Below the pieces are notes generated by a model. That model made no database searches. It worked only from the letters and a program-made list of their open reading frames with translations, and was not told where the DNA came from. A DNA stretch of 64,000 nucleotides from an uncultured Eubacteriales bacterium (GTDB taxonomy: Bacteria; Bacillota; Sulfobacillia; DYIH01; JBBIPI01), in assembly GCA_964467515.1 (NCBI GenBank), contig CAYXQP010000001.1, positions 1,509 through 65,508 of the forward strand, given 5' to 3'. This document shows, one piece after another, positions 1 to 64,000 of the stretch; positions within the stretch are counted from its first letter, which is position 1; each line of letters begins with the position of its first letter. Made by a program: the position numbers and the translations under genes.

Positions 1-733
1 TCTCCAGGCGGGAGACCTGGGCCTGGGAGATGCCGATCTCCTCGGCCACCTCCATCTGCGTCTTGCCCTGGTAAAACCTAAGAGCCAGGATCAGCTTCTC
101 CCGGTGGTCCAGGTGGCGCATGGCCTGGCGCAGGGCCAGGCTCTCCAGCCACGCTGAGTCCTCCGCCGCCTCGTCGTGGATCTGGTCCATGACGTAGATG
201 GTGTCGCCGCCGTCGTCGAAGATGGGTTCGAAGAGGGAGACCGGCTCCTGGATGGCGTCCAGGGCCAGGATCACCTCCTCCCGCGGCAGGCCCAGCTCGG
301 CCGCGATCTCCTCCACGGAGGGCTCGCGCGAGAGGCGGTGGGTGAGGGCGTCCCTGGCCTGCAGGGCCCGGTAGGCCACGTCCCGCACCGACCGGCTCAC
401 CCGGATGGGGTTGTTGTCCCGCAGGTAACGCCGGATCTCGCCCACGATCATGGGCACCGCGTAGGTGGAGAAGCGCACGTTCTGGGCCAGGTCGAAGTTG
501 TCTATGGCCTTCATGAGACCCATGCAGCCCACCTGGAAGAGGTCGTCCACGTGTTCTCCCCGATTGTGGAACCGCTGGATGACGCTGAGCACCAGACGCA
601 GGTTGCCCTGGATCAGCTCCTGCCGGGCGCCCTCGTCGCCCTCGCGCAGGCGTTGGAAGAGAACGCGCATGCGCTCGTTGCCGAGGACGGGGAGCTCGCT
701 CGTGTTGACGCCGCAGATCTCCACTTTGTTCAA
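1..733 (-). CDS. sigG: RNA polymerase sporulation sigma factor G (forespore); C-terminal ~18 aa lie beyond the window start
   Basis: The true reading frame is absent from the ORF table; ORF 78..782 is a shadow frame. Reverse-strand translation reads LNKVEICGVNTSELPVLGNERMRVLFQRL...LRFYQGKTQMEVAEEIGISQAQVSRLE, colinear with B. subtilis SigG (region 2 and the region 4 helix-turn-helix). A TTG start at 733..731 is preceded by GAGGGGGG. Confidence 0.9.
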   Translation of the reverse strand, partial: MNKVEICGVNTSELPVLGNERMRVLFQRLREGDEGARQELIQGNLRLVLSVIQRFHNRGEHVDDLFQVGCMGLMKAIDNFDLAQNVRFSTYAVPMIVGEIRRYLRDNNPIRVSRSVRDVAYRALQARDALTHRLSREPSVEEIAAELGLPREEVILALDAIQEPVSLFEPIFDDGGDTIYVMDQIHDEAAEDSAWLESLALRQAMRHLDHREKLILALRFYQGKTQMEVAEEIGISQAQVSRLE

Positions 734-753
734 GGGACGACCCCCCTCGCCCG

Positions 754-784
754 TAGTTATGGGCCGGCCGCTCCTGCTTCATGC
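754..784 (-). promoter_or_regulatory. Candidate forespore-type (sigma-F/sigma-G-like) promoter upstream of sigG: GCATGA, 17 nt, CATAACTA
   Basis: On the minus strand a -35-like GCATGA (779..784) is followed after 17 nt by CATAACTA (754..761), about 20 nt before the sigG TTG. This resembles GCATA/CATAnnTA-type forespore promoters. It rests on motif resemblance only. Confidence 0.3.
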
Positions 785-915
785 GCCCGAGGGAAGCCGT
801 TACATGCGTTACATTTACTTGGACACCCTGGGTGAAGGGGTGCGACGCGCCGCCTCTCCGGGGAACGGCGGAATACGGTGGATGTCAGCAGGCGCGCTTT
901 TCCAGCGGGAACGGT

Positions 916-1653
916 TCAGTCGCCGCTGGCCAGCTCGCGGCGCAGGCGCCGGATGATCCTCTTCTCGAGCCGGGAGATGTAGGACTGGGAGATGCCCAGG
1001 CAGTCCGCCACCTGCTTCTGCGTGCGCTCGCGGCCGTCGCGAAGGCCGAAGCGCAGCTCGACGATGCGCCGCTCGCGCCCGCTGAGGCGGTCCAGGGCCT
1101 GGCGCAGCAGGCTCAGCTCCGCCTCCTCCTCTATCCGCCGGTAGACCACGTCGGGCTCGGTGCCGCAAACGTCGGCCAGCAACAGCTCGTTGCCGTCCAG
1201 ATCCACGTTCAGGAGCTGGTCGAAGGAGACCTCCCAGCGCAGGCGGCTCTGGCGCCGGAGCTGCATCAGGATCTCGTTCTCGATGCAGCGGGAGGCGTAG
1301 GTGGCCAGCTTGATGCGCTTGCAGGGGTCGAAGCTGTTGACGGCCTTGATGAGGCCGATGGTGCCGATGGAGACCAGGTCCTCGGTGGCGATGCCCGTGT
1401 TGGCGAACTTGCGGGCTATGTAGACCACGAGCCGCAGGTTGCGCTCGATGAGGACCGTCCGCACCGCCTCGTCGCCCGCCCGCAGGCGTTCCAGTAAGTC
1501 CTCCTCCTCGTCGGCCGTGAGCGGCGGCGGCAGGGCCTCTCCCCCCGCCACGTAGTGGGTTTCCGCCGGCAGGCCGAGCCGGACCAGGAGCCGGAGCCAG
1601 AGCAGGCGCAGGTGCCGGGGGACCGCCCTCCACCCCCCGCCGGTCCCCGCCAC
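916..1653 (-). CDS. sigE: RNA polymerase sporulation sigma factor E precursor (pro-sigma-E)
   Basis: ORF 916..1710 frame. The pro-sequence and region 2, ...[32 protein letters not shown]...[14 protein letters not shown]...[13 protein letters not shown], are colinear with B. subtilis SigE. The start is most likely GTG at 1653, one nucleotide after the spoIIGA stop; the TTG at 1710 is less likely. Confidence 0.85.
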
Positions 1654-1654
1654 C

Positions 1655-2584
1655 TCAAAGGCCCGGGCCCGTTCGCCCCGCCCGCGCCGCCGCCTCGCCC
1701 TCCCCGTCAAGGCTCTCCCCTCCCCGCCCCATGGCCCCCACCAGGCGGGGCGGCACCAGGGCCTGATAGCGGCCCGACCCGCTGAGCCTCTCCCCGGTGA
1801 GGGCCACCGTCACCCTCCGCCACGTCCGGCGGCCGCCCTCCGCCTCCACCACGACCCGATCCGCCCGGAAGCCGGGCAGGAGACCGCTCGCCAGGGCCGT
1901 CCGGCACGACACGAGTCGCACCCGCCGCCGCCAGCCCGACGGCAGGTCGGCCAGGCTCGCCACGCCCCCTCCCGCGGCCACCACGCCCGGCAGGAGCCCC
2001 TCCAGGGAACCCGCCTCCGCCAGGATGACGGGCGCGCCCGTCACCGGGTCGCGAAGCCGGTGGCCAGTGTCCACGAGGCCCCACACGGTGCCCGAGCGCC
2101 CGGCGAACCAGAGGGTCACGGGCACCACCGCTCCCGGCAGGGCCAGGGCCCTCCTCCAGCCGGCGGCCCGGGGCGTCAGGCAGAGCACGAGGCCGGCCGC
2201 CAGGCCCAGGGGCCACCAGGCCGCCGCGCCGACGGCAGGGCCCGACAGCCGGTCCAGGCCCAGGGCCACCCCCGCCGCCAGGGCCGACAGGGCGTAGAAC
2301 CAGCCCACCACCCGCGCCAGGTGAGGAAGGGGAAGGGGCGCGAAGGCCGCCGCCGCGACGCCGGCCCCCGCGGCCAGGCGCGCGGCCGGGTGGTAGAGGG
2401 GGACGCCGCCCCAGGCCACGAAACCGAGGGAGTACAGGGCGCCCGCCGCGGCCGCCCCGGCCAGGCGGGGAACGGACGTCCGGGCTCCCGCCAGCCGGCC
2501 GGCGGCCCATAGCAGGACAAGCTCCAGGCAGAATTCGATGAAGAGGAGAACATCCCCGTAAACGGGCGCCAAGACGGTCGTCAC
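1655..2584 (-). CDS. spoIIGA: Sigma-E processing peptidase SpoIIGA (membrane aspartic protease)
   Basis: 309 aa with hydrophobic N-terminal helices and an [17 protein letters not shown] (DTG) aspartic-protease motif. It sits immediately upstream of sigE, as in the spoIIG operon. Confidence 0.85.
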
Positions 2585-2700
2585 ACCCTCTCGCCTGCCC
2601 GATGCCTATGCTCGGACCGTCCCGGTTATGTCCCCCGCCCCCGGGAGCCCGCGGCCGGCAAGGCGGCGCTCCCCGCCCGTGCGCCGGCAGGGCCCCGCCC

Positions 2701-3768
2701 TCAGCGCCCCCGCCCGCCGGCCACCCGCCGCAGGAAGGCCGGGATCTCCAGGTCCTCGGCGCTGAAGGGCCGCGCCTCCAGGCCGTCCAGGGAGGCCACC
2801 TTGTGCGCGCGGCGGTCGAACCCCGTGGCGATGACGGTCACCCGCACCTCGTCCTGCAGCGAGTCGTCGATGACGGCCCCGAAGATGATGTTGGCCTCGG
2901 GGTCGGCCGCCTGGGCCACTATCTCCGCCGCCTCGTTGACCTCGTAGAGGGCCAGGTTGGCGTCCCCGGTGATGTTGAGGAGGACGCCGCGCGCCCCCTC
3001 GATGGAGGTCTCCAGGAGGGGGCTGGAGATGGCCTCCTTGGCGGCGAGGGCGGCCCGGTTCTCGCCCCGGCCCACCCCGATGCCCATGAGGGCCGTGCCC
3101 GTGTCGCTCATGATGGTGCGGACGTCGGCGAAGTCAAGGTTTATGAGCCCCGGCACCGAGATGAGGTCGGAGATGCCCTGGACGCCCTGGCGCAGGATGT
3201 CGTCGGCGATGCGGAAGGCCTCGATCATGGAGGTCCGCCGCTCCACCACCTGCAGCAGGCGCTCGTTGGGGATCACGATGAGGGCGTCCACGCACTCGCG
3301 CAGGCTGGCGATGCCCCGCTCGGCCTGGCTCATCCGCCGCCTCCCCTCGAAGGGGAAGGGCTTGGTGACCACGGCCACCGTCAGGGCGCCTGCCTCCTTG
3401 GCCAGCTGCGCGATGAGGGGCGAGGCGCCCGTGCCGGTGCCGCCCCCCATGCCGGAGGTGACGAAGACCATGTCGGCCTCCCTCAGGACCTCCGCCAGCT
3501 GCTCCCGCGACTCCTCGGCGGCCCGCTCCCCCACGTCGGGATTGGCGCCCGCGCCCAGGCCCCGCGTCAGCTGGCCGCCGATCTGGACCCGGACCGCCGC
3601 CTCCGACAGGGACAGAGCCTGGGCGTCGGTGTTGACGGCGATGAACTCGACCCCCCGCAGGCCGCTCCTGATCATCCTGTTGACGGCGTTGCTGCCGCCG
3701 CCCCCCACACCGACCACCTTGATCCGCGCGTAGTCCCCGCCCTCCGTCGCGAAACCCTCCATGGCCAA
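2701..3768 (-). CDS. ftsZ: Cell division GTPase FtsZ
   Basis: 355 aa with the tubulin signature GGGTGTG and the sequence [17 protein letters not shown]. Confidence 0.95.
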
Positions 3769-3816
3769 CCCCCTCTCTCCCGCCCGCCGGCCGCCCTCCC
3801 GCCCCGGCGCGGGGAT

Positions 3817-5037
3817 TCAAAAGACCTCCCTCAGCCAGCCCGCCACTCTGTCGAGGAAGCCGCCGGCCGCCGCCCGGCGGGTCGCCTGACCGGCGTGGCG
3901 CCGGGCCGCCTCGTAGAGGAGCCCCACCCCCACCGCGAAACCGGGCGCCCCGGCCATGTCGGCCAGGCCGCCCATGTTCTCGGGCTGGCCCACCCGGACC
4001 GGCAGCTCCAGCTCCTCCTCCGCCAGTTGCGCGAGACCGCGCGTCCCGGCCACGCCCCCCGTCAGCACCACGCCCGCCGGCAGGGTCCGGGCGGCGGGAC
4101 AGGAGCGGATGGCCTCCCTGATGCCGCCCAGGATCTCCCGCAGCCGGGCCTCGATGATCTCGGCCAACTCCTTCGCCGTCACCTCGCGCATTCCCTGCCC
4201 GCCCACCGCCGGCACGGGGAAGACCCGGTCCTGGGGCGCCAGGGCGGCCAGGGCGTAACCGTAATCGATCTTGATCACCTCCGCCTGCGCCAAGGAGGTC
4301 CGCAGCACCACGGCCACGTCCGTGGTCACGTACTCGCCCCCCACGGGGAGGACCTGGGAGTGGACCACGTTCCCCCCCTGGTAAACGGCCAGCTCCGTGG
4401 TGCCGCCGCCCACGTCCGCCAGCACCACCCCGAGGTCCCGCTCGTCGTCCAGGAGGACGGCCTCGCCGGCCGCCACCACGCCGGCCACGAACCCCTCCAC
4501 CTCGATCCCCGCCCTATCCAGGCAACGGTGCAGATTCTGGAGAGCGCTGCTGGACCCGGTGACGATGTGGGCCTCGGCCTCCAGGCGTGCCCCCACCATG
4601 CCCACCGGGTCGCGGATGCCCTCGATGCCGTCCACCACGAAGCCCCGCGGCAGCACGTGGACGATCTCGCGATCGGCCGGGATGCTGACGACGCGGGCCG
4701 CCTCCATGACCCGCTCCACGTCCTGGCTAGTGATCTCCCGGTCCCGCCCCGTGACGGCCACCACGCCGCGGCTGTTGTGGGAAGCCAGGTGGGGTCCGCC
4801 CACACTCACGTAGCAGGACTGGAAGCGGTGGCCGCCCATCCGCTCGGCCCGGTGGGCCGCCTCCTGCACCGCGCGAACCGTCTCCTCGATGTCCACCACC
4901 ACGCCGCGGCGCAGGCCGCGGGAAGGGCTCTGACCGACGCCCACCACGTCGAGGCGGCTGCCCTCCATCTCGGCCATGAGGGCCAAGACCTTGGTGGTCC
5001 CGACATCCAGCCCGCAGAGCAGGCGTCTCCTGAGCAA
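3817..5037 (-). CDS. ftsA: Cell division protein FtsA (actin-like ATPase)
   Basis: 406 aa with LDVGTTKV..., the DVGGGTT motif and the FtsA fold. It lies directly upstream of ftsZ. Confidence 0.9.
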   Translation of the reverse strand: MLRRRLLCGLDVGTTKVLALMAEMEGSRLDVVGVGQSPSRGLRRGVVVDIEETVRAVQEAAHRAERMGGHRFQSCYVSVGGPHLASHNSRGVVAVTGRDREITSQDVERVMEAARVVSIPADREIVHVLPRGFVVDGIEGIRDPVGMVGARLEAEAHIVTGSSSALQNLHRCLDRAGIEVEGFVAGVVAAGEAVLLDDERDLGVVLADVGGGTTELAVYQGGNVVHSQVLPVGGEYVTTDVAVVLRTSLAQAEVIKIDYGYALAALAPQDRVFPVPAVGGQGMREVTAKELAEIIEARLREILGGIREAIRSCPAARTLPAGVVLTGGVAGTRGLAQLAEEELELPVRVGQPENMGGLADMAGAPGFAVGVGLLYEAARRHAGQATRRAAAGGFLDRVAGWLREVF

Positions 5038-5120
5038 GACCCCACCCCCCGGCCGAGATCAGCTTTCACTTCTCCGCGCCGCCCGCCTTTCCCTGCCTGC
5101 AACGGGGGGACGCCGCCGGG

Positions 5121-5966
5121 TCAGGGGACGGCCAGTTCGTCGGGGACGGGCGCGGGCGGCGGGGGCGTGATGAACCCCTCCCGCAACCCGACCACGGGCC
5201 GCCGCAGGGAGCGGACATCCACGTAGGAGACTGCCTCCCGGCGTTCCACGGCGTCCAGCATGCTCAGGGCGAGCCGGAGCCTGGTGTCCGTCTCCTCCCC
5301 CCACCCCAGGTAGACGGGGATGCCGTCCAGCAGGTAGAGCACCAGCTGGCCGTCGCGCCGCAGGTGGATTTCCGAGGCCGTCCCAGCCCAGCGCCCGCCG
5401 AGGAGGACGGCCGCCTGTAGCGCCGCCGCCAGGCCGGGCGCCCGCAACCTCTTCCCCGCCTCGGCTCTGAAGGCGGTCTCCGCCGTGACGAGGGGCAGCG
5501 AGAGCGGCACCCGCTCTCCGGCCACCGACAGCACCTGGCCGGTACCGTCCACCTCGAGCCAGAGGGGCCCCGTGCCGCGGACGTAGGCGGCGGGCCGCCG
5601 CTCGGCCACCACCAGGATGACGGTGCGGGGCCAACGGACCAGGACGCGGGCTCCCGCCACGCGCGGGTGCCGTCGCAGCCTCTCCTCCACCAGCCGGGGC
5701 CGCAGCTGCCACAGGTAGAACCGGCTCGTCAGCCCCGCCTGCCGCTGCACTTCCCCCGCCGAGAGCCGCTCCAGACCCCGCACCCGGACCTCGTCCACCC
5801 GGAAGAGAGGCGAATGGAGGAGAAGGGCGACGGCCGCCGCGACGGCCGCCAGCCAGAGGGCCGCCGCCAAGGGCGGGCGTCGCCGGGCCGCCGTCACCAC
5901 CAGGCGCGGTCGCCGCCCCCGTCCGGGGCGCCAGCCCTCTGCATAGGCGCCGCCCGGCGCGCGCAC
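5121..5966 (-). CDS. ftsQ: Cell division protein FtsQ/DivIB (POTRA domain)
   Basis: 281 aa with an N-terminal transmembrane segment followed by POTRA/FtsQ-type sequence (FRVDEVRVRGLERLSAGEV...). It lies upstream of ftsA. Confidence 0.8.
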   Translation of the reverse strand: MRAPGGAYAEGWRPGRGRRPRLVVTAARRRPPLAAALWLAAVAAAVALLLHSPLFRVDEVRVRGLERLSAGEVQRQAGLTSRFYLWQLRPRLVEERLRRHPRVAGARVLVRWPRTVILVVAERRPAAYVRGTGPLWLEVDGTGQVLSVAGERVPLSLPLVTAETAFRAEAGKRLRAPGLAAALQAAVLLGGRWAGTASEIHLRRDGQLVLYLLDGIPVYLGWGEETDTRLRLALSMLDAVERREAVSYVDVRSLRRPVVGLREGFITPPPPAPVPDELAVP

Positions 5967-6019
5967 GTTACGTCCCTGGAGCCGACCGGCCGGCGTCGGC
6001 CAAGAGGGGTTCTGCCACC

Positions 6020-7267
6020 GTGAAGCCCGCGTACCGCGTGAGCCTGGCCGCCCTGGCGTCGGTGCCCTTCGTCATGGTCCTCTCCAACTCGCTCCTCATC
6101 CCCGTCCTGCCCGCCATGCAGAAGGGCATGGACCTGACGCCCTTCCAGGCCGGACTCATCATCACGGCCTTCTCCCTGCCGGCGGGGCTCACCATCCCCC
6201 TGGGCGGATACCTCTCGGACCGCTGGGGACGCAGGGCCGTCATGGTACCGGCCCTCGTCCTCTTCGGTCTGGCCGGGCTCGCCGCGGGCCTGGCCCCCCT
6301 GCTCCTGGCCCATCCCTTCTGGGCCATCCTGGCGGCGCGCGCCGTCCAGGGCATCGGCGGAGGAGGGACGTACCAGGTGGCCATGGCCCTGGCGGGGGAC
6401 ACCTTCCAGTCCACCGAGAGGGCCAAGGCCCTGGGGATCCTGGAGGCGGCCAACGGCGTCGGCAAGGTGGTGGCACCGGTGCTGGGGTCGGCGGCAGCCC
6501 TGGCGGCATGGTTCGCCCCCTACTTCGTCTACCCCGTCCTCGCCCTCCCCAGCGCGGCCGCCGTCGGACTCCTGGCCCGCGAGCCGCCCAAGGACCACCT
6601 CCAGCGCCAGCCCCTCTCCCGTTACCTGGCCCAGGTCACCTGCGCCTGGTCCCAGGGCCGGGTCCGGCTACTCTACTCGTTCTTCGCCGGGATGGTGGCC
6701 CTTTTCCTGCTCTTCGGTGTCCTCAGCCACTACTCGGACGTGCTGGAGTACCGGTGGGGGGTGCGGGGCTTCGGCAAGGGATTGGTCGTGGCCGTCCCCC
6801 TGCTGGGCATGGCCCTGGCCACGCTGGTGGCGGGCCTGGCCCTCCAGGGGTCGGAGCGGGGCCGCGTCCGCCTCTTGCTGGCCGGGGGCTTCGGTCTGGC
6901 GGCGGGGGGGCTGGCCGCGGCCGCCCTGGCGGCGGGGCCACTCTGGTACACCCTGGGCATGGCGGGGCTCGGCGCCGGTGTCGGCCTGGCCCTCCCCACC
7001 CTCAACACGCTGGTGACGGGCGTCACCGGGGCCGGCGCCCGCGGCATCCTGACGGCCCTCTACGGCACGGTGCGCTTCCTGGGGGCCGCCCTCGGGCCGC
7101 CGGCCGCCGCCCATCTGGCCGGGGCATGGCCCGCCGGCGTCCCCTGGGCCGGCAGCGCCCTGGCCGCCGTCACGGCCTTCCTGGCCTTCCCGTTATCGTC
7201 CGCACCGCCTCCGGCGCCGGAAATGGGCCGGAAGCCCCCCGTCATCCGCCGCCGACCGGCTGCCTGA
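6020..7267 (+). CDS. MFS family transporter
   Basis: 415 aa with about 12 predicted transmembrane helices and an MFS signature GGYLSDRWGRR. Confidence 0.8.
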   Translation: MKPAYRVSLAALASVPFVMVLSNSLLIPVLPAMQKGMDLTPFQAGLIITAFSLPAGLTIPLGGYLSDRWGRRAVMVPALVLFGLAGLAAGLAPLLLAHPFWAILAARAVQGIGGGGTYQVAMALAGDTFQSTERAKALGILEAANGVGKVVAPVLGSAAALAAWFAPYFVYPVLALPSAAAVGLLAREPPKDHLQRQPLSRYLAQVTCAWSQGRVRLLYSFFAGMVALFLLFGVLSHYSDVLEYRWGVRGFGKGLVVAVPLLGMALATLVAGLALQGSERGRVRLLLAGGFGLAAGGLAAAALAAGPLWYTLGMAGLGAGVGLALPTLNTLVTGVTGAGARGILTALYGTVRFLGAALGPPAAAHLAGAWPAGVPWAGSALAAVTAFLAFPLSSAPPPAPEMGRKPPVIRRRPAA

Positions 7268-7294
7268 ATCGACGCCGCCGCGGTCTCCGGGGCG

Positions 7295-7798
7295 TCATTC
7301 CTTCTGCACCAAGCGCATGAGGGTGGAGGCCAGGTTGGGCGTCTCCTTCAGGGCCACGGCGATGGTCAGCTCGCCGAACCTGGTGGTCAGGGGTATCACG
7401 AGGCGCTGAAAGGGATCGGTAGTTATGACGGTGCCCCGCCCGATGACCAGGGCCGGCGGCGTGATGGTGCAGAGGTAGCCGGCTTCCTCGAGGAGGGCGC
7501 CGGCGCGACCGGTGATCATGTTGCCCAGCTCGCTGACGGCGCTCTCGGCCAGCGCGTCGAAAACGGCCACCGTCTGTCCCAGCATGACGGAGGCCAGCAT
7601 GCGGGCCGTGCGCTCCGACATGCCGTAGAGGACGGTGCCGCTGACGGCCCCCACCACGCCGATGATGGAGGTGACGTCGTTGGTGGTGTAGTGAGCCTGC
7701 TCCAGGCGCAGCTCGCCCCGGGCCGGCTGCTCCCCCATCTCCAGCCCCAGGACGTGGACCGCCCCGGAAACGAACGGTTCCACGAATTCGGCCTTCAC
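7295..7798 (-). CDS. cheX: Chemotaxis phosphatase of the CheC/CheX family
   Basis: 167 aa and CheX-like (...GELTIAV..., a family with a conserved E/N phosphatase motif). It is the last gene of the chemotaxis operon. Confidence 0.7.
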   Translation of the reverse strand: MKAEFVEPFVSGAVHVLGLEMGEQPARGELRLEQAHYTTNDVTSIIGVVGAVSGTVLYGMSERTARMLASVMLGQTVAVFDALAESAVSELGNMITGRAGALLEEAGYLCTITPPALVIGRGTVITTDPFQRLVIPLTTRFGELTIAVALKETPNLASTLMRLVQKE

Positions 7799-7835
7799 AC
7801 CGGACCCTCCTTGCGCGGGCGCCGCCGGGCGCCCC

Positions 7836-8636
7836 TCACGTTTCCTTCCTGTAGAAGCCGGGCCGCACGGACGCCAGCCCGTACTCCCTGGACCGGAAGA
7901 TGGTCTCCGTGCCGCCGATGAAGAGGTACCCGCCCGGCCGCAGCGCCCGGGAGAAGTGGCGGTACACGTGGTCCCTGGCCTCGTCCGTGAAGTAGATGAC
8001 CACGTTCCGGCAGAGGATCAGGTCCAGGCCCTGGGGATAGGGGTCGGCCAGCAGGTTGTGGCCGGCGAAGCGCACCGCCCGCCGCACGGCCGGGCTCACC
8101 TCCCAGCCATCGCCCCGCCGCGTGAAGTAGCGGGCGAGGATGTCCGGCGGAACGGACCTGACCTCGTCCTCGCCGTAGACCCCCTGCCGCGCGCGCTCCA
8201 GGGAGAGGCGGTCTATGTCCGTGGCGAGGATGCCGTGGCGCACGCCGGGGCTCACCTGGTCCAGGATGATGGCCAGGGTGTAAGGCTCCGCGCCGGTGGC
8301 GCAGCCGGCGCTCCAGATCTCGAGCCTCCGCCCCCCCGCCAGCAGCTCGGGCAGAACGGTGCTCTTCAATTCCTCGAACTTCTCGGGGTTCCGGAAGAAC
8401 TCCGAGACGTTGATGGTGAGGAAGTCCTTGAGGGCCTGGAGCAGGTCCGGCTCGGTCCGGATGCGCGTCCCCAGTTCCGCCAGGTCGGCCAGCCCCCAGC
8501 GCTGCACGAAGGAGCGCAGCCGGCGGTCCAGCTGCCTTCCCCGGTAGAAGTCCAGGTCTATGCCGGTCAGGTGGAGGAAACTCCGGCGCAGGGACGCGAA
8601 GGAGGGGTCGGGCTCCGCCGCGGGCAAGGGGGGCAT
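7836..8636 (-). CDS. cheR: Chemotaxis protein methyltransferase CheR
   Basis: Starting at the ATG at 8636, the protein MPPLPAAEPDPSFASLRRSFLHLTGIDL...INVSEFFRNPEKFEEL...EIWSAGCATGAEPYTLAII matches CheR. An alternative GTG start at 8723 overlaps the cheB stop (GTGA). Confidence 0.85.
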   Translation of the reverse strand: MPPLPAAEPDPSFASLRRSFLHLTGIDLDFYRGRQLDRRLRSFVQRWGLADLAELGTRIRTEPDLLQALKDFLTINVSEFFRNPEKFEELKSTVLPELLAGGRRLEIWSAGCATGAEPYTLAIILDQVSPGVRHGILATDIDRLSLERARQGVYGEDEVRSVPPDILARYFTRRGDGWEVSPAVRRAVRFAGHNLLADPYPQGLDLILCRNVVIYFTDEARDHVYRHFSRALRPGGYLFIGGTETIFRSREYGLASVRPGFYRKET

Positions 8637-8719
8637 CGCCCCCCGCGCCGCCGCCGCGCCGGCGCGCGCCGTCCCGGTCTCGTTGGTGCCCGCCGTCAGT
8701 GGGCCCGCCGTCAACGCTT

Positions 8720-9841
8720 TCACCCCTCGCCGGCCACTCTGGCCGGCCGGCCGCCCGCCCCGCGGCGCCCGGCCACCCGGCCCGCTATGGCCGCGGCGAC
8801 CCCGGCCAAGGGGAGGATCTCGTCGGCCTGCCCCATCTCCGCCACGGCGCGGGGCATCCCGTAGACGACGCAGGTGGCCTCGTCCTGGGCCAGCACCCAG
8901 CCGCCGGCCCGCCGCAGGAGCATGGCTCCCCTGGCTCCGTCCATGCCCATGCCGGTGAGGATGGCGCAGCCGGCCCGGTCGCCCCACGACCGCGCCACCG
9001 CCGCCAGGGTCACGTCCACCGCCGGCCTCACCCCGTGCTCGGGCGGGTCCAGGCTCAGCTCGACCCGGCCGGCGGCGTCCACCCGCAGGTGGCGGTTCCC
9101 CGGCGCCACCAGGACGTGGCCGTCCGTCAGCACGTCGCCCTCCTCGGCTTCCTTGACGGGCAGGCAGGAGGCCGCGTCCAGGTGCCGGGCCAGGGACGCC
9201 GTGAAGCCGGCGGGCATGTGCTGGACCACCAGCACCCCCGCCGCCAGCCCCTCGGGCAGGGCGGGAACCACCTCCATGAGGGCGGCGGGGCCGCCCGTGC
9301 TGGCGCCGATGACCACTACCTGGCTCAGGCGCCCGCCGGCACGGGGCCGGGCCGCGGGCAGGGGTCCCGCCTCCGCGGCGGCGCCGCCGCACCGCCGGCC
9401 GACGCCGGGGCCCGGGCGGAGGCGCTCCCGCGGAACGCGGGCGGCCACGCGGATCTTCTGCCACAGCTCCTCGGCCACGCGCCCCATGTCCAGGGAGATG
9501 GCGCCCGAGGGCTTGGCCACGAAATCCACGGCTCCCAGGGAGAGGGCGCGCACGGTGGCCTCGGCCCCGGGCCGCGTCAGGCTCGACACCATGACCACGG
9601 GGCGCGGCGCGCGCTCCATGATCCTGGCCAGGGCCTCCAGGCCGTTCACGCGCGGCATCTCCACGTCCAGGGTCACCACGTCCGGGTCCAGCTCCTCCAC
9701 CCGGGCGAGGGCTTCCTCTCCGTCCCTGGCCGTGCCCACCACCACCAGGTCGGCCTGGCGGCTCACCAGGTCCGCGATGACCTTGCGCATGAAGGCCGAG
9801 TCGTCCACCACCAGGACGCGGACGGCGCCCACGGGGAACAC
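8720..9841 (-). CDS. cheB: Chemotaxis response regulator protein-glutamate methylesterase CheB
   Basis: N-terminal receiver domain (VLVVDDSAFMRK...D...LDVEMP) and C-terminal methylesterase (VVIGASTGGPAAL...HMPAGFT). Confidence 0.9.
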   Translation of the reverse strand: MFPVGAVRVLVVDDSAFMRKVIADLVSRQADLVVVGTARDGEEALARVEELDPDVVTLDVEMPRVNGLEALARIMERAPRPVVMVSSLTRPGAEATVRALSLGAVDFVAKPSGAISLDMGRVAEELWQKIRVAARVPRERLRPGPGVGRRCGGAAAEAGPLPAARPRAGGRLSQVVVIGASTGGPAALMEVVPALPEGLAAGVLVVQHMPAGFTASLARHLDAASCLPVKEAEEGDVLTDGHVLVAPGNRHLRVDAAGRVELSLDPPEHGVRPAVDVTLAAVARSWGDRAGCAILTGMGMDGARGAMLLRRAGGWVLAQDEATCVVYGMPRAVAEMGQADEILPLAGVAAAIAGRVAGRRGAGGRPARVAGEG

Positions 9842-9850
9842 CCTCCTTCG

Positions 9851-10216
9851 TCAGCCGGCCTGGACCAGCACCTTGCGCACGGTCTCCAGGACGCGCTCGG
9901 GCTGGAAGGGCTTCACGATGAAGTCGCGGGCCCCCGCCTTGACCGCCTCGATGACCATGGCCTGCTGGCCTAGGGCGCTGCACATGACGATGCGAGCGTT
10001 GGGATCCACCTTCTTGATCTCCCGGACGGCCGCCAGCCCGTCCATGACGGGCATGGTGATGTCCATCATCACCAGTTCCGGCTTGTGCTCCCTGTACCTC
10101 TCCACCGCCTCCTGGCCGTTGCCGGCCTCCACCACCGAGTGCCCCTCGCCGGCCAGGAGCTGCCGGCACCGCAACCGCATGAACTCCGAGTCGTCAACCA
10201 CCAGGATGGTCGCCAC
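9851..10216 (-). CDS. cheY: Chemotaxis response regulator CheY
   Basis: 121 aa single receiver domain (ILVVDDSEFMR...MMDITMPVMDG...K). Confidence 0.9.
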   Translation of the reverse strand: MATILVVDDSEFMRLRCRQLLAGEGHSVVEAGNGQEAVERYREHKPELVMMDITMPVMDGLAAVREIKKVDPNARIVMCSALGQQAMVIEAVKAGARDFIVKPFQPERVLETVRKVLVQAG

Positions 10217-10237
10217 GTTGCACCCCTCCCTTCCGCC

Positions 10238-12340
10238 TTACCTCGCCGCCGCCAGCGCCAGGCTCTGCCCCGCTCCCGGCCGCTCCCGCCATCCCGAGAG
10301 CAGGCCGCGGGCATCGAGGATGAGGGCGAGGCTGCCGTCGCCCAGGATGGTGGCGCCGGCCAACCCCTCCACGCCGCCGATGAAACGACCCAGGTTCTTG
10401 ATGACGATCTCCTGCTCGCCCAGGAGCGCGTCCACCACCAGGCCCACCAGCCGGCCGCCGCCGTGGACGAGGACGCTGTAGAAGCGCCCCGACGCGCCGG
10501 CTTCCTCGCGGGGGAGACCGAGGCAATCGCTGAGCCAGCGGAGGGGGATCACCTGGTCGCGGACGGTGATGACCTTCTGACCCTTGAGGTGGCGGATGTC
10601 TTGACGCGCCAGGCGGATGGTCTCGGCCACCGAGGCCAGGGGCAGGGCGAAGACGCCTTCGCCCGCCCGGACGAGGAGGGCCCTGATGGTGGCCAGGGTC
10701 AGGGGGAGCACCAGGCGGAAGGTGGTGCCGCGCCCCGCCTCGGACTCCAGGTCCACGCGGCCCCCCACCCGCTCCACGTTGCGCCGCACTATGTCCATGC
10801 CCACGCCCCGGCCGGACACCTCGCTCACCGCGGCCGCCGTGCTGAAGCCGGGGGAGAAGATGAGGGCGCAGGCTTCCCGGTCGGGCAGCTCGCGGGCCTG
10901 CTCGGGGGTCAGGAGCCCCCTGGCCACGGCGGCGGCCCGCATCCTCTCGGGGTCGATGCCCCGGCCGTCGTCGGCCACCTCCACCACGATGGTGTTGTCC
11001 CGCTGGTAGGCCAGGAGCGAGACCCGGCCCACCGGGTCCTTGCCGGCGCGCCGCCGCTCCTCGGCCGTCTCGAGGCCGTGGTCGACGGCGTTCCGCAGGA
11101 GGTGGATCAGCGGGTCTCCCAGGACCTCGATGAGGGCGCGGTCCAGCTCCGTCTCGCCGCCCCGCACCGTGAACTCGATCTCCTTGCCCATGCTCCGGGC
11201 CAGGTCCCGCACCATGCGCGGGAACTTCTTGAAGAGCCGGTCTATGGGCAGCATGCGGGCCCGCAGCAGCTCGTCCTGGAGGAAGCCGGTGACGCGCGTC
11301 AGGTGGTTGGAGACGCGCGCCACGTCCGCGGCCAGCTCCTCCACGCCGGCCACGCCGCTCAGGTGGGCGGCCAGCTGGGACAGCCGGTTCCGGTCTATGA
11401 CCAGCTCGCCCACCAGGTTCATCAGGTTGTCCAGGATGGAGACGTCCACCCGCACCGTCCGCCCCTCGCCGGAGGCGTCGCCGGTGCGCTCCCCGCCGCC
11501 GGGGCTGCCGCGCTCCGGGCCCTTTTGCCCCCCGCCCTCGCCGGCCCGCCACGGCGGGGCCTGGACGCCGGGCCGTTCCGCCGGCCTGTCCGGGGGTGCG
11601 AGGGGTTCCACCGTCACCCCGCGGACGTCGCCCACTGCCAGGAGGGCGGCCCGCAACTCCTCCGGGTCCCCCTCGGCGGCCACGTACAGGGTGACCTGGC
11701 CGTCCACCCGCTCGGCCTCTATGTCGTCGAGGCTGGGGCGGCTGCCGAGGACCGCGGCCCTCTCCTGGGCCACCAGGTACGCCTGGTAGGCGCGCACCGC
11801 GGGCATGGGGCCGTCTTCGGCCAGGAGCACGTGCACCGCCAGGGGTGTCCCGGTCCGGTTCTGTTCCTCCCAGGCCTCCCACACCGCCGGGGGCACCTCG
11901 GGCGAACCGGCCGGGCGCTCCGCCCGGTCCTCCTGGCGGCCGCCGCCCGCCGCCACGGCCGCCAGCGTCTCCGTGACGGCCTCCACCTCCGGGACCTCTC
12001 CGCCCTCCAGGAACTGGACGCGCAGGCGCCGCAGACAGTCGAGCCCGCCGAAGAGGGCGTCCACCACCTCGGGACGGGGCTTGAGCTCCCCCGCCCGGAC
12101 TCTGTCCAGGACGTTCTCCAGGGCGTGGGCCACGCGGGACATGTCCAAGAGGCCCACGGCGCCCGCCGACCCCTTCACCGTGTGGGCCGCGCGAAAGCAG
12201 GCGGCCACCCCTTCCGGCGAGGCGCCCTCCCGCTCCAGCGCCAGGAACCCCTCCTCCAGGACCTGGATCTGCTCCTCCAGTTCCTCGAGAAAGAGCCTGC
12301 GCTCCTCTTCACCCAGCTCCACCAGGGACACCGGGATCAC
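10238..12340 (-). CDS. cheA: Chemotaxis histidine kinase CheA
   Basis: 700 aa with an HPt domain (AHTVKGSAGAVG), a dimerisation domain, an HATPase domain (NAVDHG...DDGRGID...GRGVGMD) and a C-terminal CheW-like domain. Confidence 0.9.
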   Translation of the reverse strand: MIPVSLVELGEEERRLFLEELEEQIQVLEEGFLALEREGASPEGVAACFRAAHTVKGSAGAVGLLDMSRVAHALENVLDRVRAGELKPRPEVVDALFGGLDCLRRLRVQFLEGGEVPEVEAVTETLAAVAAGGGRQEDRAERPAGSPEVPPAVWEAWEEQNRTGTPLAVHVLLAEDGPMPAVRAYQAYLVAQERAAVLGSRPSLDDIEAERVDGQVTLYVAAEGDPEELRAALLAVGDVRGVTVEPLAPPDRPAERPGVQAPPWRAGEGGGQKGPERGSPGGGERTGDASGEGRTVRVDVSILDNLMNLVGELVIDRNRLSQLAAHLSGVAGVEELAADVARVSNHLTRVTGFLQDELLRARMLPIDRLFKKFPRMVRDLARSMGKEIEFTVRGGETELDRALIEVLGDPLIHLLRNAVDHGLETAEERRRAGKDPVGRVSLLAYQRDNTIVVEVADDGRGIDPERMRAAAVARGLLTPEQARELPDREACALIFSPGFSTAAAVSEVSGRGVGMDIVRRNVERVGGRVDLESEAGRGTTFRLVLPLTLATIRALLVRAGEGVFALPLASVAETIRLARQDIRHLKGQKVITVRDQVIPLRWLSDCLGLPREEAGASGRFYSVLVHGGGRLVGLVVDALLGEQEIVIKNLGRFIGGVEGLAGATILGDGSLALILDARGLLSGWRERPGAGQSLALAAAR

Positions 12341-12341
12341 C

Positions 12342-12767
12342 TCACTCCTCCAGCAGGGCGGGCACGTCCAGGAGCAGGACCAACTCCCCCTCCTGGGTCC
12401 TGCCCAGACCCCGCACGAACCGCTCAGCCACGGCCGTTCCCAGGGCGTCGGCGGGTTCGGGCGCCAGGGGGGCCACGGCCAGGACGTCGTCCACCAGCAG
12501 CCCCACCGGCTCGCCCTGCCACTCGCAAACCACGATGCACTGCGCCCGCCCGTCGCCGGCGATCCCCAATTTCTCGGCCAGGCTCACCACGGGGACCACG
12601 CTGCCCCGCAGGTTGATGAGACCGCGCACGCCGGCCGGCGCCCGCGGCACCACCGTGAGCCGGCAGGCCTGGACCACCTCGCGCACGGAGCCCACTCCCA
12701 GACCCACCCGCTCCTCGCCCAGGCAGCAAACGACGAAGCGTTCGCCCGCCGTCGCTACGACCGACAC
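12342..12767 (-). CDS. cheW: Chemotaxis coupling protein CheW (copy 1)
   Basis: A CheW domain starting at the GTG at 12767 (VSVVATAGERFVVCCLGEERVGLGVGSVREVV...). This start overlaps the stop of the upstream cheW and is preceded by GGAGGGGGAG. Confidence 0.85.
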   Translation of the reverse strand: MSVVATAGERFVVCCLGEERVGLGVGSVREVVQACRLTVVPRAPAGVRGLINLRGSVVPVVSLAEKLGIAGDGRAQCIVVCEWQGEPVGLLVDDVLAVAPLAPEPADALGTAVAERFVRGLGRTQEGELVLLLDVPALLEE

Positions 12768-13240
12768 GCCGCCATCTCCCCCTCCAGGGAACCCACGGTC
12801 TCCGCCAGTTCGCCGGCATCCACGGCCAGCAGCCGGTCCAGGTCGAGCAGGAGGAGGATCCGCCCCGCCAGATCGGCCACGCCCCGCACGAAGGCGCGCA
12901 CGTGGGGCGGCACCGTGGCCGGGACCCCCTGCCACACGGACCTCTCGAAGGAGCGAACCTCCACCACTCCGTCCACCACCAGCCCCACCGCCTGCCCGCC
13001 CACGTCCACGATGACCACCACCGGCCGCTCGCCGGCCGGCTCCCGGCCGAGCCGCAGGCGCAGGTCCAGGAGGGGCACCACGCGGCCCCGCAGGTCCATG
13101 ACGCCGAGGACGTGGGGCGGACAGTCGGGCAGGGAGGTCACCCCCTCGAGGAGCCTGATCTCCCGGACGCCCGCGATGCCGGCGGCGTACTCGGCTCCGC
13201 CCACGCTGAAGACCAGGTACTTGTCCTCGCTTTCAGACAT
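12755..13240 (-). CDS. cheW: Chemotaxis coupling protein CheW (copy 2)
   Basis: 161 aa CheW domain (YLVFSVGGAEYAAGIAGVREI...VLGVMDLRGRVVPLLDLR). Confidence 0.85.
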   Translation of the reverse strand: MSESEDKYLVFSVGGAEYAAGIAGVREIRLLEGVTSLPDCPPHVLGVMDLRGRVVPLLDLRLRLGREPAGERPVVVIVDVGGQAVGLVVDGVVEVRSFERSVWQGVPATVPPHVRAFVRGVADLAGRILLLLDLDRLLAVDAGELAETVGSLEGEMAACRS

Positions 13241-13303
13241 GGGAAGTCCTCCTCCCCGCCGCAGCCGATCCGCATTCGTTGTCGTGAAAGCCCCTATCGG
13301 CCT

Positions 13304-13681
13304 TTAGCCGCCGCACCGCCGGAAGAGGAGGCGGTCCCCCGGGCGGACCCCCGCCCGGCGCAGGGAGGAAGATGGCAGTTCGAGAGTGGCCCAGGCCCCG
13401 GGGCAACCGGCCACCCGCCAGGGAGGCATTGCCTCCGCCAGGCGCAGGACGGTGCCGTCGAGGGCCAGGAAGGCCACGTCCAGGGGCTCTCGCAGGAAGA
13501 AGGTGTGGATGGCCCGGCAGGGGGTGAGGAGAATCCCGTCCCTCCCGGCCGGCCAGCCGCCCAGGACGCCTGCGAGCCGGCCCAGGAAGGCGCCGACAAC
13601 CCTGACGGACCGGGCCACCGGCCTCCCGCCCTCCACCACGACCTCGACGTCCCGCGGCAGCGCCGCGCGGGAGAGAACCAT
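13304..13681 (-). CDS. DUF192 domain protein
   Basis: 125 aa with a DUF192-like core (...GILLTPCRAIHTFFLREPLDVAFLALDG...). Confidence 0.6.
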   Translation of the reverse strand: MVLSRAALPRDVEVVVEGGRPVARSVRVVGAFLGRLAGVLGGWPAGRDGILLTPCRAIHTFFLREPLDVAFLALDGTVLRLAEAMPPWRVAGCPGAWATLELPSSSLRRAGVRPGDRLLFRRCGG

Positions 13682-13779
13682 CAGGAGCCTCCTTCCCGGA
13701 AGCCGGCAGGAAGCCGGCCCTTCACGTCGAATGTCGTATCAAGACGTCGCAACCTGTCAAAGGATCGCGGAAAGGGGGC

Positions 13780-14097
13780 TTGCCTTTGAACGGCGGTGGG
13801 ACGGCTGCCTGCGCGCGGCTGCAGGACACGCTGCGCCTTGCGGCGGTGAGGGCGGTCAAGGTCCTCCCCGAGGAGACGCTGGTGCTGACCGACTCGGGAA
13901 GCCTGACCATCCCGGCCGGCGGCGAACGGGTGACCCTCGTCGTGGGGGGCACCCTGCGCTCCCACCTGCGCCGGCCCGCCCTGGCCACCTTTCTCTACTA
14001 TCCGGGCGGCGAGGGAGCCACGGTCCTGGTGGAGGACCACGGAGACCGCTGGACGCTCCTGGTCCAGGAAAAGCCCGCCGCGGCGGCGGCCCGCTAG
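13780..14097 (+). CDS. Hypothetical protein (no recognisable family)
   Basis: A 105-codon ORF between two minus-strand genes, with high GC3 coding-like composition. A TTG start at 13780 follows AAAGGGGG, or an alternative TTG 6 nt downstream. Its 3' end overlaps the stop of the LamB/YcsF gene by 4 nt. Confidence 0.35.
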   Translation: MPLNGGGTAACARLQDTLRLAAVRAVKVLPEETLVLTDSGSLTIPAGGERVTLVVGGTLRSHLRRPALATFLYYPGGEGATVLVEDHGDRWTLLVQEKPAAAAAR

Positions 14098-14897
14098 GGA
14101 GTGGCGTCCGGCCGGGGCCGGGCGGCCCCGCGGGGGGAGCGGAGGGGAGGCGTCACCCGCACGCCCGCTCCCTCCAGGGCACCGCGCACGCGCCGGGCCA
14201 CGTCGAGGGCGCTCGGTGTGTCCCCGTGCACGCAGATGGTCTCGCAGGGGACGGACACGTAGCCGTCGGCCGCCCGCACCCGGCCCCCCGCCAGGAGGAC
14301 GGCCTGGGCCGCCGCCTCCGCAGGCGAGAGGAGGGCGGCGGGGTGCCCGCGCGGCAGGAGCCGCCCGGTCCCGTCGTAGCCGCGGTCGGCGAATCCCTCC
14401 CGGGCGACCACCAGACCGGCGCGCCTGGCCTCCCGCTCCAGGGCGGAGGCGGGCGGAGCGTACACCACGGCCGCCGGCGCCGCCCGCGCGATGGCCGCCA
14501 CCACCGCCCGGGCCACCTCGGCCCTCTCCGCCGCCAAGTGGTACAGGGCACCGTGGGGCTTGACGTGGTGGAGGCGGGCCTCCACCAGGGCGCACAGGGC
14601 GGCCAGGGCTCCGACCTGGTAGGCCACGTCGGCTTCTACCTCCTCGGGGGACACGCCGACGACCCGGCGACCAAAGCCCGAGCGGTCGGGCAGGGAGGGA
14701 TGGGCCCCCACGGCCACCCCGTGGCGGCGAGCCGACGCCACCACGCGCCGCATCTCGTAGGGATCGCCGGCGTGGAAGCCGCACGCCACGTTGACGGACG
14801 AAACCAGGGTGAAGAGCTCCGCCTCCTGCCGCGGGTCGAGGACGCCCTCCCCCGCGTCCAGGTTGAGGTCGATGGCTCGCCCCTCTGCGTCGGTCAT
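14094..14897 (-). CDS. pxpA: LamB/YcsF family protein (5-oxoprolinase subunit A, PxpA-like)
   Basis: 267 aa; an N-terminal ...IDLNLDAGEG... and the LamB/YcsF fold. No pxpB or pxpC partner is adjacent. Confidence 0.8.
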   Translation of the reverse strand: MTDAEGRAIDLNLDAGEGVLDPRQEAELFTLVSSVNVACGFHAGDPYEMRRVVASARRHGVAVGAHPSLPDRSGFGRRVVGVSPEEVEADVAYQVGALAALCALVEARLHHVKPHGALYHLAAERAEVARAVVAAIARAAPAAVVYAPPASALEREARRAGLVVAREGFADRGYDGTGRLLPRGHPAALLSPAEAAAQAVLLAGGRVRAADGYVSVPCETICVHGDTPSALDVARRVRGALEGAGVRVTPPLRSPRGAARPRPDATP

Positions 14898-14956
14898 TCC
14901 CCGCCCACCTCAGCCCGGCGCAAGACCGTCACCGTCGCCCGGTCCGGCCGTCCCGC

Positions 14957-15865
14957 CTATACCGGGCCGGCGCGCCTCATCCTCCCCTCCAGGGCGGTCG
15001 CCGCCGCCCCGGCGACAGCCGTCACCATGGCCACCCGGCCCATGGGGAACACGTGGAGGCCGCGGGCGAAGGAGGCCACCGCCCGGGCCAGCTCGCAGGC
15101 CGCCTCCAGCCCGGCCGCCTCGCCTCCCGCCTGGAGCCGGCGCAAAAGTCGGTCGGGCACGCGCACCCCGGGGATGGCCGCGACCCGCCGCGCGAACTCC
15201 AGGTCCCGCAGGGGCATGATCCCGTAAAGGATGGGGACCGCGAGCCCGGCGGCCCGGCAACGCTCCTCGAAGCGGGCGGCGTCCTCGGCCTCGAACACGG
15301 GCTGGGTCTGGACGAAGACCCCTCCCGCCTCCACCTTGGCCGCCAGCCGTTCCACCTCCCGCTCCAGGTCCGCGGCCGTCGGGTTGGCGGCCACGGCCAC
15401 CAGGAGGGAGGTGGGCGAATCGAGGGTCGCGCGGCCGGCGCGCCCGGCGTTCAACTCGGCGATGAGCCGCACCAGCCCGGGGGTGTCCAGCTCGTACACC
15501 CCTCGGGCCTCGGGGCAGTTGCCCGCCTGGGGCGGGTCTCCGTGGAGCACGAGGACGTGGCGGACCCCGAGAGCGTGAGCGCCCAGCAGGTCGGCCCGCA
15601 GACCGATCTGGTTGCGATCACGGCAGGTGACGTGGACTATGGTCTCGACGCCGGTCTCTCTCTGCACGAGGTGGGCGGCCGCGATGGCTCCCATGCGCAC
15701 GTTGGCCAGCGGGCAGTCGGTCACGTTGACGGCGTCCACCAGCGCGCCGAGCTGCCGGGCTCGCTCGAGGAAGCGCCCCGCGTCGGTGCCCCGCGGCGGA
15801 TCCAGCTCCGCCGTCAGGACGAAGGAGCCGGCTGCCAGTTTCTCGGCCAGGGTCAGCGCCAACAC
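14957..15865 (-). CDS. metF: 5,10-methylenetetrahydrofolate reductase MetF
   Basis: The C-terminal about 300 aa of ORF 14957..17773 read ...SFVLTAELDPPRG...VNVTDCPLANVRMG...VHVTCRDRN...VLVLHGDPP, a MetF (MTHFR) sequence. The start is GTG at 15865 or TTG at 15862; the upstream in-frame sequence is shadow. Confidence 0.85.
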   Translation of the reverse strand: MLALTLAEKLAAGSFVLTAELDPPRGTDAGRFLERARQLGALVDAVNVTDCPLANVRMGAIAAAHLVQRETGVETIVHVTCRDRNQIGLRADLLGAHALGVRHVLVLHGDPPQAGNCPEARGVYELDTPGLVRLIAELNAGRAGRATLDSPTSLLVAVAANPTAADLEREVERLAAKVEAGGVFVQTQPVFEAEDAARFEERCRAAGLAVPILYGIMPLRDLEFARRVAAIPGVRVPDRLLRRLQAGGEAAGLEAACELARAVASFARGLHVFPMGRVAMVTAVAGAAATALEGRMRRAGPV

Positions 15866-15949
15866 CTCCGCCGCCGGCGGGGCCGGCGCCCGCGCCGGGC
15901 GGTGCCATCGGCTCTGGAGTAACCGTAACCACCATGATACAACGAAACC

Positions 15950-17896
15950 ATGCAGACCCGCAGGAAAGCCAACACCGTGACGGTTCGTTGGACGAGGCGG
16001 GAACTGGATCTTCCTGCCGACGAGCCCCTCCATCGCTCCCTGGCCGCCGCCGGTGTGCCCGTGGAAAGCCCCTGCGGCGGATTGGGCCGGTGCGGGCGCT
16101 GTCGCGTCCTGTTCCTGACGGGAGCGCCGGCTCCCTCCGAGGCCGACCGCCGCCTGCTGAGCGGTGCCGACCTGGAGGCCGGCTGGCGGCTGTCCTGCCG
16201 CCACCTGCCGCGCGCCGGGGCGGAGATCACCCTGACCCCCTCCTGGACGCCAGCGGCCCTCGCGGCAGCCGGGCCCGGCGGGGCCACCCTGCCGGCAGCC
16301 GTCAAGGGGGCCACGGAGGCGGGGGCCGTCACCGTGCGCTCGCCCCTGGTGGAGAGCCGCACCGTGGTCCTGCCGCGGCCGGCGGCGGAGGAGACGGGCG
16401 GCGACGTGGAGAGGCTGGCCGCCGCCCTGGGTCGGCCCCTCCGGGCGGGTCTCCCCGCCCTGAGGGAAGGCGCCCTCCACCTGCGGCGCGGCGGCGAACT
16501 CCGCTGCGTCCTCGGCGACGGCGAGCTCCTGGCCGTCGCAGGGGCTGCCGGAGCGGGGCAGGCCCTGGGTCTTTGCCTCGACCTGGGCACCACGACCCTG
16601 GCCGGCTACCTCCTGGCCCTGGACACCGGGCACCAGCTGGCGGGCGCCGCCATCCCCAATCCCCAGGCTTCTCTGGGCGCCGACATCATGACGCGCCTCG
16701 GCCACGCCCTGCGGGGAAACGGCCTGGCCGAGCTGCGCCTGCTCCTGGTGGAGGGGGCCAACCGCCTCCTGGAGAGCCTCTGCCGCCAGGCCGAGTCCGA
16801 ACCCGACGCGGTGTGGGCCGTCACGGCCGTCGGCAACAGCGCCATGCACCACCTCTTCCTGGGTCTCCCGGTGGACGGCCTGGCCGCGGCCCCCTATGCG
16901 CCCCTTTCCACGGCGCCCCGCCTGGAGAGGGCCGCCGACCTGGGGCTGGCGTGCCACCCGCGGGGTCTCGTCTACCTGCCGCCCCTCCTGGGCGGCTTCG
17001 CGGGGAGCGACATGGCCGCCGTGCTCCTGGCGACCCGCCCCTGGGAAGCCGAGCGGCCCGTCCTGGTCCTGGACCTGGGCACCAACGGCGAGGTGCTGCT
17101 GGGCCACGAGGGGCGAGTGCTCACCGCCAGCGCCCCGGCCGGACCGGCCTTCGAAGGGGCCGGGCTCTCGGCCGGCCTGAGAGCCGGGCCGGGCGCCATC
17201 ACGGCCGTGGACCTGGCGACGGTGGAGGGGGAGGTGGACCTGACGGTGGAGGTGGTCGGCGGCGGGCCGCCGCAGGGCATCTGCGGGTCGGGCGCCGTGG
17301 ACGCGGCGGCCGCCCTCCTGCGGGCCGGGCTGGTGGACGCCTCCGGCCGGATCGCCGTGGACCGGCTGTCCTCCCTTCCCGCCCGCCTGGCGGCGCGGAT
17401 CAGGCCGGAGGGAGCCGGCGCCGTGACCCTGGCCCACGGTCCCGGCGGACCCGTGCTGCTCACCCAGGGCGACCTGCGCCAGCTCCAGCTGGCCAAGGCG
17501 GCCGTGCGGGCGGCCTGCGACCTGCTCCTGGCCGAGGGAGGCCTGGAGCCGGACGACCTGGGGGCGGTCCTGCTGGCCGGCGCCTTCGGCAACTACCTTC
17601 GCCCGGAGAGCGCCCTCGCCATCGGGCTCCTGCCGCCGGTGCCTCCCGAGCGCGTCGTCCCGGTGGGCAACGCGGCGGGAGTGGGGGCGATGCTCTGCCT
17701 CCTGGACGGGCTGGCCCGGAGCGAGCTGGAGGAGCGGGCGCGGCGGGTCCGGCATGTGCCCCTGGCCACTCACCCCGACTTTCAGGACCGGTTCCTGGCC
17801 GCCACTTGGTTCCCGTCGCCGGGAGGTCCCCCGGCCCCGGCCGACCGGCCGGCCCGGCCCGCCGCGGCGGGAACAACCGGTTCCAAGGGGGGGTGA
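15950..17896 (+). CDS. 2Fe-2S ferredoxin plus ASKHA-ATPase protein of the RACo / DUF4445 family (corrinoid reductive activase-like)
   Basis: 648 aa. The N-terminal plant-type ferredoxin cysteines (CGGLGRCGRCRV...SCRH) are followed by an ASKHA-fold region (LCLDLGTTTLAGYLL...VLDLGTNGEV). Divergent from metF. Confidence 0.75.
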   Translation: MQTRRKANTVTVRWTRRELDLPADEPLHRSLAAAGVPVESPCGGLGRCGRCRVLFLTGAPAPSEADRRLLSGADLEAGWRLSCRHLPRAGAEITLTPSWTPAALAAAGPGGATLPAAVKGATEAGAVTVRSPLVESRTVVLPRPAAEETGGDVERLAAALGRPLRAGLPALREGALHLRRGGELRCVLGDGELLAVAGAAGAGQALGLCLDLGTTTLAGYLLALDTGHQLAGAAIPNPQASLGADIMTRLGHALRGNGLAELRLLLVEGANRLLESLCRQAESEPDAVWAVTAVGNSAMHHLFLGLPVDGLAAAPYAPLSTAPRLERAADLGLACHPRGLVYLPPLLGGFAGSDMAAVLLATRPWEAERPVLVLDLGTNGEVLLGHEGRVLTASAPAGPAFEGAGLSAGLRAGPGAITAVDLATVEGEVDLTVEVVGGGPPQGICGSGAVDAAAALLRAGLVDASGRIAVDRLSSLPARLAARIRPEGAGAVTLAHGPGGPVLLTQGDLRQLQLAKAAVRAACDLLLAEGGLEPDDLGAVLLAGAFGNYLRPESALAIGLLPPVPPERVVPVGNAAGVGAMLCLLDGLARSELEERARRVRHVPLATHPDFQDRFLAATWFPSPGGPPAPADRPARPAAAGTTGSKGG

Positions 17897-19194
17897 CAGC
17901 CCTGGAGAAGGTCTTCTGCGACCCGGTGCACGACTTCGTGGTGGTCCGCAACCGCGTGGCCCTGGCCCTGGTGGACACCCCCGAGTTCCAGCGTCTGCGG
18001 CGCATAAGGCAGCTGGGCCTGGCCGCCGGCACCTACCCCGGCGCCGAACACACCCGCTTCGCCCATTCCCTGGGGGCCATGCACGTCCTGGAGCGGGTGC
18101 GCCGCCGCCTGGAGACCGACGCCGGGGCGGCCGACTGGGAGGCGTTGACCCTGGCCGCCCTTCTCCACGACGTGGGGCACGGTCCCTTCTCGCACCTGTG
18201 GGAGCGTCTCACCGGCACGCCCCACGAGTTCTGGACGAAGGCGGTGGTGGCCGGGGACACGGAGGTCAACCGGACTCTCCGCCGCGCCGAGGCGGACCTG
18301 CCCGAGCGCGTCCTGGGCCTGCTGGACGGCCGTCCCAAGGCTCGTCTGTCGGATCTCCTCGCGGGGCAGCTGGACGTGGACCGCATGGACTACCTCCTCC
18401 GCGACGCCCTCTTCACCGGCGCCGGTTACGGCCGCTTCGACCTGGAGCGCCTGGTCCACTCCCTGGTCGCCGCCGGCGGGGGGGTGGCCGTTCACCACCG
18501 CGGGCTGGCCAACGTCGAGGAGTACCTGCTGGCCCGCTACTTCATGTACTGGCGCGTCTACTTCCACAAGACGGTGCGAGCCGCCGAGGTCACCCTCGCC
18601 ACGGCCTGGCGCCGCGCCCGCCACCTCTTCCGCAAGGGAGACCCGCCCGAGACGCCGCCCCCCCTGCGCCCCTTCCTGGCGGGGGAACCCGCCACCCTCG
18701 GGCGGTTCCTGGCCGTGGACGACGGCGACCTGGTGGTGGCCCTGAAAGCCTGGGCTTCCTCCGGCGACCCCGTCCTGCGGGAACTGGCCGGCAGGGTGGT
18801 GGAGAGACGCTACCTCAAGCCGGCCCTGCCGCAGCCCCTCCCGGAGCTTCCCGAGGATGCCCTGCGGGCGGTGGCGCAAACGGTGGCCAGGGCCGGCTAC
18901 GACCCCGAGTGGCACCTGGCCGCCGACAGCACGGCCATGATCCCCTACGACGTGTACGATCCCGGCGCTGGCACGGCGGAGCCGGCGTCGCCCATCCTGA
19001 TCCTGGGGCCCGACGGCGGATTCCGGGAGGTGAGCGACGTCTCGCCGCTGGTGGACCGGCTGGCCAGGCTTCCCCGTCCGGCGCTGCAGGTGTACGTGCC
19101 GGCCGAGGCGCGCGAGGCTGCGGCCCGGGTGCTGGGCCCGTTGGCCCGCGAGGCGTGGAAGCAGCCGGCTCGGCCGCCCACCGCCGCGCGGTGA
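17893..19194 (+). CDS. HD domain phosphohydrolase (dGTPase-like, COG1078)
   Basis: A GTG start at 17893 overlaps the upstream stop (GTGA). The HD motif reads HSLGAMHV...LLHDVGHGPFSH...DRMDYLLRD. Confidence 0.75.
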   Translation: MTALEKVFCDPVHDFVVVRNRVALALVDTPEFQRLRRIRQLGLAAGTYPGAEHTRFAHSLGAMHVLERVRRRLETDAGAADWEALTLAALLHDVGHGPFSHLWERLTGTPHEFWTKAVVAGDTEVNRTLRRAEADLPERVLGLLDGRPKARLSDLLAGQLDVDRMDYLLRDALFTGAGYGRFDLERLVHSLVAAGGGVAVHHRGLANVEEYLLARYFMYWRVYFHKTVRAAEVTLATAWRRARHLFRKGDPPETPPPLRPFLAGEPATLGRFLAVDDGDLVVALKAWASSGDPVLRELAGRVVERRYLKPALPQPLPELPEDALRAVAQTVARAGYDPEWHLAADSTAMIPYDVYDPGAGTAEPASPILILGPDGGFREVSDVSPLVDRLARLPRPALQVYVPAEAREAAARVLGPLAREAWKQPARPPTAAR

Positions 19195-19260
19195 CGCGTC
19201 GCCGTTGAGGGGCTCCCCCGCCTCTGCTATGCTGGAGCCGTTCCGGGGGGAAGGCGGCCG

Positions 19261-20886
19261 TTGGACCAGGCCCGCGGCGAGCGGATCTACCTCTACGACA
19301 CCACCCTGCGCGACGGCGCGCAGCAGGCCGGCCTCGCCTTTTCGCTCAAGGACAAGCTGCGCATCCTGGAGCGGCTGGATGAGTTCGGCCTGGACTACGT
19401 GGAGGGCGGCTGGCCCGGCTCCAACCCCAAGGACCTGGAATTCTTCCGCCAGGCGCGCAAGCTCCGCCTGCGCACCCGCCTCGTGGCCTTCGGCGCCACG
19501 CGGCGCCCCGGCGCCACCGTCGGCCGCGACCGGCTCGTGCGGGCGCTGCTGGAGGCCGGCACGCCGGCCGTCACCGTGTTCGGCAAGAGCTGGGACCTGC
19601 ACGTGCAGCAGGCGCTGCAGACCACTCCCGCGGAGAACCTGGCCATGATCGAGGAAACCGTTTCCCACCTCAAGGCCCACGTGGCGGAGGTCATCTACGA
19701 CGCCGAGCACTTCTTCGACGGCTATCGCTCCAACCCCCGCTACGCCCTGGAAACCCTGCGGGCCGCGGTGCGCGGCGGGGCCGACTGGATCGTGCTCTGC
19801 GACACCAACGGCGGCGCCCTGCCCCACCAGGTGGCCGCGGCGGTGGCCGCCGTGCGCGCCGCCGTGGACTGCCGGCTGGGCATCCACACCCACAACGACG
19901 CCGGGGTGGCCGTGGCCAACGCCTTGGCGGCCGTTCTCGGGGGCGCCCGCCAGGTCCAGGGCACCATCAACGGCTACGGGGAGCGGTGCGGCAACGCCAA
20001 CCTGTGCACCATTATCCCCAACCTGCGGCTCAAGATGGGGCTCCAGTGCCTGCCGGGCACGGACCTGCGGGGGCTGACGGCTCTCTCCCACTTCGTGAGC
20101 GAGGTGGCCAACCGCACCCACGACCCCTCCTATCCCTACGTGGGCGCCAACGCCTTCGCTCACAAGGGGGGCGTCCACGTGAGCGCCGTGCTCCGGGACA
20201 GCCACACGTACGAGCACGTGGATCCGGAGGAGGTGGGCAACAGCCGGCGGGTGGTGGTCTCGGAGCTGGCGGGCCGATCCAACCTCCTGTGGCTGGCCAG
20301 GGAGAGAGAGGTTCACCTGGACAAGGACGACCCCGCCACGGCGGCCATCCTGGACCGGGTCAAGGAGCTGGAGTACCAGGGCTTCCAGTTCGAGGCGGCC
20401 GAGGCTTCCCTGGAGCTGCTGCTCCGCAAGGCGAGGGGCGCGTTCCCCCAATTCTTCACCCTGGAGGGCTTCCGCGTCCACGTGCACAAGCAGCCCGGCC
20501 AGCCGGCCGCCGCCGAGGCCACGGTCAAGGTGCGGGTGGGAGACCGCACCCTCCACACGGCGGCCGAGGGGGACGGCCCCGTCAACGCCCTGGACCGGGC
20601 TCTCCGTAAGGCCCTGGAGGGGGTCTACCCGGCCCTCCGCCGGATGCACCTGGTCGATTACAAGGTGCGCGTCCTGGATGAAAAGGAGGGCACGGGCAGC
20701 AAGGTGCGCGTCCTCATCGAGACGGCCGGCGAGGACGGGTCCTGGAGCACCATCGGCGTCTCGGAGAACATCATTGAGGCCAGCTGGCAGGCCCTGGTGG
20801 ACAGCATCGAGTACGGCCTCTGGCGGCACGAGGCGGCCCGGGCGCGCGAGGAACGGGCGCGGGCCGGCGCGGCCGCGGGCCAGTGA
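19261..20886 (+). CDS. cimA: (R)-citramalate synthase / 2-isopropylmalate synthase family, with a LeuA dimer domain
   Basis: 541 aa with a pyruvate carboxyltransferase domain (YLYDTTLRDGAQ...HTHNDAGVAVANALAAV) and a C-terminal LeuA-dimer domain. The TTG start follows GGGGGGAAGG. Confidence 0.8.
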   Translation: MDQARGERIYLYDTTLRDGAQQAGLAFSLKDKLRILERLDEFGLDYVEGGWPGSNPKDLEFFRQARKLRLRTRLVAFGATRRPGATVGRDRLVRALLEAGTPAVTVFGKSWDLHVQQALQTTPAENLAMIEETVSHLKAHVAEVIYDAEHFFDGYRSNPRYALETLRAAVRGGADWIVLCDTNGGALPHQVAAAVAAVRAAVDCRLGIHTHNDAGVAVANALAAVLGGARQVQGTINGYGERCGNANLCTIIPNLRLKMGLQCLPGTDLRGLTALSHFVSEVANRTHDPSYPYVGANAFAHKGGVHVSAVLRDSHTYEHVDPEEVGNSRRVVVSELAGRSNLLWLAREREVHLDKDDPATAAILDRVKELEYQGFQFEAAEASLELLLRKARGAFPQFFTLEGFRVHVHKQPGQPAAAEATVKVRVGDRTLHTAAEGDGPVNALDRALRKALEGVYPALRRMHLVDYKVRVLDEKEGTGSKVRVLIETAGEDGSWSTIGVSENIIEASWQALVDSIEYGLWRHEAARAREERARAGAAAGQ

Positions 20887-20892
20887 AAGCCC

Positions 20893-21174
20893 GTGGTGGT
20901 GGGAGCCTGCCGCCTGGTGCTCCACCTGCCCCAGGCCCGCACCCTCAAGGATAAGCGCTCCGTCGTCAAGAGCGCCCTGGACCAGCTCCACGGCCGCTTC
21001 CGGCTCGCCGTCGCCGAGGTGGGGTCCCTCGATGCGGTGCAGGTGGCCGAACTGGGACTGGCCGCCGTCGGCAGCCAGGAGAGGACGGTGCGCCAGGTCA
21101 TGGACGCCGCGGCGCGGTTCATCGAGGAGCGGTTCCCCGTGGAGCTGGGAAGCTGCGAGACCTTCTTTGCCTGA
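20893..21174 (+). CDS. DUF503 (YlxP-like) protein
   Basis: 93 aa; ...CRLVLHLPQARTLKDKRSVVKS... is typical of DUF503. Confidence 0.6.
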   Translation: MVVGACRLVLHLPQARTLKDKRSVVKSALDQLHGRFRLAVAEVGSLDAVQVAELGLAAVGSQERTVRQVMDAAARFIEERFPVELGSCETFFA

Positions 21175-21234
21175 GATATACCGCCGCCCGGAAGGGGCAC
21201 AGCCCAGGGGGACCCGCCGGGCGGCCGCCCCGCC

Positions 21235-21978
21235 TCATCTCAGGTAGCGCATGGGGTTGACGGCGCGACCGCCCACCCTCACCTCGAAGTGGACGTGGGG
21301 TCCCGTGCAGCGGCCGGAGCAACCCATCAGGGCTATCAGCTCGCCGCGCTCCACCCGCTGGCCGGCGGAGACGAGGACCCGCGAGTTGTGCCCGTAGAGG
21401 GTCTCGCTGCCGTCCCCGTGGCGGATGACGACGACGCGCCCGTAACCGTAGTACCAGGCGGCCAAGGTGACGACACCCGGGGCCACGGCCCTCACCTCGC
21501 TGCCGTAGCGCCCGGCTATGTCCACCCCCCGGTGGAACTCCCCCCGCCGCCAGCCGTAACGGGACGATATGTAGCCCCGCGCCGGCCAGGGCACGGATCC
21601 CCCCAGGTCCGCCCGCGGCAGGGCACCGGCCGCGTCGACGCCGACCGCCGCCCGCGGACGCCCGCCGGCCGGCTGACGCCTGGCGGGCCTCGCCTCCTCG
21701 GGAGCCGGCACCTCCTCCGGGGAGAGAAACTGAGTCTCCTCGGGCGGGACGATGATGGCGTCGGCGTCGGGCAGAGGCTCCTCCTCTGGCTCGCCGGTGA
21801 GGCCGGGAGCCTCGGCGGCCGCGGCCGGGACGGCCGGAAGGGCAGCCAGGGACGCGCGCGCCAGGGGCCGCTCCGCCAGGAAGGAGAGTTGCTTCGGGAG
21901 AAAGGGGGCATCGTGGAACAGGACCGATACCATGAAGATCAACGATAGCCAGCGGCGGGGGCTCAGCCTGCCAGGCAA
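21235..21978 (-). CDS. M23 family metallopeptidase (LytM-type peptidoglycan endopeptidase)
   Basis: 247 aa with an N-terminal transmembrane segment, a low-complexity linker, and a C-terminal M23 catalytic core (HRGVDIAGRYGSEVRAVAPGVV...YGHNSRV...HVHFEV). Confidence 0.8.
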   Translation of the reverse strand: MPGRLSPRRWLSLIFMVSVLFHDAPFLPKQLSFLAERPLARASLAALPAVPAAAAEAPGLTGEPEEEPLPDADAIIVPPEETQFLSPEEVPAPEEARPARRQPAGGRPRAAVGVDAAGALPRADLGGSVPWPARGYISSRYGWRRGEFHRGVDIAGRYGSEVRAVAPGVVTLAAWYYGYGRVVVIRHGDGSETLYGHNSRVLVSAGQRVERGELIALMGCSGRCTGPHVHFEVRVGGRAVNPMRYLR

Positions 21979-22142
21979 GGAGCCACACTCCTTCTGGAAG
22001 CCTCCGGGGTTAGCTGACGGGTTCGGCAGAGAAGGTGAGCCTACCGCCTGGCGGCGGATTCACCCCACAACCTGGGTCCCCCGTACCCGCGGGTGATGGC
22101 CCACGGGATTCGGCTCTTTTTTTGGTGGGCCTGCCGGCCGTT

Positions 22143-22204
22143 TGTGGTCACACTCAGCTTGTGACCACGTTCACGAACCTACCCCAAACCGGACAGGCTG
22201 TCAA
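22143..22204 (-). promoter_or_regulatory. Sigma-A-like promoter (TTGACA, 17 nt, TAGGTT) with a 9-bp inverted-repeat operator directed toward the M23 peptidase gene
   Basis: The minus strand reads TTGACA-gcctgtccggtttgggg-TAGGTT-cgtgaac-GTGGTCACA-agctgag-TGTGACCAC. The -35 is at 22199..22204, the -10 at 22176..22181, and the inverted repeat at 22143..22168. A Spo0A-box-like TTGTCGAG lies about 25 nt upstream of the -35. Confidence 0.35.
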
Positions 22205-22299
22205 GACCAACTTTCCCTCCCGCTCGACAACTTGTGTAGCCATCCTCCCACGCGCTCCGCCGGGAGGCGCGGGAGAGGCTTTCCCGCGCGCCAACACCA

Positions 22300-22324
22300 G
22301 GGGCGCAACCCCGGGTTGCGCCCC
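22300..22324 (-). terminator. GC-rich hairpin (11-bp stem GGGGCGCAACC/GGTTGCGCCCC) about 30 nt downstream of the sod stop; candidate intrinsic terminator
   Basis: A perfect 11-bp stem with a CCG loop, followed on the minus strand by UGGUGUUGG. It has no clean U-tract, which is common in high-GC genomes. Confidence 0.4.
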
Positions 22325-22354
22325 GGCAGTGGCGGAGCGTAGGGAGATGCCCCC

Positions 22355-22936
22355 TCAGCCGCGGGCCGCCAGCTGGCCCCGGTGGGCGAGCAGGTTTAGC
22401 CTCTTCACGCGGGCGTTGACCGTTTCCCAGTTCACGTTCTTCATGAAGCTCTCGATGTAGGCCTTGCGCGCCGTGCCGTAGTCGAGGAAGTAGGCGTGCT
22501 CGTAGACGTCCAGGATGAGGAGCGGCGACGCGTCCCACACCCCGTCCGAGTGGATATCCGACAGGTAGTTGTGGAGCCTGTGATCGGTCCAGTCGAAGGC
22601 CAGCACCACCCAGCCCCGCGCCGCTATGCCCAGCCCCTTGAACTCCTGCTCCCAGGCCTCATAGGAGCCGAAGTCCTCCTCGATGAGCCGGGCGATCTCG
22701 CCCTGGGGCCTGCCACCGCCGCCGCCCAGGTTTTCGAAGTAGGCCTCGTGCAGGCGGATGGCGTTGGTGGCGAAGACCTCCTCCCGCTTGAGCTCCCGGA
22801 TGAGACTGTAGGTGGCGTTGGCCTCCCCGGGGTTGGCCGTCTCCAGCTTGCTCTCGATCTCGTTGAGCTTGTTGACGTAACCCTTGTACAGAACGTCGTG
22901 GTGCTCGTCGATCTGCCTCTGGGTGAAACCCTCCAT
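22355..22936 (-). CDS. sodA: Fe/Mn-family superoxide dismutase (divergent or short N-terminus)
   Basis: ...QIDEHHDVLYKGYVNKL... corresponds to the HHxKHH region, and the C-terminal DVYEHAYFLDY is the Fe/Mn SOD metal-ligand motif. The ATG at 22936 is the likely start; the ORF extends in frame to 22972. Confidence 0.8.
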   Translation of the reverse strand: MEGFTQRQIDEHHDVLYKGYVNKLNEIESKLETANPGEANATYSLIRELKREEVFATNAIRLHEAYFENLGGGGGRPQGEIARLIEEDFGSYEAWEQEFKGLGIAARGWVVLAFDWTDHRLHNYLSDIHSDGVWDASPLLILDVYEHAYFLDYGTARKAYIESFMKNVNWETVNARVKRLNLLAHRGQLAARG

Positions 22937-23146
22937 GGCTCCCGGCTTGACCTCTCTTGCCTGCCTGGGCAACCCCCATCCCCCCTCCTCTTCCCGGCGG
23001 CCGTCCCGCCGCCTCGCGTCGGCGGGATTGTAGCATCCGCCGGCCGGCTAGTAAAGCTCTGACTTTCTAAACGATGCGGCCGCAAAAGGGCCGGTCCCGT
23101 CGCTCCCCTTGCCCGCCCGCCGGTGCCGGCACGGCGGCATGGCGGT

Positions 23147-24286
23147 CTAATAGCGCAACAGAGCGGCCACCTCGGGGACCTCGGCCGCCTGCTCCTCCCC
23201 GCGGGTGAAGGCTATCTCGGCCCCCTGCTCGCAGGCGGCGTCCACCAGGTACTGGGTCGCCTCCCGGGCCTGCCCCCTCGTCCCGCCCAGGCACCTGAGG
23301 CAGCGCCACGGCTCCCCCTCCGGCGTCACGAAGCCGCAGGCGCACTCGTAACCGCGGAGCCTGACGCCCGTGCGCAGGATCAACTGGCGCACGGCGCCGC
23401 GTTGGAGGGCCGCGCTCACGTCGTGAGGGCCCAGGGCGGCCTGCCCGCGGGCCGCCAGCTCCGCCGCCTGCCGCATCAACGCGGCTCCCCTCTCCTGGCG
23501 GTGCCGTGCCACCAGGTCCAGCACGATGGCCTCCATCTCGGCCGCGGACACGTCGGCGGCCGCGTCCACCTCGCCCAAAAGGCGCCTGGCCCAGTCCTGG
23601 GGCAGGGCCTGGCGGGCGAGGCTCCGCACCTCCGCCGGGCCGGCCAGGACGAGCCACTCGGCGGCGGCTCCGCCGGCCACGTCGGCCAGGGCCCCCACCG
23701 CCTGGCGCACATGGCGCCCCAGATGGTCCAGGATGTGGCGGTCTATCCGGCGCTCCTCCAGGTTGGCCCAGCCCCCTTCCCGCACGTTTTGCGGCACCTC
23801 GTTGCAGAAGCCGCCTCTCTCCACGAGGGCGCCGTCGTGGAGGTGGAGGAAGCGCGCCGTCTGGCGACCCACCGCCAGCACGAGGCCCGGCGGCAGCAAC
23901 CAGGACCGCTCCAGGAGGGGAAGCCGGTACGTGACGCGGTCGGCCACCGCCAGGGGCCGCACGTGGCCGTCCACGGGTAGGACCGACCAGAACCCGTCCG
24001 CCGCGCACGAGAAGAAGGCGGCTCCCTTGGCCGCAAAACCGCGCTGCGTCCGCAGCCAAGCGCCCATCCTCTCCACGTCCTCCCGCAGGGACTGGCGCGC
24101 CCGCCGCGGCAGCGACCCGCCGACCAGCGCCACCTCCTGGCCCAGGGTCCGGAACACGTTGAGATAACCGCGCGCCTGGTCACGGGCCCGATCCAGCGGC
24201 AGGTAGAGGCTCGTCACCAGCAATCCCTCGGGGGCACGGTACCGCTCCAGGGCCTCGAACTCCCCCATCTCCGCCACCACGGCCAT
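23147..24286 (-). CDS. eRF1/Dom34(Pelota)-like protein with a C-terminal Cys4 zinc ribbon (baeRF-type release-factor homologue); function unknown
   Basis: About 380 aa. The N-terminal ...GLLVTSLYLPLD... matches the first strand of the eRF1/Pelota N-domain, followed by a central domain and a C-terminal CACGFVTPEGEPWRCLRCLGG. The ATG at 24286 or 24268 is the likely start. Confidence 0.5.
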   Translation of the reverse strand: MAVVAEMGEFEALERYRAPEGLLVTSLYLPLDRARDQARGYLNVFRTLGQEVALVGGSLPRRARQSLREDVERMGAWLRTQRGFAAKGAAFFSCAADGFWSVLPVDGHVRPLAVADRVTYRLPLLERSWLLPPGLVLAVGRQTARFLHLHDGALVERGGFCNEVPQNVREGGWANLEERRIDRHILDHLGRHVRQAVGALADVAGGAAAEWLVLAGPAEVRSLARQALPQDWARRLLGEVDAAADVSAAEMEAIVLDLVARHRQERGAALMRQAAELAARGQAALGPHDVSAALQRGAVRQLILRTGVRLRGYECACGFVTPEGEPWRCLRCLGGTRGQAREATQYLVDAACEQGAEIAFTRGEEQAAEVPEVAALLRY

Positions 24287-24528
24287 CCCCCCTGCCCACC
24301 CTCCGCCGGCACGCAAGCGTACGCTGCCGAACCGCCACCCTTTCCGCCGGGAAAACATTCTCCCCCCGCGGACCGGTTTCCTCCCACCGGCCGGTCGGTT
24401 TCACCGCAGGGGGAAGGCGGTTGTCTCGCGCAGGCCGCGGGTCACCGGTCCTCGGTCCAAGTCCTGGCCGGGAAGGCCCCGCCGACCTGCGCTAAAATGG
24501 GCTGGACCGCCGGAGGAAGGAGGCCGCC

Positions 24529-27075
24529 GTGCCGTCTTTTCGCTCCCTGCTCGGCAAGCGGGTCCTGGTTTGGGACGGCGCCATGGGGACCATGCTCCAG
24601 GCGGCCGGCCTGCCCGCCGGCGGGTGCCCCGAGATCTGGAACCTGGAACGTCCCGACGCCGTCGCGGCCGTGCATCGCGCTTACGTGGAGGCCGGCGCCC
24701 TCATCCTGGAGACCAACACCTTCGGCGGCAACCGGATCAAGCTGGCTCACTACCGCCTGGCCCACCGCGTGCAGGAGATCAACGGCCGCGCCGTGGCCTT
24801 GGCCAGGGAGGCGGCGGGCGACAGGGCCCTGGTGGCGGCCTCCCTGGGCCCCACCGGCCTCTTCGTGGCCCCGCTGGGCGAGATGAGCTTCGAGGAGGCC
24901 TACGACGTCTTCGCCGAACAGGCGGCCGCCTGCGCCGCGGCCGGGGCCGATCTCTTCATCGTGGAGACCATGGCCGACCTGGGCGAGGCCAGGGCCGCCG
25001 TCCTGGCGGCTAGGGCGACCGGACTGCCGGTGGTGGCCCAGCTCACCTTCGCCGAGGGCGGGCGCACCTTCACCGGCACCGATCCCGAGACGGCGGTGCT
25101 GGTCCTCTCCTCGGCCGGGGCCGAAGTGGTGGGGGCCAACTGCTCCGTGGGCCCGGCCGAACTGGTGCAGGTGGTGCGGGCCATGGCGGCGGTGGGGCGG
25201 GTCCCCGTCAGCGTCCAGCCCAACGCCGGCCTGCCCCGGCTGGTGGGCGGCACGGAGACGGTCTTTCCCCTGGGACCGGAGGAGTTCGGCGCCTGGGGAC
25301 CGCGGCTGGTGGAGGCGGGCGCCAGCCTCGTGGGCGGCTGCTGCGGCACCGGACCCGAGCACATCCGCCGGCTGGCGCAGGCCGTCGCCGGCCTGACGCC
25401 TCCCTGGCCGGGCGCGCGGCACCCCGCGCTCACGGGTCTGGCCTCGCGCACCGGCACCTTCTGGTTTCGGGACGAACACCTCCCCCTCGTCATCGGCGAG
25501 CGCATCAACCCGACGGGCCGCAAGAAGCTCCAGGAGGACGTGGCCGAGGGGCGCTTCCTCCTGGTCCGTGAGGAAGCCCGCCGGCAGGCGGCGGCGGGCG
25601 CCCAGGCCCTGGACGTCAACGTGGGAGTGCCCGGCGTGGACGAGGCGGCCGCCATGCGCCGGGCCGTCCTGGCGGTGCAGGAGGCGGCCACCCTCCCCCT
25701 GTGCGTGGATTCCTCGACGCCGGCGGCCCTGGAGGCAGGACTGGCGGCCACCGTGGGGAAACCCCTGGTCAACTCGGCCTCGGGCGAGGCGGGCCGCCTC
25801 GAGGCGGTGCTGCCCCTGGCCCGTCGCTTCGGGGCCGCCCTCATCTTCCTGGCCCTGGACGACGACGGCATCCCCGCCACCGCCGCCGGGCGCCTGGCCG
25901 TGGCGGAGCGCCTGGTGCGGGCGGCGGAGGAGGCCGGGTTCCCCCGGGAGGACGTCTTCCTGGACTGCCTGGCCATGGCCGTGGGGGCCGACCAAGCCTC
26001 GGCCCTGGAGACCCTGCGGACCATCGGCCTGGTGAGGGAGCGGCTGGGCGTCCGCACCGTCCTCGGGCTCAGCAACATCTCCTTCGGCATGCCCAACCGG
26101 CCTCTCCTCAACGCCACCTTCCTGGCCATGGCCCTGGCCGCCGGGCTGGACGCCGTCATCATGAACCCCCTCGACCAGGCGGCCATGGACACGGTGCGGG
26201 CGGCGCGGGTCCTCCTGCGGCGGGACGCCGACGCGCGCCAGTACGTGGCGGTCATGGCGGCCCGCCCCGAGACGCCCCCGGCCGCGGCTCGGGTGGAGGC
26301 CGCGGCCGCGGAGCCGACCGCCGCGGCACCGGTCGAGGACCGGCCCCCGGCGGTTACCACCGCCGCGGGGGAGCCGGCCGAGGAGCGGCCCCCCGCGGGG
26401 GCGGAGCGGGATCCCCTCGACCAGGCCCTCTACCGGGCCGTCCTGGAGGGCAACCCGCAGGGCATCGTGCCCTTGGTGGAACAAGCCCTGGCCGCCGGCC
26501 GGGACCCCCTGGCCATGCTGAACGGCGTCCTCATCCCGGCCATCGAGGAGGTGGGCCGGCTCTTCGGCCAGGGCATCTACTTCCTGCCCCAGCTCATCCT
26601 CTCGGCCAACGCCATGAAGGCCGCCTTCGAGCGGCTCAAGCCCGAGCTGGCCCGGCGCCAGGCCGCCGAGCCGCTGGCCACCATCGTCCTAGCCACGGTG
26701 GAGGGGGACATCCACGACATCGGCAAGAACATCTGCGCCGTCCTCCTGGAGAACCACGGCTTCCGCGTGGTGGACCTGGGCCGGGACGTCCCCGCGGAGC
26801 GCATCCTGGAGGCCGCGCGCCGCGAGGGGGCGGACATCGTAGGCCTCTCCGCCCTCATGACCACCACCATGCCCCGCATGAAGGAGGTGGTGGATCTCTT
26901 CCGGCGCGAGGGGCTGGCCATCCCCGTCATCATCGGGGGTGCCGCCACCGACAAGGCCTTCGCCGAGGAGATCGGCGCCGCCGGCCACGGCGCCGACGCC
27001 GCCGAGGCGGTCCAGGTGGCGCGGCGCCTCCTCGGCCTCGTCTTTCCCGAGACCCGGACCGTGACCCCCTCCTAG
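24529..27075 (+). CDS. metH: Cobalamin-dependent methionine synthase MetH lacking the C-terminal AdoMet reactivation domain
   Basis: 848 aa made of a homocysteine S-methyltransferase domain, a pterin-binding domain, and a B12 cap plus B12-binding domain (DIHDIGKNI...GLSALMTTT). The GTG start follows GGAGGAAGGAGG. Confidence 0.9.
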   Translation: MPSFRSLLGKRVLVWDGAMGTMLQAAGLPAGGCPEIWNLERPDAVAAVHRAYVEAGALILETNTFGGNRIKLAHYRLAHRVQEINGRAVALAREAAGDRALVAASLGPTGLFVAPLGEMSFEEAYDVFAEQAAACAAAGADLFIVETMADLGEARAAVLAARATGLPVVAQLTFAEGGRTFTGTDPETAVLVLSSAGAEVVGANCSVGPAELVQVVRAMAAVGRVPVSVQPNAGLPRLVGGTETVFPLGPEEFGAWGPRLVEAGASLVGGCCGTGPEHIRRLAQAVAGLTPPWPGARHPALTGLASRTGTFWFRDEHLPLVIGERINPTGRKKLQEDVAEGRFLLVREEARRQAAAGAQALDVNVGVPGVDEAAAMRRAVLAVQEAATLPLCVDSSTPAALEAGLAATVGKPLVNSASGEAGRLEAVLPLARRFGAALIFLALDDDGIPATAAGRLAVAERLVRAAEEAGFPREDVFLDCLAMAVGADQASALETLRTIGLVRERLGVRTVLGLSNISFGMPNRPLLNATFLAMALAAGLDAVIMNPLDQAAMDTVRAARVLLRRDADARQYVAVMAARPETPPAAARVEAAAAEPTAAAPVEDRPPAVTTAAGEPAEERPPAGAERDPLDQALYRAVLEGNPQGIVPLVEQALAAGRDPLAMLNGVLIPAIEEVGRLFGQGIYFLPQLILSANAMKAAFERLKPELARRQAAEPLATIVLATVEGDIHDIGKNICAVLLENHGFRVVDLGRDVPAERILEAARREGADIVGLSALMTTTMPRMKEVVDLFRREGLAIPVIIGGAATDKAFAEEIGAAGHGADAAEAVQVARRLLGLVFPETRTVTPS

Positions 27076-28169
27076 CGGCCAGGCCCGCCCGGCGGCGTCG
27101 CCCCTGTTGACGGCCCAGGCCCGGGACTTCGGCGCCGCCGAGCAGGGAAGCCCTCGGCCAGGAGCTGCCGGAGGACGAAGCCGAGATTGGCCGGCCGCTC
27201 GGCCAGGCGGCGCAGGAAGTACCGGTACCACTCCCGGCCGCAGGGGACGTAGAGGCGGACGGGATGGCCACTCTCCCGGAGACGTTCCTGCAGGTCCCGC
27301 CGGACACCGTAGAGCATCTGGATCTCCCAGCGTGCCGGCGGGATGCCCGCCTCCCGGGTCCAGGCCACCAGCCCGGCGAGGAGCCGCTCGTCGTGGGTGG
27401 CGATAGCGGCGAAGTGGCCCGCCTCCAGGTGGCGCCGGACGAGGCGCGCGAAGTTGGCGTCCACGTCGGCCTTGCGCGGGAAGGCCCGGTCGGGCGGCTC
27501 GCTGTAGGCGCCCTTGCAGAACCTCACGTTGAGGAGGCCATGCCCGGCGGGCGCCGCACTCCCGCCGGGCGACGGCGCCGACGGAGCGGCGCGGCCGGGG
27601 GCGGGCGGCCCACCGCCGGGCAGGTCGGCGGCGAAGCGGTGCAGGCGCGCCAAGTCGGCTTCCGTGCGGTAGAGGTAGGCCTGGAGCACCACCCCCACGG
27701 CGGGCGTCTCCCGCCGCACCGCCTCGAAGAGGCGCAGGGTGCCCTCGGTGTAGCGGGAGTCCTCCATGTCGAGGCGCACGAAGGTTCCCTGGCGCTCGGC
27801 CCGGAGAGCCAGGTCCAGGACCTGGTCCCGGCAGAGCCCCTCGTCCACCTCGAGGCCCAGCTGGGTCGGCTTGACCGAGACGTGGCTGGCGAGCCCGGCC
27901 TCCCCCAGGCGCGAGAGGGCGGCGACGTAGGCGGCGTGGGCCTGCCGGGCGGCCGCCGCGTCTCCCACCGCCTCCCCCAGGATGTCGAGGGTCACGAGGA
28001 AGCCGCGGCGCTCCAGGTCGGCCACCACCCGGAGACCCTCCTCTAGGGTCTCCCCGGCCACGAAGCGCCGCGCGCCCAGGGCGAACCCGTGGCGGCGCAC
28101 CAGGTCCGCCACCGCCGGCGCCTCGCCCGCCGCCAGGATGGCCCGGCGCGCATGCAGCCAGATTGACAA
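27072..28169 (-). CDS. Proline dehydrogenase family protein
   Basis: 365 aa PRODH fold (...FVRLDMEDSRYTEGTL...LNVRFCKGAY...). The TTG start at 28169 follows GGGGTGGG. The 3' end overlaps the metH stop by 4 nt (convergent). Confidence 0.8.
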   Translation of the reverse strand: MSIWLHARRAILAAGEAPAVADLVRRHGFALGARRFVAGETLEEGLRVVADLERRGFLVTLDILGEAVGDAAAARQAHAAYVAALSRLGEAGLASHVSVKPTQLGLEVDEGLCRDQVLDLALRAERQGTFVRLDMEDSRYTEGTLRLFEAVRRETPAVGVVLQAYLYRTEADLARLHRFAADLPGGGPPAPGRAAPSAPSPGGSAAPAGHGLLNVRFCKGAYSEPPDRAFPRKADVDANFARLVRRHLEAGHFAAIATHDERLLAGLVAWTREAGIPPARWEIQMLYGVRRDLQERLRESGHPVRLYVPCGREWYRYFLRRLAERPANLGFVLRQLLAEGFPARRRRSPGPGPSTGATPPGGPGR

Positions 28170-28253
28170 CCAGACCCACCCCCGCCGGCCCGGCCCCGCG
28201 GCAGGCGAAGGCGGCTCGCGCGCGCCGGCCCGCCGCCGTCGCGGAGGGCCCCG

Positions 28254-31232
28254 CTAGCCGGTGTTGCGCAGTCCCGCCGCGATCCCGTTTATCGTGACCA
28301 GGATGGCGAAGCGCAAACGGTCCAGGTCGGCCTCGCCGCCGGCGGAGGGACACCCCGCCCCCGCGACGGTGCCGGCCGCCTTCGCCTCCGCCTCGCGGTA
28401 GCGGCGGAGGAAGCGGACCTGCAGGTAGCTGAGAGGGTCCACGTACGGGTTCCGCAGGGTGATGGACTGCCGCAAGGCCGGCTCGTTCTCCAGGAGCGCC
28501 CTCTGCCCCGTGACCGCCAGGACGTGCCGCACCGTCCGCTCATACTCCTCGGCCACGGACCCGAACACCGCCGCCCCCAGCCCCGGGTCGTCGGCCAGCC
28601 CGGCGTAGCGCGCGGCTATGTGCATGTCGGCCTTGGCCAGGGCCATCTGGAGGTTGTCCAGCACGGCCCGGAAGAAAGCCCACTCCCGGTACATCCTCCC
28701 CAGCAGCTCCGCCCCGTCCCGCCGGCCCTCGGTCCAGCGGTCGAGAGCCGTCCCGACGCCGTACCAGGCCGGCAGCAGGTGGCGGCATTGGTTCCAGGCG
28801 AAGACCCACGGGATGGCGCGCAGGTCCTCGAACCGGTGGCCCAGCTGCCTGGCCACGGGGCGCGAGCCGATGTTGAGCTCGCCGATGTGCCGGATGGGCG
28901 TCACGGCGAAGAAGTAGCGCAGCCCCGCCTCGTCCTGCCCGAATAGAAAGGCCCGGTAGGCCCGGTAGGCGTGGGCGGACAGCTCGGCCATGGTCTCCTC
29001 CCACTGGGCCGGCGCCGGCTGGCCCGCTCTCCACCCGGCGACGGCCGGGAGGCCCCTGGGTCCGTCGGCCTCCAGGAGCTTGACGGCGGCGGCCCAGACC
29101 ACCTGCTCCAGGCTGCGGAAGGCTATGCCGGGGATGAGGTAGCGGTCGGAGAGGACCTCGCCCTGCTCCGTTATCTTGAGACCCCACCGGGTGGAACCCG
29201 AGGGGAGGGCCATGACGGCGCGCCCCGTGGGTCCGCCCCCTCTGCCCAGGGCCCCGCCCCGCCCGTGGAAGAAGCGCACGCGCACGCCGGCCTCCTCCCC
29301 CAGCAGGAGGAGCCGTTTCTGGACCAGGTAGAGCTCCCAGTTGGCCGTCAGGTACCCGCCGTCCTTGTTGGTGTCCGAGTAACCCAGCATGACCTCCATC
29401 AGGGAGCCGCGGGCGGCCAGGTAGCTGCGGAAGGAGGGAGACCCGAGGAGCGCGGACAGCATCTCCCCGCCCTGCCTGAGGTCGGCCGTGGTCTCCAGGA
29501 TCGGCACCAGGTTAAACCAGCCCAGCTCGCCCGGTCCCCCGAGACCCACGGCGGCGGCCAGGAAGAGCACCTCCAGGCAGTCGCTGGGCTCGTGGGCCAT
29601 GCTCACTATGTACGTGTCCATGGCCTCCCGGCCCAGCTCGGCCCCGGCCGCGCGAAAGAGATCGAAGACCGCCAGGAGCTCCTCGGTCTCCCCGCTCAAG
29701 CCCGACCGGGCGCGGGCCCGCTCGCCCGCTTCCCGGCAAAGTGACGGATCGTCCAGGATCCCCTCCAGCACCCGGCCCCGCCGGGACTCGGGCAGGTCCT
29801 CGTAGTCCGGGCAGACGCCCGCCAGCCTCAGGATCTCGCCTACGACCCGGCCGTGCACCTGGCTGTGCTGGCGGACCTCCAGCGGGACGAGGTGGAAGCC
29901 GAAGAGCCGCACCTGCCGGATGAGCCGGCCCAGGGAACCGCGGGCCAACGCCTGGCCACCGTTGGCCAGCAGGCTTTCCTCCATGACCAGGAGGTCGTCG
30001 AGGAACTCGCGGTGGGACCGGTAGCGGCCTGGCCAGCGCTCCGCGCCGGCCGGTGACGGCGGCGTGGCGGCGGTCACCTCCAGGTTGTGCCGCCGCAGTT
30101 GCTCCAGCCGCCAGCGGATGATGGACAGCTTGCGCCGGTACGGCTCATTCTCGTCCCACCGGACGAAGTCCGGGGGCAGCTCCCCCAGGGACCGCTCGTC
30201 GGCCGCCAGGGAGGCGAGGAGGGCCTCGCTCGCTCCCACCAGGAGTGTGGACTGGCCGTAGCGGGCCATCAGGTGGCTCACCGAGGCCAGGTACTTCCTC
30301 ACGGCCAGGTCCCGTTGGAAACGCAGCGCCTCCCACGTGACCCGCGCCGTCACGTGGGGATTGCCGTCTCTGTCACCGCCCACCCAGCTGCGGAAACGGA
30401 GGAAGGTGGGCAGGGCGGCGCCGTGCCGCGCCAGGCGATCCTCGATCTCGGGGTAGTGGCGGGCCAGTTCCCTCTCCATGGCCAGGTGCACGTCCGGGAG
30501 CACGTCCCACAGGGTCTGGTCCAGGTAGAAGAGGCCCAGCCGCACCTCGTCCTCCGGCTGAAGCCGGAAGGAGCGCACCTCGCTGGTCTGCCACAGGAGG
30601 ACCAGGAGCTCCCGGATCTCGCGCTCGATCTCCTCCAGCTCCTGCGGCGTGACCAGGGGGTTCTCGCGCCGTTCCAGAGCGTCGTAGATGGCCCGCAGCA
30701 CGGCGAGCACCGTCCTCCGCGTGGCCTCGGTGGGATGGGCCGTCATGACCAGTTCCACGGAGAGCCGGCCGAAGAGATCGAGGACCCGGTCGGCCCCCAG
30801 GCCCGCCGACCGGAGGAGGGAGGCTAGGTGGCGAAGGGAGAGGGGCTGGGGCTGGCGGTGCTCCCGGTCGTACTCGCGCTTGCGGCGGACCCGGTGGTGC
30901 TGCTCGGCCAGGTTGACCAACTGAAAGTAAAGCCCGAAGGCCCTGGCCACCTGCAGGGCCGTCTCCTGGTCCAGCTCCTCCACGAAGCCGAGCAGTTCCC
31001 TTTCGGCCGCGGCGTCATAGCCGGCCCGCAACCGACGGGTGGCCAGCCGGACGCGCTCCACGGCTTCGAAGAACCGGTCGCCCCCCTGTTCGCGGAGCAC
31101 CTGTCCCAGCAGCCGGCCCAGGAACTTGACCTCTTCCCGGAGCTTGCGTTGCCTCTCGCGCAACCAGCGCTGTTCGGGATCGGCCCCCGGCCCGGAGGGC
31201 GAGGAACGGGCCTGAGCCTCCAAGCTCACCAT
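28254..31232 (-). CDS. ppc: Phosphoenolpyruvate carboxylase
   Basis: 992 aa with the Ppc motifs VMTAHPTE and FHGRGGALGRGGGP. Confidence 0.9.
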   Translation of the reverse strand: MVSLEAQARSSPSGPGADPEQRWLRERQRKLREEVKFLGRLLGQVLREQGGDRFFEAVERVRLATRRLRAGYDAAAERELLGFVEELDQETALQVARAFGLYFQLVNLAEQHHRVRRKREYDREHRQPQPLSLRHLASLLRSAGLGADRVLDLFGRLSVELVMTAHPTEATRRTVLAVLRAIYDALERRENPLVTPQELEEIEREIRELLVLLWQTSEVRSFRLQPEDEVRLGLFYLDQTLWDVLPDVHLAMERELARHYPEIEDRLARHGAALPTFLRFRSWVGGDRDGNPHVTARVTWEALRFQRDLAVRKYLASVSHLMARYGQSTLLVGASEALLASLAADERSLGELPPDFVRWDENEPYRRKLSIIRWRLEQLRRHNLEVTAATPPSPAGAERWPGRYRSHREFLDDLLVMEESLLANGGQALARGSLGRLIRQVRLFGFHLVPLEVRQHSQVHGRVVGEILRLAGVCPDYEDLPESRRGRVLEGILDDPSLCREAGERARARSGLSGETEELLAVFDLFRAAGAELGREAMDTYIVSMAHEPSDCLEVLFLAAAVGLGGPGELGWFNLVPILETTADLRQGGEMLSALLGSPSFRSYLAARGSLMEVMLGYSDTNKDGGYLTANWELYLVQKRLLLLGEEAGVRVRFFHGRGGALGRGGGPTGRAVMALPSGSTRWGLKITEQGEVLSDRYLIPGIAFRSLEQVVWAAAVKLLEADGPRGLPAVAGWRAGQPAPAQWEETMAELSAHAYRAYRAFLFGQDEAGLRYFFAVTPIRHIGELNIGSRPVARQLGHRFEDLRAIPWVFAWNQCRHLLPAWYGVGTALDRWTEGRRDGAELLGRMYREWAFFRAVLDNLQMALAKADMHIAARYAGLADDPGLGAAVFGSVAEEYERTVRHVLAVTGQRALLENEPALRQSITLRNPYVDPLSYLQVRFLRRYREAEAKAAGTVAGAGCPSAGGEADLDRLRFAILVTINGIAAGLRNTG

Positions 31233-32566
31233 TCCTCCGACAGGTCCAGCTCGCGGCGCAGGGCCTCCACGTCCACGAAGGGACGACCGGCCCGCCTCTT
31301 CTTCTCCTCCATGTTTTCCATGACCCGCAGGAGCTCGCGCAGGCGGGCCCTCCCGTCCCGCGTCTGGCAGGCCTGGCGGGGGGTCAAGCCGCCCAGCACG
31401 GGGGCCGGCTCGTCCACCCAGTCGTGGGAGAAGGGTGGCAGGGCGGACTCTCCTTCACCGAGCCCACCTTTGCCCGCCGTGGCGGGAAGCGCCAGGGAGA
31501 CGCTCTCGAACTCGTCTACCATGTGCCGGGCGGTCGCGGCGAGCACCTCCCCGAGAAGGGTCTTGCCGCGCTCCAGGCGCTCCCGCGACAGGCACTCCAG
31601 CCGGAGTCGCCGTGAGCGGAGAACCAGGGTCCCCAACACCAGCCTGCCCCCCGGCGGGCTTTCCTCCGCGGGGGCGAACCATCTCCAGACACCCTCGCCC
31701 ACCGCCTCCATGTCCGATCGCAGGGCCAGCGCCCGCACCACCTCCTCCGGATCGCCGACCCCGTACCAGGCCCTGGAGAGAAGGCACGCCTCGCCGCTCA
31801 GGGTGCGGAAGCGAGCGGGGCCGAGGGCCTGGAGGCCGCCCACCAAGAGCCGGTGTATCTCGTGGGCCCTGCCGCGGAAGTAATCCTCCCACCCGGCCGC
31901 AGGCCGCCGGCCGCGGAAGCGGGCCAGCCCCTCGGTGAGGCACCGGACGACGGACGCCTTCCACCAGCGGGGCAAGACGAGACCGGCGACGGACAGCCCC
32001 ACCTCCCCGTGGACGGGCAACAGGCGGGTCAGGACCAGGTCGAAACGGTGCAGGTTCCTGGCCGCCACCCTGTCCCAGCACCGCTGCCTGGCGCCCGTGC
32101 ACACATCCTCGAGCAAGAGCTCGCCCTCGTCCGACCGGAGCAGGACCTCGTAAAGCCCCAAGCGGCTCGAGGCCCAAGCGGCGAGGACGGCCCGTTCCTC
32201 CCCGTCCAGGTCCCGGCTCTGGGCCAGGTACCTCTCCAGGACCGTCCGTCCCCTGCCCCCCGGGCGGTAGTCGAAGACGAGCCAATCGAAGAAACGCCCC
32301 ATGCTCCCCTCGTCGTCGGCCAGGGGCAGAGCGTCCCCTCCCCCCCAGAAGGCGTCGAAGGCTCTGGCCAGCGTCTCGTCACCGACGCGGCGGCGGGCGA
32401 AGAGGAAAAGGTGATCCATGAGCCGCTCGGCCAACCGCTGGGACCTATGACGGGAAAGGGGGAGCACCTTGCAACCGACCTCCACGCCATCCACCTCCAC
32501 GGCGGCCACCCGGCCGCAAGGGAACGGGGACGTTTTTCGACAGAGAAGCGGCCACTCCTCTCGCAC
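31226..32566 (-). CDS. Hypothetical protein with a C-terminal helical domain resembling DUF2384 (the toxin-binding domain of Xre/MbcA/ParS antitoxins); translationally coupled to ppc
   Basis: 446 aa. The C-terminal ...PVLGGLTPRQACQTRDGRARLRELLRVMEN... follows the DUF2384 pattern P.LGG.TP.ELL.T..G...V..LL.R...G. Its stop at 31226 lies 1 nt from the ppc ATG at 31232. Confidence 0.6.
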   Translation of the reverse strand: MREEWPLLCRKTSPFPCGRVAAVEVDGVEVGCKVLPLSRHRSQRLAERLMDHLFLFARRRVGDETLARAFDAFWGGGDALPLADDEGSMGRFFDWLVFDYRPGGRGRTVLERYLAQSRDLDGEERAVLAAWASSRLGLYEVLLRSDEGELLLEDVCTGARQRCWDRVAARNLHRFDLVLTRLLPVHGEVGLSVAGLVLPRWWKASVVRCLTEGLARFRGRRPAAGWEDYFRGRAHEIHRLLVGGLQALGPARFRTLSGEACLLSRAWYGVGDPEEVVRALALRSDMEAVGEGVWRWFAPAEESPPGGRLVLGTLVLRSRRLRLECLSRERLERGKTLLGEVLAATARHMVDEFESVSLALPATAGKGGLGEGESALPPFSHDWVDEPAPVLGGLTPRQACQTRDGRARLRELLRVMENMEEKKRRAGRPFVDVEALRRELDLSEEW

Positions 32567-32715
32567 CTTTGACAGAAACCGCCCTTCCGCATCTCGAACC
32601 GCCGGGGTGGCGAGGCGCCCCCAGATTATGCGGTGCCCGAGGGGTGCGGTGCGACAGCCATCAACGAGGGCGCCCGCCGCTCCGGCCGGCGGCCCGCTGC
32701 GGCCGCGCGGTGCCG

Positions 32716-33516
32716 TCAGGCACGGGTGCGGAGGATGACCAGGTCCACGCGGCGGTTGCGGGCCCTATTCTCCTCGCTGTCGTTGGGGAAGCGCGGCCGC
32801 CACTCCCCGTACCCGGTGGCGGAGAGCCGCGCCGGCGGAAGACCCTCCCCCTCGGCCAGGTAACGGGCCACCACCACGGCCCGGGCCACCGACAGCTCCC
32901 AGTTGGACGGGTACCTGGCCGTGTTGATGGGTAGGTCGTCGGTGTGCCCCTCCACCGAGATGTCGTTGGGAATGCGGGCCAGGACGGGCGCTATCCGGTG
33001 GAGGATGGCCCGGGAGGCCGGCTTGAGGTCGGCGTAACCCTTCTCGAAGAAAATGAGCTCGGGAAAGCTCACCACCAGCCCCTGTTCCTCCACCGTCACG
33101 GTCACCTTGCCCGCCAGCCCCGCCGCCTGCAGCTCTCTCTGCACGACGCGAGCCACCTCCTGGAGCCGGAGTCCCTCGGCCCGGCGGGCCGGGGAGACGT
33201 CGGGACCGCGGGTTCCCTCCAGGCTGTTGGCCGCGGCGTGCGGCAGCCTGGCCTCGCTATCCACGGGAGTGGGAGACACATCCAGCAGGGAGTTGCTGAC
33301 GTTGGACCGGAGGAAGCTTGACTGGAGGGCCTGGGCGAGCTGGAGGTACTTGGCCTTGTCCATCTGGCTGATGGAGTAGAGCACGATGAAGAAGACCATG
33401 AGCAGGGTGATGAGGTCGGCGTAGGTGAGGAGCCAGCGCATGCTCCCGGCCCCGTCGTGCCCGCCTCCGTGACCACCCTCTTCGTGCGAGACCCCTTTCC
33501 TAGACACCACCATCAC
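32716..33516 (-). CDS. motB: Flagellar motor stator protein MotB (OmpA-like C-terminus)
   Basis: 266 aa with a single transmembrane segment (LLTYADLITLLMVFFIVLYS) and a C-terminal OmpA/MotB peptidoglycan-binding domain. Confidence 0.85.
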   Translation of the reverse strand: MMVVSRKGVSHEEGGHGGGHDGAGSMRWLLTYADLITLLMVFFIVLYSISQMDKAKYLQLAQALQSSFLRSNVSNSLLDVSPTPVDSEARLPHAAANSLEGTRGPDVSPARRAEGLRLQEVARVVQRELQAAGLAGKVTVTVEEQGLVVSFPELIFFEKGYADLKPASRAILHRIAPVLARIPNDISVEGHTDDLPINTARYPSNWELSVARAVVVARYLAEGEGLPPARLSATGYGEWRPRFPNDSEENRARNRRVDLVILRTRA

Positions 33517-33542
33517 CGGGGCGGCCCGCAGCGCTCCCGCAC

Positions 33543-34379
33543 CTAGGCACCGCTCTCACCGGGCTGGGCGGCGGGCGAAGGGCCCGGGGCGGCCTCGGCC
33601 TCCTCCCGCTTCTTCTCCTTCCTCTTGCTGCCGGGGAGAAAGGCCCGCAGCTTCTCCCGCACCATGGCCGGGCTGTCGCCCTTCTGGATGGAGAGCACGC
33701 CCTCGATGATCATCTGCTGGTACTCGCCCAGCAGCCGGCCGTTGTCCTTGAGCTTGTTGGCCACGGGCAACCAGAAGACGTTGGCCGTGGCTATGCCCCA
33801 GAGGGTGGCCAGGAAGGCCATGGCGATGGCGGAGCCCAGCTCGTTAGGATTCTCCAGATTGGAGAGGACGTGGATGAGGCCCATGACGGTGCCGATGATG
33901 CCCATGGTGGGCGCGTATCCGCCCGCCGTCTCGAAGATGGCGGCGCCCGTCAGGAAACGCTTGCGCGCCAGCTCCGCCTTGGTGACGAGCACGGCCTCCA
34001 CCACCTCGGAGTCGGTCCCGTCCACCACCATCTGCAAACCCTGAGCCAGGAGTTCGTCGGAGATGGTGCGGATGTCCTCCTCCAGGGCCAGGAGCCCCTC
34101 CCGCCGGGCCTTCTGCGCCAACCCCACCAGCTTGTCGATGGCCTGGGGCAGGTCACCGCCGGGACGGCGCAGCAACTCGCCGAGGAGGGAGGGGACGCGA
34201 AAGAAGTTGCCCAACCCCACGCTCATGGCCGTGGCGCCGATGGTACCGCCCAGGATGAGGAACACGGCGGAGGGAGAGATGAGCGAGCCGACGGAGCCCC
34301 CCTCCATGGCATTGGATCCGAGAATGGCCACTAGCGCGACGACGAGCCCGACGATTACTCCGAGTTCCAGAGGGACCAC
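33543..34379 (-). CDS. motA: Flagellar motor stator protein MotA
   Basis: 278 aa with four transmembrane segments and the MotA/TolQ/ExbB signature region. Confidence 0.85.
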   Translation of the reverse strand: MVPLELGVIVGLVVALVAILGSNAMEGGSVGSLISPSAVFLILGGTIGATAMSVGLGNFFRVPSLLGELLRRPGGDLPQAIDKLVGLAQKARREGLLALEEDIRTISDELLAQGLQMVVDGTDSEVVEAVLVTKAELARKRFLTGAAIFETAGGYAPTMGIIGTVMGLIHVLSNLENPNELGSAIAMAFLATLWGIATANVFWLPVANKLKDNGRLLGEYQQMIIEGVLSIQKGDSPAMVREKLRAFLPGSKRKEKKREEAEAAPGPSPAAQPGESGA

Positions 34380-34528
34380 TCCTGCTATGCTCGCCCTTGT
34401 GTCGGTACCTATCCCCCCGAAAGGACCAACGCACCCCCATACGGTATCGCGGGGAGGGGAGCCGCCGTTGAGCCGCCTCGCGGTGGGGAACTCCTCCCTT
34501 TACAATAGAGGATCAGCGGGGTGACACC

Positions 34529-35506
34529 TTGGACCCGAGGCTGCAGGAGACAGCGGCAAGGGTGCTGGCCGGAGGCGAGGTCTCGGGTGAGGAGGCTCTC
34601 CACCTCCTCCAGCTCGAGGGACCCGACGTGTACCATCTCCTGGCCTGGGCCAACGAGATCCGCGAGCGCTTCACCGGTGACAGGGTGGAGCTCTGTTCCA
34701 TCGTCAACGCCCGCTCCGGCAATTGCAGCGAGGACTGCGCCTTCTGCGCCCAGTCCTCCCGCCACGCCGCGGACGCCCCCGTCCACGGGCTGCTGGACGA
34801 GGAAACGATCCTGGCCAAGGCCAGGGCCATGGAGGCCGCGGGCGCCCGGCGCTTCGACCTGGTCACGGCCGGGTACGGCTTCACCGAGGACGACCCGGAC
34901 TTCAGGCGGATCCTGGCCATCTACCGCCGGCTGCGGCGGGAGACGGGGCTCGAGCTGTGCGCCTGTCTCGGCATCCTCACCCCCGGCGCCGCCCGCGCCC
35001 TGGTGGAGGCGGGCGTGACGCGATACAACCACAACCTGGAGACGGCCCGTTCCTTCTTCTCCCGCATCTGCACCACCCACTCCTACGACGAGCGGGTGGC
35101 CACCGTGCAAGCCGTCAAGTCCGCCGGCATGGAGGTCTGCTGCGGCGGCATCATCGGCCTGGGGGAGACACGGGAGCAGCGCGTGGAGCTGGCCCTCACC
35201 CTGAGGGAGCTGGACGTGGACTCGGTGCCCATCAACATCCTGGTCCCCCGCCCGGGCACGCCCCTGGCCCATGTCCCTCCCCTGGCGCCGGAGGAGATCC
35301 TCAAGACCTTCGCCATGTTCCGGTTCGTGCTGCCGGACAAGCTCATCAGGTACGCGGCGGGGCGCGAGGGTGCGCTGGGTCCGCTGCAACCCCTCGGCTT
35401 CCTGGCGGGGGTGAACGCCATGCTGGTGGGCGGGTACCTGACGGTGCCGGGGCGGGAGGTGGAGGCGGACGTGGCCATGGTGGCGTCCCTGGGTCTCCAA
35501 TGGTGA
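34529..35506 (+). CDS. bioB: Biotin synthase BioB (radical SAM)
   Basis: 325 aa with CSEDCAFCAQS (a CxxxCxxC motif) and the BioB fold. The TTG start follows GCGGGGTG. Confidence 0.85.
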   Translation: MDPRLQETAARVLAGGEVSGEEALHLLQLEGPDVYHLLAWANEIRERFTGDRVELCSIVNARSGNCSEDCAFCAQSSRHAADAPVHGLLDEETILAKARAMEAAGARRFDLVTAGYGFTEDDPDFRRILAIYRRLRRETGLELCACLGILTPGAARALVEAGVTRYNHNLETARSFFSRICTTHSYDERVATVQAVKSAGMEVCCGGIIGLGETREQRVELALTLRELDVDSVPINILVPRPGTPLAHVPPLAPEEILKTFAMFRFVLPDKLIRYAAGREGALGPLQPLGFLAGVNAMLVGGYLTVPGREVEADVAMVASLGLQW

Positions 35507-36090
35507 CCCGCACAGGCACGCCGGGACGCCGGCGCCGGCGCCGCAGCCCGGCCGGCGTGTACGCGGCCGCCCTGGTGCTGGTGCTGGCGGCGGCGGCCGC
35601 CGCCTACCTGGCTCGACCCGGCACGCGGCAGCCGGCGGAGGCGGCGGCGCCGGCCTTCACGCTGCCCGACACCGAGGGGCGGCAGGTGTCGTTGGCGTCG
35701 CTCCGGGGCAAGCCCGTGGTGCTGGTGTTCTTCCGCACCTTCGGGTGAGGGGTTTGCCAGCAGCAGCTCGTGGAGCTGCAGGACGTCTATCCGGAGATAA
35801 GGCGGGCCGGGGGAGAGCTGCTGGCCATCAGCGTCCGTCCCCTGGACGAGAACAGGGCAGGGCGGGCCACCCTGGGCCTCCAGTACCCCGTTCTGTCGGA
35901 CGAGACGACGGACGTGGCCACGTCCTACGGCGTGTTCAACCTCCTGGGCGACGAACTGGCCGCCCCCGCCGTCTTCGTCGTGGACCGGCGGGGGCAGATC
36001 GCCTGGCGCTACGTGGGCAGGAGCGTCGCCGACCGGCCGCAGGCGGCCGCCGTCCTCCGCCGGCTACGGGCTGCCGCCCGGCCGGGGTAG
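35500..36090 (+). CDS. Exported thioredoxin-fold thiol-disulfide oxidoreductase (TlpA/ResA/peroxiredoxin-like) with an in-frame TGA at the redox motif; candidate selenoprotein (UxxC)
   Basis: The ATG at 35500 overlaps the bioB stop (ATGGTGA). The N-terminus has an Arg-rich stretch and a hydrophobic anchor. The frame reads ...KPVVLVFFRTFG-[TGA 35746..35748]-GVCQQQLVELQDVYPEI... and continues in the same frame as ORF 35770..36090 to a TAG at 36088, about 196 codons in all. Confidence 0.6.
35763..35779 (+). other. Hairpin 15 nt downstream of the in-frame UGA: candidate bacterial selenocysteine insertion (SECIS) element
   Basis: A perfect 7-bp stem GCAGCUC/GAGCUGC closed by a GUG apical loop. 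It sits at the position expected for a bacterial selenocysteine insertion element relative to the UGA. Confidence 0.4.
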
Positions 36091-36156
36091 GACCGGTCGA
36101 GACCAAGGGGCCCGGCGGTCGTACCAAGGGGACGGCCGCGGGCGGGGCGCAACCGC

Positions 36157-37002
36157 TCAACGGGAGAATGCCAGGGCGGCGGACACGAGGGCGGGCACCT
36201 CCCACGGGAAGGAAGCCAGCCGGACGCCGGCGGCGTCGAGGGCCCTAACCTTGCTCTCGTAGGTGCCGCGGCCGCGCTCGACGATGGCCCCCGCGTGGCC
36301 CATGCGCCGCCCGGGCGGGGCGGTCCGGCCGGCGATGAAGGCCACCACCGGCTTGGACATGGTCTTGATGAACTCGGCCGCCTCCTCCTCGGCGGTGCCC
36401 CCTATCTCCCCCACCAGGACCACCGCCCGCGTGGCCTCGTCCCGTTCGAAGCGCTTGAGGAGATCGAGGAAGGAGAGGCCCACCACCCTGTCACCCCCCA
36501 TGCCCACCACCGTGGACTGACCGAGGCCGGCCGCCGTGAGGCTGTTCACTATCTCATAGCTCAGGGTGCCGCTCCGGGCTGCCACCCCCACCGGTCCGGG
36601 GCTGAAGATGGCGTTGGGGGGGATACCCAGCTTGGCCCTGCCGGGGGTGCAAACCCCGTAGGTGTTGGGGCCCACCACCAGGGCGCCCCTCTCCTGGGCG
36701 AAGGCCATGATGGCCAGGGCATCGTGGAGGGGTATGTGCTCGGTGACGATGACGACCAGCTCCAGCCCCGCGGCCACGGCCTCGAAGGCGGCGTCCCGAG
36801 CCTGCGGGGCGGGGACGAAGATGACGGAGGCGTTGACGGCGTGGGTCTCCAGGGCTTCCTCCACCGTGTCGTAGACGGGGACGCCGTGCACCGTCTCGCC
36901 GCCCCGGCCGGGCGTGACACCGGCCACGATGGGCGTGCCGTACTCCAGCATCTGCCTGGCATGAAAGCTTCCCTGCCGGCCCGTGATGCCCTGGATCAGC
37001 AC
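36157..37002 (-). CDS. sucD: Succinyl-CoA synthetase alpha subunit
   Basis: ...LIQGITGRQGSFH...SRSGTLSYE...; a GTG start at 37002. An in-frame CTG at 37032, after GAGGTGG, would give the more canonical (M)PILVDERARVLIQGITG N-terminus and overlap the sucC stop. Confidence 0.85.
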   Translation of the reverse strand: MLIQGITGRQGSFHARQMLEYGTPIVAGVTPGRGGETVHGVPVYDTVEEALETHAVNASVIFVPAPQARDAAFEAVAAGLELVVIVTEHIPLHDALAIMAFAQERGALVVGPNTYGVCTPGRAKLGIPPNAIFSPGPVGVAARSGTLSYEIVNSLTAAGLGQSTVVGMGGDRVVGLSFLDLLKRFERDEATRAVVLVGEIGGTAEEEAAEFIKTMSKPVVAFIAGRTAPPGRRMGHAGAIVERGRGTYESKVRALDAAGVRLASFPWEVPALVSAALAFSR

Positions 37003-37015
37003 GCGCGCCCGCTCG

Positions 37016-38185
37016 TCAACCAGGATGGGCAGCGTCGCCCACCTCCCCGCCCGGCGGCGCCGGCGCGGCCTGCTCCTCTGCCCCTCGCGCCGCCGCCACG
37101 GCGGCGCGGGCGGCTTCCTCCATGGAACGGTACGCCGCCAGGCCGCCCCGGCGGAGCATGGCCACCGCCTCTCCCTCGTTGGTGCCGGTGAGCCTTATCA
37201 CGAGGGGAACCCCGAGCCCCACGGCCTCGCGGGCCTGGAGGATGGCGCGCGCCACGTCGTCGCAACGGGTGATGCCGCCGAAGATGTTGACGAAGATGAC
37301 CCGGGGCCGCGTGCGGGCCAGCAGTCCCAGGGCCTTGGCCATGGGCTCCGCCGCGGCGCCTCCCCCCACGTCCAGGAAGTTCATGGGACGCCCCCCCATG
37401 TCGGCCAGGACGTCGAGGGTGGCCATGGTGATGCCGGCACCGTTGGCCATGACGGCGATGTCGCCGCCCAGCTCGACGTAGGAGAGACCCAGCCGGCGGA
37501 CCTCCTCCTCCAGTTCCGTGCCCTCGCGGACCCGCGGCAGCTCGGGGTGGCGGAAGAGGGCGTCGTCGTCCACGGTGAGGCGGCAGTCGGCCGCCACCAG
37601 GCTCCCCCCCACCACGGCCAGGGGGTTCAACTCCAGGATCTCCGCATCCAACTCGCGAAAGGCGCGGTAGCAGAGGAGGGCGATCCGAACGAAAGAGGCG
37701 GCCGTCTCCCCGCCCAGGCCCAGCCGCCGCGCCGCCTCCCGGGCCTGGTGGGCGAGAAGGCCCCACGGCACGGCCAGAGGCTCGCGGACGATCTGCCTCT
37801 CCGGCACCTCCTCGATACCGACACCACCCGCGGCGGAGGCGATGAGGACCGGGCGGCGCAGCCCCGCGTCCACGGCGAAGCCCAGGTACAGCTCCCCCTC
37901 GATGGGCAGCCGTTCCTCCACCAGCACCCGCTCCACGGGCAGGCCCCGGACCTGGGCGCCGAGGAGGGCGCCCGCGGCGGCGGCGGCTTCCTCCGGCGTC
38001 GCGGCGAAGCGCACGCCTCCGGCCCGCCCCCGGCCGCCCGCCAGGACCTGAGCCTTGACGACCACCGGCCCCAGCTCCCGGCAGGCCGCCGCCGCCTCAT
38101 CCGGCTGCGTCGCCAGCCGTCCCCGCGGCAGGGGGAGGCCGTAGGCAGCCAGCAGGCCCTTGGCCTGGTGTTCATAGAGCTTCAC
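37016..38185 (-). CDS. sucC: Succinyl-CoA synthetase beta subunit (ATP-grasp)
   Basis: 389 aa from the GTG at 38185 (VKLYEHQAKGLLAAYGLP...). This start overlaps the fumarase-beta stop (GTGA) and follows GGGGAGGG. Confidence 0.85.
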   Translation of the reverse strand: MKLYEHQAKGLLAAYGLPLPRGRLATQPDEAAAACRELGPVVVKAQVLAGGRGRAGGVRFAATPEEAAAAAGALLGAQVRGLPVERVLVEERLPIEGELYLGFAVDAGLRRPVLIASAAGGVGIEEVPERQIVREPLAVPWGLLAHQAREAARRLGLGGETAASFVRIALLCYRAFRELDAEILELNPLAVVGGSLVAADCRLTVDDDALFRHPELPRVREGTELEEEVRRLGLSYVELGGDIAVMANGAGITMATLDVLADMGGRPMNFLDVGGGAAAEPMAKALGLLARTRPRVIFVNIFGGITRCDDVARAILQAREAVGLGVPLVIRLTGTNEGEAVAMLRRGGLAAYRSMEEAARAAVAAARGAEEQAAPAPPGGEVGDAAHPG

Positions 38186-38748
38186 CGCCCGCCCTCCCCG
38201 TAGGCGGCCAGTCCCGCCTCGTAGAGATCGCCGCCCACCGTGTCGTTCACCACGAAGAGAGGAAAGTCCTCGACCTCGAAGACGTGGACGGCCTCCGTTC
38301 CCAGTTCTTCGAAGAGGAGGACCCGGGCCCGGCGCACGTGCCGGGCCAGGAGCGCGCCCACGCCGCCGAGGGCCCCGAAATAGACGGCCCCGTACCGGGC
38401 CAGGAGCCGCCGCACCTCGGCCGAGCGCCCCCCCTTGCCGATGAATCCGCGCACCCCGAGCCGTAGCATGACCTCCACGTAGGGGTCCATGCGGCCCGCC
38501 GTGGTGGGGCCGGCCGAGCCCACCGGGCGACCGGGCGGGGCGGGGGTGGGGCCCACGTAGTAGATGACCTGGCCTGCCAGGTCGAGGGGCGGTCGCCGCC
38601 CCGCCGCCACCTCCTCGGCCAGGAGCTTGTGGGCCTGATCGCGGGCCGTGTAGAGCCGGCCGCTCAGGGAGACCCGCTGCCCCGCCCGCAGGCGCCGCAC
38701 CTCCTCCTCGCCGAGGGGCGTGCGGAGGCGCACGACCTCCGGCTTCAC
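38182..38748 (-). CDS. fumB: Class I (Fe-S) fumarate hydratase / L(+)-tartrate dehydratase, beta subunit
   Basis: 188 aa from the GTG at 38748 (...LSGRLYTARDQAHKLL...GQVIYYVGPTPAPPGRPVGSAGPTTAGRMDPY...). This start overlaps the alpha-subunit stop (GTGA). Confidence 0.8.
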   Translation of the reverse strand: MKPEVVRLRTPLGEEEVRRLRAGQRVSLSGRLYTARDQAHKLLAEEVAAGRRPPLDLAGQVIYYVGPTPAPPGRPVGSAGPTTAGRMDPYVEVMLRLGVRGFIGKGGRSAEVRRLLARYGAVYFGALGGVGALLARHVRRARVLLFEELGTEAVHVFEVEDFPLFVVNDTVGGDLYEAGLAAYGEGGR

Positions 38749-39587
38749 AAAACCGCCTCCCGGAAGCGCGCCGAGTGGCACTGGATGTTGACGGCCACGG
38801 GGAGGGAGGCGATGTGGCGGGGGAAGATCTCCACGGCCACCCAGAGGGCGGTGACGCGCCCGCCGAAACCCCCCGGCCCGAGCCCCGTGGCGTTGACGGC
38901 CTCCAGGAGCTCCCGCTCCAGAGCGGCCACCTCCGGCCGCTCGTGGTGGCTGCCGACGGGCCGGAGAATGGCCTTCTTGGCCAGGTAAGCCACGTGATCG
39001 AACGTGCCGCCGATGCCAACCCCCACCACGAAGGGAGGACAGGCGGCGGGGCCGGCGTTGCGCACGGTCTCCACCACGAAGTCCCGGATACCCTCCAGGC
39101 CGTCGGCCGGACGCAGCATGGCCAGGGCGCTCTTGTTCTCGCTGCCGCCCCCCTTGGGCAGAACCCGCACCCGCACCCTGTCGCCCGGCACGATCTCCGT
39201 GTGCAGGACGGCCGGCGTGTTGTCGCCCGTGTTGCGACCCGCCCAGGGGTGATCGAGGATGGATTTGCGGAGGAGACCCTCCACGTAGGCCTGCCGCACT
39301 CCCTCGTTGACCGCCGTCGTCAGGTCGCCGCCCACCAGGTGCACGTCCTGTCCGATCTCCAGGAAGACGACGGCGAACCCCGTGTCCTGGCACAGGGGCA
39401 AGCCCTCTTCGCGGGCCACGCGCGCGTTTTCCAGGATGAGTTGGATGGCTTCCCGGCCCAGGGGCGAGTCCTCGCGGTCCACGGCGTTCCTCAGGGCCGC
39501 CACCACGTCGGGGGGAAGCTCGAAGGCGGCCTCCCGCAGCAATCCCGCGACGGCGCTGCGCACCTCCCCCACGTCGAGGAGCCGCAA
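38745..39587 (-). CDS. fumA: Class I (Fe-S) fumarate hydratase / L(+)-tartrate dehydratase, alpha subunit
   Basis: 280 aa (MRLLDVGEV...[17 protein letters not shown]...). The TTG start at 39587 lies 3 nt after the mdh stop. Confidence 0.8.
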
Positions 39588-39590
39588 GCC

Positions 39591-40547
39591 TCACTCCCCC
39601 GCCAGGCCGGCCAGGGCCGCCACCCGCTCCACGGCCTCCGCCACCGCGCGGCAGGAGGAGGCGAAGGCGGCCTCCTCTCCCGGCGTGAGGCGAAGCGCCA
39701 GCACCCTCTCCACTCCCCCGCGCCCCAACACCACGGGCACGCCGGCAAAGACGCCGCTCTGACCGTACTCGCCGTCCAGGTAGGCGCTGCACGGCAGGAT
39801 GCGGCGCTGGTCCCGCAGGACGGCCTCCACCATCTCCCCCACGGCGGCGCCGGGCGCGTAGAAAGCGCTGGCCCCCATCAACTCCACTATCTCGCCGCCC
39901 CCGAAACGGGTCCGCTCCACCAGCCTCTCCAGGGTCTCCGGGGCGAGGAGCTCGGTGACCGGTATGCCGCCAGCGAAAGCGTAGCGCACCAGCGGCACCA
40001 TGGCGTCACCGTGCCCGCCCAGGACCAGGGCCGTCACGTCCCGCACCGACACACCCAGCTCGAGGGCCAGAAAGGTCCGAAACCGGGCGCTGTCCAGGAT
40101 GCCCGACTGGCCGACGACACGCGCGGCGGGCAGGCCGCTGGCCCGCCACGCCACCCAGCACATCACGTCGAGGGGATTGGTGAGGACCACGAGGCAGGCG
40201 TCGGGCGAGAGTGTAACGGCCCGCTCCACCACCTGGCGCACGATGCGCGCGTTGGTGTCCAGGAGGTCGTCCCTGCTCATCCCCGGCTTGCGCGCCACCC
40301 CGGCGGTCACCACGATGACGTCGGATCCCGCCGTGTCCGCGTAGTCGTCCGTCCCGTACACGCGGACATCGAAGCCCTCGATGGGCCCGGCCTGTTGCAT
40401 GTCCAGGGCCTTGCCCCGGGGCAGGCCCGGCACCACGTCCAGGAGGACCACGTCGGCCAGCTCCCGCCGCGCAAGGAAATGGGCGGCGGCCGCGCCCGTC
40501 GCCCCGGCGCCCACGATGGTAACCTTGCCCCTCACCCTCGGCGCCAT
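39591..40547 (-). CDS. mdh: Malate dehydrogenase (LDH-like family)
   Basis: 318 aa from the ATG at 40547 (MAPRVRGKVTIVGAGATGAAAA...); Rossmann GxGxxG and the LDH/MDH fold. The start follows GGGGTGAGGAA. Confidence 0.85.
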   Translation of the reverse strand: MAPRVRGKVTIVGAGATGAAAAHFLARRELADVVLLDVVPGLPRGKALDMQQAGPIEGFDVRVYGTDDYADTAGSDVIVVTAGVARKPGMSRDDLLDTNARIVRQVVERAVTLSPDACLVVLTNPLDVMCWVAWRASGLPAARVVGQSGILDSARFRTFLALELGVSVRDVTALVLGGHGDAMVPLVRYAFAGGIPVTELLAPETLERLVERTRFGGGEIVELMGASAFYAPGAAVGEMVEAVLRDQRRILPCSAYLDGEYGQSGVFAGVPVVLGRGGVERVLALRLTPGEEAAFASSCRAVAEAVERVAALAGLAGE

Positions 40548-40650
40548 TTCCTCACCCCGCGGAAAGAACCCTCTTGGGCCCTCAGCGGCTCCCGGCGCCA
40601 CCGGCGGCCGGCGCACGGGGACCCGGGCCGCGCGGCGGTGCCGCCGCCCG

Positions 40651-42009
40651 TCAAGCGAAGTGCTCCGGCAAGAAGCGCCTGGCCGCCGCCAGCATCTCGT
40701 CCTGGGAGAGGGCCGTAGTCCGCCCGTTCTCATACTGCTCCATGACCCAGGAATGGATGCGCTCCACGGCCGGGTGCTTCTTGTCCAGCGGGTCGGCTCC
40801 CCTTGCCAGGAGTTGCTGGTTCAGCCAGAAGGCGACGCCGGCCAGGCCGGACTTGTCGGTGATGTTGATGCCCAGGGGGCGCCGCAGGAGGCGGGCCGTG
40901 TCGAAGATGTTGTAGACCTCTTCATTCTTGATGAGGCCGTCCACGTGGATCCCCGCCGCCGTGACGTTGAACTGGGAGCCGACGAAGGGGTGGCGGGGCG
41001 GTATCTCCTCCCCCACTTCGCGCCGGTAGTACTCGGCCAGCTCCGTTATCACGGTGGTGTCGATGCCGTCCATGCGCCCCGTGAGACCGATGTACTCCAT
41101 GAGGAGCCCCTCCAGGGGGGGGTTGCCCGTGCGCTCGCCGATGCCGAAGACGGTGCCGTTGGCCGCGGCGCACCCGTACAGCCAGGCGGTGGATGCGTTG
41201 ACGAGCCCCTTGTGGAAGTCGTTGTGGCCGTGCCACTCCAGCTGGCCGCCGGGGACGCCCGCATCGTGGATCATGGCGTGCACCAGCCTCGGGACGCTGC
41301 GCGGCAGGCCCGCCCCCGGGTACGGCACCCCGTAGCCCATGGTGTCGCAGAGCCGGATGCGCACGTGGATGCCGGACTCCTCCTGGAGCCGCATGAGCTC
41401 CCGGGCGAAGGGGACCACGAAGCCGTACACGTCGGCCCGCGTCACGTCCTCGAAGTGGCAGCGCGGCCTCACCCCGGCCGCCAGGGCGGCCTCCACCACC
41501 TCCAGGTAGCGGCGCAGGGCCTCGCGGCGGGTCCAGCCCAGCTTGAGGAAGATGTGATAGTCGGAGCAGGAAGTGAGGATGCCCGTCTCGCGGAGGCCCA
41601 TGGACCTGACCAGGCTGAAGTCCTTGGGATTGGCCCGGATCCACCCCGTCACCTCGGGGTACGCGTAACCCCGCTCCAGGCACCGGGTCACCGCCTCGCG
41701 GTCCCGGTCGGTGTAGAGGAAGAACTCGCACTGGCGGATGACGCCCGCGCGGCCTCCCAACCGGTGCAGGAAGTCGAAGATGTCCACGATCTGCCGCACC
41801 GTGTACGGCGGCCGGGCCTGCTGGCCGTCCCGGAAGGTGGTGTCGGTGATGAATATGTCCGGCGCGGGGGACATGGGCACCTCGAGCCCGTCGAAGAGGA
41901 CGCGCGGCGGCTCCACGTAGGGGAACTGCTCGCGCAAGAGGTTGGGCTCGTCCACGTCCTGGAGGGGAAAGTCAGCCTGAACGGGTTTGAGCCAGTCCGC
42001 CCTGCCCAC
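40651..42009 (-). CDS. Homocitrate/Re-citrate synthase family protein (LeuA/NifV-like; clostridial Re-citrate synthase type)
   Basis: ...NLLREQFPYVEPPRVLFDGLEVPMSPAPDIFITDTTFRDGQQ... followed by a DRE-TIM-barrel HMGL-like domain. The start is likely GTG at 42009, after GAGGGTGGGGTGG; the ORF extends to 42093. Confidence 0.7.
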   Translation of the reverse strand: MGRADWLKPVQADFPLQDVDEPNLLREQFPYVEPPRVLFDGLEVPMSPAPDIFITDTTFRDGQQARPPYTVRQIVDIFDFLHRLGGRAGVIRQCEFFLYTDRDREAVTRCLERGYAYPEVTGWIRANPKDFSLVRSMGLRETGILTSCSDYHIFLKLGWTRREALRRYLEVVEAALAAGVRPRCHFEDVTRADVYGFVVPFARELMRLQEESGIHVRIRLCDTMGYGVPYPGAGLPRSVPRLVHAMIHDAGVPGGQLEWHGHNDFHKGLVNASTAWLYGCAAANGTVFGIGERTGNPPLEGLLMEYIGLTGRMDGIDTTVITELAEYYRREVGEEIPPRHPFVGSQFNVTAAGIHVDGLIKNEEVYNIFDTARLLRRPLGINITDKSGLAGVAFWLNQQLLARGADPLDKKHPAVERIHSWVMEQYENGRTTALSQDEMLAAARRFLPEHFA

Positions 42010-42200
42010 GCCACCCCACCCTCGCCCAGGGCGGCCCCCGGCGCGGCCGACCTGCCCGGTCAGGGGTAGAGCTGCCATGGCCGGCCAGGCCACCCACTCA
42101 TGGGACCATTATAGGAGCGTCCCCCACCGGTGGCAAACCAAAACCGGCGGGGCGGCCACGCCCCCGCAGGCGAGGGCCGGACCCGAGCGGCTCCCGGCCA

Positions 42201-42341
42201 TCAACCTCTGCGCGCAGCCCGCTCCAGGTCGCCGAGCCTGTCCTCCACCGCCTTCTGGCGGCGCTGCAGGTTCATGACGAAGAGGATGAGTCCCACCCAG
42301 ATGATGCTGTAGCCGATGAACATCCAGACCTCCGGCTTCAC
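42201..42341 (-). CDS. ccmD: Heme exporter protein CcmD (small single-TM protein)
   Basis: 46 aa, VKPEVWMFIGYSIIWVGLILFVMNLQRRQKAVEDRLGDLERAARRG. The GTG start overlaps the ccmC stop (GTGA). Confidence 0.5.
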   Translation of the reverse strand: MKPEVWMFIGYSIIWVGLILFVMNLQRRQKAVEDRLGDLERAARRG

Positions 42342-43009
42342 CGCCGTCCCTCCTCCCTGAGATGCTCCCGCCAGGCTTCCACCCGCCAGCGCAGGTCCTC
42401 GGTCCGCAGGCGCCAGCGGAGGATGTAGACATACAGTAACGTGAAGGTCAGGACCGCCACACCCATGGCCGCCCCCATCAGGGGCTCCATGTCCATCTTG
42501 CCGATGCGGACCACCTCCGGGTGCAGCCCCCGCCACCAGCGCACCGACATGTGGATGATGGGCACGTCGAAGAAACCGAGGATGCCCAGGGCGGCGGCCA
42601 GCCGGGCCCGGCGTTCGTCCCCCTCGGCCGTGGCCCGCAGATACAGGTAGCCGATGTAGATGAGCCAGAGGACAAGGGTGGCCGTCAGCCGGGGGTCCCA
42701 GGTCCACCAGGTGCCCCACACGGCCCGCGCCCAGGTGGCTCCCGAGAGGAGCGCCATGCTGGTGAAGAAGACGCCCAGCTCCGCCGAGGAGTAGGCCAGC
42801 CGGTCGTAGCGCCGCTCGTTGGTCCGCAGATAGAGGATGCTGGCCACGAACACCACCAGGAAGCTCAGGTAGGCGTTCCAGGCCGAGGCCACGTGGAAGT
42901 AGAAGATCCGCTGCGGTGGTCCCATGGTGTGCTCCTCCGGAGCCACGAGGAGGCCCATGGCCAGCGCCACCGGACCCATCACCGCCAGGAGCCATCCGAG
43001 AGCCGTCAT
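42338..43009 (-). CDS. ccmC: Heme exporter protein CcmC
   Basis: 223 aa; ...WGTWWTWDPRLTATLVLW... is the CcmC tryptophan-rich motif. Confidence 0.85.
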   Translation of the reverse strand: MTALGWLLAVMGPVALAMGLLVAPEEHTMGPPQRIFYFHVASAWNAYLSFLVVFVASILYLRTNERRYDRLAYSSAELGVFFTSMALLSGATWARAVWGTWWTWDPRLTATLVLWLIYIGYLYLRATAEGDERRARLAAALGILGFFDVPIIHMSVRWWRGLHPEVVRIGKMDMEPLMGAAMGVAVLTFTLLYVYILRWRLRTEDLRWRVEAWREHLREEGRR

Positions 43010-43025
43010 GCACCCATCCCTCCCG

Positions 43026-43706
43026 TCAGCCTTCGAAGAGATAATCGAACAACACGAAGGGCAGAGCCACGAAGATGAGGTCGTACGCCCCCAGGAAGGC
43101 GAAACCCGCCAGGGCGCCGGCCCCGTCGCCGGCCAGAGCGGCCTCCGTGGCCCGCACGCTGGCGATGATGACGGGGGCCAGGAGGGGAAAGAGGAGGAGG
43201 GGGAGCAGCACCTCGCTGGCCCGCGTCCCGCCCGCCAGCACGCTGACGAAGGTCCCCACCGCCGTGAAGCCCACGGTGCCGAGGAGCAAGGCCGCCGCCA
43301 GGAGGGGCAGGCTGCCCCGCCACGGCTCGCCGAGGAAGACGAAGAAGAGGGGCGTGAGGACCACCTCCATCCCCAGCATGAAGAGGACGTTGCTGAGGCA
43401 CTTGCCGAGGAAGAGGGTGCTCCTGTCCACCGGCGTGAGGAGGAGCCCCTGGAAGGCGGCGTTGTACCGCTCCATGGCGAAGGAACGGTTGAGGCCCAGG
43501 GAACCGCCGAAAAAATAGGCGATCCACATGATGCCGGCGAATATGGGCCCGAGGTCGTGCTCCGCCGGGTTGAAGGCGAAGCTGAAGATGACCAGGATCA
43601 TGAAGGCGAAGAGGAGGAGCGAGAAGAGCATCTCCCGGGCGCGCAGCTCCACGACGAGGTCCTTCCAGACCAGGGTCAGCACGGGTCCCATCAGGCTTCC
43701 TCCCAC
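43026..43706 (-). CDS. ccmB: Heme exporter permease CcmB
   Basis: 226 aa with six transmembrane segments in the CcmB family. An internal ATG at 43691 would give a TGATG overlap with the ccmA stop. Confidence 0.8.
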   Translation of the reverse strand: MGGSLMGPVLTLVWKDLVVELRAREMLFSLLLFAFMILVIFSFAFNPAEHDLGPIFAGIMWIAYFFGGSLGLNRSFAMERYNAAFQGLLLTPVDRSTLFLGKCLSNVLFMLGMEVVLTPLFFVFLGEPWRGSLPLLAAALLLGTVGFTAVGTFVSVLAGGTRASEVLLPLLLFPLLAPVIIASVRATEAALAGDGAGALAGFAFLGAYDLIFVALPFVLFDYLFEG

Positions 43707-44422
43707 GGCGCCGCAGCCGCGGCCGGCGCACCCACGGCTTCCTCGTAGAGGGCGGCCAACTCCGCGGCGCCCCTGCCCCGGACCGGCACATGACAGGCGA
43801 CAGACCCCCGGTGGAGGACGGCGAAGGCGTCGGCCACCTGAGCGCTGGCCTCGAAGTCGTGGGAGACCAGGAGACAGGTCCCGCCCTCCGCCCGGAAACG
43901 GCCCAGCAGCTCCACCAGGAGAGCCTGCCCGTCCCGGTCCAGCCCCGTGAAAGGCTCGTCCAGCAGCAGCACGCGCGGCCGCTGCACCAGGGCCCGGGCG
44001 ATGGCCAGCCGCTGCTGCATGCCGCGGGAGAAGGTGCCCACCGGGTCACGTGCATAGGGCTCGAGGCCGACGGCCGCCAGGAGCTCGTCCACCCGCCTGC
44101 CCGCATCGGTAACACCGTACAGGCCGGCGTAGAAACGCAGGTTCTCCGCCGCCGTCAGGTAGTCGTAGAGAAAGGTCTGGTGCGCCACCACGCCCAGGCA
44201 GCGCCTCACCTCCGCCTCCCGGCCGCGGAGGGGACGATCCTGCCAGAGCAGTTGCCCCGACGACGGCCGCTGCAGGAGGGCCAGGATGCGCAGGAGGGTG
44301 CTCTTGCCCGCGCCGTTGGGACCGTGCAGGGCCAGAACCCGCCCCGGCACCAGGTCCAGGTCCACCCCCCGCAGAACCTCCCGCAGGCCGTGCCTCTTGG
44401 TGACGCCTCGCGCCGCCAGCAC
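43691..44422 (-). CDS. ccmA: Heme exporter ATP-binding protein CcmA (ABC ATPase)
   Basis: Walker A (GPNGAGKST), the signature motif (SRGMQQRLAIARAL) and Walker B (LLLDEP). The start is likely GTG at about 44422, because the ORF otherwise overlaps ccmF. Confidence 0.8.
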   Translation of the reverse strand: MLAARGVTKRHGLREVLRGVDLDLVPGRVLALHGPNGAGKSTLLRILALLQRPSSGQLLWQDRPLRGREAEVRRCLGVVAHQTFLYDYLTAAENLRFYAGLYGVTDAGRRVDELLAAVGLEPYARDPVGTFSRGMQQRLAIARALVQRPRVLLLDEPFTGLDRDGQALLVELLGRFRAEGGTCLLVSHDFEASAQVADAFAVLHRGSVACHVPVRGRGAAELAALYEEAVGAPAAAAAPWEEA

Positions 44423-44435
44423 TCCGGGCCTCTCG

Positions 44436-46619
44436 TCAGCCGCCGACAGACGGAGACCGGCGCCTGCGCCGTCCCTCGCCGCCGCCCTCTCGCCCGCGTC
44501 CGCCACCCTCTGCGCCACCGTCCGCCTGCGCCGCCGGGCTTCGCTGCTGGACAGCGACCCGCTCCAACTCGCCCCGCAGCTCCGCGTACGCGTCGGGGTC
44601 CAATTTGCCCGACCGGTAGTCCACCTCCAGCTCCGCCAGCCGGCGCAGGGCCGCCTCCGCGCGCCCCGCCGGCACCGCTCTGGTGAAGGCGATGGTCCAG
44701 AGGGTGCCGAATATGATCAGGTAGAAACCGATCCAGACCCAGGCCACACCGGGATTCCACCAGCTCTTGAAGGTGGCGGCGGCCCCGGCCGCCTCCCAGC
44801 CCACCAGGATGATGTACAGGTCGCCCGCCAGGGTGCCCATGATGGCGGCCTCGGTGGACGGCCCCATCTGCTCGTAGCCGGGATAGAAGCGGCGCTCGGG
44901 CTTGAGCGTGGTCACGTAGCGACCGTCCTTCTCCACGTTCATGAGAGCGTAAACGGAACCCACGTTGCCGGGGAGGACATCCTCCATCAATCCCTGATAG
45001 GTGACCCGATAGCCGTAGAGGTCGAAGGACTGGCCCACCCGCAGTCCGGGCGTCTCCAGCACCTGCTGGAAAAACTGGGAGGCCACGATGCCGAAGGCCA
45101 TGACCACCACGCCCACGTGCACCGAATAGCCGCCGTAGCGCCGGGGGTTCTTGAGGAAGAGCCGTCCCAGACCCCGCACGAAAGATTCCCCCGTGAGGCG
45201 GGCCCTGGCGCGCCCCGCCACCCAGAACTCCCGCAAGGCCACCGCCAGGGCGAACAGGGCCACCGCGTCACCCAGCACGGCACCGGCCCTGCGCATCCCC
45301 AAGAGCACCAGCGTCACCGCCATGGCTGCGCCCAAGGCCAGCGGCACGGCGCCGAGGCGGGCCAGCCGGCCCGCCGCGGCCCGCCGCCACCCGAGCAGGG
45401 GGCAGACCCCCATGAGGGCGAGGAGGGCCACGAAGAGGGGTCCGCCCACGCGGTTGAAGTAGGGGGCGCCCACGGTCACGTCCTGGCCCGCCAGCCTGGT
45501 GATGAGCGGATAGGTGGTGCCCAGCAGCACCACCAGGGTGATGCCCACCAGGATCAGATTGTTGACGAGGAAGCTCGTCTCCTTGGACCAGGTGGACTCC
45601 AGGGAGCCGCCCTCGGCCACCACGTCGTACCGGTCGAAGACCAGGTACAGGGAGCCGGCCATGACGAGGCCGATGAAGCCCATGAACCACGGCCCGATGG
45701 GCGACTGGGCGAAGGCGTGGACCGAGTTGAGGATGCCGCTCCGGGTGACGAAGGTGCCGAAGACCACCAGCACGAAGGTGAAGATGATGAGGAGGATGTT
45801 CCAGTTCTTCAACAGGCCGCGGCGCTCCTCCACCATGGCCGAGTGGAAGAAGGCCGTGGCCACCAGCCACGGCATGAAGGAGGAATTCTCCACCGGGTCC
45901 CAGCCCCAGTAGCCGCCCCAGCCCAGCTCGTGGTAAGCCCACCAGCCGCCCACCACGATGCCGGCCGTGAGGAAGAGCCAGGCCACCATGGTCCACCGCC
46001 GCGTGATGCGGAGCCAGTCGGTGCCGCGGTGGCGGTTGAGAAGGGTGGAGATGCCGAAGGCGTAGGGCACCGTCATGCCCACGAAGCCGGTGTAGAGGAG
46101 AAGCGGGTGCCCCATCATGCCCGGGTCCTGGAGCAGAGGCGTCATGCCGCGGCCGTCGGGCGGGGCCGGGAACTGCTGGCGGAAGGGATCGGCTATGAAC
46201 CCGACGATGAGGGAGAAGAAGGCGGAGATGAAGGCGAGCACCGCCAGGGCGTGGGGAAGGAGCTGACCGGCCTCCCGCTCCCACAGGTAGGCCACCAGGG
46301 CGGTGTAGATGGTCAGCATCCAGAGCCAGAGGAGCAGGGATCCCTCCTGGGACGACCAGAAGGCACTGATCTTGTACATGGTGGGCTGGTCGATACGGCT
46401 CGTGGCCTCCACGTAGGCAACGCTGAAGTCATTGGTCAGCAGGGCGTAGAAGAGGGCGACGGCGGCCAGGCTGACGAGGCCGAGCAGGAGGAGGAGCCCC
46501 CGCCTACCGGCGCGGACCAGACCCGCGTCGCGCCGGTGGCCCCCCAGGGCCAGCAGCGCCACGCAGACCAGGGAAACGAAAAAGGCGAGGACGAGGCTCG
46601 CGTGTCCCAGCTTGGGCAT
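44436..46619 (-). CDS. ccmF: Cytochrome c-type biogenesis protein CcmF (heme lyase), with a C-terminal extension
   Basis: 727 aa with multiple transmembrane segments, a WWD-type tryptophan-rich region (...WAYHELGWGGYWGWDPVENSS...) and conserved histidines. Confidence 0.85.
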   Translation of the reverse strand: MPKLGHASLVLAFFVSLVCVALLALGGHRRDAGLVRAGRRGLLLLLGLVSLAAVALFYALLTNDFSVAYVEATSRIDQPTMYKISAFWSSQEGSLLLWLWMLTIYTALVAYLWEREAGQLLPHALAVLAFISAFFSLIVGFIADPFRQQFPAPPDGRGMTPLLQDPGMMGHPLLLYTGFVGMTVPYAFGISTLLNRHRGTDWLRITRRWTMVAWLFLTAGIVVGGWWAYHELGWGGYWGWDPVENSSFMPWLVATAFFHSAMVEERRGLLKNWNILLIIFTFVLVVFGTFVTRSGILNSVHAFAQSPIGPWFMGFIGLVMAGSLYLVFDRYDVVAEGGSLESTWSKETSFLVNNLILVGITLVVLLGTTYPLITRLAGQDVTVGAPYFNRVGGPLFVALLALMGVCPLLGWRRAAAGRLARLGAVPLALGAAMAVTLVLLGMRRAGAVLGDAVALFALAVALREFWVAGRARARLTGESFVRGLGRLFLKNPRRYGGYSVHVGVVVMAFGIVASQFFQQVLETPGLRVGQSFDLYGYRVTYQGLMEDVLPGNVGSVYALMNVEKDGRYVTTLKPERRFYPGYEQMGPSTEAAIMGTLAGDLYIILVGWEAAGAAATFKSWWNPGVAWVWIGFYLIIFGTLWTIAFTRAVPAGRAEAALRRLAELEVDYRSGKLDPDAYAELRGELERVAVQQRSPAAQADGGAEGGGRGREGGGEGRRRRRSPSVGG

Positions 46620-46622
46620 GGG

Positions 46623-47066
46623 CTACGACCTCTTCCCCTCGGACCCGGAGCCCTTTTGCGTCTCGATGTAACGCGACGGGCACTTGACGAGGAGCTGCCG
46701 GGCCTGGAACACGCCGTTTTCATCCACCCTGCCCCCCGCCACCACCTCGATGCCCCTGCCGGTGGAGGGCTGCACCTCGTCCGTCAGGGTATCGGGCTTG
46801 GCCCCGTGGTGGAAGACCTGGATGGTCCTGCCCCCGTCCTCCAGGGTGAAGCGCACGTCCAGGGCCATGGGGTCGTAGCGGAGGCTGCCCGGGACCACGT
46901 AGCCCTTGACCTGCACGTACTTGTCCCCCAGCTCTCCCTTTTTGGACAGATATTCGTCCACCGTGTAGTAGAAGGTGGCGTTGGGTCTCAGGTTGAGCCC
47001 CGCCAGGGCCAGGATGGCGCCCAGCACCGCCACGGTCGCCAGGGTTATCTTGGTGCTCCTGCTCAT
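46623..47066 (-). CDS. ccmE: Cytochrome c-type biogenesis heme chaperone CcmE
   Basis: Starting at the ATG at 47066 (MSRSTKITLATVAVLG...), a single transmembrane segment is followed by the CcmE OB-fold (VKGYVVPGSL...FTLEDGG). The start follows GGGAGG. Confidence 0.8.
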   Translation of the reverse strand: MSRSTKITLATVAVLGAILALAGLNLRPNATFYYTVDEYLSKKGELGDKYVQVKGYVVPGSLRYDPMALDVRFTLEDGGRTIQVFHHGAKPDTLTDEVQPSTGRGIEVVAGGRVDENGVFQARQLLVKCPSRYIETQKGSGSEGKRS

Positions 47067-47216
47067 GTGCACGACCTCCCGGTTGGAACAGTGCCAGTCA
47101 CAATCGCATTTATCGTAGCAGCCGCGCCGGCACATCGCATCAGAAGGGCATAAGAATTGAAAGCCGCACCGAACCAAAGGACACGTGGCGACGCGGCACC
47201 GGGGCGGCGGCGCGCG

Positions 47217-47615
47217 TCAGACCACGCGGACGGGTTCCTCTTCGACCCGGCCGTCGCGGATGAGAAAGGCTCGGAGGACGGGCCGGTCGGGCACGGCCAG
47301 GGACAGGATCAGATAGCGGGCATCGGGATAGTGGGCCTGGGCCACGTCGGTGGCGGAGGGATAGGCCTCGGTCCGCGGATGGGAGTGGAAGACGGCCACC
47401 AGCTCCTCTCCCGCCTCCTCGGCCGCCCTGAGGTGGCGGAGAAGCTGCGCGGGCGGGATGCGGTATCTCACCTCGGGCCGGGGGTCCTCGTTATCGGTGG
47501 GCACGAAGCGCTCCGGCCGGCCCCCGTTGCCCAGGAGGAGGCCGCACGCCTCCCGGGGAGCCTGGGAACGAGCATGGGCCACCAGCGCCTCGTAGACGGT
47601 CCGGGAAATCTTCAC
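47217..47615 (-). CDS. JAMM/MPN+ metalloprotease (Mec+-type; candidate CysO C-terminal processing peptidase)
   Basis: The JAMM motif EACGLLLG ... HSHPRTEAYPSATD (E, HxH, S, D). The GTG start at 47615 overlaps the cysM stop (GTGA). Confidence 0.75.
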   Translation of the reverse strand: MKISRTVYEALVAHARSQAPREACGLLLGNGGRPERFVPTDNEDPRPEVRYRIPPAQLLRHLRAAEEAGEELVAVFHSHPRTEAYPSATDVAQAHYPDARYLILSLAVPDRPVLRAFLIRDGRVEEEPVRVV

Positions 47616-48583
47616 CGCCCGTCGCCCTCCATCATGCTGAGGTACCGCTCGCCCGTGTCGGGCAGGATGGCCACCACCGTGCGGCCGACGCCCAGCCGCT
47701 CCGCCACCCGCAGGGCGGCCCAGACGGCGGCGCCGCTGGAGAAGCCGCACAGGATGCCCTCCTCGCGGGCCAGGCGCCGCGCCGTGGCGATGGCGTCCTC
47801 GTCCCGCACGGCCACCACCTCGTCATAGACGGACCGGTCCAGGACGCCCGGCACGAAGCCCGCCCCCAGGCCCTGGATGCGCGTGAAGCCCGGCCGACCG
47901 CCGGAGAGGACCGCCGACCGCGCCGGCTCCACGGCCACCACGCGCACCCCCGGAACCTCCTCCCGGAGCACCCGGCCCACCCCCGTGAGGGTCCCGCCCG
48001 TGCCTACCCCGGCGACGAAGGCATCCAGGTGGCCGCCCGTGTCCGCCAGAATCTCGCGGGCTGTCGTCTCGCGGTGGACGGCCGGGTTGGCGGGGTTCTC
48101 GAACTGGCGGGGCAGAAAGTAGCCGTGCCGGCCCGCCAGCTCCCGGGCGGCGTAGACGGCTCCCGTCATGCCCTCGATGGCCGGCGTCAGGACGAGCTCC
48201 GCGCCCAGCCACTGGAAGAGGCGGCGGCGCTCCACGCTCATGTCCTCGGGCATGGTGAGGATGAGCCTGTACCCGCGGGCGGCCGCCACCACGGCGAGCC
48301 CTATCCCCGTGTTGCCGCTGGTGGCCTCCACGACGGTATCGCCCGGGCGGAGTAGCCCCTCCCGCTCGGCGGCCTCGATCATGGAGAGGGCGATCCGGTC
48401 TTTCACGCTCCCGCCGGGATTGCGGGACTCCAGTTTGCCCAGCACATGGGCGCAGCCGGGAGGAACGACGCGCCGGAGCCGAACCAGGGGGGTGCGACCG
48501 ATGGTGGCCAGGACGTCGGGCGCCACTCCGGGCCAAGGGGGCAGGTCGCCGTCCCCCGGCTGGGGTGCCATCTCGGGCGCCAT
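47612..48583 (-). CDS. cysM: Cysteine synthase (CysM/CysK; PLP-dependent)
   Basis: ...SVKDRIAL...TSGNTGIGLA...GVGTGGTL... are the PLP-fold cysteine synthase motifs. Confidence 0.85.
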   Translation of the reverse strand: MAPEMAPQPGDGDLPPWPGVAPDVLATIGRTPLVRLRRVVPPGCAHVLGKLESRNPGGSVKDRIALSMIEAAEREGLLRPGDTVVEATSGNTGIGLAVVAAARGYRLILTMPEDMSVERRRLFQWLGAELVLTPAIEGMTGAVYAARELAGRHGYFLPRQFENPANPAVHRETTAREILADTGGHLDAFVAGVGTGGTLTGVGRVLREEVPGVRVVAVEPARSAVLSGGRPGFTRIQGLGAGFVPGVLDRSVYDEVVAVRDEDAIATARRLAREEGILCGFSSGAAVWAALRVAERLGVGRTVVAILPDTGERYLSMMEGDGR

Positions 48584-48587
48584 GGGC

Positions 48588-48878
48588 CTAGCGCCGCCCG
48601 CCGGCGCCGCCCGCCATGGCGGGGATGAAAGCCACCTCGTCTCCGTCCCGCAGGGCCGTGTCCACGCCCTGCAGGCCCCTGATCTCCTCCTGGTTCACGA
48701 AGACATTGATGTACTCGGCCACCTGGCCCCGCTCATCCAGGATCTGCCGAGCGAGCTGCGGGTAGCTCTCGGCCAGGCGGCGCAGCAGCTCGGCCACCGT
48801 GCCCGCCTCCACGGCCAGGCGCGCCTGACCGTCCGTGTGGCGCCGGAAGGGCGTAGGTACGTACACGTTGACAGTCAC
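48588..48878 (-). CDS. cysO: ThiS/MoaD-family sulfur-carrier protein (CysO-like), with a short C-terminal extension after Gly-Gly
   Basis: 96 aa, MTVNVYVPTPFRRH...GDEVAFIPAMAGG-AGGRR. The GG is followed by five residues, which fits a pro-form trimmed by the adjacent JAMM protease. It sits immediately upstream of cysM. Confidence 0.7.
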   Translation of the reverse strand: MTVNVYVPTPFRRHTDGQARLAVEAGTVAELLRRLAESYPQLARQILDERGQVAEYINVFVNQEEIRGLQGVDTALRDGDEVAFIPAMAGGAGGRR

Positions 48879-49165
48879 GCCATCACCGTCCCTTTCTCCC
48901 GGGCCATTTTACCGAATGTTGCTCGCCTGCTGCGAGCACCCCCGAATCCCGAGTGCATTCATCGGGTTTGACGTGATTTTAGCCAGGAGGGGGGACCCGG
49001 TCAAGAAGCCGTTCAGACATCATCGGGGACGGGGTCGCCGCCCGAGGGCAGCAACGGCCCCTCCGCCCGTCTGTCAGCGGCGGCCGGTGGCGTGGAGTCC
49101 CGTCACCTCCTCCGCGGTGCGCCGATAAACTGCTATCGCTTTCCGCCCGGGTGGCGGGGGAGGTG

Positions 49166-50742
49166 ATGGGGGTGGCGGGGGGTGCCATGCCGATGCCGGG
49201 CGGGGAAGCCATGCCCGCACCCGAGCGCGACGCCAATCCGGCGCTCCTCTCTCACGCGGCCGCCGAGCTGCCCCTCCTGGGAGCCCTCCTGGCCTATGCC
49301 GCCGAGCGCCCGGCCCGCTTCCACATGCCGGCCCACCAGGGCGGGCGCGGGGCCCCCTCCCCCCTCGTGGCCGCCATCGGACCGCGGGCCCTCAACCTGG
49401 ACGTGACCGGGGTCGAGGGCCTGGACGACCTGCACCAGCCGGGGGGGCCATCGCCGCCGCTGAGCGGCGGGCCGCCGCCCTCTTCGGGGCCGACCGGACC
49501 TTCTTCCTGGTGAACGGCACCACGGCCGGCGTCCAGGCCATGCTCCTGGCCGCCGCCGGCCCGGGCGAGCGCGTGGCGGTGCCTCGCAACGCCCATAAGT
49601 CCATCGTGTCCGCCCTCATCCTGAGCGGAGCCGAGCCCGTCTTCCTCCTGCCCGCCCTGGACCCGGTCCTGGGGATACCCCTGGGCGTCCCGCCCGGCGA
49701 GCTGGCCCGCGCCCTGGGGCGCGGGTGCCGGGCCGCCCTGGTGGTCAGCCCCACCTACCACGGCCTCTGCTCCGACCTCGGCGCCCTGGCGGCGGCCGCC
49801 CACGCGGCGGGCATACCTCTCCTCGTGGACGAGGCCCATGGAGCCCATTTCGGGTTCCACCCCGCCCTCCCTCCCTCGGCCCTGGCCCAGGGAGCCGACG
49901 CCTGCGCCCAGGGCGCCCACAAGGTCCTCGGCAGCCTGACCCAGGCCTCCCTCCTCCACGTGAGGGGCGAAAGGCTTCCGGCGGCGCGGGTGCACGAGTT
50001 GCTGCGGATCCTCCAGTCCACCAGCGCCTCCTACCTCCTGCTGGCGTCGCTGGAGGCGGCCTGCTGGCAGATGGGCCGCGACGGCCGCGAACGCCTGGCC
50101 CGCACCCTGGCGCTGGCCGCCGAGGTGCGGGAACGGCTGCGGCGCCTGCCGGGGCTGCACGCGCCCGGCGAGGAGATGGCGAAGCGACCGGGCGTGGCCG
50201 CCTGGGACCCCACCCGTCTCCTGGTGCTGGTGGACCAGCTGGGCATCACCGGCCGCCAGGCGGAGCTGTACCTCCGCACGCGCCACGGCATCCAGGCGGA
50301 ACTCTCCGATCTGCGCTTCCTTCTCTTCCTCTTCACGCCGGGCACGGCCCCGGCCGACGCGGAGAGGCTGGTGCTCGGCCTGGCCGACCTGGCCCGCCAC
50401 GCCGTCGCCCTGCGCGACCCCGCCCGCCAGCGGTTGCTCCGCGAAGCCGCCGCCCTGCCCCCCCTGCCGCCGTTGCCGCCCGCCGCCGCCACGCCGCGGG
50501 AGGCCTTCTTCGCTCCCCGCCGCCGCGTCCACCTGGAGGCGGCCCGCGGTTCCGTGGCCGCCGAGGTGGTCACCTGCTATCCGCCCGGCATCCCCATCCT
50601 CTGGCCCGGTGAGCGCATCACGGCGGAAGCCGTGGCCTACCTCTCCCTCCTCCGGCGGGCCGGTTTCCACTTCTCGGGGCCGGTGGACCCGGAACTGGAG
50701 ACGGTCCAGGTCCTCGCCGGCCGGGCGGGTGGCCGCCGGTGA
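49166..50742 (+). pseudogene. Orn/Lys/Arg decarboxylase family (PLP-dependent) gene split by an apparent 1-nt deletion in a G7 tract; this may be an assembly artefact
   Basis: The N-terminal frame reads ...LLGALLAYAAERPARFHMPAHQGGRG...LDVTGVEGLDDLHQPGG, then shifts at GGGGGGG (49441..49447). The +1 frame continues ...FLVNGTTAGVQAMLLAAAGPGERVAV... to 50742. One extra G would restore QPGGAIAAAERRAAALFGADRTFFLVNGTT. The ATG at 49166 follows GGGGGAGGTG. Confidence 0.5.
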
Positions 50743-51695
50743 GCCCGCGCGTCACCAACGCCTTCGCCAGGCTCTTGCTGGAGGGGGCGGGGGCGCCGCG
50801 GACGGAGGTGGTGGTCCAGTCCACGCGCCCGCCGAACCCCGCCGCCGCCGCGGAGGGTCGGGTCGTCACCGTCCTCCTGCCCGGCTTAACCCTCAACATG
50901 CCGCCCGACTGCCTCCCCGTCCTGGACGGCCTGGTTCAGGCCCTGGAGGTGACGGAAACCGGAGAGGGGGTGCTGGTGCGGGTGCTCCTGGACCAGGAGG
51001 CGCCGTGGGAGGTGGCCCGGAAGGAGGGCTGGCCGGCGGAGACCATCCTCTCCTTCTCCCACGAGCCGCTCCGCGCCGTGCTGGCGGGACACGCCGTGCT
51101 GGTGGACCCCGCTCACGGCGGACGGGACACCGGGGCCCGCGGGCCCGTCAACCTGGTGGAGAAGGATGTGGTCCTGGACGTGGCCAGACGGCTGGCCCGC
51201 CACCTGGAGTCCGTCGGCGCGCGACCCCTCCTGACCAGGGACGCCGACCGCGCCCTGGCGGCCGCGGAACGCTGGGCCGCCTGCAGCCGGCGCGAAGCCG
51301 CCTGTCTCGTCCACCTCCACACGGGCCACGAACCTGGATACGCGCGCGGCTTCCGGACCCTCTTCTCCCTCCGCTCCGCCGGCAGCCGCGAGCTGGCCCT
51401 GGCCCTCCACCGGCGCCTTTCGGCGCGCCTTCCCTCCCCCGACCGCGGCTGCCACCCCCTTCCGTCCCGCCGGCGTTACCCCCTGCCCGCGGCGCTGGTG
51501 GAGGTGGTCAACCTGGCCCATCCGCTGGACGAGGCGCAGATGCGCGACACAGTCTTCAAGGAGAGGGCGGCCAGGGCCATCTTCGCGGGCATCAAGGACT
51601 TTCTGGCCGCCTCCCGGCAGCCGTCGCCCGGAAGCGGCCCGTCGACGGCCTCCACCCGGCCTCCGCAACCCGGGGGGGAGGAACGCCAACCATGA
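50739..51695 (+). CDS. N-acetylmuramoyl-L-alanine amidase (Amidase_3; CwlD-like)
   Basis: ...HAVLVDPAHGGRDTGARGP...EKDVVLDVARRL... is an Amidase_3 core. The GTG start overlaps the upstream stop (GTGA). Confidence 0.8.
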   Translation: MSPRVTNAFARLLLEGAGAPRTEVVVQSTRPPNPAAAAEGRVVTVLLPGLTLNMPPDCLPVLDGLVQALEVTETGEGVLVRVLLDQEAPWEVARKEGWPAETILSFSHEPLRAVLAGHAVLVDPAHGGRDTGARGPVNLVEKDVVLDVARRLARHLESVGARPLLTRDADRALAAAERWAACSRREAACLVHLHTGHEPGYARGFRTLFSLRSAGSRELALALHRRLSARLPSPDRGCHPLPSRRRYPLPAALVEVVNLAHPLDEAQMRDTVFKERAARAIFAGIKDFLAASRQPSPGSGPSTASTRPPQPGGEERQP

Positions 51696-52378
51696 CGGCC
51701 TGGCGCCCCCTGCCCCTCCGCACCCATCTCCTGTCTCCTGGCGAGGAGCCGGCGGAGGTGGTCCGCCGCTATGCCGTGCCCGTGGCGGAGGCCGGGGACG
51801 TGGTCTGCCTCGCCGAGTCGGCCCTGGCCGTCCTCCAGGGCCGCGCCGTCCCCTCGGAAACGGTGCGCCCCTGCCTCCTGGCCCGACTCCTGTGCCGTCT
51901 GCCCGACCCCGCGGGCAGCCTGGCCACCCCCCAGGCCATGCACTTGGCCATCGCCGAGGTGGGGACCCCGCGCATCCTGGCCGGGGTGGTGGCGGCCGGC
52001 CTGGGTCGCCTCCTGGGGAGGCGGGGAGACTTCTACCGGGTGGCGGGGCGGTCCCTGGCCCAGATCGATGACATCGCCGGCACCCTTCCCCCCTACGACC
52101 GCTGCGTGGTGCTCGGCCCCAAGGAACCCGAGGCCGTGGTGACCCGCATCAAGGCGGAGACCGGCCTGGGGGCCTGTGTCACCGATGTCAACGACCTGGG
52201 GCGGGTGGACATCCTGGCCGCCACGCCGGACGTGGACAGGGAGGCCGTGGCCGGGGCGCTGCGGCGCAACCCCCACGGCAACGCCGACGAGCGCACGCCC
52301 CTGGTGCTCCTGCGCCGGGAGGAGCCGCGCCCCGGCGGCCGCGGGGGCGGGGACGGGCGGCTCCTCACCGGCGAAATA
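51692..52378 (+). CDS. CofE-like protein (COG1478; F420-0:gamma-glutamyl ligase-related fold), function unknown; 3' end unresolved
   Basis: The ATG at 51692 overlaps the amidase stop (ATGA). MTAWRPLPLRTHLLSPGEEPAEVVRRYAVPVAEAGDVVCLAESALAVLQGRAV... resembles the CofE N-terminal (GD-VV-x3-ES/K-x5-GR) pattern. No in-frame stop occurs before 53233. Confidence 0.45.
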
Positions 52379-53101
52379 GCGCTCGAGACCCCTCGCCACG
52401 GCCGCGGCCAGCCGGTCGCGGTGGGAGGGATCCGCCAGCAGCTCCCGGTCCCGGGCGTTGGAGAGGAAACCCACCTCCACGAGGACGGCCGGCACGGGGC
52501 TCTCCCGGAGGAGGTAGAGGTCCGCGGGGATGGCTTCCCGGTAATTCTCGGGGTCGAGAGCCACCAGCTCCCGCTGGAGGAGGAGGGCGAGGCGCCTTCC
52601 CTCCGCCGATGTCTCCCAGTAGAAGGTCTGAGCCCCGAATTGGCCGGGATCCGGGAAAGCGTTGGCGTGGATGCTCAGGAAAACGTCGGCGTCGTCGGCC
52701 GCCTTGAGCCTCAGGCGCAGGTCCTCGCGGTCGTCCTGGGCGTGGGCCGCGTCTTTGTGGCGGGTCAGCACCGGATGCCCGCCACGGGCGCGGATCTCGC
52801 GGGCCAGGCGCCGGGCCAGGTCCAGGGTCAACTCCTTCTCCACCAGTCCGCCCCGCGCCACGCCGCCGTCGAAGCCGCCGTGGCCGGCGTCCACCGCCAC
52901 CACCCGCCCCGCCAGGGGACGGTGCGTGGCCACCCAGAAGACCTCCACCACGGCGCCCGTGCCGGCGGCCGCCACCAGGGCCGCCGCCGCCCACGCCCCG
53001 ATCACCGGCAGCGTCACGGCCGCGACGAGGGGGCGCAGCCCGCGTCTGCGGCGTCCCCTCCAGCCCCGTACCCTTCTCTCCCCCATCCCCCTCCCCACCA
53101 T
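52352..53101 (-). CDS. N-acetylmuramoyl-L-alanine amidase (Amidase_3) with an N-terminal membrane anchor; 3' end unresolved
   Basis: ...VVAVDAGHGGFDGGVARGGLVEKELTLDLARRLA...FLSIHANAF...LVEVGFLSNARDRELL.... The credible protein ends near ...RYFAGEEP at about 52350, but the frame stays open to 51476. Confidence 0.7.
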
Positions 53102-53186
53102 GCCCGACGGCCCCTTCCGGCCGTCTCGTTGCCTCCTCCCAGAGAGACTATGCGGTGGAGGGGCCGGGTACGTCGCACCGCCGGCT

Positions 53187-53891
53187 TCAGAGGGGGGCGA
53201 GTAAGGCGGGGTCGTCGTGGCGGGGGGAATTGACCCGGTGCGAAACAGGGTGGAGGGTGAGGGCGTCGCCGGCGAGAGGGGCGAGGAGACGGGCCAGGGC
53301 GGCCGGATCGGTGAGGGAGGGATCGAGCCAGCCCTCCTCCGCCTCCGGGCGCAGGATCACCGGCATCCGCTCGTGCAGGGACCGCAGGGCGCCGTCCGCC
53401 GCCGTGGTGAGGATGGCGAAGCCGGGCTCGCCGTCGGGTCCGGTCTCCCAGAGGCCGGCAAAGGCGAAGAGGCCGCCCTCCCGCGGGCGGACGTAGAAGG
53501 GGTCCCGGCGGTGGGCCTCCTGGCGCCACTCGTAGAAGCCGTCGGCGGGGACGAGGCAGCGGCGGTGGCGCAACGCACGGCGGAAGGCGGGCCGCTCGGC
53601 CGCCGTCTCGGCGCGGGCGTTGATGAAAGGGCCGTGCCCGCGCTGTCGGCTTCCCCCCTCGCTCGGTCCCGGGCGAGGGCCGGTGCCCGCCCAGGCCGGC
53701 TCCAGGCCCCAGCGCATGGCCAGCCCCCGGCGACCGCCTTCAGCATGGGGTCCCGGCCCGGCCGTGACCACCAGGGCGAGCTGGGAAGGGGCGATGTTGT
53801 AGCGCCCGCACACCCCGGCCGGCAGCGCCGCCAAGCCGAAGCGCCGGGCCACCGTCACGGGGTCGGCGGTGAGGGTGTAGCGCCCGCACAC
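53187..53891 (-). CDS. SOS-response-associated peptidase (SRAP/YedK; abasic-site DNA-protein crosslink family)
   Basis: An N-terminal MCGRY... with Cys2 as the catalytic residue, and the DUF159/SRAP fold (...FYEW...). Confidence 0.8.
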   Translation of the reverse strand: MCGRYTLTADPVTVARRFGLAALPAGVCGRYNIAPSQLALVVTAGPGPHAEGGRRGLAMRWGLEPAWAGTGPRPGPSEGGSRQRGHGPFINARAETAAERPAFRRALRHRRCLVPADGFYEWRQEAHRRDPFYVRPREGGLFAFAGLWETGPDGEPGFAILTTAADGALRSLHERMPVILRPEAEEGWLDPSLTDPAALARLLAPLAGDALTLHPVSHRVNSPRHDDPALLAPL

Positions 53892-53893
53892 GG

Positions 53894-54334
53894 TCAGCGA
53901 AGGGCGGGCGTGGCCGCGGCTTCGTCCACGATGGCCCGGATGACGACCTCGACCTCCTCGGGCACTCCGCCCAGGTCGGCTCCCGGAAAGAAGGCGCCGA
54001 TGGCCGTGGGCCGCATGGCGGCGATGACCGTGCGCCCGTCCTCCTCGTACACGGCGATGGGACAGGGCAGAAAGATGCTGATGAGGTTGTCGGCGGCCAG
54101 GACCCGGTGGGCGTACCGGGCACCGCAGACCTCGACGATTTGCATGGGACCCCGCTCGAAACCCTTTTCCCGCAGGAGGGTGGCCACGTCGTGCCGTCCC
54201 AGCACGCGGAAGCCCTTCTCCCCCGCCTTAGCCTCCACCGCCGCCACCGCCTCGGGGACCGGCTTCGCCGTCGTCACCCAGAGGGCGAAATCCTCTCTCC
54301 GCAACGGGATCACCTCCCGGACCAGTCTCGCCAC
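53894..54334 (-). CDS. DUF302 domain protein
   Basis: 146 aa; the DUF302 core ...ATLLREKGFERGPMQIVEVCGARYAHRVLAAD.... It lies 3 nt upstream of the SRAP gene. Confidence 0.7.
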   Translation of the reverse strand: MARLVREVIPLRREDFALWVTTAKPVPEAVAAVEAKAGEKGFRVLGRHDVATLLREKGFERGPMQIVEVCGARYAHRVLAADNLISIFLPCPIAVYEEDGRTVIAAMRPTAIGAFFPGADLGGVPEEVEVVIRAIVDEAAATPALR

Positions 54335-54377
54335 CGCATCAAAAATGGTAGCACCTGAGTCCCGGCGGCGCCCGTCG

Positions 54378-54590
54378 TCAGGCCTCCTCGGCCTCGTAAC
54401 CGGCGCGGCGGATGGCTTCCTTTATGAAAGCCGCGTCCACGGCCCCTTCCTCGTACTCCACCGTGACGCGCTTGCCGCCCAGGTCCACCCCCACCGAGCG
54501 GACGCCGCCCAAGCCCCCCACGGCCTGCTTGATGCGCCGCTCGCAATGCCCGCACGACATCCCCGGAACCCGCAAGGTGGCAACCGCCAT
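54378..54590 (-). CDS. copZ: Copper chaperone CopZ (HMA domain)
   Basis: MAVATLRVPGMSCGHCERRIKQAV...; GMxCxxC heavy-metal-associated motif. The start is likely the ATG at 54590. Confidence 0.8.
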   Translation of the reverse strand: MAVATLRVPGMSCGHCERRIKQAVGGLGGVRSVGVDLGGKRVTVEYEEGAVDAAFIKEAIRRAGYEAEEA

Positions 54591-54650
54591 TCCCCATCCT
54601 CCTCCTCGCATCGTGGCTAAAGCCAGAGTCTTGCGGCGGCCTTTTCTCGG

Positions 54651-54962
54651 TCAGCCGCCGTGACGGTGGCGCCCGTCACCGCCCTCCCCCGCCCGCGCAC
54701 CTGCTCTGCCAGCACCGCCGCCTTGCCATCCGCCATCGCCTCCCCCACCGGATCCTGCCTCGGGGCCTCCGCCCGGCAGGGCGCGCCGCGCCAGGGGGAT
54801 GACCACCGGCAGGGTGATGATCAGGGTCAGGAGCACCACCCAGGCCAGGCCGCCCCCCACCGCCACGCCACCCAGGCCCGCGCGGGCAGCCGCCAAGGCG
54901 TAGAGGATGCCGGCCGCCAGGGCGATGGCCCAGCAGGTGTAGGTCGCCCGCCTCACCGTCAA
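54651..54962 (-). CDS. Possible small membrane protein (two TM helices) between copA and copZ
   Basis: 103 codons with two hydrophobic helices and a Gly-rich, low-complexity tail. No family was recognised; this could be a shadow ORF. Confidence 0.3.
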   Translation of the reverse strand: MTVRRATYTCWAIALAAGILYALAAARAGLGGVAVGGGLAWVVLLTLIITLPVVIPLARRALPGGGPEAGSGGGGDGGWQGGGAGRAGARAGEGGDGRHRHGG

Positions 54963-55056
54963 GAGCCTCTCCTCCCTCCGCCCCGCGCCCCTCCTCGTGC
55001 ACCGCCGCGGAAACCGCGGCCGAGGCGGCGGCAGGGCGCGTCACCCCCCGGCCGCC

Positions 55057-57594
55057 TCAGGCGGCGGCAGGGCGGAACCGCTTGAGCAGCAGCGTGTTCA
55101 GCGTCACCGACACGGAGCTCGTGGCCATGAAGAAGGCCGCCAGCTCCGGGCTCACGATCCAGCCCCGCCACGGGTAGAGCAGGCCGGCGGCGATGGGTAT
55201 GCCCAGCACGTTGTAGACGAAGGCCCAGAACAGGTTCTGCCACACCTTGCCCATGGTGGCCCTGGCCACCTGGAGGGCGGCCACCACCCCGCTCAGGTCC
55301 TCCCGGATGAGGATCACGTGGCCCGTCTCCTTGGCCACGTCGGTGCCGCTGCCGATGGCGATGCCCACGTCCGCCTGCGCCAGCGCCGGGGCGTCGTTGA
55401 CGCCGTCGCCCACCATGGCCACCTTGCGGCCCTCGCCCTGCAGGGCGGCCACCTCCCGCGCCTTGTCGCCCGGCAACACCTCGGCCAGCACCCGCTCGAT
55501 GCCCACCTGCCGGGCGATGGCCCGCGCCGTCCGGGCATTGTCGCCCGTGATCATCACGACCTCCAGGCCCAAGCGCCTGAGGGCGGCCACGGCCTCGGCC
55601 GCGCCCGGCTTCACCGTGTCGGCCACAGCCACCACGCCCTTGAGCTCGCCGTCCGCGGCCAGGAACATGGCCGTCTTCCCGTCTTCCTCCAGCCGCTCGG
55701 CCAAGCCCAGCACCCCTTCGCTGGTCACGCCCCGCTCCCGCATGAGCTTCCGGTTGCCGAGCAGTACCCGGCGGCCACCCACCCGCGCCTCGACCCCGTG
55801 GCCCGGTATGGCCTGGAAGGACGCGGGTTCCGCCACCTCCACCCCCTGGTCGCGCGCCGCCCGCACGATGGCCTCGGCCAGCGGGTGCTCCGAGTACCGC
55901 TCCACAGCGGCCGCCAGGGCCAGGGCCTCGCTGCACCAGAAGGGGCTCTCCACCGGCCGCCCCTCCTCCACCGCCACCACGTCGGTGACGGAGGGCTCGC
56001 CCCGGGTGAGGGTGCCCGTCTTGTCGAAGACGATGGTGTCGAGGCGCGTGGCCGCCTCCACCGCGTCGGCACCCTTGAAGAGGATGCCGTTCTCCGCCGC
56101 CTTGCCGATGCCGGCCATCATGGCGCTGGGCGTGGCCAGGCCCACGGCGCAGGGGCAGGAGATGACCAGCACCGTCACGCTCAGGAGGAGGGCGAAGCCG
56201 AAGGGGCCGATCTCCCCCAGCGTGTACGGCGAGAGGAGGAAGCGGCTCTCGGGCCGGAAGAAGGCGCCGTAGCCGTAGAAGAGCCAGAAGAGGAAGACGA
56301 TGAGCGACAGCGCGTGCACGCCCAGGATGAAGTGGCCCGCCACCCAGTCGGCCAGGCGCTGGATGGGCGCCCTGGAGCCTTGGGCCTCCTCCACCAGGCG
56401 GATGATCTGGGCCAGGGCCGTCTCCTTGCCCACCCTGGTGGCGCAGAACCTGAGCATCCCCGTCTTGTTGATGGTGCCGCCGGTGACGGCGTCTCCCTGC
56501 CTCTTCTCCACGGGTAGGCTCTCGCCCGTGAGCATGGACTCGTCCACGGCCGAGTAGCCCTCCAGCACCACCCCGTCCACCGGCACCGACTCGCCCGGCC
56601 GCACCACCACCACGTCGTCCACCCGCACCTCGTCCGCCGCCACCTCCACCTCCCGCCCGTCGCGGACCACGCGGGCCACCTTGGGCTGGAGCTTCATCAA
56701 CCGGCGGATGGCCTCGGAGGTGCGCCCGCGGGTGAGGGCCTCCAGGTACCGGCCGAGGACGATGAACATGGTCAGGAGGGCCGCCGACTCGAAGAAGACG
56801 GCCTTCTCCCCGCCGAAGCCCGCCCGGGGGAAGAGGGTGTTGACGACGGCGATGAGGTAGGCGGCGCCGATGCCCGTGGCGTAGAGGAGGTTCATGTCCG
56901 TGACGCCCCGGCGCAGCCCGTGGTAGGAGTTGCGGAAGAACTGCCATCCCGGCCCCGCCACCACGGGGGTGGTCAGGAGCCACAGCAGGTAGCGGTTGCC
57001 GAACCAATGGGGGAGAAAGCCCACGTAGTTGCTGAAAGTGCCGGCCATAACCAGGAGGGAGAGGGGCACGGCCAGGAGGAGGTGGCGCCGCTGCCGGACG
57101 ATCTCCCGCTGCCTGGCCTCCTGCTCCCGGTCGATGGCCTCGACCCCTTCCAGCACCTGGCGGGCCGGGTAGCCGATCCCCTCGAGCAGCCGCCTCAGCT
57201 CGGCCGGCTCCACCAGGCCGGCGTAGTAGGCGATGCGCGCCACCGACGTGGCCTGGTTGACCTCCGCCTCCACCACGCCCGGGACGCCGCGCAGGGCCTT
57301 CTCCACCACCCCGGCGCAGTGGGGGTTGTCGGCGCCCTCCACGAAGAGCCGCAGCTCCTCCCGCGCCACCCGGTAGCCCACGTCGGCCACGGCCCGGGCC
57401 AGCTCCTCCGGCGAGGCCCGCCCGGGCTCGAAGGTCACGGCCGCCTGGCCGGCCGCCAGGTTGACGGTGGCCTCCCTCACCCCGGGCACGTTGCGCAGGG
57501 ATTCCTCCACGGCCCGCACGCAGGCGGCGCAGGTCATGCCCTCCACCTTGAGCGTGCAGCGTTCCTGCTCGGCCAACGTCACCACCCTCGCCAA
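55057..57594 (-). CDS. copA: Copper-translocating P1B-type ATPase CopA with two N-terminal HMA domains
   Basis: 845 aa with the motifs GMTCAACV and [11 protein letters not shown] (HMA), CPC, DKTGTLT and GDGVNDAP. Confidence 0.9.
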
Positions 57595-57685
57595 CCGTTG
57601 TTATCGGAAACAGGTTACCTCTTTGAACCGGCAGCTACAAAACCACCTGCTTCGGCCCGGATGGCTTCGCCGACGCCGGCCCCCA

Positions 57686-58660
57686 TCACTCCTCGGCGCC
57701 GCTGTGCCAGAACCGCCCGCCGTCCTCGCTCCGGTAGACCCGGCCCCAGCCGTCCACCGCCAGGATCACGTCGGGCCGGGAGGGGCTCACGGCGGCGGCC
57801 ACGGCGTCGGCCACGCCCAGCGGCCGCCAGGTGGCTCCCTCGTCCGCGCTCACGAGCACCCCCCGGTCCGTGGTGGCCAGGAGCCGGCCGCCCCTGGCGT
57901 CGAACGAGAGCCCCATCACCATGGCACCGACGGGGGTGAGCGTGGTTCACGTACGGCCGCCGTCCCGGCTGACCAGGACCCCCTTCTCCATGGTCCCCGC
58001 CCAGATCACGTCCTCCCCGGCGGTGCGGCCGGCCCGCACGGCCAGCCCGTGGGTGGACTGGGGCAGCTCGGCGGTGACGTCGGTCCACGTCCCGCCGCTG
58101 TCCTCGCTGCGCAGGAGCCCCCGACCCACCACAAAGGCGTACAGGCGACCAGGATCGCCGTCGGCGAGGGCCAGACCGTGCACGTCGGCGCTGGCGAGGT
58201 CCCGGCTCGCCCGCCAGGTGCGCCCGCCGTCCTCGCTCACGGCGAAGCCCAGGTGGATGCCGGCGTAGACGCGGCCCGGCCGCGCCGCGGAAGCGGCGAG
58301 CCCCATGATGTCGCCGCCCAGCGCGGCCTGCTGCCACGTCCGCCCGCCGTCCTCGGTGAGGAAGAGCCCCTGGTGCGTGCCGGCCACGGCCCGCCGGTCG
58401 TCGGCCGGGTCGAAGACGAGGGCGTGGAAGTCGCCGGCCCCTATCTTCCACGCGGACCCGCCGGCCGAGGCCCCGCCGCCCGCGGGCGAGCGCCTGTCCA
58501 GCCACACGGTCAGGCCCACCAGCACCAAGCCCAGCACCACGGCGCCTGCCACCAACGGTAGGAGGCCTCGCCCCGCCTCTCCCCGGCGCCGCCCGGGCGC
58601 CGCTTCCTTCTTACCGACCGGTGAAGCCGCCTTCGTGGGAGATGCCGCGCCGCCCTTCAC
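57686..58660 (-). pseudogene. Membrane-anchored BNR/Asp-box repeat protein (Ycf48-like beta-propeller) interrupted by one in-frame TGA
   Basis: ORFs 57947..58660 and 57686..57922 are in the same frame, separated only by the TGA at 57947..57949. Four Asp-box-like repeats precede the TGA and four follow it. The TGA falls where the conserved Trp of S-x-D-x-G-x-T-W should be (SRDGGRT-*). Confidence 0.55.
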
Positions 58661-58789
58661 CGCCCATCGCTCCTCCCGCGCTCTGTCCGTTCCAGCTTAG
58701 TCTCCCCGCTTGTGGCGATGGTGTAAGGGATGTGTGGATCTTGTGAAGCACGGCCGCCGGCAGGGCGCGATCGCCCACGTCGCGACGCG

Positions 58790-59799
58790 CTAGCCGATGT
58801 GCGCCACGCCCGGGACGAGGGCGGCCAGGACCCCGAGCAGCACCGCCCCCGCCGTGACGACCGCCAGGGGGACGAGCACCGGCCAGCGGCGGCGCGGGTC
58901 GTCCGTCGGACTCCGATCGAGGAACGGGAAGATGACCAGGAAGGCCAGCAACAGCATGGGCACCCAGAAGAGGGAGGCTACGCCCAGGCGGTTCTCCAGG
59001 GCGTAGAGGGGCAGGAAGACCCACGGGGGCTTCGTCACCTCGATCCCCTCGACGCCCGGCGGTCCGAGCGGCGCCGGCCGGAGCGCGGCCAGGAGGACGA
59101 GGGCGCCCGCCAGCAGGAGGCCGTAGGCCGCCAGCACGCCCAGGTGCTCGAGGAAGGTGGATGCGGCCTCGTCCCGTCCCCGCGGCGGCGCCTCCTTCCC
59201 CTCCGGCCCGGCGGCCACGGCCAGGCCGTGCACCCGGACGAGGAAGAAGTGGGCCACGAGGAGCAGCGTGATAGGAAGGGGAGCATGGAGATGTGGCTCA
59301 CGAAGGTCCTGAGGAGGAGGGGAACCCTCTCCACCGGCGCGGCCGAGAACCAGAGCCCGAGGGAGGCCAGGAAGCCGGCGATAGCCTCGTTGTGGGCCAT
59401 GGCCTCCACGGCCTCCTGGTCGGCCCGGAGCACCGTCCCGGTGAAGTACACGCCCACCGTTAGAAAGAGGAGAGCGACACCGACGAGCCAGTTGGCCTCC
59501 CGGGGCCGGCGGTAGGAACCCCACCAGGCGACGCGCAGGAGGTGCAGGATAACGGCCAGAATCATGGCCTGGGCCGCCCAGAAGTGGACGCCGCGCACGA
59601 AGGAGGCGCGCCCGCTCCGCGCTATCTCGCTCACGCTCTGCCAGGCGGCATCGGGCATGGGGTGGTAGGAGCGCGCCAGCGCCAGGCCGGTGACCAGGAG
59701 CAGCGCGAAGCTCACGAGGGCCAGCCCGCCCCTGGCCCGGCGGACGGTCACCGGCGGCATCCGCTGCACGGCCTCGCTCCCGCCAGCCTGCTCCCTCAT
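58790..59799 (-). pseudogene. Cytochrome b of a b6f/bc-type complex (fused b6 plus subunit-IV-like) with an apparent 1-nt deletion in a C4 (G4 on +) tract
   Basis: The N-terminal frame from the ATG at 59799 reads MREQAGG...FVRGVHFWAAQAMILAVILHLLRVAWWGSYRRPREANWLVGV...RTFVSHISMLP. At about 59277..59280 it shifts into the frame reading ...LLLVAHFFLVRVHG...KPPWVFLPLYALENRL.... One extra C would restore HISMLPLPITLLLVAHFF. Confidence 0.65.
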
Positions 59800-60355
59800 C
59801 GCCTGGTCCTCCTCCCGAGGAAGTACCCGCCGGCCGCCGCCAGGATGTAGCCGCTGGCAACGGCCAGGAGCAGGCCACCGTCGGCGGCCGGCCTCGGCTC
59901 GGGCGGCACCGCGGCGGGTGGGGGCACTGGGGCGAGGCCAGCAACAACGCCACCGCCTGCCGCACAAGGGTGGGCGCGTCCCGGGGGAGCTCCCCCTCAT
60001 GGGCCCGCGCCCCCTCGACCGTGCCGAGCGCCATCGCCACGACCACGCTCAGCGCCACCGTGAAGAACGTCCGCGCCATGCGACACGTCCTCCGCCCGCT
60101 GACCTGGAGAAGCATTTTCAGAGAAAACGGCCACCGGCACAAGGTAAATGTGTTGATATTGTGAATTCATAGGGTAAGAGTAGACGTAAAGCGCCCGAGC
60201 GATAGAATGGTAACCGGTGATGAAACATGTCTGCCGGGGGCAAAGGCACAGGCGGCAAGGCTGCTGCGACCTCTTCCACGGCTTCGACCGGTGGCCGGGG
60301 CCGGCAGCGGCGGAACCGGGGGCGGAGTCCATGGAAACCGCGCGTGGGTTTAGGT

Positions 60356-60871
60356 ATGATCGTCGGGAGTGCAGGTGTCTTCCTGGTCCTGCTTCTCCTT
60401 TTGGCCAGAGGGTGGCCGAAGCCAGCGGGGCAAGATGCCTCACCCTCCCCGGCCGGCCCCGGCAGCCCGGCGGCGGAAGGCGCAGCGGCCCTCGGTCCGG
60501 ATTCCCCCCGGGACGAAATCGTCGCCGCCGCGCGCCGAGGCAATATCTCCTCCCTCTGGAAGGGAGGAGATACGCGCCCCCTGCTGAATCCCGAGCAGTT
60601 TACCGGAGAGCGTTTCAACGGCCTTGACGTGGCCGAGGGTTACCGTCTCGCCGCGGCGACTCCGCCCGACGTCCTGGATGAGATCTTCTGCTACTGTTAC
60701 TGTGCGTTGAACCACGGGCACAGGAGCCTCCTGAGCTGCTTCACGGACATGCACGCAACCCGGTGCGTGGTCTGCCTGCGCCAGGTGCGGCGGGCCTACG
60801 AGCTCTACCGCCAGGGCGCCGACATCCGCCGGATAGAGGAGACCATCGACCGCGAGTTCGCTGTAGGCTAG
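60356..60871 (+). CDS. PCYCGC-motif family protein (Cys-rich, N-terminal signal/TM); function unknown
   Basis: The ATG at 60356 is preceded by an AT-rich promoter-like island at 60120..60215 (TTGATA...TAAGAG; TAGAAT). The protein has the hydrophobic N-terminus MIVGSAGVFLVLLLLLARG and ...DEIFCYCYCALNHGHRSLLSCFTDMHATRCVVC.... Confidence 0.5.
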   Translation: MIVGSAGVFLVLLLLLARGWPKPAGQDASPSPAGPGSPAAEGAAALGPDSPRDEIVAAARRGNISSLWKGGDTRPLLNPEQFTGERFNGLDVAEGYRLAAATPPDVLDEIFCYCYCALNHGHRSLLSCFTDMHATRCVVCLRQVRRAYELYRQGADIRRIEETIDREFAVG

Positions 60872-60963
60872 GGAAGGCGCGAAAACCGGCGCACCCGCGT
60901 CGTCGCCCCCACCGGCGTCGAGACCGGCATGGGCGACGGCGTCCGCGCCGTTCACAACCGCCA

Positions 60964-61506
60964 TCAGACCCGCGTCACCTGGCTCGGATCGTAGTTCAAC
61001 CGCCGGGTGATCTTGCCCGTGTCGACGATGACGGTCCCGTCCTTGATCTCGATGGCCATCAGGTCCATGGAGCGCGGGGCCGGGCCCGCCACCTTCTGCC
61101 CGGTGATCTCGTAGATGGACCCGTGGCACGGGCAGTGGAAGCGGCCCGGGTCCTCGGGCGGCGACCAGGGCACGGTGCAACCGAGGTGCGGGCACTTCCA
61201 GTACAGGGCCAGCAACCCTTCCGGCAGGCGTGCCAGGTAGAACTTGCCCTCGGTGACCTTGGTCACGCTGTTGACGGGGAAGTCGCCCACCCTGCCGGCC
61301 ACGACCTTGCCGCCGAAGCCGGTGGCCTTCATGGGCCAGAAGCTGCCCAGGCTCGCGACGCCGCCCTGGATCAGGAAGACCCCCACGGAACCCCACATGG
61401 CGTGCCGCAGCAATTGCCGCCGGGTGATCCGCCCTCCGGGCGTTCCCCCGGGCTTCCTCTCGGGCTTCTCCTGCGGCGTGCCCCTCTCCTTTTCCTCGCC
61501 AGCCAC
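60964..61506 (-). CDS. Rieske [2Fe-2S] protein of a cytochrome b6f/bc-type complex (Tat signal)
   Basis: ...RITRRQLLRHAMWGSVGVFL is a twin-arginine signal, and CPHLGC ... CPCHGS are the Rieske cluster ligands. The start is about the GTG near 61506; the ORF extends to 61719. Confidence 0.8.
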   Translation of the reverse strand: MAGEEKERGTPQEKPERKPGGTPGGRITRRQLLRHAMWGSVGVFLIQGGVASLGSFWPMKATGFGGKVVAGRVGDFPVNSVTKVTEGKFYLARLPEGLLALYWKCPHLGCTVPWSPPEDPGRFHCPCHGSIYEITGQKVAGPAPRSMDLMAIEIKDGTVIVDTGKITRRLNYDPSQVTRV

Positions 61507-61717
61507 GAGCAATCCCCCTGAGGCAGCGTACGCCACGCCCTTGGAGGCGCCGTGGAGGCGGTGTGGGGATTCTGTGAAGCGCGCGGCGGGGCCGGCGCTC
61601 CGGGGTCCGGCCGCCACCAAGGGCCGGCCGAAGCCGGAAGCCGGGCCGCCAGCATCCGGCCGTGACAAACGGGCGCCCGTCCCCGCGCGATAGGATGGTC
61701 GAGAAGGGGGTGGGGCC

Positions 61718-63391
61718 ATGCCGGCCGCGGTCTCCGGCTGGACGGTGCGCCGCCGCTACCGCCACATCCTCCAGACCCTGGCCCGCCACGGCCTCGGCTT
61801 CTCCCTGGCGCGCTACGGGCTGGCCGGCCTGATACCCTTCCACCGCGGCTGGCTCGGCCACCCGCCCCAGGCCGACCCGTACACCCAGGCCCAGCACCTG
61901 CGCCTGGCCCTGGAGGAGCTGGGCGTAGCCTTCATAAAGCTCGGCCAGGTCCTCAGCACCCGCGCCGACCTCCTCCCACCCGAATTCATCGAGGAGCTGT
62001 CGCGCCTGCAGGCCAGCGTGCCGCCCGTCCCCTTCGAGGAGATGGAGGCCGTGCTGCGGGAAGAGCTGGGCGAGGACTACCTGAGCCGCTTCGCCCGCTT
62101 CGACCGCGAGCCGCTGGCGGCCGCCTCCATCGGACAGGTCTACCGGGCGCGCCTGCGGACGGGGCCGGAGGTGGTGGTCAAGGTCCAGCGCCCCGGCCTG
62201 CGGGCCGAGGTGGCCGTGGACCTGGCCATCCTGCGGCGGCTCGCGCGCCGCGCCCTGCGGACGCGGGCCGGCGAGGTCATGGACGTGTCCGACCTCATGG
62301 AGGAGTTCGCCCTCACCCTGGAGAGGGAGCTCGACTACGTGGCGGAGGGGCGGAACGCCGACCGCTTCCGCGCCAACCTCAAGAACGTAGCCTGGGTGCG
62401 CATCCCCCGGGTGTTCTGGGAGCACTCCACCACGCGCGTCCTCACCATGGAGGCGGCCACCGGCGTCCGCAGCGACGACGAGGAAGCCCTCGACAGGCTG
62501 GGCTTGGACAGGCACGACCTGGCCGTGCGCTCGGCCCGCCTGCTCCTCAAGATGGTCTTCGAGGACGGCTTCTTCCACGCCGACCCCCACCCCGGCAACT
62601 TCTTCCTGGGCGAGGACGGCTCCCTTACCCTCGTCGACTTCGGCATGGTGGGGTCCTTCGGCGAGGTGCAGCGGGAGCGCCTGGTGGCGCTCCTGGGTGC
62701 CCTGGCCCGCCAGGACGCCGAGGCCCTGGTGGAGGCCATGCTGGACCTCGGCGCCGGTCTCTCGGCCCTCCAGCGGCAGGCCCTCACCCAGGAGGTGGGG
62801 CGCCTGCTCTCCAAGTACGCGGAGCGGACCCTTGCCGACATCTCCCTGCAGGTCCTGATGACGGAGCTCTTCCAGGTCGCCTACCGCCACCGCCTGCGCC
62901 TGCCGTCCAACCTGGCCCTGCTGGCCAAGACGGTGGCCATGGCCGAGGGGCTGGGGCGGCGCCTCGACCCCGGCTTCCGGTTCATGGACGTGCTCCTGCC
63001 GTATAGCCGGCGGCTCCTTCTCCGCGAGTACGGCCCCCGCGGCTTCAGCCGGCGCCTCCCGCTCCTGGCGGAGGAACTCCTGGAGGCGACGCCGCGCCTG
63101 CCCGGCACCCTCTACCGCGTGCTCAGGCGCGCCGAGCGGGGCGATATGAGCTGGCAGGCCGACGCCCGCCAGTACGCCGACCTCACGGCCCTTCTCCGGG
63201 GCGCCGCCGCCCGCCTGGCGGCCAGCGTCCTCCTGGCCGGACTCCTCGTGGCGGCGGCCGTGCTCATCCAGGCCACCCACGACCACCCGGCTTCCCCCTG
63301 GCACCTCCTGGCCGGCGTGACCCTCGCGTCCGCCGGCGGGCTCGCGCTGTGGTTCCTCCGCGCCCTGCGCCGCTGGGCCAACCCGCCCTGA
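61718..63391 (+). CDS. ubiB: ABC1/UbiB-family atypical kinase
   Basis: 557 aa in the AarF/ABC1 kinase domain (...AAASIGQVYRARL...FHADPHPGNFFL...) with a C-terminal transmembrane region. Confidence 0.85.
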   Translation: MPAAVSGWTVRRRYRHILQTLARHGLGFSLARYGLAGLIPFHRGWLGHPPQADPYTQAQHLRLALEELGVAFIKLGQVLSTRADLLPPEFIEELSRLQASVPPVPFEEMEAVLREELGEDYLSRFARFDREPLAAASIGQVYRARLRTGPEVVVKVQRPGLRAEVAVDLAILRRLARRALRTRAGEVMDVSDLMEEFALTLERELDYVAEGRNADRFRANLKNVAWVRIPRVFWEHSTTRVLTMEAATGVRSDDEEALDRLGLDRHDLAVRSARLLLKMVFEDGFFHADPHPGNFFLGEDGSLTLVDFGMVGSFGEVQRERLVALLGALARQDAEALVEAMLDLGAGLSALQRQALTQEVGRLLSKYAERTLADISLQVLMTELFQVAYRHRLRLPSNLALLAKTVAMAEGLGRRLDPGFRFMDVLLPYSRRLLLREYGPRGFSRRLPLLAEELLEATPRLPGTLYRVLRRAERGDMSWQADARQYADLTALLRGAAARLAASVLLAGLLVAAAVLIQATHDHPASPWHLLAGVTLASAGGLALWFLRALRRWANPP

Positions 63392-63453
63392 GCCAGCTGT
63401 AGGAAGCGCCAGCATGACAGCAGCCCCCCTGACACACTTTGGGAGGTGACAGC

Positions 63454-63732
63454 ATGAGACTCGTGATCGGTGTCATGGGGACGGCCGACGCGCCCATCCC
63501 CGACGAAGCGCGAGAGAAGGCGCTGCGCCTTGGCAGGGCCGTAGCGCGGAGCGGCTGCATCCTCATCACCGGCGGCTGCCCGGGGCTTCCCTACGCGGCC
63601 GTGCAGGGTGCCAGGGCGGAGGGCGGCCTGGTGGAGCGGCTCATCGTCTATTACCGCGGGCAGCACTATAAGCGGCCCAACTGCTTCTGCCCCGCCGAGG
63701 ATGAGCAGGACGCCGAGGCCCGGGCCGGTTGA
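63454..63732 (+). CDS. LOG/TIGR00725-like Rossmann-fold protein (short)
   Basis: MRLVIGVMG...ALRLGRAVARSGCILITGGCPGLPYAAVQGA... resembles the N-terminal half of LOG/SLOG-family proteins. At about 93 aa it may be truncated. Confidence 0.45.
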   Translation: MRLVIGVMGTADAPIPDEAREKALRLGRAVARSGCILITGGCPGLPYAAVQGARAEGGLVERLIVYYRGQHYKRPNCFCPAEDEQDAEARAG

Positions 63733-63741
63733 CCCGGGAGG

Positions 63742-64000
63742 TTACGCCCCCACGTCGGCCCGGCGGGGATGGTGGAGGTGCTCCCTGGTGAGGGGCAGGG
63801 CGTTGTTGAGGCCCTTGGAGAAGAGGATCTGGTGCACGTCCAGGCCCGTCGTGCGAAAGGAGGCGGCGCTGGCCCGGAGGTACAGCCGCCACATGCGGAC
63901 GAAGCGCTCCCCGTAGGCGTCCCGCACCCTGTCCACTCGGGCTTCGAACCGTTCCGCCCACCGGTCCAGGGTCAGGGCGTAGTGCAACCGGAGGCTCTCC
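63742..64000 (-). CDS. cfa: Cyclopropane-fatty-acyl-phospholipid synthase, C-terminal part (the N-terminus lies beyond the window end)
   Basis: ...HYALTLDRWAERFEA...WRLYLRASAASFRTTGLDVHQILFSK... is the CFA-synthase C-terminal signature. The frame continues past 64000. Confidence 0.75.
   Translation of the reverse strand, partial: ESLRLHYALTLDRWAERFEARVDRVRDAYGERFVRMWRLYLRASAASFRTTGLDVHQILFSKGLNNALPLTREHLHHPRRADVGA

What the first reader, a model, noticed from the sequence alone, without database searches (positions are those of the whole stretch)
14957..27075. Activation-domain-less MetH with a RACo-type ferredoxin-ASKHA activase encoded beside metF
The metH gene (24529..27075) stops after the B12-binding domain. 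The AdoMet-dependent reactivation domain of canonical MetH is absent. About 7 kb away, divergent from metF, is a 648-aa protein (15950..17896). It has an N-terminal plant-type 2Fe-2S ferredoxin and an ASKHA ATPase body, the architecture of RACo, the ATP-dependent reductive activator of corrinoid proteins (DUF4445).

A RACo-type activase genomically linked to the methionine-synthesis genes suggests ATP-driven reductive reactivation of Co(II)-MetH, in place of the flavodoxin/AdoMet route. My recollection is that this has been characterised mainly for Wood-Ljungdahl and methanogen methyltransferases; that was not verified here. An HD-domain hydrolase is translationally coupled (GTGA) to the activase.
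Basis: partly seen in the sequence, partly recalled or inferred. Interest (0 to 1): 0.5.

Follow-up and report, generated by a model that had tools for sequence, protein, structure and literature searches.

The report
ATP-driven repair enzyme for short MetH
A B12-dependent methionine synthase that lacks its usual self-repair domain sits near a gene for an ATP-powered iron-sulfur "activase" that most likely re-reduces its oxidised B12; the link is real, but it was already proposed from genetics in 2018 and is built into an annotation tool.

Summary
metH (24529-27075) encodes a four-domain, 848-aa MetH with no AdoMet activation domain. The gene at 15950-17896 encodes a full-length RACo-type activase (2Fe-2S ferredoxin, linker, middle and ASKHA domains). 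It is divergent from metF (14957-15865) and overlaps an HD gene by GTGA.

Comparative genomics supports a functional link between MetH and the activase. In eight of nine related loci that contain the activase gene, it lies immediately downstream of a core metH, often with a 1-4 nt overlap. One of these is the cultured Caldinitratiruptor microaerophilus. The 6.6-kb separation here is a secondary rearrangement.

The idea is not new. Price et al. 2018 inferred it from mutant fitness data, and GapMind accepts PF14574 as a MetH B12-reactivation step.

- The Symbiobacteriales sister clade has both the activase and a TM0269-type stand-alone AdoMet activation subunit in one operon. "In place of the AdoMet route" is therefore unproven. 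No such subunit was found in this window or in six loci of its own clade.
- The HD protein is a homologue of the EF1143/SAMHD1 family of dNTP triphosphohydrolases and is probably unrelated.

Verdict: a new member of a known kind, of modest interest.

The parts
14957..15865 (-). metF, methylenetetrahydrofolate reductase. It is 302 aa with a GTG start and makes the CH3-THF that MetH uses. It is divergent from the activase gene.
   Evidence: Pfam MTHFR scores 140.6 bits, E 8.6e-41. The best NCBIfam match is the MTHFR half of the YitJ-type bifunctional model PRK08645.
15866..15949 (.). 84-bp divergent intergenic region between metF and the activase gene. It contains a locally AT-rich patch, and no recognised regulatory RNA or consensus promoter was found.
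   Evidence: Sequence. No Rfam hit at E<=1. No sigma-70 consensus site.
15950..17896 (+). RACo/RACE-type ATP-dependent reductive activase of corrinoid proteins, 648 aa. This is the proposed MetH cob(II)alamin reductase.
   Evidence: Pfam RACo_C_ter 229.6 bits, Raco_middle 139.3, Fer2 31.3, RACo_linker 22.1. PDB 3ZYY matches at E 9e-76 over the full length. Orthologues lie directly downstream of metH.
15992..16210 (+). N-terminal plant-type [2Fe-2S] ferredoxin domain of the activase (aa 15-87). The fourth cluster ligand, Cys83, lies within it.
   Evidence: Pfam PF00111. Cys42, Cys48, Cys51 and Cys83 follow the pattern C-x5-C-x2-C...C, and all four are invariant or nearly invariant in 27 homologues.
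17060..17818 (+). ASKHA ATPase domain of the activase (aa 371-623). The first phosphate-binding motif, DLGTTT, lies upstream at aa 211-216 in the middle region.
   Evidence: Pfam PF14574. DLGTTT 211-216, DLGTNGE 375-381 and AGAFGNY 543-549 are present and fall on invariant or nearly invariant columns.
17893..19194 (+). HD-domain protein of 433 aa whose start overlaps the activase stop (GTGA). It is a homologue of the EF1143/SAMHD1 dNTP triphosphohydrolase family. It is probably co-transcribed but functionally unrelated.
   Evidence: Pfam HD plus HD_assoc_2. PDB 2O6I/3IRH/4LRL matches at E 2.8e-78 over residues 4-408. The overlap is shown. The gene lies downstream of the activase gene in all six clade loci that hold it and in none of the four Symbiobacteriales loci.
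24529..27075 (+). metH, a four-domain ("core") cobalamin-dependent methionine synthase of 848 aa with no AdoMet activation domain.
   Evidence: Pfam domains: Hcy S-methyltransferase aa 13-286, pterin-binding aa 324-545, B12 cap aa 632-704, B12-binding aa 718-828. There is no PF02965. TIGR02082 positions 2-858 of 1182 are matched. Zn cysteines 205, 271 and 272 and DIHDIG 727-732 are present.
26422..27012 (+). B12 cap and B12-binding (Rossmann) module of MetH, the presumed docking target of the activase.
   Evidence: Pfam PF02607 and PF02310. This is the only B12-binding domain detectable in the 64-kb window.

Best explanation
The 648-aa protein is a RACo/RACE-type reductive activase dedicated to the four-domain MetH of this organism.

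**Proposed mechanism.**
1. MetH cycles its cobalamin between methyl-Co(III) and Co(I).
2. Occasional oxidation traps it as inactive Co(II).
3. The activase then docks on the B12 module.
4. ATP binding and hydrolysis in its ASKHA domain makes the uphill electron transfer from its [2Fe-2S] cluster to Co(II) possible.
5. The resulting Co(I) is re-methylated. The simplest route is CH3-THF (from MetF) at MetH's own pterin domain, which would need no AdoMet.

**Shown here.**
- The domain architectures and cofactor and ATP motifs of both proteins.
- The absence of an activation domain in MetH and in the window.
- A recurrent, often translationally coupled metH-activase gene order in relatives.

**Inferred.**
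- The physical interaction between the two proteins.
- The ATP dependence.
- The identity of the methyl donor after reduction.
- The source of electrons for the [2Fe-2S] cluster.

The present arrangement (metF divergent from the activase gene, metH 6.6 kb away) is a rearranged remnant of an ancestral metH-activase operon.
For: **Architecture.**
- The activase matches Fer2, RACo_linker, Raco_middle and RACo_C_ter.
- It aligns over its full length with the RACo structure 3ZYY at E 9e-76.
- The four cluster cysteines and the ASKHA motifs are conserved.
- MetH has all four catalytic modules with its Zn and DxHxxG motifs but no PF02965.
- None of its 120 closest relatives (797-933 aa) has PF02965 either.

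**Linkage.**
- metH is immediately upstream of the orthologous activase gene in L084 (4-nt overlap), L090, L091 (1-nt overlap) and L086.
- The same holds in the Symbiobacteriales loci L085, L087, L026 and L088. L088 is the complete genome of Caldinitratiruptor microaerophilus.
- In L085 the operon continues with a Cys/Met PLP enzyme, PAPS reductase and ATP sulfurylase.
- A neighbour-joining tree places the window's protein inside this metH-linked clade.

**Exclusion of other clients.**
- The window has no other B12-binding or RACo-like gene.
- Its other genes are those of a respiratory heterotroph (Ccm, Rieske, SOD, AhpC, TCA enzymes), with no acs/CFeSP genes.

**Literature.**
- Mutants in ferredoxin+DUF4445 genes are methionine auxotrophs or are cofit with a MetH that lacks PF02965, in Phaeobacter and Desulfovibrio (PMC5764234).
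- GapMind lists PF14574 as a MetH B12-reactivation family (10.1101/741918).
- The RACE-type mechanism is reviewed in PMC7317905 and PMC6739815.
Against: - In this window metH and the activase gene are not adjacent or co-oriented in one operon. Five genes unrelated to methionine synthesis, plus the HD gene, separate them.
- No paper in the searched library reports biochemical evidence that any RACo-type protein reduces MetH-bound cobalamin.
- The sister clade keeps a TM0269-type AdoMet activation subunit next to the activase gene. The activase alone may therefore not be sufficient for reactivation.
- Only 64 kb of the genome was visible. Another corrinoid client or an unlinked activation subunit cannot be excluded.
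Confidence: 0.8

Rival explanations
1. Two-component repair. The activase only replaces flavodoxin or ferredoxin as the (ATP-boosted) electron donor. An unlinked TM0269-type activation subunit encoded elsewhere in this genome still supplies AdoMet-dependent methylation, as the operon structure of the sister clade suggests.
For: - In L085, L087, L088 and L026 the order is metF, 240-aa protein, metH, activase.
- The 240-aa protein matches T. maritima TM0269 (PDB 1J6R, E 2.6e-5).
- Some sources call family members [quoted passage not shown], and some members hit PF02965.
- More distant activase loci also hold this protein next to MetH-like pieces (L031, L046, L054, L075).
- Price et al. noted that RamA-like proteins co-occur with full-length MetH in Sinorhizobium meliloti.
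Against: - A 120-sequence HMM run at maximum sensitivity finds no such ORF in the 64-kb window or in six loci of the window's own clade. It finds one in all four Symbiobacteriales loci.
- By matching contig lengths, none of the eight closest MetH relatives (66-100% identity, the window's own protein included) shares a contig with a TM0269-like hit, whereas at least 20 of the 56-60% group do. This is an indirect proxy.
Confidence: 0.3
2. The activase serves a different corrinoid protein encoded outside the window, such as a methyltransferase or demethylase system or CFeSP. On this view its position near metF and metH is only inherited synteny.
For: - Characterised members of the family act on CFeSP, O-demethylase corrinoid proteins and methylamine corrinoid proteins.
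- Many homologues at 33-40% identity lie beside separate B12-binding and pterin-binding proteins that need not be methionine synthase parts.
- In roseobacters one corrinoid protein serves both betaine demethylation and methionine synthesis (PMC12478193).
Against: - Every close relative with visible context is coupled to a complete core metH, not to stand-alone corrinoid proteins.
- The AcsV model is missed by a wide margin (310 against 800 bits), as is RamA (108 against 500).
- The window shows aerobic-type respiration genes and no C1-methylotrophy genes.
Confidence: 0.07
3. The activase, the HD protein and (in relatives) the 4HBT thioesterase form one functional unit in which the HD hydrolase takes part in cofactor or nucleotide handling for B12 repair.
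For: - The GTGA overlap in the window.
- An HD gene lies downstream of the activase gene in all six clade loci that hold it (window, L003, L084, L086, L090, L091).
- In L090 the string is metH, activase, 4HBT, HD, cobU.
Against: - The HD protein is a close homologue of the EF1143/SAMHD1 family of dNTP triphosphohydrolases (E 2.8e-78).
- It is absent from all four Symbiobacteriales metH-activase operons.
- It is just as consistently followed downstream by leuA and DUF503, though not always directly, so this looks like block synteny.
Confidence: 0.08

Closest known systems
RACo of Carboxydothermus hydrogenoformans (PDB 3ZYY; complex with CoFeSP, 4C1N)
   Same: Same four-part architecture and length (631 against 648 aa), colinear over residues 16-623 at E 9e-76. 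It has a plant-type 2Fe-2S domain and an ASKHA ATPase with conserved phosphate motifs. The presumed chemistry is the same: an ATP-dependent one-electron reduction of Co(II) to Co(I).
   Different: The client is CoFeSP of the Wood-Ljungdahl pathway, not MetH. The window's protein scores only 310 bits against the AcsV model, whose cut-off is 800. Its genomic partner is a methionine synthase in an apparently respiratory organism.
RamA-like ferredoxin+DUF4445 proteins of Phaeobacter inhibens (PGA1_c15200) and Desulfovibrio (DvMF_1398, Dde_2711), from Price et al. 2018 and the GapMind B12-reactivation step
   Same: Same proposed role: reactivation of B12 for a methionine synthase that lacks PF02965. 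The family is the same (PF14574). In D. vulgaris the partner is also a single-chain MetH without the activation domain.
   Different: Those assignments rest on mutant fitness, whereas this one rests on gene order. Phaeobacter has a three-part MetH plus a DUF1638 protein. DvMF_1398 has two DUF4445 domains. A Paracoccaceae homologue (L046) is about 36% identical to the window's protein. Here the evidence includes direct translational coupling of metH and the activase gene in relatives, which the parts of those papers I read do not report.
Thermotoga maritima TM0268/TM0269 (core MetH plus a stand-alone activation protein; PDB 1J6R)
   Same: MetH ends after the B12-binding domain, and reactivation is handed to a separate gene product. 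The title of Huang et al. 2007, as cited in PMC7857596, says TM0269 is required. Details of that paper come from my own knowledge, because the paper was not held.
   Different: TM0269 is an AdoMet-domain homologue, not an ATPase. A TM0269 homologue is present in the sister clade but was not found in this window or its clade loci.
RamA of Methanosarcina (TIGR04270) and the activating enzymes of O-demethylases (Acetobacterium dehalogenans AE)
   Same: ASKHA-type, ATP-dependent Co(II) reduction of corrinoid methyltransferase proteins.
   Different: RamA is matched only weakly (108 bits against a cut-off of 500, middle region only). From my own knowledge, RamA carries C-terminal 4Fe-4S motifs rather than an N-terminal 2Fe-2S domain. 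The clients are methylamine or O-demethylase corrinoid proteins.
Escherichia coli MetH with flavodoxin and AdoMet
   Same: Same catalytic modules and the same inactivation problem, Co(I) oxidised to Co(II).
   Different: E. coli repairs itself by reductive methylation, using a built-in fifth domain (PF02965), flavodoxin as the electron donor and AdoMet as the methyl donor. That domain is missing here, and an ATPase is encoded instead.

Membership tests
RACo/RACE-type reductive activases of corrinoid enzymes (Pfam PF00111+PF17650+PF17651+PF14574) | N-terminal plant-type [2Fe-2S] ferredoxin domain with four cysteine ligands | tested here: met
   PF00111 scores 31.3 bits against a cut-off of 21. 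Cys42, Cys48, Cys51 and Cys83 are invariant or nearly invariant in 27 homologues.
RACo/RACE-type reductive activases of corrinoid enzymes (Pfam PF00111+PF17650+PF17651+PF14574) | Linker domain (PF17650) | tested here: inconclusive
   The score is 22.1 bits, below the 26.2 cut-off. However, the region aligns colinearly with 3ZYY.
RACo/RACE-type reductive activases of corrinoid enzymes (Pfam PF00111+PF17650+PF17651+PF14574) | RACo middle domain and C-terminal ASKHA ATPase domain with nucleotide-binding motifs | tested here: met
   PF17651 scores 139.3 bits and PF14574 scores 229.6 bits. DLGTTT and DLGTNGE are conserved.
RACo/RACE-type reductive activases of corrinoid enzymes (Pfam PF00111+PF17650+PF17651+PF14574) | ATP-dependent reduction of protein-bound Co(II) corrinoid | not testable with these tools
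   This needs a biochemical assay.
AcsV (CFeSP activator of the Wood-Ljungdahl cluster, NCBIfam NF040756) | Score at or above the curated cut-off, and location in an acs cluster | tested here: not met
   The score is 310.3 bits against a cut-off of 800. There are no acs/CFeSP genes in the window or in relatives' loci.
RamA (methylamine corrinoid protein activase, TIGR04270) | Score at or above the curated cut-off | tested here: not met
   The score is 108.5 bits against a cut-off of 500, and only positions 2-220 of 534 are matched.
Cobalamin-dependent methionine synthase MetH (TIGR02082) | Homocysteine-binding domain with a Zn cysteine triad, pterin-binding domain, B12 cap, and B12-binding domain with DxHxxG | tested here: met
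   Pfam hits. Cys205, Cys271, Cys272 and DIHDIG 727-732.
Cobalamin-dependent methionine synthase MetH (TIGR02082) | C-terminal AdoMet-binding activation domain (PF02965), and full-length score at or above the cut-off | tested here: not met
   There is no PF02965 hit. The score is 561.9 bits against a cut-off of 1010.85, and the model is matched only to position 858 of 1182. This is the four-domain "core MetH" variant, as in all 120 nearest relatives.
RamA-like MetH reactivation system (Price et al. 2018; GapMind) | MetH without PF02965 together with a PF14574 protein in the same genome | tested here: met
   Both are present within 12 kb.
RamA-like MetH reactivation system (Price et al. 2018; GapMind) | Functional coupling, shown by cofitness or methionine auxotrophy, or by conserved gene linkage as a surrogate | tested here: met
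   Only the surrogate was testable. metH lies directly upstream of the orthologous activase gene in eight related loci. The genetic phenotype could not be tested.
TM0269-type stand-alone MetH activation subunit | A roughly 215-245-aa homologue of TM0269/PF02965 encoded with metH | tested here: not met
   There is no hit in the window or in six loci of its clade with a 120-sequence HMM at maximum sensitivity. It is present in all four Symbiobacteriales loci. Absence across the whole genome could not be tested.

The most novel reading that the evidence does not exclude
This lineage has lost the TM0269-type AdoMet activation subunit that its Symbiobacteriales sister clade still encodes between metF and metH. 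On this reading it repairs MetH solely through the ATP-driven activase, and Co(I) is re-methylated by CH3-THF. The two clades would then be a natural pair of variants (ATPase alone, and ATPase plus AdoMet subunit). Comparing them would show whether ATP hydrolysis can fully replace AdoMet-coupled reductive methylation in an oxygen-exposed, respiratory bacterium.
Probability: 0.35. Interest if true: 0.5.

Novelty: new member of a known kind. Interest (0 to 1): 0.3.

Why it matters
MetH reactivation by flavodoxin and AdoMet is the textbook model. Many bacteria, however, have a four-domain MetH with no activation domain. The ATPase route has been inferred genetically, but I found no biochemical demonstration of it for MetH.

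The loci found here give tight, translationally coupled metH-activase pairs. Some are in cultured thermophiles (Caldinitratiruptor microaerophilus, and probably Symbiobacterium), which would suit such a test.

The co-occurrence of the activase with a TM0269-like subunit raises a precise question: does the ATPase replace only the electron donor, or the whole reductive methylation?

For annotation, the Symbiobacteriales TM0269-like proteins are currently labelled "hypothetical" and escape both Pfam and NCBIfam.

Tried and rejected
- **Regulatory RNA.** I looked for a shared element (SAM or B12 riboswitch) upstream of metF, the activase gene or metH. There is none at Rfam gathering thresholds or at E<=1.
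- **Promoters.** The sigma-70 consensus and terminator scan gave nothing in the metF-activase intergenic region.
- **HD protein as part of the system.** I rejected this as the leading view after the EF1143/SAMHD1 match and its absence from the Symbiobacteriales operons.
- **Activation domain in the window.** tblastn with two TM0269-like proteins, a 3-sequence HMM and a 120-sequence HMM with --max were all negative.
- **Second corrinoid protein or second activase in the window.** tblastn found none.
- **Naming the organism.** Cluster look-ups returned no names. The taxon is therefore known only as a Bacillota lineage whose MetH is about 60% identical to those of Caldinitratiruptor and Symbiobacterium.
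- **Huang et al. 2007 (TM0269).** The paper is not held in the library.
- **Structure prediction.** I judged it unnecessary given the full-length sequence match to 3ZYY.

Full report

Yes. The window is about 73% GC, so raw ORF lists are full of spurious frames. I selected genes by third-position GC and confirmed them with profile searches.

- **metH (24529-27075, +)** encodes 848 aa with four domains: homocysteine S-methyltransferase, pterin-binding, B12 cap and B12-binding. There is no PF02965 activation domain. It covers positions 2-858 of the 1182-position TIGR02082 model and scores 562 bits, below the full-length cut-off of 1011. The zinc cysteines (205, 271, 272) and the cobalamin-binding motif DIHDIG (727-732) are intact. 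The next gene is a convergent proline dehydrogenase, so no split-off activation domain follows.
- **The gene at 15950-17896 (+)** encodes 648 aa with Fer2, RACo_linker (sub-threshold), Raco_middle and RACo_C_ter. It aligns colinearly with the crystallised RACo of Carboxydothermus hydrogenoformans (3ZYY, E 9e-76, residues 16-623 against 12-621). It has the four 2Fe-2S cysteines and the ASKHA phosphate motifs, which are invariant or nearly invariant in 27 homologues.
- **metF** lies at 14957-15865 (-), 84 bp from the activase gene and divergent from it.
- **The HD gene** starts at GTG 17893 and overlaps the activase stop codon (GTGA).

**2. What else is in the window?**

The window holds no other B12-binding domain and no second activase. 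The remaining genes are housekeeping:

- cell division (ftsQAZ);
- chemotaxis and motility (cheA, cheW, cheY, cheB, motAB);
- central metabolism (PEP carboxylase, succinyl-CoA ligase, fumarase, malate dehydrogenase);
- cofactor and stress genes (biotin synthase, SOD, AhpC);
- respiration (cytochrome c maturation CcmE/F, a Rieske protein).

There are no acs/CFeSP or methylotrophy genes. This looks like a respiratory heterotroph, not an acetogen. No SAM or B12 riboswitch precedes metF, the activase gene or metH.

**3. Evidence from relatives.**

The exact activase protein occurs in NCBI and in two Logan assemblies with the same neighbours. The nearest relative is 75% identical (GCA_900174565.1) and keeps the whole arrangement, including metH about 6.5 kb away.

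*The next ring of relatives (47-53% activase identity, 66-80% MetH identity) is decisive.*

- In L084, L090, L091 and L086, a core metH of 836-874 aa lies immediately upstream of the activase gene, with a 4-nt overlap, a 32-nt gap, a 1-nt overlap and a gap of about 56 nt respectively. In L086 only the 3' end of metH is on the contig.
- Downstream come a 4HBT thioesterase, the HD gene, leuA and DUF503, with a few other genes interspersed in some loci.

*The Symbiobacteriales sister clade shows the same coupling.*

- L085, L087, L026 and L088 carry the operon metF, 240-aa protein, metH, activase. L088 is the complete genome of the cultured Caldinitratiruptor microaerophilus.
- metH and the activase gene overlap by 4 nt in L085, L087 and L088.
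- In L085 the operon continues with a Cys/Met PLP enzyme, PAPS reductase and ATP sulfurylase.

*Tree and gene order.*

- A neighbour-joining tree of 87 homologues places the window's protein with L003, then L084 and L086, then the Symbiobacteriales group. It therefore sits inside a clade whose other members are all coupled to metH. The tree has no bootstrap support values.
- The window's layout is thus a rearranged descendant of a metH-activase operon. metH moved next to the proline dehydrogenase and PEP carboxylase genes, the 4HBT gene was lost, and the metF-pxpA block came to lie divergent from the activase gene. All three genes remain within 12 kb.

**4. The AdoMet question.**

- The 240-aa protein of the Symbiobacteriales operons has no Pfam or NCBIfam hit.
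- It matches T. maritima TM0269 (PDB 1J6R, E 2.6e-5), including the PGYGDW motif. TM0269 is the separate gene product required to reactivate the T. maritima core MetH (title cited in PMC7857596).
- Some sources call its family [quoted passage not shown], and some members hit PF02965.
- The sister clade therefore has both repair components.
- A 120-sequence HMM finds this protein in all four Symbiobacteriales loci. It finds none in the 64-kb window or in six loci of the window's clade.
- As an indirect proxy, none of the eight closest MetH sequences (66-100% identity, the window's own protein included) shares a contig length with a TM0269-like hit. More than twenty of the 56-60% group do.
- Whether this genome has an unlinked copy could not be determined.

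**5. Mechanism.**

RACE-type ATPases reduce inactive Co(II) corrinoid proteins to Co(I), using an electron from a flexibly tethered [2Fe-2S] domain at the cost of about one ATP (PMC7317905). In the O-demethylase system, the activator plus ATP raises the Co(II)/Co(I) midpoint potential from about -530 to -250 mV (PMC6739815).

Applied here, the activase would dock on the MetH B12 module when the cofactor is Co(II) and reduce it. The Co(I) form would then re-enter the cycle by taking a methyl group from CH3-THF. E. coli instead pulls the unfavourable reduction by coupling it to AdoMet methylation in the fifth domain, with flavodoxin as the electron donor (PMC10293825).

The architecture and the gene linkage are shown. 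The interaction, the ATP dependence, the methyl donor and the upstream reductant are inferred.

**6. Comparison with what is known.**

They report the following:

- Mutants in a ferredoxin+DUF4445 gene in Phaeobacter inhibens are rescued by methionine.
- In Desulfovibrio vulgaris, a MetH lacking the activation domain is cofit (r = 0.92) with a DUF4445 protein.
- Ferguson et al. 2009 had already predicted such a role for bacterial RamA homologues.

GapMind lists PF14574 beside PF02965 as the two families for MetH B12 reactivation. A 2025 PNAS paper treats RamA and DUF1638 as the recharging module of the roseobacter split methionine synthase and betaine demethylase (PMC12478193).

I found no paper with a biochemical demonstration for MetH.

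By sequence the protein is a RACo-family member. It is neither AcsV (310 against 800 bits) nor RamA (108 against 500 bits).

**7. The HD gene.**

It encodes a close homologue of the Enterococcus faecalis HD-domain protein in PDB 2O6I/3IRH/4LRL (E 2.8e-78) and is related to SAMHD1. From my own knowledge, that protein is EF1143, a dNTP triphosphohydrolase.

It follows the activase gene in all six clade loci that hold it. It is just as regularly followed downstream by leuA and DUF503, and it is absent from the Symbiobacteriales operons. I read the GTGA overlap as the result of losing the intervening 4HBT gene, not as evidence of a shared function. In L090 a cobU gene follows the HD gene, which keeps a small doubt alive.

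**8. Verdict.**

- The functional link is well supported by gene order. I put confidence that this activase serves MetH at about 0.8.
- Replacement of the AdoMet route is open.
- The concept is already published and already used in automated annotation, so this is a new member of a known kind.
- Its main value is practical. It points to tightly coupled pairs in cultured relatives for the biochemical test that is still missing, and it shows that the ATPase and a cryptic AdoMet subunit often occur together.

Noticed in passing
window 21983-22125 (-): A full-length c-di-AMP (ydaO-type) riboswitch (90.7 bits, E 6e-20) lies directly upstream of the M23 peptidase gene (21235-21978, -). It is the only Rfam hit in the window.
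   Followed up: no
L087:6820-7548, L085:6634-7365, L088:9232-9951, L026:6568-7284: The Symbiobacteriales proteins between metF and metH are TM0269 homologues, yet Pfam and NCBIfam miss them and sources label them hypothetical. They carry a conserved C-terminal three-cysteine motif (GCxxCxxxxCxYR), and the 214-aa TM0269 chain appears too short to contain it. This may be an extra metal site.
   Followed up: partly
L046:7304-7975, L031:9108-9944, L054:1522-2607, L075:11903-12631: Distant TM0269-like ORFs (E 1e-16 to 1e-23 against the profile; Pfam PF02965 matches only weak or absent) sit next to activase genes and split MetH-like pieces in Paracoccaceae, Rhodospirillales, Rhodothermaceae and Thermincola MAGs. 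Price et al. found no PF02965 in Phaeobacter, so a cryptic activation-subunit homologue may have been overlooked in such split systems.
   Followed up: partly
L027, L028, L032, L035, L036, L038, L045, L048, L049, L051, L065, L066, L070, L077 (about 8-10 kb in each locus): In Caldilineaceae, Actinomycetota, Dormiibacterota and others, activase homologues (35-39% identity) are preceded by separate B12-binding and pterin-binding genes. The pterin-binding genes are 42-49% identical to the MetH pterin domain. These look like split MetH or MtgC/D-like modules, and no homocysteine domain lies nearby.
   Followed up: no
L090:1112-8182: In GCA_020723785.1 the gene string is metH, activase, 4HBT thioesterase, HD, cobU (overlapping the HD stop). 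A B12-salvage gene thus sits in the same string.
   Followed up: no
window 15950-15979: The annotated ATG start of the activase gene has no obvious Shine-Dalgarno sequence. An in-frame GTG at 15977 is preceded by AGGA at 15962-15965, so the true N-terminus may be nine residues shorter.
   Followed up: no
window 23147-24358 (-): A 403-aa protein has baeRF family 10/2/3 domains and weak matches to mycobacterial ribosome hibernation factor models (MSMEG_1130 and Rv2629 families). It lies between SOD and metH and is conserved in relatives.
   Followed up: no
window 31229-32764 (-): A protein of about 512 aa next to PEP carboxylase has a weak Xre/MbcA/ParS antitoxin C-terminal domain. Its counterparts in L084 and L089 are recorded as DUF7986 plus that domain, and the pairing with the PEP carboxylase gene is conserved.
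   Followed up: no

Follow-up and report, generated by a model that had tools for sequence, protein, structure and literature searches.

A probable misannotated selenoprotein gene encoding a membrane-anchored Prx-like redoxin with a UxxC centre in a clade of uncultured bacteria

Described Prx-like redoxins and the protein encoded by the locus

Prx-like thiol:disulfide oxidoreductases that carry domain PF00578 and a UxxC motif are an established family of predicted selenoproteins (PMC13188914 Table 1; PMC1794560). The family has WP_010940744.1 as its listed representative (PMC13188914 Table 1), and 225 Sec sequences were counted for 'Prx-like 1' in the GOS study (PMC2398784). Selenoprotein L is also a Prx-like selenoprotein (PMC2398784), and the known Sec peroxiredoxins have a TxxU motif, not UxxC (PMC13188914). 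Bacterial UxxC Prx-like selenoproteins are already well known, and the gene described here is a further case of this long-known predicted family; the known picture of selenocysteine decoding and of redoxin selenoproteins is unchanged by it.

The gene was found in the window, as we call the whole stretch of DNA that was analysed (64 kb), where positions 35500-36090 of the forward strand almost certainly make up a single gene, whose product would be a redox enzyme anchored in the membrane and carrying selenocysteine in its active site. We put the probability that this is a misannotated selenoprotein gene at about 0.88.

The protein resembles the described Prx-like UxxC/UxxU selenoproteins in having an AhpC/TSA domain whose UxxC motif begins with Sec in the place of the peroxiredoxin Thr, in having widespread Cys homologues, and in the SECIS hairpin directly downstream within the coding region. 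The present clade differs from them by an N-terminal membrane anchor; moreover, the described proteins come from Deltaproteobacteria or marine bacteria, whereas the present host is a high-G+C, spore-forming, apparently respiratory lineage labelled as Clostridiales. Assignment to the family is based on PF00578 and on the position of UxxC.

Pfam analysis of the read-through product gave matches to AhpC-TSA (1.6e-30; 106 bits, the gathering score being 26) and Redoxin (7.7e-24). In the AF2 model of the 195-aa query, residues 17-36 are helical, in agreement with a predicted transmembrane helix, A18-L37 (35551..35610, forward strand), that follows an Arg-rich tail. The hydrophobic stretch is kept in all orthologues, though their tails differ. 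The helix is probably a signal anchor that places the redoxin domain outside the cytoplasm, the topology being assigned by the positive-inside rule. The first-pass annotation of this DNA had proposed a thioredoxin-fold protein with a membrane anchor; Pfam and the AF2 model identify a thioredoxin-fold protein of the AhpC/TSA-Redoxin type with an N-terminal membrane helix.

The same annotation had called the protein TlpA/ResA-like. The thioredoxin fold and the UxxC motif stand, and like ResA, TlpA and CcmG (DsbE) the protein may combine a membrane-anchored, outward-facing topology with a dithiol-type motif directly ahead of helix alpha1 and a Pro facing it. In addition, identity to fragments P0028-P0034 of the Sec-containing, TlpA-like WAxxUGC proteins amounts to 65-75% in the N-terminal beta-hairpin segment, APAFTLPD.EGRQVSLASLRGK. 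The overall scaffold is, however, nearer to the peroxiredoxins AhpE and BCP, the motif reads FGUGVC instead of W-C/U-x-x-C, and all the corresponding NCBIfam models scored far below their cut-offs (ResA 57/170, TlpA 17/230, DsbE 16/123, StoA 24.5/210, WAxxUGC_long 37/300).

No NCBIfam model reached its cut-off for the read-through protein. The best match, the model for SelL-related redox proteins (NF040769), belongs to a family of Prx-like fold; its score of 60.9 bits was half of the cut-off of 120, and the match fell into two separate stretches.

Both by sequence and by structure, the best matches were AhpE of M. tuberculosis and archaeal BCP/PrxQ proteins (PDB 1XXU, 4X0X, 3HJP, 2YWN), with 36% identity and an rmsd of about 1.5-1.6 A over 148 residues for AhpE, and Bcp4 also among the closest structures. 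The redox motif U83-G-V-C86 (35746..35757, forward strand) was located by HMMER alignments to AhpE and to a Sulfolobus Prx-like protein: the alignment of FFPLAFTGIC of AhpE with FFRTFGUGVC puts C86 at the position of the peroxidatic Cys and U83 at that of the catalytic Thr. In the AF2 model helix alpha1 spans residues 84-101 and begins two residues after U83. The alignment to ...ANRGTFVVD of AhpE places Pro156, in AAPAVFVVD (35965..35967, forward strand), where AhpE has its catalytic Arg116. Pro156 would correspond to the cis-Pro of thiol-disulfide oxidoreductases. The model shows the anchor helix and a UxxC placed directly ahead of helix alpha1, and Pro156 is aligned to the putative cis-Pro position.

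These alignments bear on the possibility that the protein is a real selenoprotein that acts as a thiol/selenol peroxidase, detoxifying peroxides on the outward side of the membrane, and not as a protein-disulfide reductase. Such an activity would be consistent with the peroxiredoxins found as closest solved structures, with the Cys kept at the peroxidatic position, with AhpC-TSA as top Pfam match and with the superoxide dismutase and respiratory genes of the window, which suggest oxygen exposure. We nevertheless consider it unlikely, as just one of the four catalytic residues of peroxiredoxins is retained (Pro has become Arg, Thr has become Sec, and Arg116 has become Pro) and UxxC stands where peroxiredoxins have TxxC and known Sec peroxiredoxins TxxU. 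In alignment A1, moreover, the Pro variant always occurred with proteins of the CxxC/UxxC type and Arg with T/SxxC peroxiredoxins. The PrxU model scored 24 against a cut-off of 270, and the pattern PxxxTxxC(U) with its conserved Arg is absent. With no peroxiredoxin Pro, Thr or Arg left, the expected activity is that of a thiol-disulfide (selenenylsulfide) oxidoreductase rather than that of a peroxidase. Judged from its sequence, the protein is very probably a UxxC member of the Prx-like thiol:disulfide oxidoreductases, on a scaffold like that of AhpE and BCP.

The in-frame UGA and its orthologues

From ATG 35500 to the stop codon TAG at 36088-36090 the gene (35500..36090, forward strand) forms a single frame of 196 codons, Sec83 included, and the only interruption is the TGA at 35746-35748. 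Across this codon the translation reads ...KPVVLVFFRTFG*GVCQQQLVELQ..., where the asterisk stands for TGA. The first-pass annotation had proposed one gene split by a single TGA, and the frame is indeed open everywhere else. In the list of open reading frames it appears as two entries, one that ends at 35748 and one of 106 aa at 35770..36090, and gene callers produced two fragments (82-93 aa and 106 aa) in every assembly carrying the TGA form. In the protein database searched, known WAxxUGC selenoproteins are also fragments cut at the same spot.

TGA terminates 28 of the 41 genes in the window, including bioB 240 nt upstream, and genome-wide reassignment of the codon is thereby excluded. bioB (34529..35506, forward strand) is a context gene outside the proposed mechanism; the redoxin ATG and the TGA stop of bioB (35504-35506) overlap within the sequence ATGGTGA. 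Translational coupling of the two genes, suggested earlier from this overlap, applies to the window and to orthologue L001. It is not conserved across the clade: in orthologue L018 the overlap is missing and the redoxin gene is provided with a Shine-Dalgarno site and a start codon of its own. Orthologues L030 and L031 encode longer and different N-termini. The syntenic upstream gene in L030 encodes Radical_SAM and BATS domains.

The site codon (35746..35748, forward strand), read as selenocysteine at residue 83, the first position of U-G-V-C, was compared among homologues. It is TGA in four diverged orthologues (the window, L018, L030 and L031) and TGT, for Cys, in the sister sequence L001. 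L018 is 80-85% identical to the window at the nucleotide level, with synteny over 20.5 kb; L001 is 92.5% identical, and its full-length Cys protein (P0001/L001) is 91% identical. Cys was also found at this position in the more distant homologues P0003, P0005, P0021 and P0022, which have CxxC; the proposed correspondence of U83 to the first Cys of CxxC is thus confirmed. The distant AhpC/TSA loci L009-L029 carry no TGA at the motif.

All sequences compared come from metagenomes or MAGs, and it could be argued for this reason that the TGA is an error of sequencing or assembly. The probability of such an error is negligible: the same TGA is present in an independent Logan assembly (SRR11582147), which shows one SNP relative to the window in 3466 nt, at 36956 inside sucD, and three further samples carry it.

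Each of the TGA orthologues was called as an N-terminal fragment ending in ...FFRTFG and a downstream ORF of 106 aa. Had close relatives carried a genuine stop here and lost the downstream part, the selenoprotein reading would have been refuted; what was found is the opposite, three further TGA orthologues with the downstream part under purifying selection. The dN/dS ratio downstream of TGA was 0.13-0.24 for all orthologue pairs. Between the window and L018, 36 of 56 changes after TGA were synonymous, against 27.6% expected (p = 1.1e-8).

These values also argue against a pseudogene, in which a nonsense mutation from TGY to TGA would have disabled a redoxin. A single base separates the window from the intact Cys gene of L001 at the site codon, as such a mutation would have it. 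However, TGA is shared by four lineages and no stop or frameshift occurs downstream, and under drift dN/dS would approach 1; a pseudogene is accordingly highly improbable.

A tree based on dS had the topology (L030,((window,L001),(L018,L031))). On this tree one change from Sec to Cys accounts for the pattern, the alternative being three or four independent gains. Sec was most likely ancestral in this small clade, as far as these sequences indicate, and L001 would have switched to Cys (TGA to TGT) with its hairpin still kept.

The UGA might alternatively be read through as a near-cognate Trp or Cys codon, or the locus might be expressed as two pieces, an 82-aa anchor and a 106-aa protein starting from GTG 35770. 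Both of these would dispense with the Sec machinery, and the second would match the two ORFs emitted by gene callers. Translation from GTG 35770 would, however, yield a fragment with neither redox residue. This GTG is the loop triplet of the hairpin described below, with no Shine-Dalgarno site ahead of it, and the amino acids encoded by the seven codons between UGA and GTG are conserved, the one change there being synonymous. As for inefficient read-through, a UGA in the catalytic site would soon become a sense codon, yet this one has been kept in lineages whose dS reaches 0.9. Expression without Sec is therefore very unlikely.

[quoted passage not shown] The sequence examined thus comprised 64 kb of the window's genome and 1-29 kb of its relatives. 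Neither the window nor any of eight related loci contained a tRNA gene, and no SelA, SelB or SelD domain was detected among about 30 ORFs annotated with Pfam and six further ORF translations read by eye. Two scans of the window for in-frame TGA codons with a coding signature on both sides revealed no further selenoprotein gene; their sole output was adjacent genes in the same frame, such as CheY/CheB, FtsA/FtsZ and Mdh/fumarase.

The hairpin downstream of the UGA

A SECIS-like hairpin, GCAGCUC-GUG-GAGCUGC, with a perfect 7-bp stem and a 3-nt loop, is located at 35763..35779 (forward strand). The stem begins 14 nt and the loop 21 nt past the UGA. The bSECIS consensus specifies a loop of 3-9 nt with G in its first two positions, a stem of 4-16 bp, a spacing of 16-37 nt and an energy of -7.5 kcal/mol or lower (PMC13188914). 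With its GUG loop, 7-bp stem, 21-nt spacing and fold energy of -10.1 kcal/mol the hairpin agrees with every term. The hairpin first noticed at bacterial SECIS spacing is real. Rfam identified no SECIS family in a gathering search of the whole window or in a permissive search of 35700-35860, the matches being at chance level (E > 5).

The z-score was -3.6 for the 17-mer alone; larger folds around it were unexceptional (z = -0.4 to -0.7). In the window, with its 72.6% G+C, such a hairpin is expected by chance at 1.8-2.2% of positions, counting perfect stems of at least 7 bp with a loop of 3-9 nt, G in the first two loop positions, at 16-37 nt downstream. By itself the hairpin is only modestly beyond chance.

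The 17 nt of the hairpin are identical in all five orthologues, the Cys orthologue L001 included, and the structure is retained in the consensus fold. There is no covariation, the five sequences showing zero variation. Synonymous variation is suppressed in a block that opens six codons ahead of the UGA and takes in the hairpin (35728..35781, forward strand): comparison of third positions among the five orthologues showed a single difference, GTT/GTC, in the 16 codons flanking the site codon, against 61% variable third positions across the gene. The longest run of invariant third positions in the gene, eight codons, lies over the hairpin, and variation returns directly after it. In the SxxC homologue L002 the same peptide, QQQLVELQ, is encoded by other codons and no hairpin is formed.

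The palindrome is partly expected from high-G+C codons for QLVELQ. The hairpin has a minimal loop of 3 nt and no bulge. A lower-stem extension was seen in the window and was rejected, being unsupported in the other orthologues.

Proposed mechanism and host context

A ribosome translating this gene would meet the UGA at codon 83, where SelB-GTP loaded with Sec-tRNA(Sec) would bind the GUG-loop hairpin that starts 14 nt downstream; selenocysteine would be inserted and translation would run on to TAG 36088. In the predicted product an Arg-rich tail in the cytoplasm is followed by a single transmembrane helix and then by a thioredoxin-fold domain of peroxiredoxin scaffold, which probably lies on the outer face of the cytoplasmic membrane. 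The U83-G-V-C86 centre would straddle the point at which helix alpha1 begins, facing Pro156. We infer that Sec83 attacks a substrate disulfide and that C86 resolves the mixed intermediate, after which the Se-S bond may be re-reduced by a membrane electron shuttle.

A ccmE-F-A-B-C-D cluster is located 6-11 kb downstream of the redoxin gene, and neither ccmG nor ccmH was found in or beside the cluster in the window and in L030. The selenoprotein might fill this gap as the CcmG/ResA-type reductant in cytochrome c maturation by System I, a role that we regard as doubtful.

If the present reading is true, a small clade of uncultured bacteria carries an unrecognised selenoprotein whose gene product is captured by no current NCBIfam model, and the Prx-like UxxC family extends to a membrane-anchored form, in a lineage with respiratory, cytochrome c maturation and superoxide dismutase genes. 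The clade would also offer a clean, recent replacement of Sec by Cys, between species 92% identical in DNA and with the SECIS hairpin still present. The Sec form of four species and the Cys form of L001, with its SECIS intact, would then be a natural pair for measuring the benefit of selenium in an extracytoplasmic redox relay.

The host belongs to a spore-forming, high-G+C Firmicute lineage that is apparently exposed to oxygen.

The interrupted redoxin frame

The redoxin gene (35500-36090, +) contains a single internal stop in its frame, the TGA at 35746-35748, across which the translation reads ...KPVVLVFFRTFG-[TGA]-GVCQQQLVELQ.... Mechanical ORF calling had yielded two parts instead, the first closing at 35748 and the second a 106-aa ORF beginning at GTG 35770. 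The first-pass annotation had proposed one gene split by a TGA read as selenocysteine; the single frame was confirmed, and we put the probability that this is a true selenoprotein gene at about 0.88. Production of a split protein, its second piece starting from GTG 35770, would agree with the ORF list, but such a product lacks both redox residues, the GTG has no ribosome-binding site and it forms the loop of a hairpin (35763-35779).

An independent assembly (Logan SRR11582147) was identical to the window at 3465 of 3466 positions, the sole SNP lying within sucD, and retained the TGA. Sequencing error, which would make the TGA an assembly slip, is excluded, since independent assemblies share the codon. 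TGA also terminates 28 of the 41 window genes, bioB among them, and the genetic code is therefore the standard one.

The redoxin start overlaps the stop of the upstream bioB as ATGGTGA. This overlap, from which translational coupling had been suggested, is present in the window and L001, its sister locus, but in none of the other orthologues: in locus L018 the redoxin has its own Shine-Dalgarno site and an ATG approximately 85 nt past bioB (L018 9851-9941). The Lys/Arg-rich N-terminal tail is longer in L018, L030 (10001) and L031 (195).

Conservation of the codon and of the downstream hairpin

Five orthologues, the window included, share the gene order bioB-redoxin-sucD. L001, from a MAG titled 'Clostridiales bacterium' (92.5% nucleotide identity to the window), carries TGT (Cys) at the site (1011-1013). 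TGA is found in the window, in L018, a 121-kb metagenome contig (80-85% nucleotide identity, syntenic over 20.5 kb), and in the more diverged L030 (Logan SRR11582149) and L031 (Logan SRR27730023). The last two were found using the 82-aa N-terminal fragment as query, and the proteins returned end exactly at ...FFRTFG. More distant homologues have CxxC (P0003, P0005), SxxC (P0002) or SxxS (P0004), so that the TGA aligns, as had been predicted, with the CxxC cysteine.

In every TGA-bearing orthologue the frame runs on to a conserved stop, the opposite of a genuine stop with loss of the downstream part. Pairwise dN/dS between orthologues 3' of the TGA was 0.13-0.24, and between the window and L018, both with TGA, 36 of 56 differences were synonymous (27.6% expected if neutral; p = 1.1e-8). 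The part after the TGA is therefore translated, in the redoxin frame. A pseudogene, for which the single-base difference from L001 at this codon might speak, can be dismissed: the downstream frame is under selection in four TGA lineages. Read-through of the UGA without Sec seems improbable and would not account for UGA having been kept over the long term at a catalytic residue.

Synonymous distances gave the tree (L030,((window,L001),(L018,L031))), for which the simplest history would be an ancestral TGA that changed once to TGT, in L001. The window uses TGT sparingly for Cys (15 TGT versus 127 TGC), which fits a recent origin of the L001 TGT from TGA. Replacement of Sec by Cys in this sister appears to be recent, the 17-nt hairpin having been left unchanged.

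The perfect 7-bp hairpin noticed downstream of the TGA (35763-35779, GCAGCUC-GUG-GAGCUGC) was verified, with a folding energy of -10.1 kcal/mol; 200 shuffled versions of the 17-mer all folded less well. [quoted passage not shown] On its own the hairpin is suggestive and not decisive, because one of equal quality occurs at SECIS-like spacing at approximately 2% of positions in the window (72.6% G+C) and the wider folds around it are unremarkable. No Rfam match was obtained for it.

All 17 hairpin nucleotides are invariant in the five orthologues, while 61% of third codon positions vary gene-wide. The longest invariant third-position run of the gene (8 codons) falls on the hairpin; the six codons 5' of the UGA are also invariant at third positions, and variation returns right 3' of the stem. 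Covariation was absent, since the five hairpin sequences are identical. Locus L002, encoding an SxxC homologue, has other codons for the peptide QQQLVELQ and lacks the hairpin; therefore the protein sequence does not force the structure. Retention of the hairpin by the Cys orthologue L001 is a caveat for the SECIS reading.

Fold, active site and family

Queried with Cys in place of the stop, the product matched the Pfam families AhpC-TSA (1.6e-30) and Redoxin (7.7e-24). No curated NCBIfam family reached its cut-off, the best being the SelL-related redox protein (61 versus 120) and ResA (57 versus 170). The AlphaFold model, of high confidence (mean pLDDT 89.7; 93-98 over the domain), has an N-terminal helix (residues 17-36) followed by a thioredoxin-like fold, with the TGA residue two residues ahead of helix alpha1 (residues 84-101). 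The fold and helix agree with the initial description as a TlpA/ResA-like redoxin; the ResA score does not, nor do the closest solved structures, which are the peroxiredoxins Bcp4 of Sulfolobus and AhpE of M. tuberculosis (36% identity, rmsd approximately 1.6 A).

Of the four residues used in peroxiredoxin catalysis, just one is kept in residue-level alignments: AhpE Cys45 corresponds to Cys86, whereas Pro38 is replaced by Arg, Thr42 by the TGA residue (Sec83) and Arg116 by Pro156. Among the homologues, Pro at this last position always accompanies CxxC-type motifs, and Arg accompanies T/SxxC peroxiredoxins. The protein therefore has a peroxiredoxin scaffold with a thioredoxin-type two-residue redox centre, the type named 'Prx-like thiol:disulfide oxidoreductase' in the selenoprotein literature. 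Disulfide reductase activity is more probable than the peroxidase activity that the nearest structures might suggest, since Pro, Thr and Arg are lost.

UGA83 would be decoded by SelB and Sec-tRNA(Sec). As the first-pass annotation stated for the window, no selA, selB, selD or tRNA-Sec gene was found there, nor at any related locus, all of these being partial genome stretches. The Arg-rich tail would be cytoplasmic and the single helix an anchor, placing the redoxin domain outside; Sec83 may act as the attacking nucleophile and Cys86 as the resolving residue, giving a selenenylsulfide, with recycling by a putative membrane reductant of the CcdA/DsbD kind.

AhpC/TSA-scaffold UxxC redoxins are an abundant predicted selenoprotein family, recognised since 2004-2008. 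'Prx-like thiol:disulfide oxidoreductase, PF00578, UxxC' is listed as a high-confidence prediction (PMC13188914, Table 1); it has members in Geobacter, Syntrophus and Desulfotalea, with a distant form in Syntrophomonas (PMC1794560), and GOS data yielded 225 'Prx-like 1' Sec sequences (PMC2398784). The window gene is an unannotated new member or subclade, distinguished by its membrane anchor, the Sec-to-Cys switch in a sister species and a host from a high-G+C sporulating lineage with respiratory genes.

The 82-aa query also matched P0028-P0034, 'proteins' of 70-71 aa ending in ...FYWATW. Evidently they represent the N-terminal ends of related TlpA-like WAxxUGC selenoproteins, truncated at the Sec codon and so at the same place as the window gene; over the beta-hairpin segment they share 65-75% identity with the window protein. 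Two carry the JGI name 'cytochrome oxidase Cu insertion factor (SCO1/SenC/PrrC family)'.

Genomic neighbourhood

Cytochrome c maturation genes of System I (ccm; CcmE, F, A, B, C, with a small ORF resembling CcmD) form a cluster at 42201-47177 (-), and another in L030 (16601-20279), 6-11 kb from the redoxin. Neither ccmG nor ccmH was found in or beside the cluster in the window or L030. A CcmG-like role for the selenoprotein seems unlikely, because the linkage may reflect only the close relatedness of the genomes. The context of distant homologues differs (thioredoxin, then leucyl aminopeptidase).

A Rieske protein (60964-61719, -) adjoins a membrane ORF that resembles cytochrome b (59035 to approximately 59700, by eye); a CopA-type P-type ATPase (55057-57594, -) is preceded by an unannotated 78-aa ORF (57686-57922), and superoxide dismutase is encoded at 22355-22972. 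These genes suggest an oxygen-exposed respiratory lifestyle, whereas Sec use is said to be commonest under anaerobic conditions (PMC1794560). SpoIIGA is encoded at 1655-2584, and the host lineage is labelled Clostridiales.

Bacterial homologues of archaeo-eukaryotic release factor 1 form baeRF_family10, matched (Pfam, 2.3e-13) by a 403-aa protein (23147-24358, -); no link between this protein and UGA recoding was found. Among corrinoid and one-carbon genes, 14957 to approximately 15900 (-) contains an MTHFR-like ORF, assigned by eye, 15950-17896 (+) encodes a reductive activator of corrinoid proteins of the RACo type, and 24529-27075 (+) encodes a methionine synthase of the MetH type. Grouped at 47217-48878 (-) are ThiS-like (48588-48878), PLP-dependent CysM/CysK-like (47612-48583) and JAMM-motif (47217-47750, assigned by eye only) ORFs, resembling the CysO-CysM-Mec set for sulfur-carrier cysteine synthesis. 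A c-di-AMP riboswitch (Rfam RF00379, 90.7 bits; 21983-22125, -) is followed directly 3' by an M23-family peptidase gene (21235-21978, -).

Follow-up and report, generated by a model that had tools for sequence, protein, structure and literature searches.

Which sulfur source serves a cysteine synthase whose gene is enclosed between those of a ThiS/MoaD-fold carrier protein and a JAMM metalloprotease, and to which class does this synthase belong? The question is raised by three genes clustered on the minus strand of a 64-kb stretch of DNA, the whole of which was analysed and is called the window hereafter. An initial annotation likened them to the CysO-CysM-Mec+ pathway, the chemistry of which, together with MoeZR, is established in Mycobacterium tuberculosis (PMC3227635, PMC11361707). 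In this species the genes of a ThiS-fold carrier, CysO (Rv1335), of a PLP cysteine synthase of fold type II, CysM (Rv1336), and of a JAMM hydrolase, Mec+ (Rv1334), are likewise clustered, and that of the E1 lies elsewhere in the genome (PMC3227635). The same chemistry is proposed for the window operon, with the difference that its PLP enzyme is of the CysK class, whereas M. tuberculosis CysM represents the O-phosphoserine-specific class.

Three coupled genes and a CysK-class synthase

Both the ORF list and the reading of the sequence agree with the three tightly linked minus-strand genes initially described (Table 1). The stop codon of the carrier gene is separated by a 4-nt gap from the ATG of the PLP enzyme gene (PALP), the TGA of which is overlapped by the GTG start of the JAMM (JAB) gene in a GTGA arrangement, and the Pfam matches of all three ORFs obtained by profile search are strong enough to exclude chance. 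The JAMM motif is intact, as was also initially noted, with E22, H77, H79, S87 and D90 all present. The JAMM ORF could extend upstream to 47750; the 132-aa form is the one called in two independent assemblies. The cluster is flanked downstream by ccmE and upstream by an Orn/Lys/Arg decarboxylase gene, and neither cysE nor sulfate-reduction genes occur nearby.

Table 1. Features of the cluster and of its flanks in the window.
Feature	Position	Strand	Basis
JAMM/Prok-JAB zinc metalloprotease (Mec+-like), 132 aa from overlapping GTG	47217..47615	-	PF14464 Prok-JAB, E=1e-25
JAMM motif H77-S-H79-x7-S87-x2-D90, intact	47346..47387	-	sequence and alignment to 2KKS
Catalytic Glu22 of the JAMM protein	47550-47552	-	sequence and alignment to 2KKS
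CysK-class PLP cysteine synthase (O-acetylserine sulfhydrylase type), 323 aa	47612..48583	-	PF00291, E=2e-77
ThiS/MoaD-fold sulfur-carrier protein (CysO-like), 96 aa, GTG start, predicted capped pro-form	48588..48878	-	PF02597 ThiS, E=2e-15
Gly90-Gly91 codons, predicted activation site	48606..48611	-	columns invariant in 27 homologues; Pfam ThiS profile stops here
Five-residue cap AGGRR after Gly-Gly, predicted JAMM protease substrate	48591..48605	-	family tail comparison
Sigma-70-like promoter (TTGACC-17-TAAAAT)	48976..49004	-	ca. 100 nt 5' of the carrier gene; consensus match only
Weak terminator-like hairpin, 5-bp stem, poor T tract	47182..47195	-	between the JAB stop and ccmE

With respect to the PLP enzyme, the CysM label proposed initially has to be replaced. 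Its score against the NCBIfam cysK equivalog TIGR01139 (431.3 bits) exceeds the cutoff of 350.95, that against the cysM model (309 bits) stays below the cutoff of 394, and its closest PDB matches are Geobacillus CysK (2EGU, 389 bits) and M. tuberculosis CysK1 (362 bits), M. tuberculosis CysM being absent from the best 60. It possesses the PLP lysine (K61), the S89-G-N-T-G93 (Asn) loop and a CysK-type SAVLSGGRPGFTRIQG loop of seven residues, and is devoid of the C-terminal extension of CysM. In the alignment, Gln237 (47873-47875) occupies the column of M. tuberculosis CysM Arg220, a residue reported, in the work of Agren et al. from 2008, as the O-phosphoserine determinant. The enzyme shares 70-75% identity with many ordinary CysKs, named cysteine synthase A in their sources, at least one of which (P0074, 74% identical) has no ThiS or JAB gene nearby, and hence no sequence feature marks it as a protein-thiocarboxylate specialist.

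Both the profile assignment and the resemblance to this unlinked CysK speak for a housekeeping, sulfide-dependent enzyme, the cysteine of which would be used by the carrier and the JAMM protease for some other sulfur transfer, such as tRNA thiolation or the supply of cofactor or natural-product sulfur. In the same sense, no other cysteine synthase can be seen in the window, and this reading was proposed for the class 4c operons described in PMC1779556. This explanation is nevertheless considered unlikely. The carrier is nearest to CysO rather than to MoaD, ThiS or TtuB-type carriers, and its family is also linked to CysM-class enzymes, for which the use of the thiocarboxylate is proven in M. 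tuberculosis. In addition, translational coupling and the occurrence, in another locus (L043), of a natural fusion ORF made of ThiS, a linker and a CysK-class PALP are poorly explained by cysteine supply alone, and an enzyme that would accept the sulfur for a different product is missing from the cluster.

The capped carrier, the JAMM protease and a putative distant E1

The best PDB match of the carrier is CysO from M. tuberculosis (3DWG_C), aligned over the full length (1-91 versus 1-93, E=8e-15), followed by a CysO-type carrier from Amycolatopsis (4N6E_B). A MoaD or thiamine-ThiS identity, envisaged initially as the reading that would overturn the pathway assignment, was rejected: the moaD equivalog is matched with 30 bits for a cutoff of 66, the genomic context is neither that of molybdopterin nor that of thiamine synthesis, and neither moaE nor thiG was recognised on reading the ORF translations of the window, part of which were also Pfam-scanned.

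The C-terminus of the carrier reads IPAMAGG-AGGRR, the first Gly-Gly corresponding to residues 90-91, whereas CysO from M. tuberculosis ends in GG. The five-residue tail, pointed out initially, is nothing particular in the family comparison, in which most of the carrier homologues examined exhibit a variable post-GG tail or a ThiF fusion. Depending on the homologue, the tails differ in sequence and range from 0 to 22 aa, and a 97%-identical relative carries an unrelated tail of 22 aa; capped GG tails are the rule in this family. The second Gly-Gly of the tail (AGG-RR) was discarded as a processing site, since the conserved domain ends at G90-G91 in the Pfam profile and in all homologues, and the tails are unconserved.

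The JAMM protein matches the PDB entry 2KKS (E=9e-22), is 42-47% identical to JAB genes occurring in CysM-class clusters, and resembles the Pyrococcus JAMM1. Capped carriers accompanied by their own JAMM protease have several counterparts. In Wolinella, a capped carrier and its JAMM maturase, HcyS/HcyD, were reportedly characterized by Krishnamoorthy and Begley in 2011. In the QbsE/QbsD (thioquinolobactin), CxnE/CxnF (chuangxinmycin) and PtmS2/PtmS1 pairs, the residues following Gly-Gly are removed by the clustered JAMM protease prior to activation, as proposed here, so that the uncapping of carriers by JAMM proteases is well precedented (PMC5925218, PMC6006322). The sulfur of the Qbs, Cxn, Ptm and Hcy systems is, however, delivered to siderophores, antibiotics or homocysteine, and not to a CysK-class cysteine synthase.

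The same two folds are found in archaeal sampylation (SAMP1/HvJAMM1), which raises the idea that the carrier could be a ubiquitin-like modifier of the SAMP/TtuB type, the JAMM protein its maturase and deconjugase, and the cysteine synthase a mere neighbour or a target. The carrier scores marginally above the SAMP1 cutoff (63.4 bits, cutoff 60) and the desampylase model is the top NCBIfam match of the JAMM protein. The SAMP1 match is non-discriminating, since SAMP-type carriers also transfer sulfur, and the desampylase score (89 bits) stays far under its cutoff of 130. Moreover, no UbaA-type E1 accompanies the cluster or occurs in the window, and the genes conserved next to the carrier family, namely those of PALP, rhodanese-E1, sulfite reductase, TusA and DsrE, belong to sulfur assimilation, which makes the modifier role very improbable.

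As to the activating enzyme, the initial annotation pointed to the absence of an adjacent E1 and regarded it as unusual. The absence was extended to the whole 64 kb, which lack any E1, rhodanese, TusA or DsrE and where tblastn with real ThiF, rhodanese-ThiF, DsrE and TusA queries returned noise, as did an earlier search of the window with an approximate E. coli ThiF query. The second part of the statement has to be corrected, because moeZR of M. tuberculosis (Rv3206c) is likewise distant from cysO and cysM (Rv1335/Rv1336) (PMC3227635) and actinomycete systems with capped carriers use an unlinked MoeZ-type E1 (PMC5925218, PMC6006322); an unlinked E1 is normal for the pathway. Used as a protein query, the E1 domain of a syntenic relative (L088) retrieved close ThiS-ThiF fusions; of those checked, the two closest came from the sequencing runs of other samples, and none of the fusions matched was attributable to the source organism.

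Outside its own group, the carrier is most closely related to the ThiS portion of ThiS-ThiF fusions (64-75% identity), other stand-alone carriers reaching at most 60%, and therefore the E1 was probably lost from the locus in the window lineage. In L088, a ThiS~ThiF fusion, a DsrE gene and two small genes are found where the window displays the carrier alone. Together with the wholly different tails of carriers that are 97% identical, these observations would fit a decaying remnant which has lost its fused E1 and DsrE-like genes, the carrier and the JAMM protein being dead and only the CysK still working. The selection data do not agree with such a decay. As compared with L003, at a dS of about 0.5 between two E1-less genomes, dN/dS amounts to 0.07 for the carrier, 0.085 for PALP and 0.23 for JAB; all three genes are under purifying selection, strongly so in the case of the carrier and clearly so in that of the JAMM gene. 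Every catalytic motif is intact, the E1-less arrangement is shared by two relatives (L003 and L089), and M. tuberculosis and actinomycetes normally rely on a shared E1 encoded apart from the cluster (PMC3227635, PMC5925218), all of which render the remnant quite improbable.

Linkage in other genomes

Among the matches listed, 80 GTDB loci encoding the carrier family were surveyed. PALP accompanies the carrier in 52 of them and is adjacent on the same strand in 51; JAB occurs in 25, ThiF in 41, and PALP, JAB and ThiF all three in 17. The ThiS, PALP and JAB linkage is conserved across phyla and the co-oriented adjacency recurs in unrelated lineages. A PALP of the CysK class is linked to the carrier family in Rokubacteria (L040, in the order PALP-ThiS-JAB), Dehalococcoidia (L033), Mariprofundaceae (L013 and L018) and relatives of the window itself (L003, L088 and L089). 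In Moorellaceae AZ2 (L090), a CysK-class PALP belongs to the series sulfite reductase-TusA-ThiS~ThiF-PALP-JAB.

Neighbourhoods of this type were catalogued in 2006 by Iyer, Burroughs and Aravind (PMC1779556). Their class 4c, distributed in many phyla, associates ThiS/MoaD and JAB with an E1-rhodanese and a cysteine synthase; class 4d consists of ThiS/MoaD, JAB and a cysteine synthase without E1, the operon also containing ClpS and a helical protein; and class 4e corresponds to sulfur-assimilation operons of low-GC Gram-positives with ThiS, JAB, a rhodanese-less E1 and SirA/TusA. The window cluster represents the minimal ThiS, cysteine synthase and JAB form of classes 4c and 4d, devoid of both the E1-rhodanese fusion typical of the former and the ClpS and helical-protein genes that characterize the latter and the actinobacterial operon; among the Pfam families listed for the neighbours of the L003 cluster, none is ClpS. 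L088 and L090 resemble class 4e with a cysteine synthase in addition. The survey of 2006 differs from the present comparison in that CysK-class and CysM-class partners were not separated, O-acetylhomoserine sulfhydrylase was listed instead of cysteine synthase in the Gram-positive operons, and the high-GC sporulating lineage of the window was unsampled. The expectation that the arrangement is known mainly from actinobacteria is at variance with both this catalogue and the Moorellaceae example. The find is thus real yet fairly ordinary, since the arrangement was already catalogued in 2006 and is widespread; at present, it stands as a useful correction of annotation and not as a discovery.

A probable thiocarboxylate route to cysteine and its wider reading

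Because the carrier is CysO-like, its context is neither that of molybdopterin nor that of thiamine, and the ThiS, PALP and JAB linkage is conserved, the best reading of the cluster is that of an operon of three genes which makes cysteine with a protein thiocarboxylate as the sulfur donor, resembling CysO/CysM/Mec+ from M. tuberculosis and built around a CysK-class enzyme, a reading that we hold with moderate confidence. The initial comparison with the mycobacterial pathway is accordingly retained for the carrier, the clustered JAMM protease and the thiocarboxylate, and given up for the class of the synthase.

The biochemical steps and the choice of the substrate, which we infer from gene content and from the related systems, would be as follows. 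The carrier would be synthesized with its AGGRR cap, which the JAMM protease would cut off to expose Gly90-Gly91. Gly91 would then be adenylated by a ThiF/MoeB/MoeZ-type E1 encoded elsewhere and converted to the thiocarboxylate through a persulfide relay. The CysK-class enzyme would form the aminoacrylate, most likely from O-acetylserine rather than from O-phosphoserine, and the carrier thiocarboxylate would attack it, the flexible C-terminus entering the active site in the manner of the serine-acetyltransferase tail in CysK complexes. Following an S-to-N acyl shift, the JAMM protease would hydrolyse the carrier-cysteine amide to release L-cysteine and the recycled carrier. It counts against this model that the sole biochemically proven synthase of the pathway is of the CysM class and O-phosphoserine-specific; no experiments on a CysK-class partner were found in the searchable literature. 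The lack of an E1, rhodanese, TusA or DsrE within the 64 kb, the likeness of the enzyme to CysKs such as the unlinked P0074 and the missing cysE and sulfate-reduction genes weigh in the same direction.

CysK-class O-acetylserine sulfhydrylases are so far known only as sulfide users. A broader and more tentative proposal, to which we give slightly less than an even chance, is that they constitute a second, independently recruited acceptor class for CysO-type thiocarboxylates, and that in the window lineage the fission of a ThiS-E1 fusion gave rise to the three-gene operon and a trans-acting E1, the cap being a leftover of the fusion linker. In that case, the synthesis of cysteine from a thiocarboxylate would depend on neither O-phosphoserine nor CysM and would exist in at least two enzyme flavours, CysM with O-phosphoserine and CysK probably with O-acetylserine. 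The alternative pathway called mycobacterial would become far more general than textbooks imply, should a CysK-class enzyme take its sulfur from the thiocarboxylate, and many cysteine synthase A annotations could be misread as sulfide-dependent. The locus would also offer a clean natural case of the interconversion of ThiS-E1 fusions, stand-alone capped carriers and JAMM proteases, which bears on the origins of ubiquitin-like systems.

With regard to expression, one site of the promoter type was found for 0.1 expected in shuffled sequences, and transcription could proceed past the weak hairpin into ccmE. No sign of a regulatory RNA in the 250-nt leader came from Rfam searches, which yielded no element at the gathering threshold on the window and none at E<=1 on 48800-49250. 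Finally, the initial remark that the organism is an endospore-former is backed by the SigG (443 bits, cutoff 372), SigE (366 bits, cutoff 339) and SpoIIGA-like genes located at 1-2605 of the window.

The gene cluster and its genomic surroundings

The gene cluster is real, and its functional reading in the initial annotation, a protein-thiocarboxylate route to cysteine of the CysO-CysM-Mec+ kind, is broadly right, apart from the name given to the PLP enzyme. The three linked minus-strand genes were borne out by their ORFs, Pfam matches and spacing: a sulfur-carrier protein of the ThiS/MoaD fold, a PLP cysteine synthase (PALP) and a JAB/JAMM protease follow one another head to tail, and the same three gene models were called in two independent assemblies. 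Four bases separate the carrier stop from the PALP start, and the PALP, with both its PLP lysine K61 and its SGNTG loop, ends in a TGA overlapping the GTG start of the JAB gene (GTGA), as previously described together with the intact JAMM signature, which reads E22, H77-S-H79, S87 and D90. An Rfam search of the leader of the carrier gene returned no element.

Features of the cluster and of its surroundings (positions in the window)
Feature	Position	Strand	Remarks
SigG, SigE, SpoIIGA-like protease	1-2605		sporulation genes
Methylenetetrahydrofolate reductase	14960-16000	minus	confirmed by Pfam
M23 peptidase ORF	21238-22059		
c-di-AMP (ydaO-type) riboswitch	21983-22125	minus	90.7 bits, E=6e-20; immediately upstream of the M23 peptidase ORF
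Release-factor-like ORF	23150-24400	minus	bacterial archaeo-eukaryotic release-factor-like families (baeRF family 10, E=4e-13)
Cobalamin-dependent methionine synthase, MetH-like	24496-27072	plus	by reading of the ORF translation
ccmE, ccmF, ccmA, ccmB, ccmC	42338-47066	minus	System I cytochrome c maturation
Weak hairpin	after JAB gene		
JAB ORF	47217-47615	minus	132 aa; Prok-JAB PF14464, E=1e-25
PALP ORF	47612-48583	minus	323 aa; fold-type II PLP enzyme, PF00291, E=2e-77
Carrier ORF	48588-48878	minus	GTG start, 96 aa; ThiS PF02597, E=2e-15
Sigma-70-like promoter	~100 nt upstream of carrier gene		TTGACC-17-TAAAAT; 1 site vs 0.1 expected

The window, with a G+C content of about 72%, also encodes FtsZ/FtsA and chemotaxis genes, and the earlier remark about an endospore-former is reasonable because of the sporulation genes it contains. 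Upstream of the cluster occur, divergently, an Orn/Lys/Arg decarboxylase gene and two Amidase_3 genes; neither moaE nor thiG was recognised on reading the ORF translations of the window. Directly downstream, on the same strand, the ccmE-F-A-B-C set shares the window with spoIIGA-sigE-sigG; sporulating Bacillota usually depend on System II (ResBC/CcsBA) for cytochrome c maturation. The order PALP-JAB-ccmE is retained in L003, L088 and L089, the loci of the window's own relatives. The two other sulfur amino-acid genes, for methylenetetrahydrofolate reductase and the MetH-like enzyme, are unlinked to the cysteine operon.

The carrier, its tail and its distribution

Judged by sequence, the carrier is CysO-like. 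Its top solved structure is the CysO of M. tuberculosis (3DWG_C, full length, E=8e-15), followed by the Amycolatopsis CysO-type carrier 4N6E_B, and it fails the MoaD equivalog (30 bits vs 66). With the SAMP1 model it obtains a marginal pass (63.4 vs 60); a SAMP-like role in protein conjugation is considered very unlikely.

The ThiS profile aligns through its last position to residue 91, and five residues follow the Gly-Gly (...IPAMAGG-AGGRR). The PAMAGG motif is conserved in all 26 protein-database homologues and is followed by completely divergent tails, the shortest of 1 residue and the longest of about 50. A genome scan identified at least 595 loci encoding the family, and in the best 80 of these, taken for comparison, the carrier either possesses 0-22 residues past GG or is fused to a ThiF domain; the L003 carrier, 97% identical to that of the window, ends in an unrelated 22-residue tail. 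Owing to this variability, the five-residue cap, correctly described at the outset, is typical of the family and not exceptional. Uncapping of such carriers by a JAMM protease is established for QbsE/QbsD and has been proposed for CxnE/CxnF and PtmS2/PtmS1 (PMC5925218, PMC6006322).

Among the same best 80 of at least 595 loci, a PALP gene occurs in 52 (adjacent on the same strand in 51), ThiF in 41, JAB in 25, always accompanied by PALP, and all three together in 17. Chloroflexota, Actinomycetota, Acidobacteriota, Binatia, Planctomycetota and Rokubacteria, among others, are represented; the supposed restriction mainly to actinobacteria is not supported. Iyer, Burroughs and Aravind catalogued the neighbourhood in 2006, as class 4c (ThiS/MoaD, E1-rhodanese, JAB and cysteine synthase), class 4d (the actinobacterial form with ClpS) and class 4e (related sulfur-assimilation operons of low-GC Gram-positives) (PMC1779556). 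The cluster is a member or modest variant of this neighbourhood, which is widespread in public genomes, and its capped carrier, its lack of an adjacent activating enzyme (E1) and its non-actinobacterial host are all three ordinary.

Carriers of the same family from Streptomyces and relatives (L049, L056, L059, L063, L068-L070, L074, L077, L079, L081, L082, L085) have neither PALP nor JAB nor ThiF in the surrounding 6 kb and in many cases end in GG-C or GG; the family therefore occurs in other contexts too. In Acidobacteriota (L046, L073, L078, L084, L086) and Anaerolineae (L008, L028), carrier and E1 form a single protein of about 480-500 aa. PALP and JAB genes lie ahead of this fusion, the JAB being divergent (~30% identical to that of the window), an arrangement suggesting that a JAMM protease frees the carrier from the E1 to which it is fused.

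A probable CysK-class partner

The PLP enzyme, initially called CysM, is by its sequence of the CysK class: it scores above the cutoff of the NCBIfam cysK equivalog (431 bits vs 351) and below that of cysM (309 vs 394). Among solved structures, Geobacillus CysK (389 bits) and M. tuberculosis CysK1 (362 bits) match it best, and M. tuberculosis CysM does not appear in the best 60. Ten enzymes scanned show that carrier-linked PALPs fall in two classes, the CysM-like (M. tuberculosis CysM, L050, L006, L004) and the CysK-class (window, L088, L090, L040, L033, L013); the actinobacterial L050 enzyme, for example, scores 360 bits with M. tuberculosis CysM and only about 225 with CysKs. The aligned CysK-class enzymes have in common a loop (SAVLSGGRPGFTRIQG) that is seven residues longer, lack the C-terminal extension of M. 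tuberculosis CysM, and exhibit a Gln (window Q237) at the Arg/Lys column of the CysM class (Arg220). This arginine, according to Agren et al. in 2008, reportedly binds the phosphate of O-phosphoserine, and O-acetylserine is accordingly predicted as the amino-acid substrate of the window PALP.

A housekeeping CysK that merely adjoins an unrelated carrier system is unlikely, even though many proteins named cysteine synthase A are 70-75% identical to the window PALP, one CysK 74% identical to it (P0074) has no such neighbours, which counts against specialisation, and no residue signature marking carrier-linked PALPs was found. The order carrier-PALP-JAB-ccmE is kept in the window's three relatives, a Moorellaceae genome (L090) displays sulfite reductase-TusA-ThiS~ThiF-PALP-JAB, and a Rokubacteria genome (L040) PALP-ThiS-JAB, its PALP being 70% identical to that of the window. 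Several of the top PALP matches come from contigs equal in length to those of the top ThiS-ThiF matches, which suggests that the contigs are the same, and in an Armatimonadetes MAG (JACPRY010000058.1; L043, 5962-6537) a single ORF, cut by the contig end and possibly an assembly error, joins a ThiS-type carrier (…PAMAGG) through a basic 23-residue linker to a CysK-class PALP. The CysK-class partner is modestly new, no biochemical experiment on one having been found in the literature that we could search.

The activating enzyme and a putative pathway

No ThiF-type E1, rhodanese, TusA or DsrE occurs in the whole 64 kb. The initial annotation rightly saw no adjacent E1 but wrongly considered this unusual, since the MoeZR of M. 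tuberculosis (Rv3206c) is encoded far from cysO/cysM (Rv1335/1336) (PMC3227635) and an unlinked MoeZ is likewise borrowed by actinomycete natural-product pathways (PMC5925218).

Among outside relatives, the window carrier most resembles ThiS domains belonging to ThiS-ThiF fusions (P0162, 75%; P0158, 71%; P0160, 70%), all other stand-alone carriers ranking below them at 60% identity or less. Where the window has the carrier alone, between decarboxylase and PALP, L088 encodes ThiS~ThiF, proteins of 126 and 90 aa and, between these two, a DsrE-like protein. According to the simplest reading, the window lineage would have lost the E1 module from the locus, the variable cap being what remained beyond the Gly-Gly; the polarity may also be the opposite, with the fusion arising later. 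This apparent fission from a ThiS-E1 fusion is also modestly new. In L088 (2760-4985) and the related locus L092 (651-2468), the fusion, an E1 without rhodanese, precedes a DsrE-like and two small uncharacterised proteins, a set that resembles a sulfur relay of the DsrE/TusA kind, which would supply the carrier, and that is wholly missing from the window.

Window and L003 share the E1-less arrangement with L089, and comparison of the first two gives a dN/dS of 0.07 for the carrier, 0.085 for PALP and 0.23 for JAB, at a dS of about 0.45-0.6. Such low values indicate that selection maintains all three genes, and an E1 would consequently have to act in trans; a protein search did not find that of the source organism, the closest E1 matches belonging to other samples. 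A decaying remnant, which the loss of the E1 module might suggest, is very unlikely, being contradicted by this selection and by the intact motifs.

The chemistry of M. tuberculosis, summarised in PMC3227635 and PMC11361707, serves as the template for all but the first step of the proposed pathway. By analogy with QbsD, the JAMM protease would first remove the carrier cap. A trans-acting E1 would then adenylate and thiocarboxylate Gly91, and the CysK-class enzyme would form the aminoacrylate, probably from O-acetylserine, for attack by the carrier thiocarboxylate. After an acyl shift, hydrolysis of carrier-Cys by the JAMM protease would release cysteine. The C-terminus of serine acetyltransferase is already accommodated in CysK active sites, and from this we infer a structural rationale for a carrier tail in a CysK-class site.
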